Below are positions 1 through 53,746 of a stretch of 53,746 nucleotides of DNA, piece by piece. A program made the position numbers and the translations under genes. This stretch comes from Nemertoderma westbladi. Its lineage: Eukaryota > Animalia > Xenacoelomorpha. The stretch covers positions 1-53,746 of the forward strand of contig JAUCBJ010007871.1 of the NCBI GenBank assembly GCA_032718475.1, in the 5' to 3' direction. Positions within the stretch are counted from its first letter, which is position 1, and the number at the start of each line of letters is the position of its first letter. Under the pieces are notes generated by a model, which ran no database searches, was not told the DNA's origin, and saw nothing but the letters and a program-made list of their open reading frames with translations.

Positions 1-69
1 AAATTCATTTAAAATATGAATTTAAATTTATTCCCGTGAATTTTATTATTTGATGGTAAAATTGACACA

Positions 70-335
70 ATTTATTCCAGAGCATGTCTAGGGACTGAGG
101 ATCTTTAATTCTATAAAATTGTCTTTTAAGAGTATCGGTAAGTGCTGCGATATCTTAATTGACTAGAAATTTTAAAGGATCTGAATTTTACAGATTTTAA
201 TAAATATTAAATTAATATTTAAGATAGGCACCGATTTATTCCAGAACTTGTCTGGGGATGTTAACCACTGATTCTAGAATTTGTCTTTCAAGTATATCGG
301 TGGGTGCCACGATATCTTAATCGACTAGAATTACA
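70..335. repeat. Diverged ~165-bp-period tandem duplication in the BEL 3' non-coding region
   Basis: TTTATTCCAGA...GTATCGGT...CGATATCTTAAT.GACTAGAA occurs at ~70-175 and ~235-335; the same pair is at ~27391-27725 in copy 2. Confidence 0.8.
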
Positions 336-873
336 GATGGTCAAAAGGTGTAACAGATTTATTTGCGTTTTACGCTACTGTTATAGGGACATCACGCTAC
401 TATATGTATTATTATATATGGTATGAGAGCAATATCGCACGAAGCAATGTCAGTGTGAAGAGGCAAGTCGTTTCCAAGGTCTACCCAGAGCTTGGTTTAG
501 CCGAGACACGAGGATCTGAACTTTGCATTCCTAATACTCTGCCTACCAATAATACTTGAATATAGTAGTGGCTTTATTGTACTTTAATAAGTACGGACAT
601 TTCATCTTACTGTAGTCACGTATTTATAATATGATACGGACAGTAAGGAAAAAGAAAAAATTATTTCTCGCCGTCACACTAAATATATATTATATATATG
701 TAATTACGTAATAAACACTAATATATTGCACTAACCTACTAAATAATCTAAAATAACATTCTACTAAATAAAATTAAATAAAACGATTATAATAAAGTAC
801 ATAATAAAGTTCGCATATAAAAATATAATAAAAATAGATAGAATAATATAGTCATACACCCACTCCAGACGTA

Positions 874-3800
874 TCACGTTGGGGAGTCCCTAGATGTTTG
901 AGGAATTAGGGAGGTGGTCGTGGGAAGAGTGTCTTGCCTTCCATAGTTTCCGGAGAGTTCTCTGTCTCTTTCCAGTAAACATAAACGACCAACTGGGCGG
1001 TTGAGTTGTTGCGTCTCAAAGATTATGCCTGGCTTCTTGAAGTTACGCCGCATGACGACGAGTTCTACCGAGCGTACTAAACCATCATCCGAGATGTGGG
1101 TCTCAATGATACGACCTGTCTGCCACCGTTTACGTGGGAGGTCTGAATCTACAATAAGCACCATATCTCCGGCGCTGACGTTTTCTTGCTGCGCAAACCA
1201 CTTAGTTCGAAGTTGTAGCGTGGGCAGATAATGTTTCTCGAAATGGTCAGCGAAACGACGGGATAGCAACTGCATAAGTTGCCAAGTTCGACGGCAGTAT
1301 TCGTCTCCGTCGGCAATCTCCGATCGTGGGAACATGGCTACAGGTTTCTTCAGTAGAAAGTGCGCGGGTGTTAGCGCTTCCAGGGAATCGGGACTCGATG
1401 AGACTGGCATAAGCAGTCTCTCGTTGAGATAGGCAGCTATTTCCTCCATTAACGTCCGCAAAAGTTCGTTGGTGAGATACGCGCGGCATGGCACTATAAA
1501 GTGAAATGCGGTCTTGACACTTCTAATTAATCTCTCCCAACTTCCTCCCCACCAAGGGGCGTCGGCGGCGTTGAAGGTCCAGCTAGACGCTGTTATCCTT
1601 AGCTGATCGTCCACTTGTCTTTGGTTCCAGTCCTTCACGTAAGCCTGGATTTCGTTGTTGGCACCAATGAAGTTCGTTCCCTTATCCGATCTCATGGTAT
1701 TACTAGTCCAGAAGCGAGCGATCTGTCGGCGTAAACTTAAGACGAAGCTGTTGGTAGATAGATCGTTCACCATATCGAGATGGATGGCTCTACAAGTCAT
1801 GCATACGAAGATGACACACCATCTCTTGACTATAGTCCTAGCACGATATACTTCAATAGGGCCAAATAAATCTACACCAGTATTAGTAAAAGGTGGTTCA
1901 TAGAAGCTTACTCGTTCCCTAGGTAATTCTGCCTCTCGCTGTGTTAAAGGCCTACTGAATGCTTTCCCACAGGGTATGCAGTTCCTAAGAACTTGGTTCA
2001 GAGCTCTACGGGGTTTATCAAAATAATAGCGAGTTCGGATTTCGCTAAGAACTCGTTCTCTACCAGCATGATAAAGTTTACTGTGAACATCTACAATCAT
2101 CTTGATTTGTACTTCAAGATTTCTAATGAGTATGGGGAATTTAGTGTCAAAGGATAATGGCGCATTGGTGAGCCTTCCTCCAACACGTATTAACCCATCT
2201 ATCATTGTGCTAGAGAAGCGATCCCTTAAGCGCATCTGCGGATTTCTCAACAACAGGAAATACTTATCGGAATCCTCATAGCATTGCAGGAGTCTCAGTA
2301 TCTGCTTATTGGTTTCTTCATGCTCCTGGTAACTAATTTTCTCCTTTAGAAACCGGTCGGATGTCTTATATTTGGGTAAATTTTTAATAACATGAACTTG
2401 CGCAGATGTCAATGGAGCGGTATCACTAATGGTCTTCGTCCTGGAGTAGTGATGATGAAAACATCGCCTTAAATATGTGACGGCTTTACAGAGCCGATTC
2501 CAGGAACTGTAGTGATGCATTGCTCTCTGCAGCAGGGGTGAGATTCCTTGCGAGACGTCGGGTATTCCAGATTTCCAATCTCTATCTCTAATTTCCACGA
2601 CAGACTTATTTGTGGCGAGGGATTGTGGATCCGAAGCATCGTTTCTGGAAGTATGTAATACAGATAGATCGATCGTCGGTTTAAATAACTTCGATTTACT
2701 CGCCCGGGTTTTAGATTTGACTTTCTCCGCTTCCTTGGCTTGTCTAATCTCCGCCGTAGTAAGGTGAGGAGGCCATTCATCCTCTTCCTTACTCAGGAAG
2801 TCGGGTCCACCCAACCAGTCTGGAGTATCTATCAGTTCCTGTGGAGTCGCTCCCCTGGAGGCGATATCGGCTGGATTAATCGTACCAGGGCAATGTCTCC
2901 ATTGATCTATCTTTGTGCGACTAAGAATAATAGCTACCCTGTTAGTAACAAAAACGCTGAACTGACAGACTTCATTGGTTATATACTCCAACACGAGTAA
3001 AGCGTCGGTCCAATAAACAGTTTTCTCCAGTGGATAGTCGATTTGTTCTGTTACGTTCCGGCCGATGGCTGTAGCGTATAAAGCCGCTTTTAACTCCGCT
3101 CGAGGAACCTTTAACTTGTTGTTAATCAATGCCTTAGAGGTAACCAAGGCGACTTTGATTCCATCCGGAGTTTCGACTCGCAGATATGCTACTATACCTA
3201 TTCCCATGTCGCTGGCGTCTCCAAACACATGGAGTTGATAGGAATAAGTAGGGAGAACATGACCAAAATATACACAGGAAATTATAAAGCTCTCGATGGC
3301 AGGTAGAGAATCTTCCCATTTCATCCATTTCTTTAACAGTTCTCCCTTAAGCGGATCGTCCCATGAGTGGTTTTCAAGCCACATTTGTTGTACTAAACTC
3401 CGAGCAATCAATATAACTGGGCTAATAAATCCCAATGGGTCGAAATAAGTGCTCAGGATACTTAAACAAATCCGTTTGGTCCGAACTGGATTATCTCGCT
3501 GTTTTAGCTGAAAAAACAGGATATCTCTTTCAGTGTCCCACTTCAAGCCAAGCGTCTTGATTTCTGGAAGATCGTCCTTTATTAAGTCTAGATCTTTCTT
3601 TCCTCGGTCTTCTACCGGTATCGCTTCCAGAAACTCACGGGAGTTGCTGGTGAATTTCGTCAGTCGAAATCCACCTCTTTTCAAACACTCTACCGTTCCT
3701 TTCGCGACATCAATGGCTTCTTCTACTGAGGGAAGGGACCTTAAATTGTCGTCAATGTATATATTACGCTTGATGTTGTCTATCACCTCTTTTGAGAAGG

Positions 3801-6800
3801 CGTCTCGGTTGTCATTCGCAGTGGTTCGCACCACGGAGCAGGCGTTGGAAGGGCTAGATATGATCCCAAAAGCCTGGATGGTCATCCAGTACTCTACCAG
3901 TTTCTGGTTGAGATCTCCTTCAGGCCACCACAGAAATCTCAGGCTGTCTCTATCTCTATCCAGCGCCTTGACTTGTAAGAACATTCCTTCTATATCGGAG
4001 GCGAACGCGATGGAATATTGTCTTAATCTTAAAAGTATTCCCAACAAAGATTGGAGTAAGTTGGGTCCTGGTAACAACTCGGAATTGAGGGATTGGCCCA
4101 TATATAGAGCAGAGCCATCGAATACGACTCGTACTTCATGGGGTTTACCGGGTTTGGGAACGTAATGATGTGTTAAGTAATACGTTCTCTCAGTTACTGG
4201 TGTTCCTTCCGGTACTCGCTCCGCGTATCCCTTTGTAATAAATTTCTTCAACTGAGTTTGGTACATTTCTTTAGCTGAAGCGTTAGCCGTAAGGCGTCGA
4301 TGTAATTGAGTGATTCTTTTCTCTGCCAAGGGTCTGTTATTTATAAATCTAGGTTCTCGTTTTCGAAATGGTAGGCCGATTTCATATCTACCTTGCTCTT
4401 TTAAAAAACGTGTAGTTGTTTCCTGGATTTGCTTGGCTCTTTCTTCTTCTATCGATAGGGCCTTATCGTATGAATTGGGCTCTACCAATTCTTGAGTAAA
4501 GAATCGTACGGCGAGTTCGTCCCGAGTTCTAGCGTTGTAGCGCTCTATCTCATCATTTAGTTCGTCATTGTAATCAATGGGTCCCGATGGGCGAATCAGT
4601 TGACATAGGTTCACCTGGTTTTTCCAAGTTTTGTTTTCTGTAAGTAGGTCGATTGTGTTCTCTTCATCGAAGAGTTGGTAGATGTCGTCATTATCTGAGG
4701 AGTATGGTGTTCCCTCAGTTAGTTCGTCCACCTCACTGATCTCCACTTCCCAATCGTTTACTTGGTATATTCGTTCTTGTGGCATTCTCTCTTCGAGAGT
4801 TTTGCGGGAAGGGCCAGTAAAGTACCAACCTACTCTAGTTCTTACCGCATAGGTTTGCAGTGGCTGCGGTTGAGCAGGCCGTTTCTCCAATGTCTCGAGC
4901 GCCTCATGCGCGTTTTGGCCGATGAGTATTTGCACTCCAGGATAATCTGTCTGGAATCGAGGTATCTTAAGATGTTGGATGCTCTCATCCTCGTCCCAAT
5001 TATAAAGGTCTGCTTGGGTAGTAGCGAAGTTCTTTATAACCACCATTTTTACCGACCTTATACCTTGTGCTCCTAATTTATCCTGGGGGGTGGACAACAC
5101 ACCTACATAGTAATCTGCCGTTAGGGTAGATTTCCAAACCTGCATAATTCCTGACATATTCAATTTAGTCCGGAATTTGGGTTGTCCAGCAAAGATATCT
5201 TCGGCTAGTTCTTGATCGATGAATGTTCCTGTGCTGCCGGAGTCAAGGAGGGCGTTCACTATGTAACTTTTGTTAGGACCGTGAACTCTTACCTGCACTA
5301 CAGGAAATTCTCTGATTCCTACGTTGGAAGTTGGAGCTTTCCAAGATGGTTGTCTGGCAAAAGTAGTTGGGGGGAACTCATTGTCGGTGTCCTTTTCATA
5401 AGTAAGTGCTCGATACACCGCGGTATTGATTAGGTAACAGGATTCGTTGGCGTCGGAGAATTCGTCAGTATAGAATCCTTCCATCTCAGACTCTTGATCA
5501 GTGTCATTTACATCACTGAATTGGACATGTAGTTCGGGCTCACTTACCTGACTCGGGTTGTCTCGTTCGAACTCACTGTGTAACAAGATGTGATGTTTCG
5601 CACCACACTTTGCACACTTTACGTCGGAGTAACAGGTTCGCCATTGGTGTCCTGATCTGAGGCAATTATAGCATAACCGCTTATCCCACATGACTGCACG
5701 TCTGTCTACAAGGGATTTCTTTAGAAATTCAGCACACGCACTCAAACGGTGGGTCCCGTCGCACAGCGCACAGTTTGGTTTGATGTTACTCACTTTACCT
5801 TGGGTAACTTGATGCACTCTCGTTCTTTCTTCGGTCTTTCTTCCGTGCATTCTGTTAGGAGACTGAGGAGGAGTCTTGGCAACCTGTTCTCTCCTATCTT
5901 TGGTTCGAGCCTTGTATTTACTTACGTCCTTTGAGGTTTTGCTAACGTAGTAAGATCGGTCAGTGTCTTTCCCACTGTCCTCTTCTTGAGAAGCTTGGCT
6001 TTCGCCGTCGTCAGTGTAACACACTGGTGTTACTCTTCTCCTAGAAACGGGTTTCTCACTTACCTTATTTTCCGATGTTTTCTCTCTGGACTGCTTGATG
6101 AGTTGTAGTTTTACTTCACCATCTAAGAAGGACATGAGATCAGCCATGGTAGGGCTTCGTCGTTGCTGCTCATTCATATACAACACTTTCTTGTCCCAGC
6201 GTGTACATACTCCACCCTTTGGTAAAGTAGAGACTACTGCTCCAATAACCATGGAACTCTGATATTCATGAGACTTACCTAACCAGTCCAATTGTCTACA
6301 AATCTCCTGAATCTCATCGGAAAACTCTATAATCCCGCTACTAAGGAAGTTTCGGGGGGCTACTAATTTTGCATACAAATACTTCGCTATGTTATCCTTG
6401 TTACCATACCTGATGTTTAATGTCTCCCAAACTTGTCTTAATCCATCTGGATGTCCAATAAACTTTAACGCCATTAACTTGGGAGGTCCTTCCAAGCACT
6501 TGATGAGGAATCTAAGTTTCTCTCCGTTAGATAGTACAGAGTTCTGTATGCTATCTTTGTAATATTCATTGAAAGGTAACCATTTCATCTCATCTCCATT
6601 GAATTTGACGATCTCTCCCACTTTGACCGCTTGGCGGGCTTCTGTTCTAGCCATCTGACGCGTAAAGCTTTCTTGGGCCATCGTGTTATTTAATATCGAA
6701 TTATCGGTATATAAATTTCTCGGATCATTATCAGGTCTATAGGGAATATCATTAACAACAGGTTTATAATCACCCTTAATAGGGTTTGCTATAGGAGTTT

Positions 6801-8985
6801 CTACTTCACTAGCAGTATAGATGCGTGTAGGCTCCACACCTTGCGCATGTAATACTTCAGACCTAACAGGTTGACACAATGTTACTGGGGGTATTGGTAT
6901 ACCCTTTTGTATATTGACTAATTTGTCGCGTTCCAGCGCGATACTTTGCTGCACTTCTTGCAATTCTACCCTACTTTCCCTTACTGTTCCCTTGAGTTGG
7001 TGGACAGTCCCTTCTAAATCTCGGATCTGCTGTGAGGAACATTCTCGGTGCTCTCTCAGCTGCCCGAGCAAGAGACCCATCTCCCGCCGTCCCTCATCAA
7101 CCCACTCGACCGCCGAAGCGGGAGTCGCCAACATAGTAGCGGGCCGACGTGGGACGACGGGAGACAAATCTTGGATTTCTCTCTCGGCGTCAAGAACCGG
7201 GACATTCTCTGGGACTGCTCCACCGGGTGCAAACAGTTTCGTACTGTGTAAAGGGAATTTGGTTGTAGGTTCGGGAAGTACAGGGGCCTCTCTCACCGAA
7301 GGGGTGTTTTCGATAACAGGCTTAACTATTTCAGGCTCATCTACTATTGTAGGGAGTCTTTTGACCTTAATAATTTGGTCTGTGGGTTCTGTACTCGCTA
7401 AGTCTGTGCTAGCTAGTTGTCTTCTAACAGCTGGGGGCAAATCAGGCAATTTGTGACGGTGAGATGTTTTTCTACGCCTGCTTAGACGAGATCTATTTCC
7501 TCCGCCTTCAGGATCGGTGGTCTCGCCTTCCTCCGATGATGTGTATCCCTGATGTTTGGGAGTAGATCGACTCATCATCTGCATTTGACTAGCAGTTAAC
7601 TGTTTATTTATGCAGTCTTGCGTCTCTTGCAGATTTTCCAACTCCAGTTGAGTAGTCTCCTCAGACGCTCTCAGTTCTGCCACTGCCACTGCCTTTGCTG
7701 CTGCTGCTTTTGCCGCTTCCGCTTCTGCCCTTGCCACTGCTGCCTTTCTTTCCGCTTCTGCTTTTGCCGCTTCCGCTTCTGCCATTGCCGCTGTTACTGC
7801 TGCTGCCTTTCGGTCCTCTATCCGTTTTTTCTTTACTTGTTCTTCTTGGACTCTAGCGAGGTGGAGTTTTTCATCAAATTTAGCTTGATTTGCAGCTAAC
7901 ATTTCCGTATCGATTGAGTCCAACACAAGCTTGGCTCCTTCACTATTGGGTCGAAGTACAGCCAGTCGTCTCCTCAACTCTTCATCCCCTAAGAAGCGTT
8001 GATAGTCTGACAGATAGATGTCTATGGCGTCTCTCGTTCGCGGTCTCTCTGCTGTCCCTTCGCTTTCCACTTGAGAAAGGGTGGCATCGGTTGGTTCTTC
8101 ACAGGTTGGTCTCTCAGACAGCTGGGATTTCCACTGGGCCGTTTCTTGTACTTTGAGACCTACCCGCTGGAACCAAGTCTTGACAGCAACCTGCAGCGGC
8201 GTGTCCTGTCTTCTTTTGGAAGTTTCCTCAAAGGCTGATAGGATTAGTCTAATGCGTAGGGTTCTTTCGCGTACTTGATATAGCAGCTCTTCCTGCTCTT
8301 GAGGTCCTTGGGGTTGTCGAAACAGTTGTTCTTCTAATCGCTCTAAGGAGCCGAAGAATCCCTGCACATATCCTGCTGCTGACCTCTTCCAAACAGCTGG
8401 ATCCATCGTATCTTTAGTCACTCCCATCCTGTGGATGTCTTCCCAAGTAGCTTCGGACAAATCTAACGGGAGTCCGGGTCCGGGAAAGTTCCATTGTGAC
8501 TCGACAATAGACATCAATTCTTCCCTGGCGTATCCCGCATAACTATCTTGGGTCGCTCGCTTACTTCTCGCCCAATCGACTTGGTGTTCCTCCACCGCAA
8601 TTAATATAGTAGTTAACACTGCGGCAGGAAGGGTGAGAAGGGGATCCGAGTAGGCTGTAGCCGCCATCTGCACTCCGCGTTCGGGGGTCAGCTCTACAGT
8701 ATCCGAACTACTGGAGCTATCGGGTTGCTGGGAACAAGTTTCTTGACTAGGATGTTGCTGCTGTTGGACAGCTGCTTCCTGGTTCCGTTTGACTTGGGCC
8801 CGAGTGCCGATGATAGACCTACGGTGTTGGATTAGCCTAGGGTCTGATACTACTACTGGAGGGATGACCTTTCTTTCAGTAGGAGGTGAGCTGAACCCCT
8901 TTCTTAATCGCTCCACACTCCTATCTGTGTCACAGATGGTTGTATCGATTAGACTGTCTGACAGGTTTTGCTGGGTGTCAGACAT
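874..8985 (-). CDS. Gag-Pol polyprotein (2703 aa) of BEL/Pao element, apparently intact
   Basis: DUF1759-like gag (KFNGDEMKWLPF...GEKLRFLIKCLEG); three Zn knuckles (CALCDGTHRLSAC, CYNCLRSGHQWRTC, CAKCGAKHHILLH); protease ALLDSGS; RT (VRVVFDGS, SDIEGMFLQV, YIDD); Pao-type RNase H (LHVFGDAS, PRAEL, WTD, NPADIASRG); integrase HHCC plus GVDLFGP/SDKGTNF/WERLIRSVK. Confidence 0.97.
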   Translation of the reverse strand: MSDTQQNLSDSLIDTTICDTDRSVERLRKGFSSPPTERKVIPPVVVSDPRLIQHRRSIIGTRAQVKRNQEAAVQQQQHPSQETCSQQPDSSSSSDTVELTPERGVQMAATAYSDPLLTLPAAVLTTILIAVEEHQVDWARSKRATQDSYAGYAREELMSIVESQWNFPGPGLPLDLSEATWEDIHRMGVTKDTMDPAVWKRSAAGYVQGFFGSLERLEEQLFRQPQGPQEQEELLYQVRERTLRIRLILSAFEETSKRRQDTPLQVAVKTWFQRVGLKVQETAQWKSQLSERPTCEEPTDATLSQVESEGTAERPRTRDAIDIYLSDYQRFLGDEELRRRLAVLRPNSEGAKLVLDSIDTEMLAANQAKFDEKLHLARVQEEQVKKKRIEDRKAAAVTAAMAEAEAAKAEAERKAAVARAEAEAAKAAAAKAVAVAELRASEETTQLELENLQETQDCINKQLTASQMQMMSRSTPKHQGYTSSEEGETTDPEGGGNRSRLSRRRKTSHRHKLPDLPPAVRRQLASTDLASTEPTDQIIKVKRLPTIVDEPEIVKPVIENTPSVREAPVLPEPTTKFPLHSTKLFAPGGAVPENVPVLDAEREIQDLSPVVPRRPATMLATPASAVEWVDEGRREMGLLLGQLREHRECSSQQIRDLEGTVHQLKGTVRESRVELQEVQQSIALERDKLVNIQKGIPIPPVTLCQPVRSEVLHAQGVEPTRIYTASEVETPIANPIKGDYKPVVNDIPYRPDNDPRNLYTDNSILNNTMAQESFTRQMARTEARQAVKVGEIVKFNGDEMKWLPFNEYYKDSIQNSVLSNGEKLRFLIKCLEGPPKLMALKFIGHPDGLRQVWETLNIRYGNKDNIAKYLYAKLVAPRNFLSSGIIEFSDEIQEICRQLDWLGKSHEYQSSMVIGAVVSTLPKGGVCTRWDKKVLYMNEQQRRSPTMADLMSFLDGEVKLQLIKQSREKTSENKVSEKPVSRRRVTPVCYTDDGESQASQEEDSGKDTDRSYYVSKTSKDVSKYKARTKDRREQVAKTPPQSPNRMHGRKTEERTRVHQVTQGKVSNIKPNCALCDGTHRLSACAEFLKKSLVDRRAVMWDKRLCYNCLRSGHQWRTCYSDVKCAKCGAKHHILLHSEFERDNPSQVSEPELHVQFSDVNDTDQESEMEGFYTDEFSDANESCYLINTAVYRALTYEKDTDNEFPPTTFARQPSWKAPTSNVGIREFPVVQVRVHGPNKSYIVNALLDSGSTGTFIDQELAEDIFAGQPKFRTKLNMSGIMQVWKSTLTADYYVGVLSTPQDKLGAQGIRSVKMVVIKNFATTQADLYNWDEDESIQHLKIPRFQTDYPGVQILIGQNAHEALETLEKRPAQPQPLQTYAVRTRVGWYFTGPSRKTLEERMPQERIYQVNDWEVEISEVDELTEGTPYSSDNDDIYQLFDEENTIDLLTENKTWKNQVNLCQLIRPSGPIDYNDELNDEIERYNARTRDELAVRFFTQELVEPNSYDKALSIEEERAKQIQETTTRFLKEQGRYEIGLPFRKREPRFINNRPLAEKRITQLHRRLTANASAKEMYQTQLKKFITKGYAERVPEGTPVTERTYYLTHHYVPKPGKPHEVRVVFDGSALYMGQSLNSELLPGPNLLQSLLGILLRLRQYSIAFASDIEGMFLQVKALDRDRDSLRFLWWPEGDLNQKLVEYWMTIQAFGIISSPSNACSVVRTTANDNRDAFSKEVIDNIKRNIYIDDNLRSLPSVEEAIDVAKGTVECLKRGGFRLTKFTSNSREFLEAIPVEDRGKKDLDLIKDDLPEIKTLGLKWDTERDILFFQLKQRDNPVRTKRICLSILSTYFDPLGFISPVILIARSLVQQMWLENHSWDDPLKGELLKKWMKWEDSLPAIESFIISCVYFGHVLPTYSYQLHVFGDASDMGIGIVAYLRVETPDGIKVALVTSKALINNKLKVPRAELKAALYATAIGRNVTEQIDYPLEKTVYWTDALLVLEYITNEVCQFSVFVTNRVAIILSRTKIDQWRHCPGTINPADIASRGATPQELIDTPDWLGGPDFLSKEEDEWPPHLTTAEIRQAKEAEKVKSKTRASKSKLFKPTIDLSVLHTSRNDASDPQSLATNKSVVEIRDRDWKSGIPDVSQGISPLLQRAMHHYSSWNRLCKAVTYLRRCFHHHYSRTKTISDTAPLTSAQVHVIKNLPKYKTSDRFLKEKISYQEHEETNKQILRLLQCYEDSDKYFLLLRNPQMRLRDRFSSTMIDGLIRVGGRLTNAPLSFDTKFPILIRNLEVQIKMIVDVHSKLYHAGRERVLSEIRTRYYFDKPRRALNQVLRNCIPCGKAFSRPLTQREAELPRERVSFYEPPFTNTGVDLFGPIEVYRARTIVKRWCVIFVCMTCRAIHLDMVNDLSTNSFVLSLRRQIARFWTSNTMRSDKGTNFIGANNEIQAYVKDWNQRQVDDQLRITASSWTFNAADAPWWGGSWERLIRSVKTAFHFIVPCRAYLTNELLRTLMEEIAAYLNERLLMPVSSSPDSLEALTPAHFLLKKPVAMFPRSEIADGDEYCRRTWQLMQLLSRRFADHFEKHYLPTLQLRTKWFAQQENVSAGDMVLIVDSDLPRKRWQTGRIIETHISDDGLVRSVELVVMRRNFKKPGIIFETQQLNRPVGRLCLLERDRELSGNYGRQDTLPTTTSLIPQTSRDSPT

Positions 8986-10330
8986 GTTTAGCTATACAGT
9001 TGAATGCTTACTGCTATAATTACAGTTAAAGCAAGTCTAGTAATTCAGTATGACCGTTGGCCTAGTACCGGTAATTTATTACAGTATATTAGAATACCGG
9101 TATACACTTATAATATATAGAAGTATTGTAAACTAGGTTTGTCACAGAGTACCGGTATATAATTTTAGCACAAATATATATAAATATATAATAGGCCTAT
9201 CGTGAATACCGGTATACAGCTGACACTTATAGTATATAAGTATAATTCTGGACTAGAATTAATTACAGAATACCGGTATAATTTCAGCCTAAATTTATAG
9301 AAATAAAGATAATAGGCCTATCGTAAATACCGGTATATCAATTATTTAAATAATTGAATTTCTGAATTTTAAAGGTTACTTAGTTACTTTAACTTACTTT
9401 ATTACTGTTATTTAAGCAGTAGTCCAACTGATATTGAGACCTAGTTGTTGTATGGCAGGCCTACTATTTATAAATCGTTTGAGTTGATTTATAATATATA
9501 TATACCCGTTTAAAATGTGTTTTGTCAATATTTGATATAAATGTTATTATTTCTGGGGGAGTCACTACACAGAAGCTGTGCGCTCTCAGTGAAGTGCTAC
9601 TTATTGGACACTAAAACAGATAATTCTAATTTACCTAAGTTACTTAATACTACCAATTACGTACGATACGGGTGAGATTAATTCTCTAATTAAAACATAA
9701 CAAAATATTACGTATGAAATTTTAGGGTAATTTTACAAGAAGTCTACAAACCAGTCTAACAAAGGGTTAGAACTTCTGGTTATTACAACGGACAGGGTAC
9801 TACGGTATTTGAAAATAATAAGTAGTAGTAAATATGTTGCGCTGTCCAGATAGGAAAAATACCACCGTCTGACGACCTATAGCCGTATCGCTATAGGTAC
9901 TACGTTATGTATCACGGAGTGTTCCTACCTGGAAGTTAATTACCGCGGACTACCAGATCCAACGTGCCTATTAACCACTTTACAACACAATACACTGCCT
10001 ACACACTAATTACTTTCGGAAAGCACTGTACACCAAACCCTAAATTAGGTACAAGTACTTATTAAAACAGATAACTAGCAGTTAAATATACTTGAACAGT
10101 TAAAAGAACCACGGCATCTGCTGGAGTGACCAGAGCACAAAGTCACCAGTCTTTACCTACGCCAAGCAGCCCGTGTAGTACCGGGGTTAATTTAACTATA
10201 ACGGTATGTGTAACAAGCACAATTACTGTAGGAATAAACTTGGGGACATGAATGTTGCGAATAATCGCATAAACTCTGAATAATAAATATTACGCTACCC
10301 GTACAGAATACTCAAACAAAATACAAACCA

Positions 10331-10855
10331 AACGCTTGCAGACTACCACCAAGCCTAAATAAACTACAGTATGTGCAGATTCCGAAATGGTTAGTTAGTA
10401 TGCGTTCTAACACGGTAGTACGACTTATTCTTTAAGAGGGGATTGACCTTACAGCTCTGGCTGCCCCAACTTACTAACTGGCACTTTATCAGACAAACTC
10501 TACACACGCAGCAATCTCTTCAGACCTAATAATAGCTAGACAACAATCCAGCCTACAAAATATCTGAGTAATAACTATTACGGTACCTGAACAGACCACA
10601 CAAACAAACACAGACTAAAAACGCTGGCAGACTACTATCAAGCCTAAATAAACTACAGTATGTGCAGATTCCAAAATGGTTAGTTAGTATGCGTTCTAAC
10701 ACGGTAGTACGACTTATTCTTTAAGAGGGGATTGACCTTACAGCTCTGGCTGCCCCAACTTACTAACTGGCACTTTATCGGACAAACTCCACACACGCCA
10801 CAATCTCTCCAGACCCAACAACAGTCAGACAACAGTCCAGCCTACAATTATCTGA
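10331..10855. repeat. ~289-bp tandem duplication in the copy 1 leader
   Basis: AACGCT(T/G)GCAGACTAC...CCAGCCTACAA starts at 10331 and again at 10620; single copy in BEL copy 2 (~37284-37515). Confidence 0.9.
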
Positions 10856-11132
10856 ACAATCTGAGCAGACTTACACGTCTTCAGCTCAATATTAACTTAC
10901 ATGTAAATAAAACCGACAGAAATAAGTAAAATCTCAATAAAAAACCAGGGCGGCCGTTCCCTGATTAAGTACTAAGACCTACCGGTATACAATAATCAAA
11001 ATCGAATAATACTAATGTACTTATACTGGAAGTACCGGTTAGGACAGTTGGGCCTACAGACCTACAGCAGTACCGATTCAGGTTTACCGGTCGACCGGTA
11101 CTTTCAACTTTATTGCTTACTGCAATAAAGAA

Positions 11133-11144
11133 TATAACTGTTAT
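11133..11144 (-). promoter_or_regulatory. Primer-binding-site position of copy 1 (non-tRNA, complementary to own LTR)
   Basis: Minus strand ATAACAGTTATA directly follows the LTR end; no TGG start; reverse complement of LTR 11816-11827. Confidence 0.75.
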
Positions 11145-12252
11145 TGTACGCCCTTTTGAAGACCTTTAGCAGTTTAATACCAATAAACACAACATTAGCC
11201 GAAGCCAGCCTAGTGCGCGTCCATTCACCCGCTGGATATACCCGGGAGACTGGATTCGGAGGGCTTAGATTGTTATTGCAGTGTAAGCTTACTGTATTAT
11301 TCGATTGATCGTTAATAAATAATTTCTGACCAATATTATTCACTTTCGGGAAATATTAACAGTTCCTTTAGGACGTGGCGCTCTACCTAGGTAAACAGAG
11401 ATATGACTTATACTAAACACAACGGTAAGTCGGTAAGGCTTATGATTCACGTATGAGGCGCATTCTTTAGGAAATGCTTAGTTATCAGCCACAATCATGC
11501 ACACTACCGGTACCACACAATACTGCACAATAATCTGCCGATCGTCAATGAATTTTATCATATATAAAGAGAACAGCAATTGACTCATGTAGTGCCTATC
11601 AAATAGCATTAAACTCACTACAAACCACGATAATATAAGTCGCAATCGCTATATGTAACCTGTCTCTCTAACCTGTAGTGTATCAAGAAAATTGGGAAAT
11701 TTGGGTTCTTTATAGATGTTCTCCAAATAATAATATTCAACCAACTGATACAAATAATGACAACAGTAAATAGCAGTATAATAATGTATGTTGCAGTGAT
11801 ATAAGACTGCTGCTGATAACAGTTATACGCTCTATAATCTAAGCCTACTAATGTTTCTTCTAAAGTCTGAAACGAATTGACTCTAGAGCCGGTGTTCTTG
11901 GCCTAGATAGAAACAACACAACAGTATCACAAAAAACAGTAAGACTGAACACTCCTAGCACGATCTGTAGAATATCTCCACATCGACAGTAAAAATCGCC
12001 CTGATTGGCTGTTAAGCTAAACAAAGAACCATGTGTCCAATGGCCGTTTCCATGCCAGCAACCAGCTGTTAGATGTCGTAATCTGAATCATCAAGGCTAC
12101 ACTGTGCTAGAGTATTTGACGCATTGCGGGTTTTATGCCTTGCCATGTCCGCCAAAGCACACATATAGAAGAATGACTTTTATGTCCGTTAAAACACCTA
12201 CAACGGTACTTTGCAGGCGAGGGGACTGATGATATCCGCAAAAGCTTTTACA
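11145..12252 (-). repeat. 5' LTR of BEL copy 1 (1108 bp)
   Basis: TG...CA ends (TGTACG...GCTTTTACA); colinear with copy 2 LTRs, with the same GCAAAAGCTTTTACA terminus; CCAAT-type box (CTGATTGG) at ~12001. Confidence 0.9.
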
Positions 12253-12255
12253 TTA

Positions 12256-13119
12256 CCCAATCGAAGCCTCATAAGGGCCGGTTATTTGTACGCATATCCC
12301 CTAATGCGCTCAGTAAGGTTCAAACAACATATTAATATGAAAATAAAGTATCTGCAAAGAAAAGAACCCAATACTATATAATTTGACCTTATTAAAAAAT
12401 TTGCACTTTTGCACCGCACACTTATTTGTACAAATGCACTTTAGCAGATCGTAATGGTGGCTCTTATTTAACAAACTTATGTTTATCCTCTACCGATCTA
12501 CGATGGTGTATGATCAAGTGTCAGTCACTAAAAGTGTCAAAAATCCAATTTAATAAATCTGGATTTGCGATTTTGGACCATATTCATGGAAATTTTTAAG
12601 TCACTTTATAGACATAAAAAGTTAAACAAATGTTACATTTTTCAACTTTGACGGACATTTTCAGAAAAAAGGCGTGGTAATCTTATTTGAAAAAAAAAAC
12701 GAATTCACTAATTAATCCCTTCTATCGTATCCTGGCGTCGGCTAAGCAATAACCTAGGGTTTTTTCGAGCCACTGTAGAGCGCCTTTCAAAAACATTTTA
12801 AAATTGTCGAAAAAATGACGGATTTTTGTCCGCCGTGTCCGTCGATGGGTTAGATTTAATAATGTTAGAGTTGTTAATATCTTAGAATTCCGAGCCGCTC
12901 CCCTGGTGAGAAAATAAAAAAATTTGGTCTGTTCCTTCATCGAAAAGTCCCCCAGAATCCCAAGTTAACCTATATAGTTAGCGATGGCCTGCGGCTTTAG
13001 GAGCGGCCGCGGTATTCACCTCCCTCATAGCGGCGGTGTTGCGTCAAATGGAGAAATATTTATCCCACCGAGAGAAAGCGGCCCCAATATTAGATTATTA
13101 CAACAACATATCCATTGGG
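12256..13119. mobile_element. Non-autonomous TIR DNA transposon (CCC...GGG ends, TA flanks; possibly CACTA/EnSpm-like), internally deleted copy
   Basis: Ends TA|CCCAATCGA ... TCCATTGGG|TA; near-identical to both ends of the longer copy at 13917-16090 but lacking ~1.35 kb of its middle. Superfamily assignment is tentative. Confidence 0.65.
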
Positions 13120-13916
13120 TAAGAAAGTGGAGGAGAGCCAGCCCGTCTCTTAATTTTTTACTTTATATTACGCGATCAATTTTCACTCATCTCGTCATGA
13201 ACCCAACATGTATGTAACCTTTTGTTAAATTTGTTGGCTATGCGTTTGCGGTTGTTTGGGCGGAGTGTGGTAGGCCTACACTTTTCACACTTAAATATTT
13301 TGGTTGTGAAATGTTACAGGGCATAGCGATCTGAGATATTTCATTTATATTTTATTATGAGAGGAAGAAGAACATACAACGTTATTTACTATGTAACAAA
13401 ATAATTGTTTTCGGGTTTAACTTGGAAGCCTCCCCAAATAGTTGATATACAATTATATTTAAAATTATTTCCATGGTCATGGTCATTCACCCGTCTTTAG
13501 TTAGAAATTTGTTTGCATGAAAGACAGTTTAGTTTAGTTTTTACTGATTTATTATCTCTTATCTGACTGGGGTAATAATAAAGGATAGGATAAATGGAAG
13601 CAAAGTGTGACAGTAACAAATATTTCCCCGTCACCCTAGCATGTCTTAAGTATATGATATATCAAAGGGGGAAGTTTGGATTCACTGCATAAATGCAGTT
13701 CACCAAACTTCCCCCGAATGCACACTGTAACTTCCCCCTTCCCCCAAATATCCACTGTTGAATTAATTTGAAGCGATATAATAAGTACAAAATTGTGCGA
13801 GTTTTTAATTGTGTGGTCCAATTGTTATTTGATTTCTATTTATTATTTAAAGTGCATTTAATATCACACTGGTTTTTAGAATATTATACTATACAACCTT
13901 ATGTTTTATTAATTTA

Positions 13917-16090
13917 CCCAATCGAAGCCTCATAAGGGCCGGTTATTTGTACGCATATCCCCTAAAGCGCTCAGTAAGGTTCAAACAACATATGAAAATG
14001 AAAATAAAGTATCTGCAAAGAAAATAACCCAATACTATATAATTTGACCTTATTAAAAAATTTGCACTTTTGCACACTTATTTGTACAAATGCACTTTAG
14101 CAGATCGTAATGGTGGCTCTTATTTAACAAACTTATGTTTATCCTCTACCGATCTACGATGGTGTATGATCAAGTGTCAGTCGCTAAAAGTGTCAAAAAT
14201 CCAATTTAATAAATCTGGATTTGCGATTTTGGACCATATTCATGGACATTTTAAGTCACTTTATAGACATAAAAAGTTAAACAAATGTTACGATTATAGT
14301 TAGAAATCATTCCAAACTACATTTTAATCCAAAAAATAACATTCTACGATGAATATAACTGGAAATAATAGTGTTTGAAATATCGAAAAAATGTTCACTA
14401 TTTAAGTGCATTTTGCACTAAGTGCACATAAGTTTTTTCCCAAGTTTTATCCTATTTCACACACTACAATCTATCCTCTATCCAATGAAAAACGTTTCAG
14501 ATTAAACGGCCCAGTAGAACCGAAGTTATTGATGTTTTAAAATAGTCACTCGAAAATTTCAAATTCTCTTGGTCACATAGTCTAGTGGTTATCAATCACG
14601 TTAATGAAACCTAAGTTCGCGGGTTCGAAATCCAATATTGACCTGACCATTCTTAATTTTTTTGCATAAAAAATTATTTTTATTTTTTCACTAAAATCGC
14701 TCTAACTTCGGTTCTGGTGGTCCAAATTCAATAAAATTGGTATATTCTTTGCCGTAATTTTTTTCATTAATCTTTTGAGAAGGGGTTATTTTTGGCCCTA
14801 AAAAAATTAAAAAAAGGGCCAAAATAACGCGATATTTATCGACCCTTAAAATTCGTAATTTTAATTATATATGTTAAGATAAAAGATAGCGGAGTTAATT
14901 TGATACTTTTTACAGGTACTTTTGGCGCAATACGCTAAATTATAATGGAATAGCGATTTGTTAAAAAAAAAAATTTTCGTCCCTTTTTATAAATATTATA
15001 TTTCACACGATCGCCTGCCGCTCCAGTTTTATAATACCTCCGGCGCTGTGATTAACGCTGTTAGATAGATAATTTAACACACTATAAGTCTGTGTAAACA
15101 AATCTCCCGTAAGTTAAGTAGTTTTCGAGCTAGACGATTTCCCGCGAAGCAAGTTTGAAGCGCGAAATTATAATTTTGGCCCTCATTTTTTTAATATCAT
15201 CCTTGGAGCAAAACCGATATATTTGAATTCCCCGTATGGATATTGACTGTATAGAATGTACCTTAACCAACTAAAGTTAAAAATAAAAAATTATTCGATA
15301 AAAACTACTTTACAAATTCTGGCCCTTTTTGGCCCCTATTGCCGACATATTTTTTGTACCCCCATTCGATAGGAACGTAGCCCCAATGGTCTTCTACGAG
15401 TTTCATAAAAGAATTAGTGGATTCCTACCCGCGTTGTCGAATTAAACATTTCGGAAATAAGTGTTCCAAAAAAGACGGACAAAAACGTACAAATTTACAG
15501 CCCCTTTTTCCACCCGAAATTTTAATAAATATCTTACGCCCATTCGATACGAAGGTAGTACCACTCTTCCCCTTTCCAACCGCGTTACTTTCGTCCCCGT
15601 ACGATTAATATTAGCCGAGTTATAGCAGATCCCGCAAAGTCATTTTGTCCGTTTTTTCAACTTTGACGGACATTTTCGGAAAAAAAGCGTGGTAATCTTT
15701 TTTGAAGAAAAAAACGAATTCACTAATTAATCCCTTCTATCGTATCCCGGCGTCGGCTAAGCAATAACCTAGGGTTTTTTCGAGCCACTGTAGAGCGCCT
15801 TTCAAAAAAATTTTAAAATTGTCGAAAAAATGACGGTTTTTTGTCCGCCTTGTCCGTCGAAGGGTTAGATTTAATAATGTTAGAGTTGCTAATATCTTAG
15901 AATTCCGAGCCGCTCCCCTGGTGAGAAAATAAAAAAATTTGGTCAGTTCCTTCATCGAAAAGTCCCCCAGAATCCCAAGTTAACCTATATAGTTAGCGAT
16001 GGCCTGCGGCTTTAGGAGCGGCCGCGGTATTCACCTCCCTCATAGCGGCCGCGGCGGTGTTGCGTCAAATGGAGAAATATTTATCCCACC
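13917..16090. mobile_element. Longer copy of the same TIR element, right end lost at a LINE junction
   Basis: Starts TA|CCCAATCGAAGCC as at 12256; shared sequence stops at ...TATCCCACC (16090), where a LINE 3' fragment begins. Confidence 0.75.
14571..14643 (+). other. tRNA-like / Pol III A-box and B-box segment inside the TIR element
   Basis: 73 nt; GGTCA...TGACC termini; A-box TAGTCTAGTGG; B-box GGTTCGAAATCC; T-run shortly downstream; poor anticodon arm. Confidence 0.5.
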
Positions 16091-16782
16091 TAGGTACCAC
16101 CTAACTCTAGATGACTTTTCTGAATCTGGACTACTTAACTTAGATAGTAGAGTTAAGCAGCTACGCCTTAACCATGTGCATAAAGTGTATAATGGTAAAT
16201 GTCCTAATTACAGAGTACGCGATACACACTCTTACAGTACCAGAGCTAGTGCTTCAAACTTCTACCTCCCGAATTGTAAATCCTTCGAATCTGATACTTT
16301 CTTTTTTAACGGCATAAAAAATTGGAACGCTCTGCCTAATGAATTTAAAAACCTATATAATCCACATTCTTTTAAATCTGCAGTTAAATCTCACCTCCGT
16401 GTGCAATGTAAAAATAGGTACAATAGTCCTACGGAAAGTTATTAGTTTATTAATAATTATTTACTATTTATACTGTAATTTCGTTTTATATTAAATTGTT
16501 CTGTACATTACATTTTTATCGTTGAGTCGGACATTGTCACGCTCTCGGTAAAGTTGTACATGTACATAGTGTAATTACGTTTTATATTGGTTTTAGGTTA
16601 GCGTAGTGTAATATTGTATTTGTAACCAAGTAACATAAAGGACCCCCTTGGAAATAAGCTGCAAAGCTTTAGGGGTAATCCTATATGTTATGTTGGACAA
16701 TACCTTTATACCGGTACATTGTTTGGTGTATTTGTTATTGTTTTTACATAATGTATAAATAAATCTATCTATCTATCTATCT
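16091..16782 (+). mobile_element. 3' fragment of a CR1/L2-group (Crack/Daphne-like) LINE
   Basis: ORF2 C-terminal motifs HSYSTR and TFFFNGIKNWNALP...SFKSAVKSHL; 3' UTR with GGACCCCC...GGGGTAATCC stem, AATAAA and (CTAT)n tail. Confidence 0.75.
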
Positions 16783-17680
16783 AATCAGAACCTCATCAGT
16801 CTGTCCAGTCTGCATTCGGTGCTCTTGAACACCCACTGCGCTAAGAGAAAGCTTATCTGCCAAGGCAGTCAGCTCACCTTGTCGCATTGGGGAACCGAGT
16901 GTTAGGGTGTTTACTGAGGCTAGTCTAGTGACTTGCCTCAGATTCACCAATGGTTTTGTTGGTCGGGGTGGAACATGAGAGTAGCCTCCAACTCCAGAAT
17001 CCCTCTCCCCATCACAATCTGGCCTCCCAGGTGACCCAGGGTTTGGGCCAGAAAGGTCATCAGGAAAGGGACTCAAAGAATTGTTGCTCTCTCTCCAGTA
17101 GGGGGTGAGACAGGCAGCCGGTCAGGAGTTAACTGACGCCTGTGAGGCCGATTGTGTACGGTAATTCCACTGGCCTCTAGTGGCCGGACCTCCGCATTGC
17201 TAATGTAATCCATAGTGGGGGTTGGGGGTGCTTTTTTGCCGAGTCAGCTCTCGGGGCAAATACCACACCCTGGTTTGCCATTCCACAGGGTGGGTGTCGC
17301 AATGGAGTAAGATATGAGGCCCTTCACCCATATCTACTCTGGCGTACATGACCCACCATTGGCTGTTGCAGCTCATCTGCTGGGTCATGCCCTGTACCCT
17401 TGCTGCCAGGTGCAGGTCGCAGTGAAGTGCTCTCAGAGTGGACATGAGAACACTCTACTCCTGACCAGCCATTGGTAGATCACCATCTGCCTGGTCAGGC
17501 CATATACCCCTGCAGCCAAGTGGGTCCTTAATCCAAGACCAAGGGCGTCCTTATCCCAGAATGAAGGGGGTCCTAGTTACAGGACCAGATTTGCCCTAGT
17601 AAGAGGGTCTATGCAGCTACAGGTGGCACCTCCTTTATGCTGCATGGAGGTGGCAAGTTTTCTTGATCAATGACCTAGAA
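16783..17680 (-). mobile_element. 5' fragment of an RTE-like LINE (GC-rich 5' UTR plus start of APE endonuclease)
   Basis: RLASVNTLTL...ELTALADKLSLSAVGVQEHR resembles the APE N-terminal motifs (xATWNVRTL...GLQEHR); truncated at the LINE tail; (ACCTG)n-like boundary at ~17681. Confidence 0.6.
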
Positions 17681-18136
17681 TACCTGACCTGACAATAATA
17701 AATAGTAATAAATAATACTATGGTAATTCGTAAAAACTATATTAAGATGTGAATTTAACAGTGAACTGAACTTAGCAAATAACACAATAACTCTCGGTAT
17801 CCCTTATTTATTCTTTATATCAGGCCATTATTGCCCATAAAATAACATAGTAATAATAATTATTTTAGAGAAGTAATATGAAGAAACATCTATTGAGAAT
17901 AATGTGACAAATACATACAATAAGCACAACTAGTTAAGTTTATGCCGTAAGTGAATGAACGAGGGTTTATTCAGCAAACCAATGTTAAGATAGATAATAT
18001 TAGCTTCTCTATCGGTAAAAAGAGGCTTTAAAAAATATATACTACAATTAAGCTAATTCGGTGTTGATTTATAATTAATTTGCTGTAATGCAATCCTGCA
18101 TGGGCTCCCTTACAAATATAATATGATGGAAGTTAG

Positions 18137-18686
18137 GACAATTGTGACCCGGACATTTGCGACCAGACAATTGCAACCCGGTCAATTGTGACCCGGACAA
18201 TTGCGACCCGGACAATTGTGACCTGGACAATTTCGACCCGTAGAATTGTGATCCGGACAATTGCGACCCGGACAATTGCGACACAGACAATTGCGACCCG
18301 GACAATTGTGACACCGACAATTGCGACCTAGACAATTGTGACCCTGACAATTGTGACCCGGACAATTGTGACCCGGACAATTGTGACCCGGACAATTGCG
18401 ATCCGGACAATTATGACCCGGACAATTGTGACCCGTACAATTGCGACCTGGACTTTTGTGACCCAGACAATTGCAACCCGGACAATTGCGACCTGGACAA
18501 TTGCGACAGACAATTGTGACCCAGGAAATTGCGACGCGGACAACTGCGACCCGAACAATTGTCATCCGGACAATTGCGACCCAGACAATTGCAACCCGGA
18601 TAATTGCTACCTGGACAATTTTGACCCGGATAATTGGGACCCCGACAATTGCGACCCGGACAAATGCGACCCGGACAATTGCGACG
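18137..18686. repeat. 15-bp minisatellite (GGACAATTG(T/C)GACCC)n, ~36 units
   Basis: Directly visible tandem array with a CAATTG palindromic core. Confidence 0.95.
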
Positions 18687-18840
18687 TGGTAACCTAGATT
18701 AACAACCATATTTTATTCGTCTTTGCACTCCACAGCTATAGTTTAGAACTAATGCCAGAAGCATTAGTACAGGCTCCAACCTATGACCCCGTATGAATTT
18801 TTATATGACTGAGCTACCCTACATAGATGTTTAGTACATA

Positions 18841-20697
18841 AAAACAGTAAACAGTAAAAGTAAAGTAAATTTTCTTCGGCCACTAGGCCAGGGATTACGC
18901 ACAAAGTCTGACAACTTATTTTCAGTGCGGTCCCCCCAGAACTTTACTCCCCAGAGGAAACTCTAGTATTCATTTAGCTACCACTTAAGGATGCAAGGCA
19001 GAGATGCGCCCTAGCTGGTTCCTTTAACCCTATTAGTACCGGGCTATAAAATGTTGTACAAATACCGGGGGGGGGGGGGTCATATTGACCCCTCCCTCCA
19101 AAATCTACAAATATTTACGAAAACGTCTGATTTTTTGTTTGTACGTAGGTATCACTTGCCTGGATCCGACCGAAAAAAAAAATTTTCAAAAAAATGTACT
19201 GGGGTGGTTATATTGCAGCACCAAAATTACAAGTAGTGCACAATTTTCACAAAATTTGAAAGTTACATTTTCGGCTAATTATTTTTCAATACAGGTTTTC
19301 TGGGGTGCAAAATACATTGGAAAATATTTAAAAATGATATGATTACTATAAATGGCTGTTTAGTCCTCTCTGCGTAGGAAAAAAATGAAAAAAACAAGTA
19401 ACCAGCACTTTTCAGTTAGAACACAAAATTTTTAATTCACTTATACGATGCTATAAATTCACATTTTCAGGTTTTCGAGGGCGCTGATTCTAATGGAATA
19501 CATTTCTAATATGCCAGATCATTGCTACTTGTATTTTTCGGCGTAATTTGGCAAATTTTGGTGCTAGCACCAAATTTCATACCCATCACCAAAAAGTACA
19601 AGTTTGCGATGTCCAGTGCTGTTTTTATTGATTCCATCGGATTCAGGACCCTCATAAACCCGTATAACGCAAGAAACAAGGTGATACTATCTACTGATCA
19701 ATTTGCATATTTTCCAAAATTTGGTGCTGGCACAACAATTTTCACCCACCGGCGAAAAATACAAGTTTGAGAACTCTTATGAAATTTTTACTGATTCCAT
19801 TGAATTCAGAACCATCACAAACCCGTATAACGCAAGAAACAAGGTGACACAATCAATTGATATATTTGATGGTTTTCAAAATTTGGTGCTAGCACCACAT
19901 TTTGCACCCACATCCGAAAAATACAAGTTTGCAATGTCTAGTTCGATAATTATATATTCCATTGAATTCAGAACAGCCATAAACCTCTAAAACGCAAGAA
20001 ATAAATTGTCACAAGCAATTTTATCTATTGAATGGATTTTCAAAATTTTGTGCTAGCACCAAAATTTGCACACAGCACCGAAAAATACGAGTTTGATACG
20101 CTTGGTGCAACTCGTATATATTTCATCGAATCCAGAACCCCAAAAAACCCCAATTGCGTAAAAAAACAAGTTTCAAACAATCAATTTACAAAATTGACAT
20201 ATTTCAAAATTTGGTGCTGGCACCAAAATTTGGCACCCACCGAAAAAAACAAGTTTGAAATTTCTAAATCAATTTATATGAATTCCATCCAATTTCTAAG
20301 ACAATAAAACCGGTGTAAATAAAAAATAGAGATGTTACAATTCATATTTAATGAAATGTAATTTTCAAAAAACGTCTCAAAAAAGTGCCAAAAGTATGGT
20401 TAAAAAATGGTGCTGTAACTCGAAAAGTACCCAATATTTTTGAAAACGGTTTTCACTACTAGGAAGACAATAGATTTTTAGGAAAAGTCATAAAATTTCA
20501 GATTCCCAACTGCGTTTGTTTCAGAATTATAATAAAAAAAACCACGGGGGGGGGTCATATTGACCCCCCCCCCCCCCGGGTTTAATAGGGTTAAAGCATT
20601 CGTGCCGAAACGAAAACTGCCCTGGTCCATGTGAGGATCGAACCCACGACCTACAGGAGATGTGGATGCAATGCATCCACTACACAAGGTGGAACCT
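18841..20697 (-). mobile_element. tRNA-derived SINE split by the piggyBac-like element
   Basis: Minus-strand head at ~20697-20620 with A-box (TGTGTAGTGG) and B-box (GGGTTCGATCC); body resumes left of the TTAA site with GCCTTGCATCCT...TAAATGAATAC...CTGGGGAGTAAAG, resembling conserved invertebrate SINE cores; (TTTAC)n-type tail at ~18841-18870. Confidence 0.6.
19028..20590. mobile_element. piggyBac-like non-autonomous DNA transposon (MITE)
   Basis: TTAA duplicated at 19024-19027 and 20591-20594; TIRs CCCTATTAGTACCGGG / CCCGGGTTTAATAGGG; GGGGTCATATTGACCCC hairpins near both ends; about five internal ~163-bp tandem repeats (19540-20300). Confidence 0.88.
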
Positions 20698-21255
20698 ACA
20701 TATATGGGACATTTAAAAAAAATTGGGTAGACGTCACCAAATGGTTTCATTAGGTTTTTAGTGGGTCTTAAACATAGCAATGGAGATAATTGCCATCAAC
20801 AGCTCTTATAGTAGATATGACGAGTTAAAATTTATACCAGATTAATTAATATTTTGGATATGAAGAATTTCATGTTATGTATGGCACATGCTTCCTCTAA
20901 CAGCAGACTGGAAAATTGCTGGTTGATCAACCTCCTCAAAAAGTTGCATTATGTGGTCTAGCACATATGTTCCAAGCCAAAATTTTGCTTGAATGTTTAA
21001 TATCAACGAAATGAGGAACCTTATCATTTTCAGAATTATCGTACTCTAGTGGCAGACTGGGGAACTGCAGATCGATTACAGACCCCACAAAGATACAGGC
21101 TGTGTTCTAGTACATATCTCACAAGTTTCAAAGTTTCAAAGGGATTATAAATAACTAAATGGGAGAAAGATTTCACTATTAGACATTTCGCCCTCTAGCG
21201 GTAGAACTGCAGATGGATTGGCCTCCCTTAAAATATACAGCTGAGACGGTTACGT

Positions 21256-21400
21256 CGCGTTTCGGCAACTCAAATTCGCGTTTCGGCAACTAAACAAAAT
21301 TACGTTTCACAAACTGCTATAGTTGTGTTTCGGCAACTCGTAGTTGCATTTCGACAACTCGTAGTTGCACTTTGCGAACTGAAGTCGCGTTTCGGCAATT
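21256..21400. repeat. Degenerate ~20-bp tandem repeat (GTTTCGGCAACT core)
   Basis: Core motif repeated about six times. Confidence 0.7.
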
Positions 21401-22036
21401 ACAGTAAGTCAAAAACCCTCGTATGTAATGTAACTGTGACTACATTAATTTATGTAAGTAAATGATAATGATAACAAGTGTAAAAGTTAGTTATACAGTC
21501 CCAATCCCAATAAGCTTAGTTGCTCTGACTGATTGTCGGCTCCCTTTCTTTATTACCCGGAGCTGAGTCGGGCCTTGCAGTTGTAGTAGAGACCAGAATA
21601 CACAAGAGAATAAATTAAACATAAATGAACAGGTTACAGTTTTATTTTTGAGAGAAATCATCTGTTATTATTTGCGTCAAAATTCCCCTGGAGAGGGATG
21701 AATTATTATTGCGTCCAGTTCCACCCCCCCCCCCCCCCCCCCCCCGTCCCTAACTGTATTTATGAGAGCATTTATATTATAGCGTACTAAACAGCTAAAT
21801 AAAGAAAAATCTGTATAAAGTACTTTTCTCATATTTTAAAGAAATTTTACGAATTAAGTATATGAACTTGTTATTTTTATTACCATTCGAATAGAATAAA
21901 AGTAAATAATATATTAATTATCTTTAATAATTAATTTATCTTTTTTGTAAAATATATAATATCTTTATTCAATATCATTAATTTAATTATTTATTAACAA
22001 TAAGATACTCAATTTGATGTACATCTACATTACAAC

Positions 22037-23344
22037 ATGTCACAGGGTGCAGATTCAGTTATATTATGTGATGAAAAAACTATGATTAATCAGAATAGTC
22101 ATCGAAAGGGCTGGAGACTTTACATGCTGGTGGCCATGTTGCTGATGTATCAAATGATACCAGGTTGGTGTCAGAATCTACTGGAAACATTCTTTCCAAT
22201 TGTTGTAGAAGAGCGTGGTTGGTCGAAGACTCTGATTGGTGCATTATTGGCAATGTTTGCTATGGTCAGACTTATAATATACATTTGTTGCCCTCATTCT
22301 ATCAACAATTGGGGAACTCGTATCTCTTTGGGCCTATTTGGCATTATTGGTGCAGTCTCCCAATTGGCATTTGGGTTTGTAGAATATATTCCAAACAACA
22401 GCAATGGATTATATATATTCGCTTGTTTTTCTCTGCGCATAATTGAGGCAATTGGACTCAACATCAGTTTTATGTATTCATACAGTCTATTGATGGAATT
22501 GTGGCCTGCACAAAGAACTTTATTAGCCAGTTTATCAATTGTTTGTAGCACTGTGGGATTCACGGTTTCACCAGTTTTTGGCTCATCCATTTTCGCTTCA
22601 TTGGGTTTTGAGTTCCCATTTATAATATCGGGTTTGATGTTTCTAATTATCGTCATTTACTGCTGGATGGAGTCGCCACGTTATATTTACGACAGATCTG
22701 AATCGAAAGACAGACCAACTTATATTGGGCTTCTGAGGAATCCAGCTATTTCACTTATATTTATTTTAATTATATCTTCCAGAATACTCACATCCTTTAT
22801 CATTGCGAACTATGCTGCTTACATTCACCACAACTATAATGTCAACCAGTACAATATTGGACGTATCTATATGATATTTCCAGGACTTTATGCTACTACT
22901 AGTCTAATAATATCATTAATGATGAATAAATTGAAGACTATCTTACCAACTGTATTTGGTGCAGTGTTACTAACAGTGTCAATGCAACTAATAGGTCCCA
23001 CAGAGCTACTGGGTTTACCTCATTATCTCGCCATATCTATCACTGGATGTGCTCTCCTTGGATTTGGGTCTGGATTATTTCACACTCCTGCCCTGGAAAC
23101 ACAAACACAACTGGCTGTTAATGTTTGTGAGTATCGTGATAATGTTGATACAAGAACACTTCTCCAACAAATGTATAAAATTGCGCTCTCTATTGGAGGT
23201 ATTATAGGTCCTGTTCTTGGTGGATTCTTCAATGATTCCTTTGGTATGGAACTTGCTTGCTCGCTTCTCAGTTTGTTTGGGTTACCATTTATATTCGCTC
23301 TGGTTGCTGTGTTCGCATTTAGATGTCGGATCATTGAGATGTGA
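22037..23344 (+). CDS. MFS transporter, SLC18B1-like (435 aa, single coding exon), paralog A
   Basis: About 12 hydrophobic segments; FFPIVVEERG, LRIIEAIG, GFEFPF, LIGP and IGGIIGPVLGG motifs typical of SLC18B1-like MFS proteins. Confidence 0.85.
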   Translation: MSQGADSVILCDEKTMINQNSHRKGWRLYMLVAMLLMYQMIPGWCQNLLETFFPIVVEERGWSKTLIGALLAMFAMVRLIIYICCPHSINNWGTRISLGLFGIIGAVSQLAFGFVEYIPNNSNGLYIFACFSLRIIEAIGLNISFMYSYSLLMELWPAQRTLLASLSIVCSTVGFTVSPVFGSSIFASLGFEFPFIISGLMFLIIVIYCWMESPRYIYDRSESKDRPTYIGLLRNPAISLIFILIISSRILTSFIIANYAAYIHHNYNVNQYNIGRIYMIFPGLYATTSLIISLMMNKLKTILPTVFGAVLLTVSMQLIGPTELLGLPHYLAISITGCALLGFGSGLFHTPALETQTQLAVNVCEYRDNVDTRTLLQQMYKIALSIGGIIGPVLGGFFNDSFGMELACSLLSLFGLPFIFALVAVFAFRCRIIEM

Positions 23345-23772
23345 TATTGACAAGAATATAAATTCACTGTGAAGGAGGCTGGGCATGGGCATTGCCCAGT
23401 GGGCATGTGGGCAACCCGTTACTTTGTTGTATCTAACTGTTTTTGGTAATAGTATTTTGTTTAAATACAGTGCTGTTATATCAAAATATCATTACAGGCT
23501 TTATTTGGTTCAATAAGAAATGCCACATTTTAATGTGGATAACAACTGACTTTATAACTAGTATATTCAAATATAACAATAGAGTAATGAGATGGAATGT
23601 TAACTAATGCCGATAATAGAGGTACTTTTCCAACCAACACTTTAGACAATATATAAAATACCTTTTCAGTTCTGCATCCGCAAAATTTCCGTAAGTTCCG
23701 TAAAATTACGTTTCACAGGAAAAGCCAATAGCATCAGACTTCAAACCTGGAGGTCACCAGTTCGATCCCACC

Positions 23773-24942
23773 TGTTCGCGCTTTTAGACCTTTAGCAGTT
23801 TAACCTGCCAAATTTAGGTGTCTTCTAGGTTATAAATCGACTTTAGCCTATAACAAGTATTTGATACACATAAGTTACATTAGCCGAAGCCAGCCTATGC
23901 GCGATCATTCACCCACGGTTAAGGGAGACTGGATTCGGATGCTCTGACCTTATTGCGGTGTAGGCCTACTGTACTATTCGATTGATCGTTAATATATAAT
24001 CTCTGACAAATATTATTCACTTTCGGGAAATATTAACAGTTCCTTTAGGACGTGGCGCTCTAAGTATGTAAACAGAGTTATGACTTACACTAAACACAAC
24101 AGGATGGCTAATGATCTTCGTATAAAGCGCATTCTTTAGGAAATGCTTTGTTATCTGTCACACTCATGCACACTACCTCACACTGCTGCACACTGATCTG
24201 CCGACCTTCACTAAATTTGATCATATATAAGGAGAACAGCAAATGACACATGTAGGGTCTATGAAATAGCATTCAATTCACTCCAAAACCACTATAATGT
24301 AAGTCGCAATTGCTATATGTAACCGGTCTCTCTAACCTTGAGTATATCAAGAAGATTGGGGTTTTATGATTATTCCTCGATATTCTCCAAATATAACAAC
24401 ATATCAATCAACTTCTAACAATTAATAACCGACAGTAAATAGCAGTAAAATAATGCGGTGAAAGGTATGTATAGCATTTGAGTCTGACCAGTTCGATAAC
24501 AGTTATACGTTTCTATGATCAAAGCCGTTCTAATGTTTTGGCTAAAGTCTGAAACACAGAATAATTCCACAGCCGATGTTCTGGGCTCAGGAAAAAAGGT
24601 AAACAAAGACCATAATGCATTGCGCGATTTCCCGGAGGCTTCTGTGCAAATAAAATGAAAATCGCTCTGATTGGTCGAGCCGAACAAAGAACAAAGAAAA
24701 GCTATACGTGGACATATCAGCTGATAGATGTCGTCATCTGAACTACACTGTATCAAGAGTATTTTGGCGTATTGCGGCATAAAATCGCTAGTTATGTCCG
24801 CTAAAGTACACATACAGAAAAATGGCTTTTTATGTCCAATAAAACACCTACACAGTAAGAAAACGGCTTTTTATGTCCGTTAAAACACCTAAAGAGTACT
24901 TTGCGGGGAAAATGACTAGCTAGATCCGTAAAAGCTTTTACA
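23773..24942 (-). repeat. 3' LTR of BEL copy 2
   Basis: Same length as 37874-39043; about 16 substitutions by manual count. Confidence 0.97.
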
Positions 24943-24950
24943 CCGCTCCC
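24943..24950 (-). promoter_or_regulatory. Short polypurine tract (GGGAGCGG) abutting the 3' LTR
   Basis: Minus strand CTGGGAGCGG|TGTAAAAG at the expected PPT position. Confidence 0.65.
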
Positions 24951-25020
24951 AGAAAATGGGATTTAATTCTATAAAATATAAAAAATCACAGTTTCTAAAA
25001 TATAAAAATACTTTAAACAG

Positions 25021-26570
25021 TTAGTCTTTCTTGCGCGGACGGCGTTTACGCAGTTTTTTGAGGCTAGCAAGAGTCCTTTTCTCTTTGGGGGGAGCCACTT
25101 TACTAGGAGGGATATAACTCCTAGGTGAAGGGTACAATACAATTGCATCGGAAGGTTTAGGATTATGGTCGCTGTATCCGCCGGTCGAGGTACCTGGTTG
25201 ATCGATATCAACCTCAGTGGAGCGAGGTCGAACAACCTTGAGAGCGCATTTTAAGACAGCAGCTGTTATTGGTCCCTGACGGGTCGTTTGCACATAAGCG
25301 GTAGGTAGACCGTGTGTAGTGAGAAATTTCCTCGGTTAGATGGTTCTTTCCAACTCGCGTTCTCGGGCTCTATCGGAATCGATATGCTTCTCCTCGAGCT
25401 GATTTTCCTCCGCTTGTCGTTGGAAGCATTCGTTTAAAACTCTTTTAGAGAGTAGGGTCACTCAAGTTCGATATCTTCTTAGAGATTCTGGATTTCCTGA
25501 TCGAACTGAGATAAAGCTAATTCGTTTACTGCTTGGACTTGCTGCTGCAATTTACGTTTCTCTAAACAATTGTAGGTTCCCTTTCTGATCTTTTGACGAA
25601 TAGTGTCCAACGCGTTTCATACAACTCTCTCCTCCTCCTCGGTGACAGGTTGTATCGGGTTAAACCGGGACGATGATACGATTGAATGGCGATATTAGAT
25701 GTCCGCGTCCCAATCCGGCTAGGTGAGATGGGCGAATATCTAGGGAGCCCACAACCGGAGTGCCACCGACTAACTGTTCGGGTAACACTAGATCTTTGAA
25801 CAGTGAGTACAGTTCGGGAGGATCCGTGATACTATTAGGATCAAGAGTCTGAGGTCTCACTAGGAAGTGAGGAGGTCTGTCCGAGTATTCCGGAACTCTG
25901 ATCATAGGTTTATTTAAGGATCGTTTGAATCGAACGAGCGTAGGTGATACATTGAACAAGTTTCGCTCGAAACTCCCGTAAATATAGCGAGTAAAACCGT
26001 GTTTAAAGCAACGTCTCCGCGGATGTTTGTCTTTCCGTTTGTTGGTTGGGTCTTGGGCATTCATCGCAATAATACCAAAGACGCACGTCTTGTGGGGGAA
26101 ACGCGGGTGATATTTATTCGGTTTTACAATGTTTCTCTCAAGAATTCCAAATATACGTTGGAGTTATCGCGTTTATCCGGTTCTTTAACGTATTTTCTTT
26201 CGAGTCGATTTCGAATAGAATTTTCGCATTCGATTTTCAGTTTATCGTTCCGACTCCGCTGGGTAGGATATTTAAATAGTACCATTTCCCTTTCATTGTC
26301 GACATAGTCCGTATCGTGTAAATCGATAGGATGGCCAGTAGTTAAGAAGTCCATATACGTACCATTACGATGCGTATAGCGAGCGGTGAATTTTCTATAG
26401 TCCAATTCATGCGTGAGCTGTTCCTTTGACATTGGCGGTTCGATATAACGACCATCGTCCTCCGTAGTAGGTTGACTAGCGTCGCCGCTTATCAAACTAT
26501 CAACAAACGCTTGTAGTGGTAGGGTATATCGCTCCCTGATACCAAGATCATCTTCTATCAACTCAGTCAT
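25021..26570 (-). pseudogene. Decayed extra ORF in the env position of BEL copy 2 (roughly 500 aa if repaired), unknown function
   Basis: Same-strand ORF pieces 26570-26124, 26064-25660 and 25293-25021 in a GC-richer block between AT-rich UTR and PPT; ends in a basic tail KKLRKRRPRKKD. Confidence 0.6.
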
Positions 26571-28275
26571 AGCTGCTATATGAGTTTATCAATATTATAA
26601 TAAGTTTATGATTAGGCTAGCGGGTGTCGCTGCCTACCCCTCACGGCCCCCGGACAGCGCAAGATCCTCAGCGCCGATGTACTTTTGCCGATGTGCCTAT
26701 CGCCAACATAGTAGCTGCACAACAACCACAACAACCAGCGCGAGTCACTCCACTGTCCGTCCCAAGGGCTAAGATTTACTTCAGGTTATTACTGCAGAGT
26801 TAGGGCTACTTTCACAATTGCGACTCGCTACTGTAACACACTTTAGTAGTAACATTCACCTATAAACGCACAAATTCCACACAACTGTCACAAACCGCAC
26901 ACATTCGGGCCATTTGTCCGTTAGTCAAGTGCCTTCCAGAATGCCACGTTATTATTGGGTATCCTTGGATACTAGCAGTGTGCTATTTATTCCTTATGCT
27001 ATTCAATGGGGCAAGCTTTATTGTTCTTTTAACTCACTTCTAATTCTAGCGTGGTTGTTGCCATGGTGACATTATGGAAAGCTAGCAGTAGAATTAGGGT
27101 AATTCTCATGCATACAGATCTGGGATGCTATTTAATAGTAATTCTTTAATTGTCAATATTCCTCTTTATACATGATTTTATGAATTTTATCGGCTATTGA
27201 CTATATATTGGAGATTCTCGCACACTAATATACTTAATAGGGTGAATCTCCGCTCCCATGATCTATTAATTAATGGAATTTTGGGAATGTTATAAATTGT
27301 ATAAAAATGACAATTTATCAAATTCATTAAAAGAGATGAATTTAAATTTATTCCCATAAATTTTATTATTTAATATTAAAATAGACACAATTTTATTCCA
27401 GAACATGTCTGGGGACTGGGATCCTTGATTCTAGGAAATTTGTCTTTTTAAGAGTATCGGTAAGTGCTACGATATCTTAATAGACTAGAATTTTAAAGGA
27501 TCTAAAATTTTACAGATTTTAATTTATAGATTTTCTAGAGTTAACTTGTAAGTAGTTACTCTATTGTATTTATTTGACAGATTTTACAAATATTAATAGT
27601 TAATATTTAAGATGGGCACCGGTTTATTCCAGAACATGTCTGCGGACGTTAACCACTGATTCTAGAATTTTGTCTTTCAAGTATATCGGTGGGTGCCGCG
27701 ATATCTTAATCGACTAGAATTACAGATGGTCAAAGGGTTTAACAGATTTATTTTGCATTTTACGCTACTGTTAAAGGGACATCACGCTACTATATGTATT
27801 ATTTAATATACGGTATGAGAGCAATATCGCAAGAAGCAATGTCAGTGAGAAGAGGCAAGTCGTTTCCAAGGTCTACCCAGAGCTTGGTTTAGCCGAGACA
27901 CGAGGATCTGAATTTTGCATTCCTAATACTCTACTTACCAATAATACTTGAATATAGTAGGAGCTTTATTGTACTTTAATAAGTACGGATATTTCATCTT
28001 ACTGTAGTCACGTATTTATAATATGATACGGACAGTAAGGAAAGAGAAAAAGAATTATTTCTCGCCGTCGCACTAAATATATAATATATAAGTAATTAAG
28101 TAATAAACACTAATATATATTGCACTAATCTACTAGATAATCGCTAAAATAACATTCTACTAAATAAAATTAAAGAAAGCGAATATAATAAAATTACATA
28201 ACGATACATACCTAAATATAAAAATAAAAAAGACAGATATAAAATAATATAGTCACACACCCACTCCAGACGCTG

Positions 28276-31200
28276 TCACGTTGGGGAGTCCCTAGATGTT
28301 TGTTGGATTAGGGAGGTGGTCGTGGGAAGAGTTTCTTGCCTTCCATAGTTTCCGGAGAGTTCTCTGTCTCTTTCCAGTAAACATAAACGACCAACTGGGC
28401 GATTGAGCTGCTGTGTCTCGAAGACAATTCCCGGTTTCTTAAAGTTACGTCGCATGACGACGAGTTCTACCGATCGCACCAAACCATCATCCGAGATATG
28501 AGTCTCGATGATACGACCTGTCTGCCACCGCTTACGTGGAAGATCTAAGTCCACAATAAGGACCATGTCTCCGGCGCTGACGTTTTCTTGCTGCGCGAAC
28601 CACTTAGTTCGAAGTTGTAGCGTAGGCAGATAATGTTTTTCGAAATGGTCAGCGAAACGACGGGATAACAACTGCATAAGTTGCCAAGTTTGCCGGCAGT
28701 ATTCGTCTCCGTCCGTGATTTCCGATCGTGGGAGCATGGCTACAGGTTTCTTCAGTAGGAAGTGCGCGGGTGTTAGCGCTTCCAGGGAATCGGGACTCGA
28801 TGAGACTGGCATAAGCGGTCTCTCATTGAGATAGGCGGCGATTTCCTCCATTAACGTCCGCAAAAGTTCGTCGGTGAGATACGCGCGGCACGGCACTATA
28901 AAGTGAAATGCGGTCTTCACGCTCCTGATTAATCTCTCCCAACTTCCTCCCCACCAAGGGGCGTCGGCGGCGTTGAAGGTCCAGCTAGACGCTGTTACCC
29001 ATAGCTGATCGTCCACCTGTCTTTGGTTCCAATCTTTGACGTAAGCCTTGATTTCATTGTTGGCACCAATGAAGTTCGTTCCCTTATCAGATCTCATCGT
29101 GTTACTAGTTCCAAAGCGAGCGATCTGTCGGCGTAAGCTCAATATGAAGCTATTGGTAGATAAATCGTTCACCATATCGAGATGGATAGCTCTACAAGTC
29201 ATACAGACAAAGATGACACACCATCTCTTGACTATAGTCCTAGCACGATATACTTCAATAGGGCCAAATAAATCCACCCCGGTATTAGTAAAGGGTGGTT
29301 CATAGAAGCTTACTCGTTCCCTAGGTAATTCTGCCTCTCGCTGTGTTAAAGGCCTACTGAATGCTTTCCTACAGGGTATGTAGTTCCTAAGAACTTGGTT
29401 CAGAGCTCTACGGGGTTTATGAAAATAATAGCGAGTTCGAATTTCGCTAAGAACTCGTTCTCTACCAGCATGATAAAGCTTACTGTGAACATCTACAATC
29501 ATCTTGATTTGTATTTCAAGATTTCTAATGAGTATGGGAAACTTAGTGTCAAAGGATAATGGAGCATTAGTTAGTCTCCCTCCAACACGTATTAACCCAT
29601 CTATCATTGTGCTAGAGAAACGATCCCTTAAGCGCATCTGTGGATTTCTCAACAACAGGAAATACTTATCGGAATCCTCATAGCATTACAGGAGTCTCAG
29701 TATCTGCTTATTGGTTTCTTCATGCTCCTGGTAACTGATCTTCTCCTTCAGAAACCTGTCGGATATCTTGTATTTGGGAAGATCTTTAACAACATGGACC
29801 TGCGCAGATGTCAGTGGAGCGGTATCACTAGTGGTCTTCGTCCTGGAGTAGTGATGATGAAAACATCGCTTTAAATATGTAACGGCCTTACAGAGCCGAT
29901 TCCAGGAACTATAGTGATGTATCGCTCTCTGCAGGAGAGGTGAGAGTCCTTGCGAGACGTCTGGTATTCCAGATTTCCAATCTCTCTCTCTGATTTCCAC
30001 AACAGACTTATTTGTGGCTGTGGGTTTCGGATCCAAAGCGTCGTCTCCGGAAGTGTGTAGTACAGACAGATCTACCACGGGTTTAAATAACTTCGATTTA
30101 CTCGCCCGAGTTTTAGGTTTGACTTTCTCCGCTCCCTTGGCCTGTCTAATCTCCGCCATAGTAAGATGAGGAGGCCATTCATCCTCTTCTTTGCTTAGGA
30201 AGTCGGGTCCACCTAACCAGTCTGGAGTATCTATCAGTTCTTGTGGAGTTGCTCCCCTGGAGGCGATGTCGGCTGGATTAATCGTTCCGGGGCAATGTCT
30301 CCATTGATCTATCTTCGTGCGACTAAGTATAATGGCTACTCTGTTGGTAACGAAGACGCTGAACTGACAGACTTCATTGGTTATATACTCCAACACGAGT
30401 AAAGCATCGGTCCAATAGACAGTTTTCTCCAGTGGATAGACGATCTGTTCTGTTACATTCCGGCCGATGGCTGTAGCGTATAGAACCGCTTTTAACTCCG
30501 CTCGAGGAACTTTCAACTTATTATTTATCAAGGCCTTAGAGGTAACCAAGGCAACCTTGATTCCATCCGGAGTTTCAACTCTCAGGTAGGCTACTATACC
30601 TATTCCCATATCGCTGGCGTCTCCAAACACATGGAGTTGATAGGAATACGTAGGGAGAACATGACCAAAATATGAACGGGAAATTATAAAGTTCTCGATG
30701 GACGGTAGAGAATCTTCCCATTTCATCCACTTCTTTAATAGTTCTCCCTTAAGTGGATCGTCCCATGAGTGGTTTTCAAGCCACATGTTGTACTAAACTC
30801 CGAGCAATCAATATAACTGGGCTAATAAATCCCAATGGATCGAAATAAGTGCTCAGGATACTTAAACAAATCCGTTTAGTCCGAACTGGATTATCTCGCT
30901 GTTTTAGCTGGAAAAACAGGATATCTCTCTCCATGTCCCATTTCAAACCAAGCGTCTTGGTTTCTGGAAGATCGTCCTTGATTAGATCTAGATCTTTAAC
31001 TCCTCGGTCTTCTACCGGGATCGATTCCAGAAACTCACGGGAGTTGCTGGTGAATTTAGTTAATCGAAATCCACCTCTTTTCAAGCACTCTACCATTCCT
31101 TTGGCGACATCAATGGCTTCTTCCACCGATGGGAGGGACTTTAAATTGTCGTCCATGTATATATCCCGTTTGATGTTGTCAATAACCTCTTTGGAGAAGG

Positions 31201-34200
31201 CGTCCCGGTTGTCATCAGCAGTGGTACGAACTACTGAGCAGGTGTTTGAAGGGCTCGAGATGATCCCAAAAGCCTGGATGGTCATCCAGTACTCCACCGG
31301 TTTCTGGTTGAAGTCTCCTTCAGGCCACCACAGAAATCGTAGGCTGTCTCGATCTCTATCTAGCGCCTTAACTTGTAAGAACATGCCTTCTATATCGGAG
31401 GCGAAAGCGATCGAATATTGTCGTAATCTTAAGAGTATTCCCAACAAGGATTGTAGTAAGTTGGGTCCTGGCAACAACTCGGAGTTAAGGGATTGGCCCA
31501 TGTAGAGGGCGGAGCCGTCAAATACTACCCGGACTTCGTTGGGTTTACCGGGTTTGGGAACGTAATGGTGTGTTAAATAGTACGTTCTCTCAGTTATGGG
31601 TGTTCCTTCCGGTACTCGCTCCGCATATCCCTTGTCAATGAATTTCTTCAGCTGGGTCTTGTACATCTCCTTAGCTGAAGCATTTGCCGTAAGGCGTCGA
31701 TGTAGTTGCGCAATTCTCTTCTCCGCCAAGGGTCGGTTGTTGATAAAATTGGGTTCTCGCCGTCGGAAGGGCAGACCAATCTCATATCTACCTTGATCTT
31801 TAAGAAAACGTGTAGTCGTTTCTTGTATCTGCTTGGCTCTTTCTTCTTCTACTGATAGGGCCTTATCGTAGGAATTGGGCTCTACAGCCTCTTGAGTAAA
31901 GAATCGTACGGCGTGTTCATCCTGAGTCATCGCGTTGTAGCGATCTATCACTTCATTCAGTTCGTCGTTATAGTCGACTTGTCCTGCTGGATGAATGAGG
32001 TGACATAGGTTCACTTAGTTTTGCCAAGTTTCGTTTTCCGTAAGGAGGTCGATGGTATTCTCCTCGTCGAAGAGTTGGTGGATATCGTCATTATCTGAGG
32101 AGTATGGTGTTCCCTCAGTTGTGTCGTCTACCTCACTGATCTCCTCTTCCCATTCACTTACCTGGTAGACCCGTTCTTTGGGTAACCTTTCCATGAGAGT
32201 TCTACGGGAAGGGCCAGTAAAGTACCAACCTACTCTAGTTCTTCCCGTATAGGTTTGTAGTGGTTGCGGTTGAGCAGGCCGTTTCTCCAATGTCTCAAGC
32301 GCCTCATGCGCATTTTGGCCGATGAGTATTTGCACTCCAGGGTAGTCTGTATTGAATCTAGGTATCTTATGCTGCTGGGTTAAATCGTCCTCATCCCAGT
32401 TATAAGGTTCCACTTGGCTGGTAGCGAGTTCTTTATCGCCACCATTTTTACTGACCTTATGCTGTGTTCTCCTAGTTCATCCTGGGGGGTGGACAACGCG
32501 CCTACATAGTAATCTGTAGTTACTGTAGATTTCCAAACCTGCATAATTCCTGACATGTTCATTGTTCAACTTAGTTCGGAATTTGGGTTGTCCAGCAAAG
32601 ATGTCTTCAGCTAGTTCTTTGTCAATGAATGTTCCTGTGCTGCCAGAGTCAAGGAGGGCGTTCACTATATAGCTCTTGTCTGACCCGTGGACTCTCAACT
32701 GCACTACGGGAAATTCTCGGATTCCTACGTTGGAAGTTGGTGCTTTCCAAGATGGTGGTCGGTCAGGAGTAGTTAGGGGGAGCTCATTGTCGGTTTCCTT
32801 CTCATACGTAAGTGCTCGATACACTGCGGTATTTATTAGATAACAGGATTCATCTTCGTCGGAGAATTCGTCCGTATAGAATCCTTCCATCTCAGAACTT
32901 TGGTCAGTGTCGTTCACATCACTGAATTGGACATGTAGTTCGGACTCACTTACCTGACTCGGGCTGTTTCTTTCGAATTCAGTGTGCAACAAGATATAAT
33001 GTTTCGCACCGCACTTTGCACACCTTGCGTCGGAGTAACAGGTTCGCCGTTGGTGTCCTTGTCTGAGGCAATTATAACACAACCGCTTATCCCACATGAC
33101 TTCACGTCTATCTTTTAGTGACTTCTTTAAAAATTCATCACACGCACTTAAACGGTGGGGCCCGTCACACAGCGCACATTTCGGTTTGATGTTACTTACC
33201 TTACTTTAGGTAACGTTGTGCACACTCGTTCTTTCCTCGGGCTTTCTTCCGTGAATTCTCTTAGGAGACGTAGGAGGAGCTTTTCTTACCTGTTTTCTCC
33301 TGTCATTGGTTCGAGACTTAAATTTACTTACCTCTTTAGACGCTTTGTTGACATAGTAAGATCTTTCAGTGTCTTTCCCGCTGTCCTCCTCTTGAGAGGC
33401 CTGGCTTTCGCCGTCGTCTGTATAACACACTGGTGTTACCTTTCTCCTAGAAACGGGTTTCTCACTTACCTTATTTTCCGGTGTCTTCTCTCTGGACTGC
33501 TTTAGGAGCTGTAATTTTACTTCTCCATCTAAGAATGACATGAGATCAGCCATGGTAGGGTCTCGTCGTTGTTGTTCCATCATATATAACACTTTCTTAT
33601 CCCAGCGTGTACCTACTCCACCCTTTGGTAAAGTAGATGCTACGGCTCCAATAACCATAGAACTCTGATATTCATGAGACTTACCTAGCCAATCTAATTG
33701 TCTACAGATCTCCTGAATCTCATCGGAAAACTCTATAATCCCGCTGCTAATGAACTTTCGGGGCGCTACCAATTTTGTATACAAATACCTAGCTATGTTA
33801 TTCCTATTACCATACCTGATGTTTAGTGTATCCCAAACTTGTCTTAATCCATCTGGATGTCCAATAAACTTTAACGCCATTAACTTGGGAGATCCTTCCA
33901 AGCACTCGATGAGGAATCTAAGTTTCTCTCCGTTAGATAGCACAGAGTTCTGTATGTTATCTTTATAATATTCATTAAAAGGTAACCATTTCATCTCATC
34001 TCCATTGAACTTGACGATCTCTCCCACCTTTACCGCTTGACGGGCTTCGGTTCTAGCCATTTGACGCGTAAAGCTTTCTTGGGCCATCGTGTTATTTAAT
34101 ATCGAGTTATCGGTATATAAATTTCTCGGATTATGATCAGGTCTATATGGAATATCATTGTCAACAGGTTTATAATTACCCTTAATAGGGTTTACTATAG

Positions 34201-36228
34201 GAGTTTCTACTTCACTAGCAGTATAGATGCGTGTAGGCTCCACACCTTGCGCATGAAATACTTCAGACCTAACAGGTTGACACATTGTTACCGGGGTTGG
34301 TGGTATACCCCTTTGGGTATTTACTAATTTATTGCATTCTAACGCGATACTCTGCTGCACTTCTTGCAACTCTAACCTACTTTCCCTTACTGTGCCCTTG
34401 AACTGTTGAACAGTCTCCTGCATCTGCCCGAGCAGGAGATCCATCCCCCGCCGTCTCTCATCCACCCACTCGACCGCCGAAGCGGGAGCCGCCAACATAG
34501 TAGCGGGTGGACGAGGGACAACGGGCGACAAATCATTGATATTTCGCTCGGAGTCCAGGACAGGAACTGTCTCAGGGGCTGTTCTGCTGGGCACAGGTAG
34601 TTTAGTGCTGTGCAAAGAGAATTTAGAGGTAGGTTCTGGGAGTACAGGTGTCTCTATCACCGAAGGGGTGGCTTCGAGAACAGGCCTAATTATTTCAGGT
34701 TCATCTACTATAGTAGGGAGTCTTTCTACTCTAATAATTTGGTCTGTGGGTTCTGTACTACCTAAGTCTGTGCTAGCTAGTTGCCTTCTCACAGCTGGGG
34801 GCAAATCAGGCAATTTCTGACGGTGGGGCATTCTTCTACGCCTCGACGCTACGCTACGTCTAGACGAGATCTATTTCCTCCGCCTTCAGGATCTGTTGTA
34901 TTGCCTTCATCCGATGATGTAAAGCCCTGTCGCTTGGGGGTGGATCGACTTATCAGCTGCATCTGACTAGCTGTTATCTGTTTATTAAAGTTGTCTTGCT
35001 TCTCTTGAAGATTTTCCAACTCTAGTTGGGCTGTCTCTTCAGATGCCCTCCGTTCTGCTTCTGCCACTGCCGCTGCCGCTTTTCTTTCCGCTTCGGCCGC
35101 TTTTCTTTCCGCTTCTGCCGCTGCCATTGTCGCTTTCCTTTCCACTTCGGCCGCTTTTCTTTCCGCTTCTGCCGCTGCCATTGCCGCTTTTCTTTCAACT
35201 TCTGCAGCTGCCGCTGCTGCCGCCTTTTGGTCTTCTATACGTTTTTTCTTTACTTGTTCTTCTTGAACCTTAGCGATGCGGATGCTTTCATCAAGTTTAG
35301 CTTGGTTCACAGCTAGCATTTCCGCATCTATTGCGTCCAGCACAAACTTGGCTCCTTCACTACTAGGACGAAGTTCAGCCAGCCTTCTCCTCAACTCTTC
35401 GTCACCTAGAAATCGTTGATAGTCTGACAGATAGATGTCAATAGCGTCCTTCTTCTGCGGTTTCTCTGCTGTCGCTTCGCTTTCCACTTGAGAAAAGGTA
35501 GCGTCTGTTGATTCTCCGTGGGTTGAGCGCTCAGCCAGCTGAAATTTCCACTGGGCCGTTCCTTGAACCGTGAGACCCACCCGCTGGAACCAAGTCTTTA
35601 CGGCAACTTGCAATGACGTGTCTTGTCTTCTTTTCGAAGCTTCCTCAAAGGCCGATAGGATTAGTCTGATTCTTAGAATTCTTTCTAGAACTTGATAAAG
35701 CAGCTCTCCCTGCTCTTGAGGTCCTTGGGGTTGTCGAAACAGTTGTTCCTCTAATCGCTCCAAAGAGCTGAAGAATCCCTGTACATATCCTGCTGCCGAC
35801 CTCTTCCACACAGCTGGATCACTAGTATCCTTTGTCACTCCCATCCTGTATAAGTCCTCCCAGGCAGCTTCCGATAAGTTAAACGGGAGTCCGGGTCCGG
35901 GGAAGTTCCATTGCGACTCGACAATAGACTTCAGTTCCTCCCTTGTGTATCCCGCATAACTGTCCTTGATCGATCGCTTACTTCTCGCCCAATCGATTTG
36001 GTGTTCCTCCACCAAAATCAATACCCTAGTGAGTACAGCTGCAGGAAGAATGAGAAGGGGATCCGAATAAATCGCATCTGCCATCTTTGCTCCGCGCTCG
36101 GGAGTCAGCTCTACAGTATCCGAACTACTGAAGCTATCGGGCCGCTGAGAAATAAGTTCTCGGCTAGGGTGTTGCTGCTGTTTAACAGCTGCTTCTTGGT
36201 CCCGCTTGACTTGAGCCCGAGTCCCTAT
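28276..36228 (-). pseudogene. Disrupted Gag-Pol of BEL copy 2
   Basis: Fragments colinear with the 2703-aa ORF (RT YMDD, RNase H, integrase); about seven stops or frameshifts; start codon and ~480 bp lost by deletion near 36228. Confidence 0.95.
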
Positions 36229-37854
36229 AATTTATAGAAATAAATATAATAAGCCTATCGTAAATACCGGTACGTCAATTATTTTAGAATAATTGAATTT
36301 CTGAATTTTTAGGGTTACTTAGTTACTTTACTTTACTTTATTACCGTTATTTAAGCAGTAGTCCAACTGATATTAAGACCTAATTGTTGTATGACAGGCC
36401 TACTATTTTATAAATCGGTTTGAGTTGATTTATAATATATATATATACCCGTTTAATGGGTTTTTGTCAATGTTTGAAATAAATGTTATTATTTCTGGTA
36501 AGGAGTCACTACACAGAAGCTAGGCGCTCTCAGTGGAGTGCTACCTATTGTTTTGGACACTAAAACAAATAATTCTACTTGCCTAAGTTACTTATTACTA
36601 CAAATTATGTACAATTGCGGGGTGAGATTACAATCTCTAAATAAACACAAAAATTACACGTACGAATTTTTTAGGGTTAATTTTACAAGGAATCTACAAA
36701 CCAGCCTAACAAGGAGTTAAAATTTCTGGTTATTACAAACGAACAGGATACTTCGGTATTTGAAAATAATAAAGCAGTAGTAAATATATTGCGTTGTCTA
36801 GATAGGAAAAATACAACCATCTGACGACTTATAGCCGTAGCGCTATAAGTACTACGTTATGTACCCGGAGTGTTCCTACCTAGAAGTTAATTACCGCAGC
36901 CTACTATAGCTAACGTGCCTATTAACCACTTTACAACACAAATATACTGCCTACACACTAATTACTTTCGGAAAGCACTGTACACTAAACCCTAAATTAG
37001 GTACAAGTACTTATACAACAAATAACCAGCAGTTAAAAATACTTGTACAGCCAAAAGAACCACGGTATCTGCCGGAGTGACTAGAGCATAAAATCACCAG
37101 TCTTTACCTACGCCAAACAGCCCTGATGTAGTACCGGGGTTAATTTAACTATAACGGTATATATAACAAGCACAATTACTGTAGGAATAAACTTGGGGTT
37201 GTGAATGTTGCGAATAATAGCATAAACTCTGAATAATAAATATTACGCTACCCGTACAGACTACACAAACAAAATACAGACCAAACGCTGGCAGACTACT
37301 ATCAAGCGTAAATAAACTACAGTATATGCAGACTCCGAAATGGGTAGTTAGTATGCGTTCTAACTGAGTAGTACGACTTATTCTTTCGGGGGGGATTTAC
37401 CTTACAGCACTGGATGCCCCCACGTTCCTAACTAGTACTTTATCGGACATACACTCTACACATACTGCAATCTCTTCAGACTTAACAACAGCCAGACAAC
37501 AATCCAGCCTACAAATTATTTATACAATCTGAGCAGGCTTACATGCCTTCTGCTCAATATTAACTTACAGATAAATAAAACTGACAGAAATAAGTAAAAT
37601 CCCAATAAAAAACCAGGGCTGCAGTCCCTGATTAAATATCAAGACCTACCGGTATATAATTATCAAAATCGAATAATACTGATGTACCTGTACTGCTGTA
37701 AGTACCGGTTCGGGTTGTTAGGCAGTCAGGCCTACTGGTTACCGGTCGACCGGTACTTTTGCCTTTATTGCCTACTTTGCAATAAAGAAAGCAATAACTG
37801 TTATTGTTCTTACCAGAACAATAGACAACTATATTTATTGCCTACACTGCAATC

Positions 37855-37873
37855 AGAAACGTATAACTGTTAT
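37855..37873 (-). promoter_or_regulatory. Primer-binding-site position of copy 2 (19-nt complement of own LTR)
   Basis: Plus strand AGAAACGTATAACTGTTAT abuts the LTR and is the exact reverse complement of ATAACAGTTATACGTTTCT at 38597-38615. Confidence 0.8.
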
Positions 37874-39043
37874 TGTTCGCGCTTTTAGACCTTTAGCAGT
37901 TTAACCTGCCAAATTTAGGTGTCTTCTAGGTTATAAATCGACTTTAGCCTATAACAAGTATTTGATACACATAAGTTACATTAGCCGAAGCCAGCCTATG
38001 CGCGATCATTCACCCACGGTTAAGGGAGACTGGATTCGGATGCTCTGACCTTATTGCGGTGTAGGCCTACTGTACTATTCGATTGATCGTTAATATATAA
38101 TCTCTGACAAATATTATTCACTTTCAGGAAATATTAACAGTTCCTTTAGGACATGGCGCTCTAAGTATGTAAACAGAGTTATGACTTACACTAAACACAA
38201 CGGGATAGCTAATGATCTTCGTATAAAGCGCATTCTTTAGGAAATGCTTTGTTATCTGTCATACTCATGCACACTACCTCACACTGCTGCACACAGATCT
38301 GCCGACCTTCACTAAATTTGATCATATATAAGGAGAACAGCAACTGACACATGTAGGGTCTATGAAATAGCATTCAATTCACTCCAAAACCACTATAATG
38401 TAAGTCGCAATTGCTATATATAACCGGTCTCTCTAACCTTCAGTATATCAAGAAGATTGGGGTTTTATGATTATTCCTCGATATTCTCCAAATATAACAA
38501 CATATCAATCAACTTCTAACAATTAATAACCGACAGTAAATAGCAGTAAAATAATGCGGTTCAAGGTATGTATAGCATTTGAGTCTGACCAGTTCGATAA
38601 CAGTTATACGTTTCTATGATCAAAGCCGTTCTAATGTTTTGGCTAAAGTCTGAAACACAGAATAATTCCACAGCCGATGTTCTGGGCTCAGGAAGAAAGG
38701 TAAACAAAGACCATAATGCATTGCGCGATTTCCCGGAGGCTTCTGTGCAAATAAAATGAAAATCGCTCTGATTGGTCGAGCCGAACAAAGAACAAAGAAA
38801 AGCTATACGTGGACATATCAGCTGATAGATGTCGTCATCTGAACTACACTGTATCAAGAGTATTTTGGCGTATTGCGGCATAAAATCGCTAGTTATGTCC
38901 GCTAAAGTACATATACAGAAAAATGGCTTTTTATGTCCACTAAAACACCTACACAGTAAGAAAATGGCTTTTTATGTCCGTTAAAACACCTAAAGAGTAC
39001 TTTGCGGGGAAAATGACTAGCTAGATCCGCAAAAGCTTTTACA
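37874..39043 (-). repeat. 5' LTR of BEL copy 2
   Basis: Direct repeat of 23773-24942, followed by TSD CCACC. Confidence 0.97.
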
Positions 39044-39057
39044 CCACCTGGACGTCA

Positions 39058-39688
39058 TTGCCGACACTGCAAAGCTGTGCCCAACAAAAGGAAAAGATGG
39101 AACTGACTTAAACTGACTTAAATAGATGGAACTGAGGCTAAATATTTGATAGGACTATGTATGATAAGTGTGACGGGATCAAGGGATCCCGACCGGGTTG
39201 AGTTCTCACGCGTCACAGCAGGCTGATGGGTGGATGTGGTAAAATGTAAAAGGGGTTTGAGTTCGGTGTTCAACTGATAGTATAATATAAACTAATGATA
39301 GCACTGAGTAAACTGAGTTAACCGGTAGACATTGATAATATATGCATAGCAGCACCGCAATGACGGCAGAACTATGTTGCCGACACTGCAAAGCTGTGCC
39401 CAACAAAAGGAAAAGCCCAAGCATTTAAATAGATGGAACTGAGGCTAAATATTTGATAGGACTGTGTATGATAAGTGTGACGGGATCAAGGGATCCCGAC
39501 TGGGTTGAGTTCTCACGCGTCATAGCAGGCTGATGGGTGGATGTGGTAAAATGTAAAAGGGGTTTGAGTTCGGTGTTCAACTGATAGTATAATATAAACT
39601 AATGATAGCACTGAGTAAACTGAGTTAACCGGTAGACATTGATAATATATGCATAGCAGCACTGCAATGATGGCAGAACTATGTTGCC
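39058..39688. repeat. ~310-bp tandem duplication spanning flank plus left end of the solo LTR
   Basis: TTGCCGACACTGCAAAG...GCAGAACTATG occurs twice; TTGCCG microhomology at the junctions. Confidence 0.9.
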
Positions 39689-40070
39689 GGCCTGCACTAA
39701 ACTGATGACTGAGTAAACTGGACCTGTAACGGCATGCAACATAATATATATGTGCTTGTTACTCCTATACTACTGTGGCCTCTTAACCTAGTGGATGCTT
39801 CCCTTGCCCCTATTGGCTAATAATCGACTTCACGCCTCTCACTCTCTCTGGGAGTGTTTCCCCCTGCTGTTGGCCCCTGCTGGTTGTTTCCTCTCCCGAG
39901 GTGATTTGACCTCTAACCTCCCATTGTGTGGCTTTGAGGTTTGTGTTGTCCCCGGTTATTGGTTGTGATACGAGATTGGTTATCGCCAATCTCATATCTC
40001 CAATATTGCTGAAAAGGCGCCACTGCCCTAACTTTGTGAGTGTAATGCGGCAGAATTGAATCCGCTCACA
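39476..40070. mobile_element. Solo LTR of a different family (595 bp)
   Basis: TGTGACGGG...CCGCTCACA ends; 5-bp TSD ATAAG at 39471-39475 and 40071-40075; related fragment at ~43358-43447. Confidence 0.75.
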
Positions 40071-40609
40071 ATAAGGCAAATTTAATCCAGAAGAATTACA
40101 TAACCTTGTAGATGGTAATCATTGTATTGGAAATTGTAATAAATAATTAATGTTAAGCATTAATATCTCCAACCAATATTTTATTATTGGTTGGGGTATA
40201 ATTTTCAACTAAATGTTTGACATCAGAAATTATATTCATTATTGGCCATAGGCTTCAGAGGCTATGGTAGCCATGGCCACTAACAATACAGTATTCAGTA
40301 ATATGTATGTATACACATAATTATATGTATATTTAATATTCAATATTCAATAATCCCTCTGATTAATAGGTCCATACTATAGTGTTCCAAGAAATCTATT
40401 ATACAGGCAAGAAGCAATAGTCCTGCAACAAAATCGTATTTGATCTTAATATATTATACTTGAATATATTCTTGGTCTATCTGCTCAAACATGTAGATTT
40501 GCACACATAACAGGTGTTCCGGGGTGATTATAAAGCATCTCATACATCAATCTGTCAATCTATCATTATTTTGTAGTTTTATTATTAGTTTTGTCTTCCT
40601 GTACTCGGT

Positions 40610-40640
<31 letters not shown>

Positions 40641-41026
40641 TCCTGTACTAAGACGCCCATGCCTACATACACCCAGGTTAGTTAAGGAGCAGGTTACAGA
40701 AACAGAAGCAAGTTGTTGAAATCACAACTTAATTGAGAATCAACAGTCAGGTGTAGAGGCCTACCGGCTTACAGTACATGTAGGTGTCTGTCTTTGTAAG
40801 GTTTACCAACGCGTGAAATGCAAGGGACTTATTTCAAGGACTTATTCAATACCTACTAGTGGTAAGAAGCCAGCAATTGTTTTCAACGGTTGGGTGAATA
40901 CTTAGCATGCGAGTATTCTTAACCCGCGGGTATTCTAACCCACAAGTTAGCAAAGGAACAGGTTAGTAAAGGAGCAGGTTTCAGAAGCGTATTGGAGGAA
41001 CCAAAACAATAAACGTTATTCTTTTG

Positions 41027-41125
41027 CGGGCTAAGAATACCCATGGGCTAAGAATACTCGTGGGCTAAGAATACCCTTGGGCTAAGAATACTCGCGGGCT
41101 AAGAATACTCATGGGCTAAGAATTC
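41027..41125. repeat. 19-bp tandem repeat (GGGCTAAGAATAC core) with inverted units at ~40910-40941; probable MITE end
   Basis: Five visible units; GTATTCTTAACCC inverted copies upstream. Confidence 0.7.
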
Positions 41126-41930
41126 CTGAGACCTTTTAAACATTGTTCGCCATAAGATCCAGCTTGTGTACATGCATAATTGCGCTTTGGCAGGCCCATG
41201 GAGAAAATAAGAATGGGGACAGCCTTTCTTTCTTGAGATACCTCATAAAGGACATAGGCCTTAAAGATGTGGATAATCTCGCGAAAGTCATAGGGGATAG
41301 ACTAATTAATAAACTATCTCGAGGTTAGAGTTAATTATCACCTTATGTCATGTGATGTTTTTACAGAGATTTCGAAAGAAATTGCTTCCCATTTCGTTAT
41401 TTAGATTACTCCTTTCGTTGAGGGTTCAATTTGGAATTCCTTTGTCATTTCTGAATGCTGAGTTTTATATCTTAATTGGATGTTGGCTTTGCCAGCAGAG
41501 CGGTGAGATGAAATCACTGTCATGGCAATAATCTACACCTATAAAAGTATAAATCTATCTGTCCCTCAGCTCGAACCACTCCTAAACGGGTAGAGGGATT
41601 GCACTTGGATATTAATATTCATACACTTAATATTTCGTCTTTTCTTTCCGTGCTGTAGCATAGATCGATTTTGAGTACGATTTGAGCCCCTTATGCACTT
41701 TGTATTTGCATTTGCATAAACGTCTACTATCTACTACTATCTATGAATAGTAGTTGTTTTTGTGTTTGACCCTTTTTCTTCATTGCAACTAGCAGTTGGG
41801 ACTTGAAATTTGTGGTGCATCATATTTTTTATGGAGGATTTAGTTATGTTAAGTTTGGAAATGTGGAGTCAGACAGTGGAGTGATGGACTTTAAGCCCCA
41901 TATATACTACATTTGAAGTTGGTCTACAAG

Positions 41931-43238
41931 ATGTCAGAAGGAGCAGCTTCTGTTATATCAAATGATGAAACAAATAAAATTATTAGTAACCAGAATGGAC
42001 ATCAAAAGGGAAGGCGATTTTATATGTTGGTAGCCATGTTGCTAATGTATCAAATGATACCAGGTTGGTGTCAGAATCTATTAGAATCTTTCTTTCCAAT
42101 TGTTGTAGAAGAACGTGGTTGGTCGAAGACTCTGATTGGCGCATTATTGGCAATGTTTTCTACTGTCAGACTTATAATATACATTAGTTGCCCTCATTCT
42201 ATCAACAATTGGGGAACTCGTATCTCTTTGGGCCTATTCGGTATTATTGGGGCTGTTTCCCAATTGGCGTTTGGGTTTGTTGAATATATACCCAACAACA
42301 ACAATGGGTTATTTATATTTGCATGTTTTTCTCTGCGCATTATTGAAGCAGTTGGACTCAACATCAGTTTTATGTATTCATACAGTCTATTGATGGAATT
42401 GTGGCCAACACAAAGAGCAATATTAGCTAGTCTAGCTGTTGTTTGTGGAACTATGGGATCATTGGTTGCACCAGTTTTTGGTTCAACCATTTTTGCTTCA
42501 TTGGGTTTTATGTTCCCATTTATATTATCGGGTTTGATATTTCTTATTATTAACATTTATTGCTGGTTGGAGTCGCCACCTTATATATATCACAGATACA
42601 AATCAAAAGACAGACCGACCTATCTTGGGCTTTTGAAGAATCCAGCAATTACAATTATATTTATTCTGATGGTATGTGCCAGAATAATATCATCCTTTAG
42701 TGTTGCAAACTATGCTGCCTACATTCACCACCAATACAATGTCAACCAGTACAATGTTGGTTTGATTTATATAATATTTCCAGGTCTCGCAACTTCTACT
42801 GGTGTAATAATGTCTGCAATGATGCCAAAATTGAAACATATATTAGGCTTACCAACCATAATCGGTGCAATGCTACAGGCAGTGTCAATGCAACTAATAG
42901 GCCCTACTGAGTTACTAGGTTTACCTCATGATCTCAACATCTCTATCACTGGATGTGCTCTCCTTGGATTAGGTTGTGGATTATTTCAATCTCCTGCACT
43001 TGAAACACAAACACAAATGGCTGTAAATGTTTGTGGTTATCATGATAATGTTGATACCAGATCACTTCTCCAACAAATGTATAGAATTGCATTCTCCATT
43101 GGAGCTATCATAGGTCCCATTATTGGTGGATTCTTCAATGATTACTTTGGAATGGAGCTTGCTTGCTCACTTCTCAGTTTGTTTGAGTTGCCTTTTATCT
43201 TTGCACTACTGGTTGTATTCGCCTTTAAATATTTGTGA
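41931..43238 (+). CDS. MFS transporter, SLC18B1-like (435 aa, single coding exon), paralog B
   Basis: Clear paralog of 22037-23344; ATG at 41931 (MSEGA...) matches MSQGA... of paralog A, so the TTG start at 41913 in the ORF track is not used here. Confidence 0.85.
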   Translation: MSEGAASVISNDETNKIISNQNGHQKGRRFYMLVAMLLMYQMIPGWCQNLLESFFPIVVEERGWSKTLIGALLAMFSTVRLIIYISCPHSINNWGTRISLGLFGIIGAVSQLAFGFVEYIPNNNNGLFIFACFSLRIIEAVGLNISFMYSYSLLMELWPTQRAILASLAVVCGTMGSLVAPVFGSTIFASLGFMFPFILSGLIFLIINIYCWLESPPYIYHRYKSKDRPTYLGLLKNPAITIIFILMVCARIISSFSVANYAAYIHHQYNVNQYNVGLIYIIFPGLATSTGVIMSAMMPKLKHILGLPTIIGAMLQAVSMQLIGPTELLGLPHDLNISITGCALLGLGCGLFQSPALETQTQMAVNVCGYHDNVDTRSLLQQMYRIAFSIGAIIGPIIGGFFNDYFGMELACSLLSLFELPFIFALLVVFAFKYL

Positions 43239-43494
43239 GAATTGCTATCCATATGTATAATGTATATAAATCCGCCATGATGATGGGGCTGGGTGATCTC
43301 CATTACTTTGTTGCATTGTGCTGTTTTTTGTAATCGTAGTATACAGTTGGCTGCCTTGGATCCCGACCCGGTAAATCTCTAGTCGTAGTTGTAGTTCCTC
43401 ACACGTCGCCGCGCTGATACTATCTGAAGGCTGATGGTGCCAGATGAAAAGAGTCTGATCTTATTACCTGATGTTATTGAGTCTCTGATATTAA

Positions 43495-43944
43495 GGGGGG
43501 GGGGGGGGGGGTACACCATTTTGGTCAAAAATATGTCGACAATATGCCATTATGGTCTATTATAATGCACCATTGAATGGTGTTTCCAAATCTGAAAACT
43601 GCTATTTAATAGCTCTTTTAGTTTTCAAGTTATAACAATTTCCATTTAGGGATTCCTATTGAAATTACTATTACTATGTATAATGAAAGGTCGATTATCT
43701 CCAAATATTTTTTTTATGAAATTGTCAACTTCAAAACCCTAGTACTTCTATAATTTTTGAGCAATTTGTCTGAAACTTTCTGTGGATGTCTAGATAGCCA
43801 CCCTGCATAAAAGTATCAGACAACTTTTCGAAATTATTTGTTAATAAAATTTAATACTATTTATAACAAACCTAAAAATTTAGCCTAAATTTGCAGCGCC
43901 ACCAAGCGGTGCAGAATTATTTTCACAAAATTCCCCCCCCCCCC
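43495..43944. mobile_element. Possible Kolobok-like MITE
   Basis: TTAA|GGGG...CCCC|TTAA boundaries; non-coding AT-rich interior. Confidence 0.5.
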
Positions 43945-44927
43945 TTAATAAGTAGATAATACAGCACAATTGGTATAACAGTATATAATATAGTGGGTGA
44001 CGGTAGAAAACTATGTAACTACTACACCAATAAAGTTGCCAACTGAATCAGTAGTCACATGCTGATAGTATATGTGGAAAATTATGGGGAATGTATTACA
44101 AAGTCCTAACAAGTAAACCTGCCAACCAATCGATACATCTTGTTACCACCAGCTGCGGTCCTCCCATTGGTCGGCTTATTACATTCTTATAATCCCATGT
44201 CACCTTTGCCCTGCGTTAGCCCCTTTCCCCTGAGATAGGTTATTAAACCATTTCCTTCTGGCTAACATTGCTGCCTACATACCCTTGGTATGCAATATTA
44301 GCTACATACCTGAACTGATTTGTAAATCAGTCCACCTCCCCATTCTCCCAGTAGGTGGCATGTAGCGGGATGGATCCACTTACAAAAGATTGTGGAACAA
44401 TATCAAATTTACAATGAAAGAATATAAAAAATGTCAATGCTATTCTATTATCTTTACAATTATAAGGTTCAATGGTTCGCTTATATTTTATACATTTTCC
44501 CACTCCGCAATGAAATTTATAATATGGGAATAAAATTACAGAATTTACATCACATTCAATAGCAATATATCCAGGTACTGGAGGAGCCTTGGTCATACAT
44601 AGCACTTCTCTAATAAAACAAAAACAAAAAATAAAACAAAAAATACTGTATGCAGTGTGTGGGACATGTATTGTTAACCTGGTTCTATGGCCTGATTCTA
44701 GTCGAGGCAGCCAACCAACCAAGAAGGAGATAATAACAAATATATTTATATTAGTAAATAAGAATTATTAAATAAGATAATACTGTGTAAGTAAGTACAT
44801 ATAAGATTATAATTATGTAGGTGGTATGTTATGTATTGTTTGTTTTATTTAAAAAGAAAATAGATTCAATGTTGTGGCAGCATCTGGTTAAGTTTTCAAT
44901 TGATTCAATTTTTAATATAGATATATG

Positions 44928-45196
44928 GTAATGGTGAAAAATATTGAGACTTGAAAAATAGCAAGAGTGAAAACATTAAGAGTAAAAATAGCGAGAGTAA
45001 AAACATTGAGAGTAAAAATAGCAAGAGTAAAAACATTGTGAGTAAAAATAGCGAGAGTAAAAACATTGAGAGTAAAAATATCGAGAGTAAAAATAATGAG
45101 TATTGGAAAATAACACGATTAAAAAATATTGAAAGTAAAAATAACGTGAGATAGAAAATATCCAGAGAAAAGAGTGTTGAAAAATATCAAGAGTAA
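44928..45196. repeat. 15-bp tandem repeat (GAGAGTAAAAATA core); shorter sister copy at ~46067-46165
   Basis: Both arrays begin GGTAATGGTGAAAAATAT.GAGACTTGAAAAATA. Confidence 0.85.
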
Positions 45197-45200
45197 CAAT

Positions 45201-45677
45201 TTTTATTCCAAAATTGTAACATTACTCAACGCCGTTAGTATTAACAGCGAGTTGTTATTTAGCACTTTACAACTTTAGAGGACATTACAGCATTGTATTG
45301 GCCTGTACAATTAGTATTGTAGTGGGTGTTGTAATGTCCCTTGTTTAAGTGGTAACCATTGACAGCGAGCTGTAAAGTTACGGCGTCATGGGCTACCACG
45401 TAAACAATAGGTGGAAATTTGCCTGACAGCCAGATAGGCCTACTACAATACCTACAGGCAAGCGGGGTATAGCTATTAATAACCAGTAGTAACCATAACA
45501 TGGCTCCAACCGCTACCATAAATATAAGCTAACTTAATTCTTAAATAATTTATGTCATTTTTACATTTATTTATACAGCAACTAATTTAATTTGTGCTTA
45601 ATAATATGTACTTAATAATAAGTACTTATAATATATATATATACAATCATTTCGTAATGTTACAGTTTTGAATAAAA
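45201..45677. mobile_element. MITE-like element with ~24-bp TIRs
   Basis: TTTTATTCCAAAATTGTAACATTAC versus GTAATGTTACAGTTTTGAATAAAA. Confidence 0.65.
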
Positions 45678-46399
45678 CTACATACATACTTGTTGCAAAG
45701 TACTTTACAGTGTTCTGATCATCGTGGCTTTATTTTCACTCACTCACCAACGTTTGTTGTGTAACAAAGCCACTCGGTTCATCACACTGTACACAGAAGT
45801 AGAAAATGCTAGCTAATATAAAAAATGTGATCTAGTACCAAAAAAATATGTTCTAGAACAAAAATATTCATCACAATTGATAGCTAGCACATCTATAATA
45901 TTTATTTTAAAAAATTGCAAAAACTAGCTAGTATAAAAAATATAGTCAATGGGTAGCCAAGATGTATTAACGCCATTTATTTTCACTTGCACTGTTGTAC
46001 CCCATGCACTGCAATTTTGTTCCATAATTCTAAATAAAATGCTCATGCAAAATGCAATATTTTTAGTGGTAATGGTGAAAAATATCGAGACTTGAAAAAT
46101 ATCGAGAGTTAATACATCGAGTAAAAATATCGAGAGTAAAAATAATGAGTATTGAAAAATAACGATTAACCTCTCAGCGTCTTGTCTCCACCATCATATC
46201 ATGCCTTTGTTCTGGCGTGGTAGCAGTTGTGTTTCAAATACCATCCCAACTCAACTACCCAACTTCAACTAAACAGCTGATCTTACCTATTTACCTTTAG
46301 GCCCTATTTTGGGTGCAGTATCCATTATATGTGACTCTACCTCTCTTACCTCCATTTCGCAAGACATTCGTCAGCACTATGGGTTCTAGGCTACTGGGC

Positions 46400-47288
46400 C
46401 CACTTTCTGGCCTTCAGCAAGTTCACCCTCCACTATAAGGAATGCCTGGAGGACTTGTACCAACACCCAGACATCTGCCGCCTTGTGCAGCAATGCAATG
46501 CATTGAGCTCCATTCTCGCCCATTAGCATGTATAAAACCGGAAATATACTAAGCCAAATTTACCTACCTAAACGAGCTACATACATCCGCTGAAGTTTGT
46601 ACCTTCTGTGCCCAGACAAGATGGTCTCCTTCAACTACTCCAATGCACGAGTCTACCCGTCCATTCTGCTGATGCACAATATGCACCGGCAGAACATGGT
46701 TCTAACAAGCATTTCCTTAGTATGTGTCTGTTTCTACTACAAGTCAACGTATTTCATCACCTGGGCTCATTTCATCCATATTGGCAAAGACTATGAATCC
46801 TTCAACCATTCTGATGCTGACAACAAGCCTACGCCTGAACCAGTCTCCGATCCCAAGGTCAACATTGTGGCTGTGCACCCAATTTCCTCGTTTATCGCTT
46901 ACTATAAGTGCAAACTGTATAGCTGTATATGACTGTATAGCAGTTCCTTATCCAACTTATTGAGGCATGATCATCCATCGAGCTCTGCATACCAATTACT
47001 CTTGGTTCACGTCAATTTCCCATCGAAGCAGACGGTTATGAATGATGTGATTGACAATGTGTCATTCGATCTTCTCTATGACGACCTCAACTTCTTATTC
47101 CATTGTCTAATCGTGGCTAGACTCAGTGTACCACTACTGGGCTGGTATGCTGTTCCTCTCTACGAACGATATCACCATACATCCTGCTCAGTATTTAGTG
47201 TCATTTCATGACAGCAGCTCCACCCAGTACCTACTGCCAAGCCCTGGTTATTGTCCTCCATCATCTTGCCCGGTGAATTGCTCACTCT
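46400..47288 (+). pseudogene. Very decayed coding remnant, possibly Academ-like transposase; seems to continue at ~50390-50600
   Basis: Frameshifted pieces RAT..*SLYL, FNYSNARVY and FIHIGKDYE, and after the Penelope insertion PSKLLNHGW and LVPCSC, loosely follow the Academ motif order from memory. Confidence 0.3.
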
Positions 47289-47344
47289 CGCCAAGGGTAG
47301 TATGTAGAAAATATCTTTTTCAGGTAACCAAAAAGAGTTTAATC

Positions 47345-47401
47345 GCCAAATATTTAAACCACGTATAATACAATATTATACGTCAGGCCTTCATCAGTGG
47401 C
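47345..47401 (-). ncRNA. Minimal type I hammerhead ribozyme motif (GAAA mutated to TAAA)
   Basis: GCCA-CTGATGA-AGGCC-long hairpin-GGTT-TAAA-TATT-TGGC. Confidence 0.6.
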
Positions 47402-47572
47402 TAAGACGGCAATGCTACAACTAAAGAACTACCGGCACCAACAGCACTACTATTACTAAAGACTACAGCACAATATAAAAACACAAATTGTAATACTGAC
47501 CTAATTAACTGGGGCACGGTACCGGTAGAGGCCTACACTTGAAAGGTAGTAGTACACTAGTATACTAGTAAT

Positions 47573-49315
47573 CATAACTACTTTGGTGAACGAGTTGGAA
47601 CAGGGGTGCACCACGGAGCAGCGGTGGTTCGCGGATGACGGGAACGCAGCGGGGAGTCTAACCGAACTCAGAAAGTTCTTCGACATCATCGCAGCGCGGG
47701 GGCCGCATTATGGGTATTACTCCACCAAGTACTGCCTCATGGTGAAGTCGGACAGGTTACTGGAGGCGGAGGAGTTGTTCGCCGGCACCAACATTGCAAT
47801 TAATATCGTTGGAAGTAAACTTCTCGGTGGCATCATTGGCACTGAGGAGTTCCGTCGGCAGTTCCTCTTAGAGAAGGTCGCAGAGTTCGCAGCCGAGGTC
47901 GATCGGCTAGCAGATATAGCCACGGTGGATCCCCACTGCACCTACGCGGGACTAGCGTTTGGGCTGGCCTGCCGGTGGCGGTACATAGCGCGGGTCGTAC
48001 CGGGGGCGACGGAGCAGTTTGGGAAGCTTGAGGAGTCTGTAGGGCGGTTTCTCTGTCGCCTCACCGACCGGGCAGTTATTCTGACAGAGGAGCGAGAGTT
48101 GTTGTCGCTGCCAGTTCGCGACGGGGGGCTGAATGTCCCGGTCCCTCGGGATCTCGAGTCTCAATACCAGAACTCCCGCCGAGTCTGCGAACCGTTCGTA
48201 GGGGCCACCGCAGATACGATGTCGGAAGTTCGGGAAGAGCAGATCGACATCATAAAGACGCTCAAAATAGTGACAGCAGCTGCAAACAAAGAAAAGAAGG
48301 AAGAAGTGTGCAGTAAGCTGCCACAGAATCAACAGTAACTGTGTGATCTAGTGGGAGAGAAAGGAGCTTCAGCCTGGCTAAACTGTAAACCTATGACCTT
48401 ACAGGATACTCACCTCGACAAGGACGGGTTCCGTGATTCCCTGTGCCTCCGCTACGGGTGGACGCCGCGAAATTTACCGTCTCGTTGTGCCTGTGGGGTG
48501 CGATTTACTTCGTCCCACGTGCTGTCGTGCCCCACCGGAGGGTTCCCCTCCATACGGCACAACGAGATTCGCGATTTCGTCGCCGATACCCTGACGGAAG
48601 TGGCACACAATGTCGGGGTGGAACCACTTCTGCAGCCACTATCGGGTGAGACGTTCAGCCATCAGTCGACATCGACGGACCAGCAGGTGAGGCTGGATGT
48701 GTCGGTGAGCGGATTCTGGGGAAACCGTTTCCGGAAAACGTTCATCGACGTGTCTGTCTTCAACCCGCTGGCGGACACCAATGCCGCGATGTCCCTTCCG
48801 GCATCCCACCTACACCATGAGTCTCGCAAGAGGCTCAAATACGAAGAGCGGTTGAGGGAGGTGGAGCACGCCAGCTTCACTCCCCTTATATTCTCTGCGT
48901 TTGGTGTAGCTTCACCGTCAGCCACACAGTTTATCAAGCGTCTCGCGTTGAAACTGGCTGACAAACGCGAGGTCCGCTATTCAGAGTGTGTTGTGTGGGT
49001 TCGCAGGAGGTTGAGTTTCGCCCTTTTGCGGTCAGCCCTCCTGTGCCTTCGCGGCTGTCGATCAGCTAAGCGGCGTCCGGTTCGGTGCGACGTGGAGTCG
49101 ATCATCCACAGCAATGCCGACTGCAACCCGGCGTAGGCGACTGTGGATATCAACCCTCCAAGTTTGGAGGACAGTCAGACAGTATCATATACTAACTGTA
49201 GTATTAATTTAACAGTGTATATTTGTCTGGTTGTTGGTGGTGGTTGCTATGCGATCTGATGTGCATCAGCTGTTTTTACAAGCTTTAATAATAAATATAC
49301 GTCTATAAAAAAAAA
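47573..49315 (+). mobile_element. 5'-truncated CRE-clade (RLE) non-LTR retrotransposon nested in the Penelope element
   Basis: GC-rich block; AATAAA at 49290 and a poly(A) tail; 14-bp TSD AGTATACTAGTAAT at 47559-47572 and 49316-49329. Confidence 0.88.
47583..49136 (+). pseudogene. RT C-terminal half, Zn knuckle and restriction-like endonuclease of the CRE-like element; one in-frame stop at 48336-48338
   Basis: WFADD, LPVRDGGL, CACG...HVLSC, RHNEIRD, RLDVSV...FIDVSV...KRLKY; the two ORF pieces are in the same frame. Confidence 0.88.
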
Positions 49316-49498
49316 AGTATACTAGTAATACAGTAATACTAGTACACTAGTAATACACAGTATAATTACAGTATATAAACGGGAGTGGGGGGGGGGGGGG
49401 GGGGGGTTTGTGGAGTGGGGGTTATGTGAGACAACTTCCAAAACGCTTACCAACCAGTGTTGTGTGTGGGTATGTATTGTGTGTTTAGTGTGGGGTGC

Positions 49499-49804
49499 TC
49501 ATGCGTAGTGTTTTTCGCTTATTTTACGATCCGCCCAATCTTTGCATTTACGCTTAATTAGTATTTTGAAGGGTTGTGGGTGATTGGCATGTCCAGGGTG
49601 TTTATCCAGGAAGTGTTGGCCGATGGCTTCTTTACGGTTTCCACCGCGTACAGAGTTACAATGTCTGTTGATACGTTCCCGTATGGGTCCTACTGTCTCG
49701 CCTATGTAGTTGGTGACGCGACTAATACATAGGTTGCAAACGATCTCGTACACCACATTCCTCACCATACAGTCTTTCGGACCGTTATTACACGTATAAC
49801 ACAT
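49499..49804 (-). pseudogene. Penelope-type GIY-YIG endonuclease fragment
   Basis: CYTC...NVVYEIVCNLC...YIGET...RERINRH...IGQHF..KH...RKISE: GIY-YIG with the CCHH residues typical of PLEs. Confidence 0.88.
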
Positions 49805-50222
49805 GGTATTGCGTGGGGTGGGGCATGGGTCTCCAGTTAGGCTAGCCCGAACTAACAGTTGTTTAAGTTTGGGGCCCGGTTTACTGACTAGCCGTATGTT
49901 GGTGTGTAAGGGGGAAGCGTTAACGATTTGCTGGGCGTGTCTATGCAGGTGTTGGTTAACGAACGGTTTAACTAGAGGAACAGGGGCTCCGGTGGGGGCA
50001 GCATTACTATTGTTGTTATGTTGGGTGGGCGTGTTATGTGTGGTTCATAAAGTACTACACAGTGTAACCACACATAACACGCCCACGCAACATAACAACA
50101 ATAGTAATGCAGCCCCCACCGGAGCCCCTGTTCTTCTAGTTATACCGTTCGTTAAGCAAACACCTGAATAATAGTGGTGCTGTTGGTGCCGGCAGTTCTT
50201 TAGTTGTAGCATTGCCGTGTTA

Positions 50223-50279
50223 GCCTCTGATGAAGGCCTGAAGTATAATATTGTATTATACGTGGTTGAAATATTTGGC
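50223..50279 (+). ncRNA. Minimal type I hammerhead ribozyme motif, core intact
   Basis: CTGATGA (50227-50233), extended stem II, GAAA (50268-50271), palindromic ATAT stem III, AUU triplet, stem I GCC/GGC. Confidence 0.75.
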
Positions 50280-51489
50280 GATTAAACTCTTTTTGGTTAC
50301 CTGAAAAAGATATTTTCTACATACTACCCTTGGCGTTATGTTTCCACTGGTAATCAGGGCAAGATCATTCCTTATTAATTGCCCACTCTGTCCCTTCCTT
50401 CCCATTTATACAAAGACTGAATTACCACCCCCCCCCCCCCCATATTATTTGCTCGCCCCCTTTCAAGCCTTCCAAACTGCTCAACCATGGTTGGTCCCCA
50501 TGCAGCTCAACCCAGTGCCACCTCTATCACCATTCCCAACTCGTCCCCTGCTCATGTCTTTGTTCAGCGCAACTTTCATGGATGTTCCGTCGTACCCACT
50601 ACAATTGCGCCACACCATCCACCAATTCAAACCCTTCATTGCCCCAAAATTCGCTCTGGAGCATGTGGTCCCATTCCTACTCCAAGTTCCCACATCAATG
50701 CTCAATGCTGTACAATTCAATCCCAATGGTATCCTCTCCCACAGGGAACACATGGCATTCCACGACATCCATAAACGATTTTCTTAATTCTGATAGGACT
50801 GACCATTGTATATATTTGTATCTCATTTATCGAGATCTCATGCCCGGTTTGTCAATAAAATACTACTACTACAGGGGGCTACTGTACTAGAACCAAATAT
50901 GGTGTAGGATATTGTACATATTAACTATGAAACGAAATAAACTCTTATTTATTACCGTAGTATATAAAATCGCACGTCAGTTTAGCAAATGGAATTCATG
51001 ATAAAAACTATTAAAACTAAATTATAATTGATATACAAAATATCAACAGACAGACAAACATTCCGACAGATGGACAGAACAAAAACTTTTAGGAGTTTAG
51101 TCCCCGAATAGCCCGATGGTAGATGTAACAGCAGTTCACATGACTGATGAATCTAATTTAAAAACAAATTATAATTATTACTTTGTCAAACATAACTTTC
51201 TTTCTTGAACTGTTATTTTGTAGGGATATTTTGTTCAAGTAACTATTATTTCGTCCAAGGACTGTTATAACTCGGATAACGCGGGTCGATCAACATTTTT
51301 AATGAAACTCCTGTCTAAATTGAATAACTTGATTATATTTTAAATTGCACAGATATTTACTTATAAATATTGCCAGCAACCGAACCCACCAAGATTGCAT
51401 GTTTCTTCAATCGTTATTATTTACTCTACTCTATAGCACAATGAACACATCACCAACCAGACACTACAGTATATAACATTGGAGGTGTC

Positions 51490-51640
51490 TCATTGGTTCC
51501 ACCAAGCTTGACAATTGAACAAAGCCGCCTCCGCTTTGCAGGACATTGCTTTCGCCTTGAGGGCCAGCCAGTGAATGATCTTGTAATTTGGCGGCCTCAT
51601 GAAATGAATAACTGAATAAGCATGGTGGACAGCCCATGAC
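51490..51640 (+). mobile_element. RTE-clade LINE C-terminal fragment
   Basis: Translates to IEQSRLRFAGHCFRLEGQPVNDLVIWRPH, matching the RTE RLRFAGH...P...L..W.P motif. Confidence 0.65.
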
Positions 51641-52897
51641 TTTCTTTCTCTTTGTTTTACAATATAATTATTACAATAGCATAAAGCTAACCAAAGGTCT
51701 ACTTCCAGTGTAGGAAACAGGCTGGCTACCATTGAAATGAATTGGCAAAGGAATTTTGTATTTCATCCTTAGGTCTGTCGTCTTCGCTCAGCTAAGCTTA
51801 AACGGAGCCATACAATAGACCTTTACCTAAATACACTTCCAACAAGCTGGGTTAGGGGCTAGGGAACATGGGTTAGCTCCAAAATGCCCATGTAGGATTT
51901 CTTCGAAAAAGGCCCATTTTTTGAGTTACGAGTTACAGTAAAATACTGATAATTATATTTTGCTTTGCACAGGGGAGACAGTACCCTCTTCTACAGTTAA
52001 TATAGTGTACATGTGTTAATTATTAGCTTTGGGTTTATTTCTATGCATTTGGTTTATCTACAAGTTCGGATATGTTCTGTTATAATTTGGTTTTTGTTTC
52101 GTCAATTGATTGTGCGGTTAATTCGTCAATCGCGGCCTTAATTGCTTACATTGCCTATCTATCTATGAATATAATTCGTTATTAAGACATTATTTTAATT
52201 AGTATCTGGCGTGATTAGGTCTACCTTTTTCATCACAACAGTACTGCAAAGGATATACATTACATTATATTATGGTTGTCACGTAAAACCATGCAAGCAC
52301 ACTTGCGTCCAGTTTTAAAAAATGAAAACATGTGATTCACATTCCCAATTATCTATTAATCCCCCCCCCCCCCCCCCCCCCCCCCCCCCATGCACACTCA
52401 CCATATAGTCCCACGTATAAATCACACATGACCTACATAGCCATCGCACCCCTCCTGGAGCCACAATGCATATAATTAACTCCATCAACGCAAATACACA
52501 GATGAAAAATTTGAAAATGTTTTCACAATTCTCAAGGCGTTTTATTTACCGAGCGCAGGCGAGGTTAATAAAGGGTCGAGAAAATATTGAAAAAAAAAAT
52601 ATTCTACGATTTTTTCCCATGTAATTTTATTCTTATAAAATGAACGTTTTTGTTGCTTACAGTAATTCTATAACAAAAGATAGAGCGATATAGTGTTACA
52701 AAATAAATTGAACTGTAGTATTTTTCTATATTGCTTCCATTGTTACTCCGATTAAAATTATTGCACTCTTCATCTCCTGATGATGCCTTACTCAATTAGT
52801 GTTCTCGAATATTCATTAAATAACTAACTAGGGATATTTTTTAAATTGCTAATCGGGGGGGGGGGGGGGGGGTGGGGGGGAAGGGGCGTTTATTAAA

Positions 52898-53126
52898 GAG
52901 GGACACTTATTCGAGACTGGACGCTTATTCGAGACATGGCGCTTATTCGAGACAGGGCGCTTATTCGAGAGGGTCGCTTATTCGAGACTGGGCGCTTATT
53001 CGAGACAGGACACTTATTCGAGACAGGGCGCTTATTTGAGACTGGGCGCATATTCGAGACTGGGCGCTTATTCGAGACAGGGCGCTTATTCGTGATTGGG
53101 CACTTATTCTAGACAGGATGCTTATT
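52898..53126. repeat. 19-bp minisatellite (GGGCGCTTATTCGAGAC(A/T)G-like), ~12 units
   Basis: Directly visible tandem array. Confidence 0.92.
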
Positions 53127-53218
53127 TATATAATTATATATATATATATATACCGGGGTAAGTTTTGACATTTTGACATTCTGACACTTTGACATTTATT
53201 ACCGTATATAATACCAAC

Positions 53219-53572
53219 ATGAGCGATACACCACGGTTATCAAGACACCCACCTACCGACTATGACTCATATGACGCAGACGGATCGACAGTAGATGAAC
53301 CAAGGAGGACGACTCGCGATTTTACCGATGTCACACCTCGTGCGTCGCTGGTACCGCTAATGGAAATACCGGAAGCCGTAGCGCATGGTGACGGTAGAAC
53401 CGAAGACTTCCTTACCATCCTGCAAACCAGATTGTGGGAACTGGAGATGGTAAGTTCAACTGGAAGCCAGGAGAACATTATTAGGAGCATAGGAGGACAC
53501 ATGGCTCAGATCACTCGAAATATCGGAGAAGGTTTTCGAGCCATGCGCGAGCAAACCACCCTGATGTCGTGA
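53219..53572 (+). CDS. Hypothetical 117-aa ORF, possibly a fragment of a TE gene or an exon
   Basis: GC-richer open frame starting CAACATG in an AT-rich context; no recognisable motif. Confidence 0.3.
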   Translation: MSDTPRLSRHPPTDYDSYDADGSTVDEPRRTTRDFTDVTPRASLVPLMEIPEAVAHGDGRTEDFLTILQTRLWELEMVSSTGSQENIIRSIGGHMAQITRNIGEGFRAMREQTTLMS

Positions 53573-53746
53573 TACGAGTTCTACACCCTACAGGTAAGAG
53601 TAGAAAGTAGGGAACATGCCTCTGTAGATAAACTCCGAAGTTTACACGAAATAGCGGAGTTACTCACAGCTTTACTCAGGTAAAGATAATAGATAAACTG
53701 ATAATAGACACCCAATTCAATTTAATTCAATTTATTTCAATTCAAT

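Follow-up and report, generated by a model that had tools for sequence, protein, structure and literature searches.

A giant BEL/Pao retrotransposon of Nemertoderma westbladi probably primes its reverse transcription with its own RNA. The element lacks a primer-binding site of the tRNA type and the sequence at the corresponding position pairs with a segment of its own LTR, which makes a self-encoded primer likely. This complementarity has an exact register, and it is accompanied by an edge of conservation at the last base of the LTR segment, by a second, adjacent duplex and by a parallel signature in related elements.

The window (the whole stretch of 53,746 nt analysed, contig JAUCBJ010007871.1) carries on its minus strand two copies of one LTR family, and all the features of these elements described below lie on that strand. 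Copy 1 has an intact gag-pol frame of 2705 codons (874-8991), whose polyprotein comprises DUF1759, three Cys-His knuckles, a DSG protease, a YIDD reverse transcriptase, a DAS RNase H (Peptidase_A17), an H2C2 integrase and DUF5641; of these, DUF1759, Peptidase_A17, H2C2 and DUF5641 score above the cut-off. With this copy on the minus strand, 11145-12252 (1108 bp, TG...CA) represents its 5' LTR, and the position of the primer site is taken by the 12-mer at 11133-11144; the 3' LTR falls outside the window. Copy 2 is a complete element of 15,271 bp (23773-39043) with a 5-bp target duplication (CCACC), a 5' LTR of 1170 bp (37874-39043), a 3' LTR (23773-24942) and a short polypurine tract abutting the latter (24943-24950). 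Its two LTRs differ at 16 of 1170 positions (1.4%) and its gag-pol is broken by four stops and two frame changes; such near-identical LTRs despite a broken gag-pol could reflect mobilisation in trans or assembly errors. Between the two copies, LTR identity is 72% (797/1108).

The assignment to BEL/Pao (Belpaoviridae) rests on the polyprotein. The domain order is Gag-PR-RT-RH-IN with Pao-type domains, and the TG...CA LTRs, the polypurine tract and the short target duplication are those expected of the group. The single gag-pol frame and the LTRs of 1.1-1.2 kb also resemble those of Semotivirus. The nearest named proteins come from sea urchins, corals, a hemichordate and a goby, at about 40% identity (about 43% over RT-RNase H). 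The ICTV description of the family includes an 18-nt site for tRNA-Arg or tRNA-Gly and genomes of 4.2-10 kb (PMC8742986), whereas the element of the window has no such site and copy 2 spans 15,271 bp. Since TGG is absent both here and in 14 of 15 related families (see below), the tRNA trait is not general. In a quick tree of the relatives, the element forms a long, unplaced branch, and no relatives were found in viral contigs.

The site and its partner are contiguous sequences. TATAACTGTTAT (11133-11144) adjoins the LTR of copy 1, whose TGT begins at 11145, and ATAACAGTTATA lies inside that LTR at 11816-11827 (LTR nt 426-437); weaker pairing may extend the predicted primer up to 11835. This 12/12 complementarity had been pointed out in an earlier note on the same DNA and was recovered here at both sites. 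In copy 2 the match is longer, as the primer-binding site (37855-37873) is the exact 19-nt complement of LTR nt 429-447 (38597-38615). In both cases the offset from the LTR end is 0, and the base that immediately follows the LTR is paired to the final base of the LTR segment. TGG does not occur in the first 60 nt after the LTR in either copy, no tRNA gene was found in the 53.7-kb window, and an Rfam search of 9000-12400 gave nothing above threshold and two matches far below it. Among Markov-simulated LTRs, a match of at least 12 nt was obtained in 4 of 20,000 for copy 1 and in 17 of 20,000 for copy 2, and the longest match in these 40,000 trials was 13 nt, compared with the 19 observed in copy 2. 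Out of 9,988 internal 12-mers, LTR complements were found for four in copy 1 and for eight in copy 2, all eight inside the primer site. The duplex of copy 1 has a predicted energy of about -18.5 to -18.6 kcal/mol (next best LTR site, -13.6), and in each LTR no other site pairs as well with the primer site, the margin being 5 kcal/mol in copy 1 and 14 kcal/mol in copy 2.

The 11-nt core, ATAAC-N-GTTAT, is a near-palindrome, so that a direct repeat would also score 10/12. The central base is nevertheless T in all three primer-site copies and A in all three LTR copies, which is the arrangement required for pairing, and the motif was found nowhere else in the 53.7 kb. The third primer-site copy touches on a peculiarity of the copy 2 leader (37764-37904), where the primer site and its hairpin are duplicated about 68 bp in, with a second core at 37794-37804.

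The conservation of the motif between the two copies, on which the earlier note had based its case for self-priming, is less informative. The flanking LTR bases do differ between copies as quoted there and the 12-mer is indeed invariant, but its length was underestimated: the invariant LTR run covers 15 nt (11815-11829), and copy 2 matches over 19. The claim that retention in two diverged subfamilies argues against chance is weak by itself, because the same invariance is seen for 88 of 1096 LTR 12-mers (for 10 of 300 in the divergent central part of the LTRs), invariant runs of at least 10 nt number 23 and reach 26 nt, and two copies with 72% identical LTRs share ancestry. As the core is both invariant and near-palindromic, no covariation can be read from it. 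Pairs 13-20 of copy 1 seem to contain compensatory changes, but this reading was rejected: the LTR segment of copy 1 pairs better with the site of copy 2 (-21.1 kcal/mol) than with its own (about -18.5), and the extended pairs of copy 1 correspond to a register slip from a 2-nt length difference, without compensation. Self-priming stays the best explanation, on grounds other than the invariance between two copies.

A stronger signal comes from the family at large, which is very abundant in public contigs. The material compared consists of contigs assembled from sequencing runs; those of two studies were aligned to positions 38560-38660 (X1, n = 133, possibly the source sample of the contig; X3, n = 84), a further study, X5, having yielded 2 contigs only. 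Summed depth rises from 1,624 at 38588-91 to 60,356 at 38596-99 in X1 and from 900 to 47,072 at the same positions in X3, a 37- to 52-fold jump where the 3' end of the predicted primer begins; depth is flat within each contig in these data, and differences near contig ends are unlisted. The listed contig pieces begin at 38595-38597, and their left-hand loose ends are dissimilar (agreement 0.61-0.62). Since the right-hand side is maintained to within 5 nt of the edge, an edge effect is unlikely. A cut of the Tf1 type would fall at position 38597, whose base is the partner of the first base after the LTR. No substitution at 2% or more is listed over the 38560-38660 stretch, and conservation over the 50 nt upstream equals that of the motif itself. 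The signal is therefore a one-sided edge: the expectation that conservation would single out the 12-mer is borne out at its 3' end and fails upstream. With copy 1 as the reference, the drop is about five-fold in 47-nt bins (63,683 vs 303,614), and there are no variants within either 12-mer among the best 40 of 232 variant entries, a subset too small to be informative. Speculatively, the variable sequence just past the cut site could result from relaxed selection or from strand-transfer errors.

In both copies, the stretch of leader immediately 3' of the primer duplex is predicted to pair with a homologous LTR site. In copy 2, LTR positions 38053-38066 are predicted to pair with the leader at 37840-37853 (13/14 bp, -21.4 kcal/mol, 0 of 150 shuffles as strong). 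In copy 1, the LTR arm lies at 11273-11288 and the leader arm at 11115-11128, 17-30 nt after the LTR (-16.1 kcal/mol, 1 of 150 shuffles as strong); the leader window of copy 1 was set after the result for copy 2, a first window having missed the duplex (19 of 60 shuffles). The two copies show one two-sided change in this duplex, U-A versus C-G. The second duplex crosses the primer duplex, an arrangement that nested folding cannot display. It was absent from the 14 relatives with a self-complementary site, in which arms of the pretzel type were found in 0/14 and 2/14. A third duplex is less clear: a possible partner of the last 10 nt of the LTR lies at 11215-11223 in copy 1 (-8.3 kcal/mol, not the best site), and its equivalent in copy 2 reaches -12.1 (10 of 150 shuffles). 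When the LTR end was paired to the leader, or to the 40 nt that follow the primer, the result did not exceed that of shuffles. RNA folding, which the earlier note had proposed as a check, places the best LTR site at the motif in both copies, but the pairing of copy 1 is sensitive to the RNA start, as it collapses when the start is set 20-40 nt upstream (mean probability 0.06 and 0.0); for copy 2, the predicted pairing with the 12-mer alone is 0.0. The leader arm of copy 1 also overlaps a competing 9-bp leader hairpin (11108-11130). An AATAAA hexamer is buried in this hairpin, whose 5' arm is also used by the LTR-leader duplex; the two could act as an RNA switch.

Related BEL families were examined for the same geometry. 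The relatives are the 79 loci provided by the best 80 of 534 confirmed hits: 35 lacked a terminal repeat, 17 carried repeats that could not be used, assembly overlaps among them, the LTR end was defined in 17 (15 families once two duplicates were dropped) and 10 had a whole 5' LTR with an undefined end. Four loci required manual trimming of the LTR end, and the match could begin at an offset of up to 6 nt. A complement of 10-15 nt to the family's own LTR was found in 14 of the 15 families, with letters that differ by family, as opposed to 3 of 202 cross pairs; the count includes kin (L003/L013/L059 and L063/L065). The remaining family, L050, had no own-LTR complement. In 12 families (L003, L006, L010, L013, L014, L022, L030, L038, L039, L059, L062 and L072) the complement is formed solely across a canonical GT-AG junction, with introns of 71-186 nt, and it is contiguous in L063 and L065, whose LTRs are about 200 nt or shorter. 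A screen of other BEL families for this geometry had been proposed as a check in the earlier note. In the loci with an undefined LTR end, a junction match was found in 8 of 10 against 1 of 88 cross pairs, three of the eight repeating families already counted. A complement that requires a GT-AG junction implies pairing as RNA, and in view of these relatives the primer may often be put together by host splicing. L063 and L065 differ from each other by a matched T/A change in primer and site. Moreover, TGG is absent from the first 10 nt of the primer site in 14 of the 15 families, and a poly(A) hexamer follows the segment by 7-129 nt in 13 of 14. In the quick tree L063 and L065 are nested among junction-type families; this placement fits candidates for intron loss, a history that it does not extend to the element of the window. 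The LTRs of L006 and L030 apparently end in TA rather than CA.

A splice-built primer was rejected for the window element, since its match is contiguous and neither LTR has a canonical donor upstream. In both copies, acceptor-like AG sites without a donor do lie a short way upstream of the predicted primer (11831-11872), and they could be an intron relic or a trans-splice site. Taken together, the chances seem about even that a broad BEL/Pao clade of aquatic animals dispenses with tRNA priming, most members splicing an LTR intron to make the self-primer and some (the window element, L063 and L065) encoding it contiguously, the family of the window having converged on a Tf1-like crossed fold with a 700-nt loop.

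Under self-priming, transcription would start at the LTR segment or shortly upstream of it, and the segment would fold back onto the primer site over a loop of about 670-720 nt. The RNA would then be cut after the segment, a step for which Tf1 uses its own RNase H, and the 3' end so created would prime minus-strand DNA, while the second duplex would hold the primer site in a crossed fold similar to the Tf1 pretzel. An RNase H motif is present in the copy 1 frame, and the conservation edge lies at the predicted cut, which bears on cleavage only indirectly. Tf1, Tf2 and Tj1, of the Tf1/sushi group of Ty3/gypsy chromoviruses, likewise have no tRNA site and carry beside the CA of the LTR a site that pairs with an LTR segment (PMC7175516), the very arrangement observed here. 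Pairing in Tf1 involves the first 11 bases, and RNase H cleavage falls between bases 11 and 12 (PMC7175516); three duplexes are described, two of which join sequence adjacent to the primer site to LTR sequence downstream of the primer (PMC10085805), and the second duplex of the window element matches one of these arms. In contrast to Tf1, the polyprotein is of the BEL/Pao type and not that of a Ty3/gypsy chromovirus, with no chromodomain match, and the duplex involves 12-20 nt over a loop of about 700 nt rather than the first 11 nt, so the likeness to the 11-nt Tf1 primer drawn in the earlier note could not be established. The element is no member of the Tf1/sushi group and would only work like one.

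The main alternative keeps an element-encoded primer that is not the 5' end of the genomic RNA: the primer would come from the 3'-LTR segment or from a short LTR transcript, and the main RNA would start downstream. A conserved TATA-like box does exist at 11559-11566, about 260 nt downstream of the predicted primer (LTR nt 687/714 in the two copies), and transcription from it would place the segment in U3; a conserved CCAAT box lies at 12001-12008, about 180 nt upstream of the predicted primer. The same segment is present in the 3' LTR (24496-24507 in copy 2), the fold-back model requires a very long loop, and the complementarity and the conservation edge would be equally well accounted for. 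Yet the segment of the relatives lies just upstream of the poly(A) hexamer, the geometry of a primer in a 5' R region, and Tf2 is described as having a downstream start alongside a priming-competent upstream start (PMC5341516), which makes this alternative unlikely. In the window element itself, AATAAA is absent from the sense strand of the LTR in both copies, with only variants 102-128 nt after the segment.

It is very unlikely that the pairing is structural (circularisation, dimerisation or packaging) and that an unrecognised host RNA such as a tRNA fragment is the primer. The near-palindromic core recalls the hairpin sites of fungal GalEa (PMC5445492), and half-tRNA priming requires no TGG (PMC6317226), but a duplex that occupies the site from exactly the first base after the LTR onward would leave no room for a host primer, and the sites of the relatives vary freely while each fits its own LTR, which a fixed host RNA would forbid. 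Most improbable of all is that the two motifs duplicate a palindromic site for DNA binding, or that they form an inverted repeat which arose by chance and passed to both copies by descent. The near-palindrome does stand at the edge of a conserved, promoter-like block, and the copies share ancestry; nonetheless, the 19-nt match runs into non-palindromic sequence, its length is well above the simulated maximum, the central base and the uniqueness of the motif in the window favor pairing, and the relatives would be left unexplained.

Self-priming has been reported for the Tf1/sushi group and predicted for Tcn1 (gypsy) and TAR (copia) (PMC6317226, PMC4600332). The window element shows the feature used for the latter, a stretch of 10 nt or more that begins 0-5 nt past the LTR and is complementary to an LTR region (PMC6317226), although it belongs to a different superfamily and host kingdom. 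GalEa also has a palindromic sequence in place of the tRNA site, but its partner is downstream and no LTR complement was found for it (PMC5445492), while the partner is in the LTR here. How BEL/Pao elements replicate is described as little understood, with a tRNA primer assumed (PMC8742986). The literature searched, mostly open-access and without Repbase reports, yielded no report of self-priming or splice-junction priming in BEL/Pao, and a search by term found no mention of a primer site or tRNA in three BEL-related papers (PMC554778, PMC3118150, PMC6238403). If the window element does prime itself, a mechanism proven only for Tf1 would reach the third LTR superfamily, the primer sites not found in many BEL elements would be explained, and an RNA cut and the end of strong-stop DNA would be expected at 11816/38597. 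Cer7 of C. elegans has reportedly been proposed to encode its own tRNA-like primer, a proposal for which confirmation was not found.

Some other features of the window deserve mention. The region 6600-11130 of copy 1 encodes about 790 residues before the recognisable Gag domain, including an Ala/Glu-rich stretch, and comprises a 2.1-kb leader with tandem repeats rich in TACCGGTA. Two single-frame MFS genes similar to SLC18B1 flank copy 2 (22004-23344 and 41895-43238); they are 84% identical. For the neighbouring MFS gene, one search gave no hits and another gave eukaryotic SLC18B1-like clusters. A second repeat at 12253-13072 is 96-97% identical to 13914-14291 plus 15653-16093, this other copy being interrupted by about 1.36 kb. 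Lastly, a weak GIY-YIG match below the cut-off (49499-50044) lies between 167-bp inverted repeats (47289-50335) and is possibly a Penelope-like remnant.

Follow-up and report, generated by a model that had tools for sequence, protein, structure and literature searches.

How can an LTR retrotransposon start minus-strand DNA synthesis when the primer-binding site (PBS) after its 5′ LTR bears no mark of a tRNA? The question is raised by the window (the whole stretch of DNA analysed here, 53,746 nt), the minus strand of which carries two copies, E1 and E2, of one LTR retrotransposon family. A sequence-only reading had assigned the family to BEL/Pao and proposed that it primes itself with a segment of its own LTR. 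The parts of the two elements are as follows.

37874–39043 (−): E2 5′ LTR, 1170 nt, TGT...ACA
23773–24942 (−): E2 3′ LTR, 1170 nt; the candidate self-primer motif is also here, at 24514–24496
39044–39048, other side 23772–23768 (−): E2 target-site duplication GGTGG, 5 nt
28276–36231 (−): E2 gag-pol, disrupted, with seven open stretches of at least 150 aa
24943–24950 (−): E2 polypurine tract GGGAGCGG, adjoining the 3′ LTR
11145–12252 (−): E1 5′ LTR, 1108 nt, sharing 74% identity with the LTR of E2 over E2 positions
874–8991 (−): E1 gag-pol, an intact frame of 2705 aa

E2 is complete, spanning 15.3 kb, and is a young element, with 16 differences in 1170 nt (1.4%) between its 5′ and 3′ LTRs. Its LTR end at 37874 is set by two facts: the 3′ LTR copy diverges straight after ...GAACA, and GGTGG is duplicated on the two sides. 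The 3′ LTR of E1 lies beyond the limits of the window. The E1 polyprotein contains, in order, what we take to be three Cys-His knuckles, a protease, a reverse transcriptase (RT; YIDD), an RNase H (four acidic motifs) and an integrase (DDE motifs). Pfam matches in the E1/E2 polyprotein comprise Peptidase_A17 (Pao; 7.8e-35), DUF1759, DUF5641 and Integrase_H2C2 (the integrase zinc domain), and the BEL/Pao assignment is borne out by these domains. The PR-RT-RH-IN domain order, the TG...CA LTR ends, the target duplication and the polypurine tract likewise agree with BEL/Pao; the Pol is not that of a Tf1/sushi-type Ty3/gypsy chromovirus, as BEL/Pao domains are found instead and Pfam gives no chromodomain match. 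The top protein homologues carry the same BEL-type domains at about 37–43% identity, and those with names (about 40%) come from echinoderms, molluscs, amphioxus, a hemichordate, a coral and fishes. Protein searches returned no relative of E1/E2 above 45% identity, and the viral contigs searched contained no relatives.

ICTV describes the Belpaoviridae as host-tRNA-primed, with an 18-nt PBS complementary to the 3′ end of tRNA-Arg or tRNA-Gly, LTRs of 0.2–1.2 kb and genomes of 4.2–10 kb; their replication is poorly understood and the family is defined by Pol (PMC8742986). E1 and E2 share with this description a Gag with Cys-His knuckles, PR-RT-RH-IN in one frame, LTRs within the stated range and a polypurine tract. 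The differences are the length of E2 and its lack of a tRNA PBS, a site of that type being present in only 2 of 17 readable relatives (below). E1 and E2 thus read as BEL/Pao elements in which the tRNA-PBS feature described by ICTV is absent.

Other features of these elements and of the window are recorded here. The E1 Gag (approximately 6200–8991, −) has an unusually long N-terminal extension of about 790 aa ahead of DUF1759, with an Ala/Glu-rich repeat, and the 2705 aa of the E1 polyprotein compare with mostly 1500–2200 aa among the homologues listed. E2 contains, within 24951–27257 (−), a second GGGAGCGG polypurine tract (27257–27250), separated from the tract adjoining the LTR by extra sequence of about 2.3 kb. 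This extra sequence holds a broken reading frame (26570–26124, 26163–25660 and further pieces), the last piece of which ends with the basic KKLRKRRPRKKD; the frame gave no Pfam match and no usable atlas match, and the segment may be a captured or accessory gene. On either side of E2 lies one of two single-frame paralogues that share about 84% identity (22004–23344 and 41895–43238, +), the first with an MFS transporter domain. At 47289–50335, 167-nt inverted repeats 2.7 kb apart, with a 94-nt inner hairpin, are possibly a DNA transposon or foldback element.

The question of priming turns on four short sites, two in each element.

37855–37873 (−): E2 PBS 1, immediately following the LTR; complementary to the motif over 19 nt; TGG absent
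38597–38615 (−): E2 candidate self-primer motif, LTR-internal (LTR positions 429–447); its 12 nt at 38608–38597 have a pairing counterpart in E1
11133–11144 (−): E1 PBS, directly after the LTR
11816–11827 (−): E1 LTR motif, 12-nt complement of the E1 PBS

In neither E1 nor E2 is there a TGG in the first 9 nt after the LTR, and the claim that no CCA-tRNA site follows the 5′ LTR of E2 (37873–37855) therefore stands. The claimed perfect 19-nt complementarity between 37873–37855 and 38615–38597 was confirmed, as was its exact register: the 3′ end of the motif lies opposite the first base after the LTR, with zero spacer, and does so in both E1 and E2. In E2 it is the longest perfect inverted pair among all pairs of at least 9 nt in 39045–37570. 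The matches expected by chance in the LTR, given base composition, number 2e-8 for the 19 nt of E2 and 3e-4 for the 12 nt of E1, and the observed lengths were attained in 0 of 500 LTR shuffles and 0 of 1000 PBS shuffles.

Between E1 and E2 the 12-nt core is invariant, with no compensatory change, and the 7-bp extension is not in E1. The 15-nt identical run at the motif is just one of 19 runs of at least 11 nt shared by the two LTRs. (The longest such run, 54 nt, is at 38110–38163 (−), LTR positions 881–934.) An 11-nt core is near-palindromic, so that the LTR motif is also a 10/11 direct copy of the PBS; at the central base of this core, both E1 and E2 have the complementary rather than the identical base. 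The match is contiguous in both elements, and no splice junction with a consensus donor was found in either LTR. Two candidates were rejected along the way: an intron whose acceptor would be the TAG immediately preceding the E2 motif, which has no consensus donor upstream, and a 7-nt match between the post-PBS bases and the CCAAT box region, which has no GT after it and is missing from E1.

In having a PBS that can pair with a segment of the LTR, over 19 nt in E2 and 12 nt in E1, aligned exactly with the LTR border, the two elements show the arrangement of Tf1. In Tf1, bases 1–11 anneal to the PBS, and the RNase H cleaves between base 11 and base 12 (PMC7175516); Tf2 transcripts that start downstream are without the self-primer (PMC5341516), self-priming has been proposed for Tj1 of S. 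japonicus (PMC4600332), and it has been predicted for Tcn1 and for the copia TAR lineage, with Houba and Osr-1 (PMC6317226). E1 and E2 resemble Tf1 and Tf2 (Schizosaccharomyces pombe), Tj1, Tf1/sushi and the Tcn1 chromoviruses in having no tRNA site, a segment of about 11–12 nt in the LTR that is complementary to the PBS with its 3′ end at the LTR border, and a predicted intact RNase H. They differ from Tf1/sushi, a Ty3/gypsy group, in belonging to the BEL/Pao superfamily, in the roughly 700 nt between motif and PBS, in that the primer is only a candidate for the extreme 5′ end of the RNA, and in having relatives that assemble the match across an intron. The family is thus Tf1-like by sequence signature, yet not a member of Tf1/sushi.

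The 19-nt duplex described in the sequence-only reading does not extend to the family as a whole. Three contigs with a single-copy leader, among 15 joints listed of 26, agree with the PBS over its first 12, 12 and 9 bases and diverge beyond them. Because E1 has 12 nt and these contigs keep 12, 12 and 9, the common duplex is about 12 bp rather than 19, which is Tf1-sized, and the 19 bp of E2 accompany a rearranged leader. The retrotransposon family is large and varied, since 13,296, 8,360 and 4,450 contigs from public DNA runs align to 37300–39200 at 80% likeness (runs X1 and X2 are one sample). The rearranged E2 leader contains the following parts.

37815–37833 (−): inverted imperfect copy of the LTR–PBS junction, predicted to fold onto and hide the second PBS
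37794–37804 (−): second PBS core, 11 nt, within a duplication of 69-nt period
37763–37787 (−): hairpin of 9 bp just after the PBS; the same stem is in E1 (11130–11108), with a different loop

Over 37873–37763 (−), the PBS and hairpin are duplicated at the 69-nt period, with the inverted junction copy in between. This copy is predicted to mask the second E2 PBS and to leave the first free. Contigs from runs X1–X3 cover the leader spacer, so the duplicated leader is probably a subfamily trait and not peculiar to the E2 copy. The first and second PBS of E2 differ at positions 12–14, all three changes being toward the LTR complement; speculatively, they look templated from the primer.

More distant elements offer a wider comparison. 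Relatives were fetched with an alignment of 35 RT–RNase H sequences, yielding 80 metagenome and 18 MAG loci that are about 40% identical to E1/E2 in this region. (Loci L081–L098 are BEL/Pao elements within bacterial MAG contigs, most likely host-animal DNA binned into bacterial MAGs.) A flanking direct repeat was present in 40 of the 98 loci, from which 17 with a fixable 5′ LTR end were picked by hand; at least three pairs among them are sister families. TGG is absent in 15 of these 17, and the other two (L030 and L048) have a tRNA-type TGG site. In 13 of the 17 the PBS matches the element's own LTR over 10–15 nt, beginning 0–4 nt after the LTR, and each match was equalled by at most 2 of 1000 PBS shuffles; the permitted offset was widened from 0–3 to 0–4 nt after L025 and L035 had been seen, and the shuffles used the same range. 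When PBSs were paired with LTRs of other families as a control, a match of 10 nt was found in 1 of 370 pairs and one of 9 nt in 4. The PBS sequence varies from family to family, and each suits its own LTR.

Three of these relatives (L035, L059 and L065), with short LTRs of 177–327 nt, have a contiguous self-match of 10–11 nt. The remaining ten (L003, L006, L015, L025, L042, L044, L063, L073, L082 and L083) match over 10–15 nt only across a junction, formed by removal of a predicted LTR intron. These introns are GT-AG, 67–451 nt long, with a consensus-like donor and a pyrimidine-rich acceptor. E1 and E2 differ from such elements in matching contiguously, with no intron. Covariation of PBS and LTR segment is not seen between E1 and E2, where the core is invariant, but is present among the relatives: the sister loci L082 and L083, for example, have matched changes, an exon-1 end of CAC going with a PBS of GTG, and TAA with TTA. 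Outside the 13, L039 passes only under a looser acceptor rule and L084 with one mismatch by eye. An open-ended junction scan, run with no control, gave plausible junctions in L004, L019, L021, L034, L050, L061, L062, L074, L080 and L086 and a junction with a weak donor in L053; it also gave spurious-looking matches, and none of its results entered the 13.

Because part of the primer precedes the donor, junction-type transcripts would start upstream of the LTR intron. The persistence of the intron in the LTR would be simplest to explain if only the 5′ copy were spliced and the spliced part not inherited, because the intron would be gone from a 3′ copy that had been spliced. What is established comprises the complementarity, its register, the conserved core and the fact that relatives match in a family-specific way. 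For E1 and E2 the relatives are evidence by analogy, because the searches gave none above 45% identity and because E1, on a long branch, falls outside the main clade of self-matching elements.

This placement comes from a tree of 41 rows covering RT to integrase (IQ-TREE quick, LG+G4, no outgroup). A clade of 31 rows (SH-aLRT 99) holds most of the junction-type loci, the three contiguous loci and ten named animal proteins; outside it are the junction-type L063, the tRNA-type group and E1. The E1 branch is 1.57 long, and its position beside the tRNA-type group has a support of 51. Grouping E1 with the contiguous L059 in one clade was rejected (p-AU 0.002), as was a single clade of L035, L059 and L065 (p-AU 6e-6), and contiguous primers therefore occur at several places in the tree. 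The separate placing of L035, L059 and L065 fits repeated intron loss. An independent origin of self-priming in this one BEL lineage, as had been suggested, was not upheld: the signature spans a wide clade, mostly in splice-junction form, and E1 is placed with support of 51. Repeated origin of self-priming as such has a precedent, because it is predicted in the copia TAR lineage; that lineage resembles the present case in that self-priming was predicted from sequence outside the gypsy group, and differs in being plant Ty1/copia, its self-priming likewise being a prediction (PMC6317226).

Self-priming is probably widespread in marine BEL/Pao elements. A fuller scenario, to which we give somewhat less than an even chance, is that a large marine BEL/Pao clade normally primes itself independently of tRNA, mostly with a primer built by host splicing of a 5′ LTR intron, while the unspliced 3′ LTR passes the intron on; contiguous primers would have arisen several times, and the primer of the E1/E2 family would lie about 700 nt from its landing site.

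For E1 and E2 themselves, we consider self-priming from an RNA motif derived from their own LTR to be the best reading of the PBS, and a probable one; its standing as the likeliest reading in the earlier account is strengthened by the own-LTR matches in the 13 relatives. The start site, the RNase H cut and the priming, like the splicing in relatives, are steps that we infer. The transcript would start at or shortly before the motif, which, being near the 5′ end, would fold onto the PBS about 700 nt away to form the shared duplex of about 12 bp. Cleavage at the 3′ end of the motif would follow, likely by the RNase H of the element, the catalytic motifs of which are present in E1, and RT would extend the motif into U5 and R, so that minus-strand DNA would be made with no tRNA. 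Strong-stop DNA would extend over no more than the region downstream of the motif; the motif itself would be regained from the 3′ LTR once strand transfer had taken place. On this view the E1/E2 family would carry, without an intron, the signature that most of the sampled relatives appear to assemble across a splice junction.

Where the transcript starts matters to this mechanism. In run X4, which may be RNA and bears another organism label (share 0.09), there were only short contigs and none over 38580–38707, a gap that weighs neither way. There are three candidate positions: the motif itself, where the sequence-only reading had placed the start at 38608–38615, and two sites that we take, from their letters, to be initiator-like and TATA-like.

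38643–38656 (−): 14-nt run identical in E1 and E2 with initiator-like TTCAGA; candidate start at 38654, about 40 nt upstream of the motif
38325–38330 (−): TATA-like TATATA, kept in E1; a possible alternative promoter that would place the motif in U3

The predicted pairing of the E2 core is 0.98 from a start at 38615 or 38654, 0.009 from 38608 and 0.37 from the LTR start; for E1 it is 0.80–0.84 from the motif start and 0.0 from the initiator-like site or the LTR start. The pairing spans about 700 nt. The predicted fold would allow a start within or close to the motif but is not robust, because it depends on the start assumed. Predicted net binding of the E1 12-mer is −3.8 kcal/mol, and the core is AU-rich. 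A second helix, between 38656–38643 and the U5 end, was rejected: it ranked only 5th and 3rd among about 350–370 sequence windows and competes with a local hairpin. As to the other end of the transcript, 12 of 16 LTRs have a poly(A) hexamer downstream of the motif, and none of the 16, E1 and E2 among them, has AATAAA or ATTAAA 10–45 nt upstream of the motif end, which fits a motif upstream of the transcript 3′ end. The sole hexamer of E1 is 34 nt from the LTR end, a position that would give a long R and a short U5; the E2 LTR has neither hexamer anywhere.

Each of four other readings explains part of these observations. The motif might lie in U3, with a promoter near 38330, and be present only at the RNA 3′ end; the pairing would then serve 5′–3′ circularization or a dimer contact, or the primer would act in trans from the 3′ LTR copy or a second RNA. 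The TATATA at 38330 and a CCAAT at 38460 are both kept in E1, the E1 fold from the initiator-like site fails, and the motif of E2 is 723 nt from the LTR end, compared with 44–203 nt in the 13 matching relatives. A second CCAAT (38775), however, is upstream of the motif in both copies, and priming requires the exact register with the first post-LTR base whereas circularization does not. As the LTR intron of junction-type relatives would persist most simply with splicing of the 5′ copy, we regard a U3 location as unlikely. That the transcript 3′ end itself primes, with the motif as polyadenylation site, would provide a free 3′ end without cleavage; the absence of hexamers just upstream of the motif in the 16 LTRs and the position of the only one in E1 make this very improbable indeed.

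Priming by a host RNA, such as an internal tRNA fragment or another small RNA, with the LTR motif incidental or regulatory, would accord with the tRNA priming that ICTV gives for Belpaoviridae (PMC8742986) and with the half-tRNA priming of some copia lineages (PMC6317226); no tRNA gene lies within the 53,746-nt window. It would, however, leave an exact own-LTR match of 12–19 nt to chance (3e-4 to 2e-8), and each relative family would need a different host RNA that also matched its own LTR, so that we hold it to be quite unlikely. The remaining reading takes both sites to be a near-palindromic protein-binding or dimerization motif with no priming role, the extra 7 bp of E2 having arisen by a local template switch in the rearranged leader. 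It draws on the near-identity of the 11-nt core on both strands, on the duplication and inverted junction copy in the E2 leader and on the extension being missing from E1. But it leaves the element without a primer, the central base is complementary and not identical in both copies, the motif–PBS duplex is predicted to be stronger (−15.1 kcal/mol) than the self-dimers (−8.5 and −7.0), and relatives with non-palindromic sequences have the same arrangement; we consider it highly improbable.

Searches of the literature, which did not extend to most subscription journals, Repbase entries or supplements, listed no published case of BEL/Pao self-priming. The main texts of the BEL/Pao surveys PMC554778, PMC3118150 and PMC6238403 do not refer to a PBS, primer binding, tRNA or priming, and the accessible portions of PMC3601003, PMC6934838, PMC3286476 and PMC13524379 contain nothing on BEL priming. 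Only Tf1 has been proven to prime itself; its gypsy relatives are implicated, and for one copia lineage the mechanism is a prediction. The mechanism is thus known from other superfamilies, and its more striking, splice-built form is a feature of the relatives of E1 and E2; if true, a primer built at a splice junction would be a new link of splicing to reverse transcription. A self-primed BEL/Pao clade would establish the mechanism in a third LTR superfamily and would explain why tRNA-based annotation has missed these primer sites. Such elements may also be independent of the tRNA supply and escape silencing by tRNA 3′ fragments.
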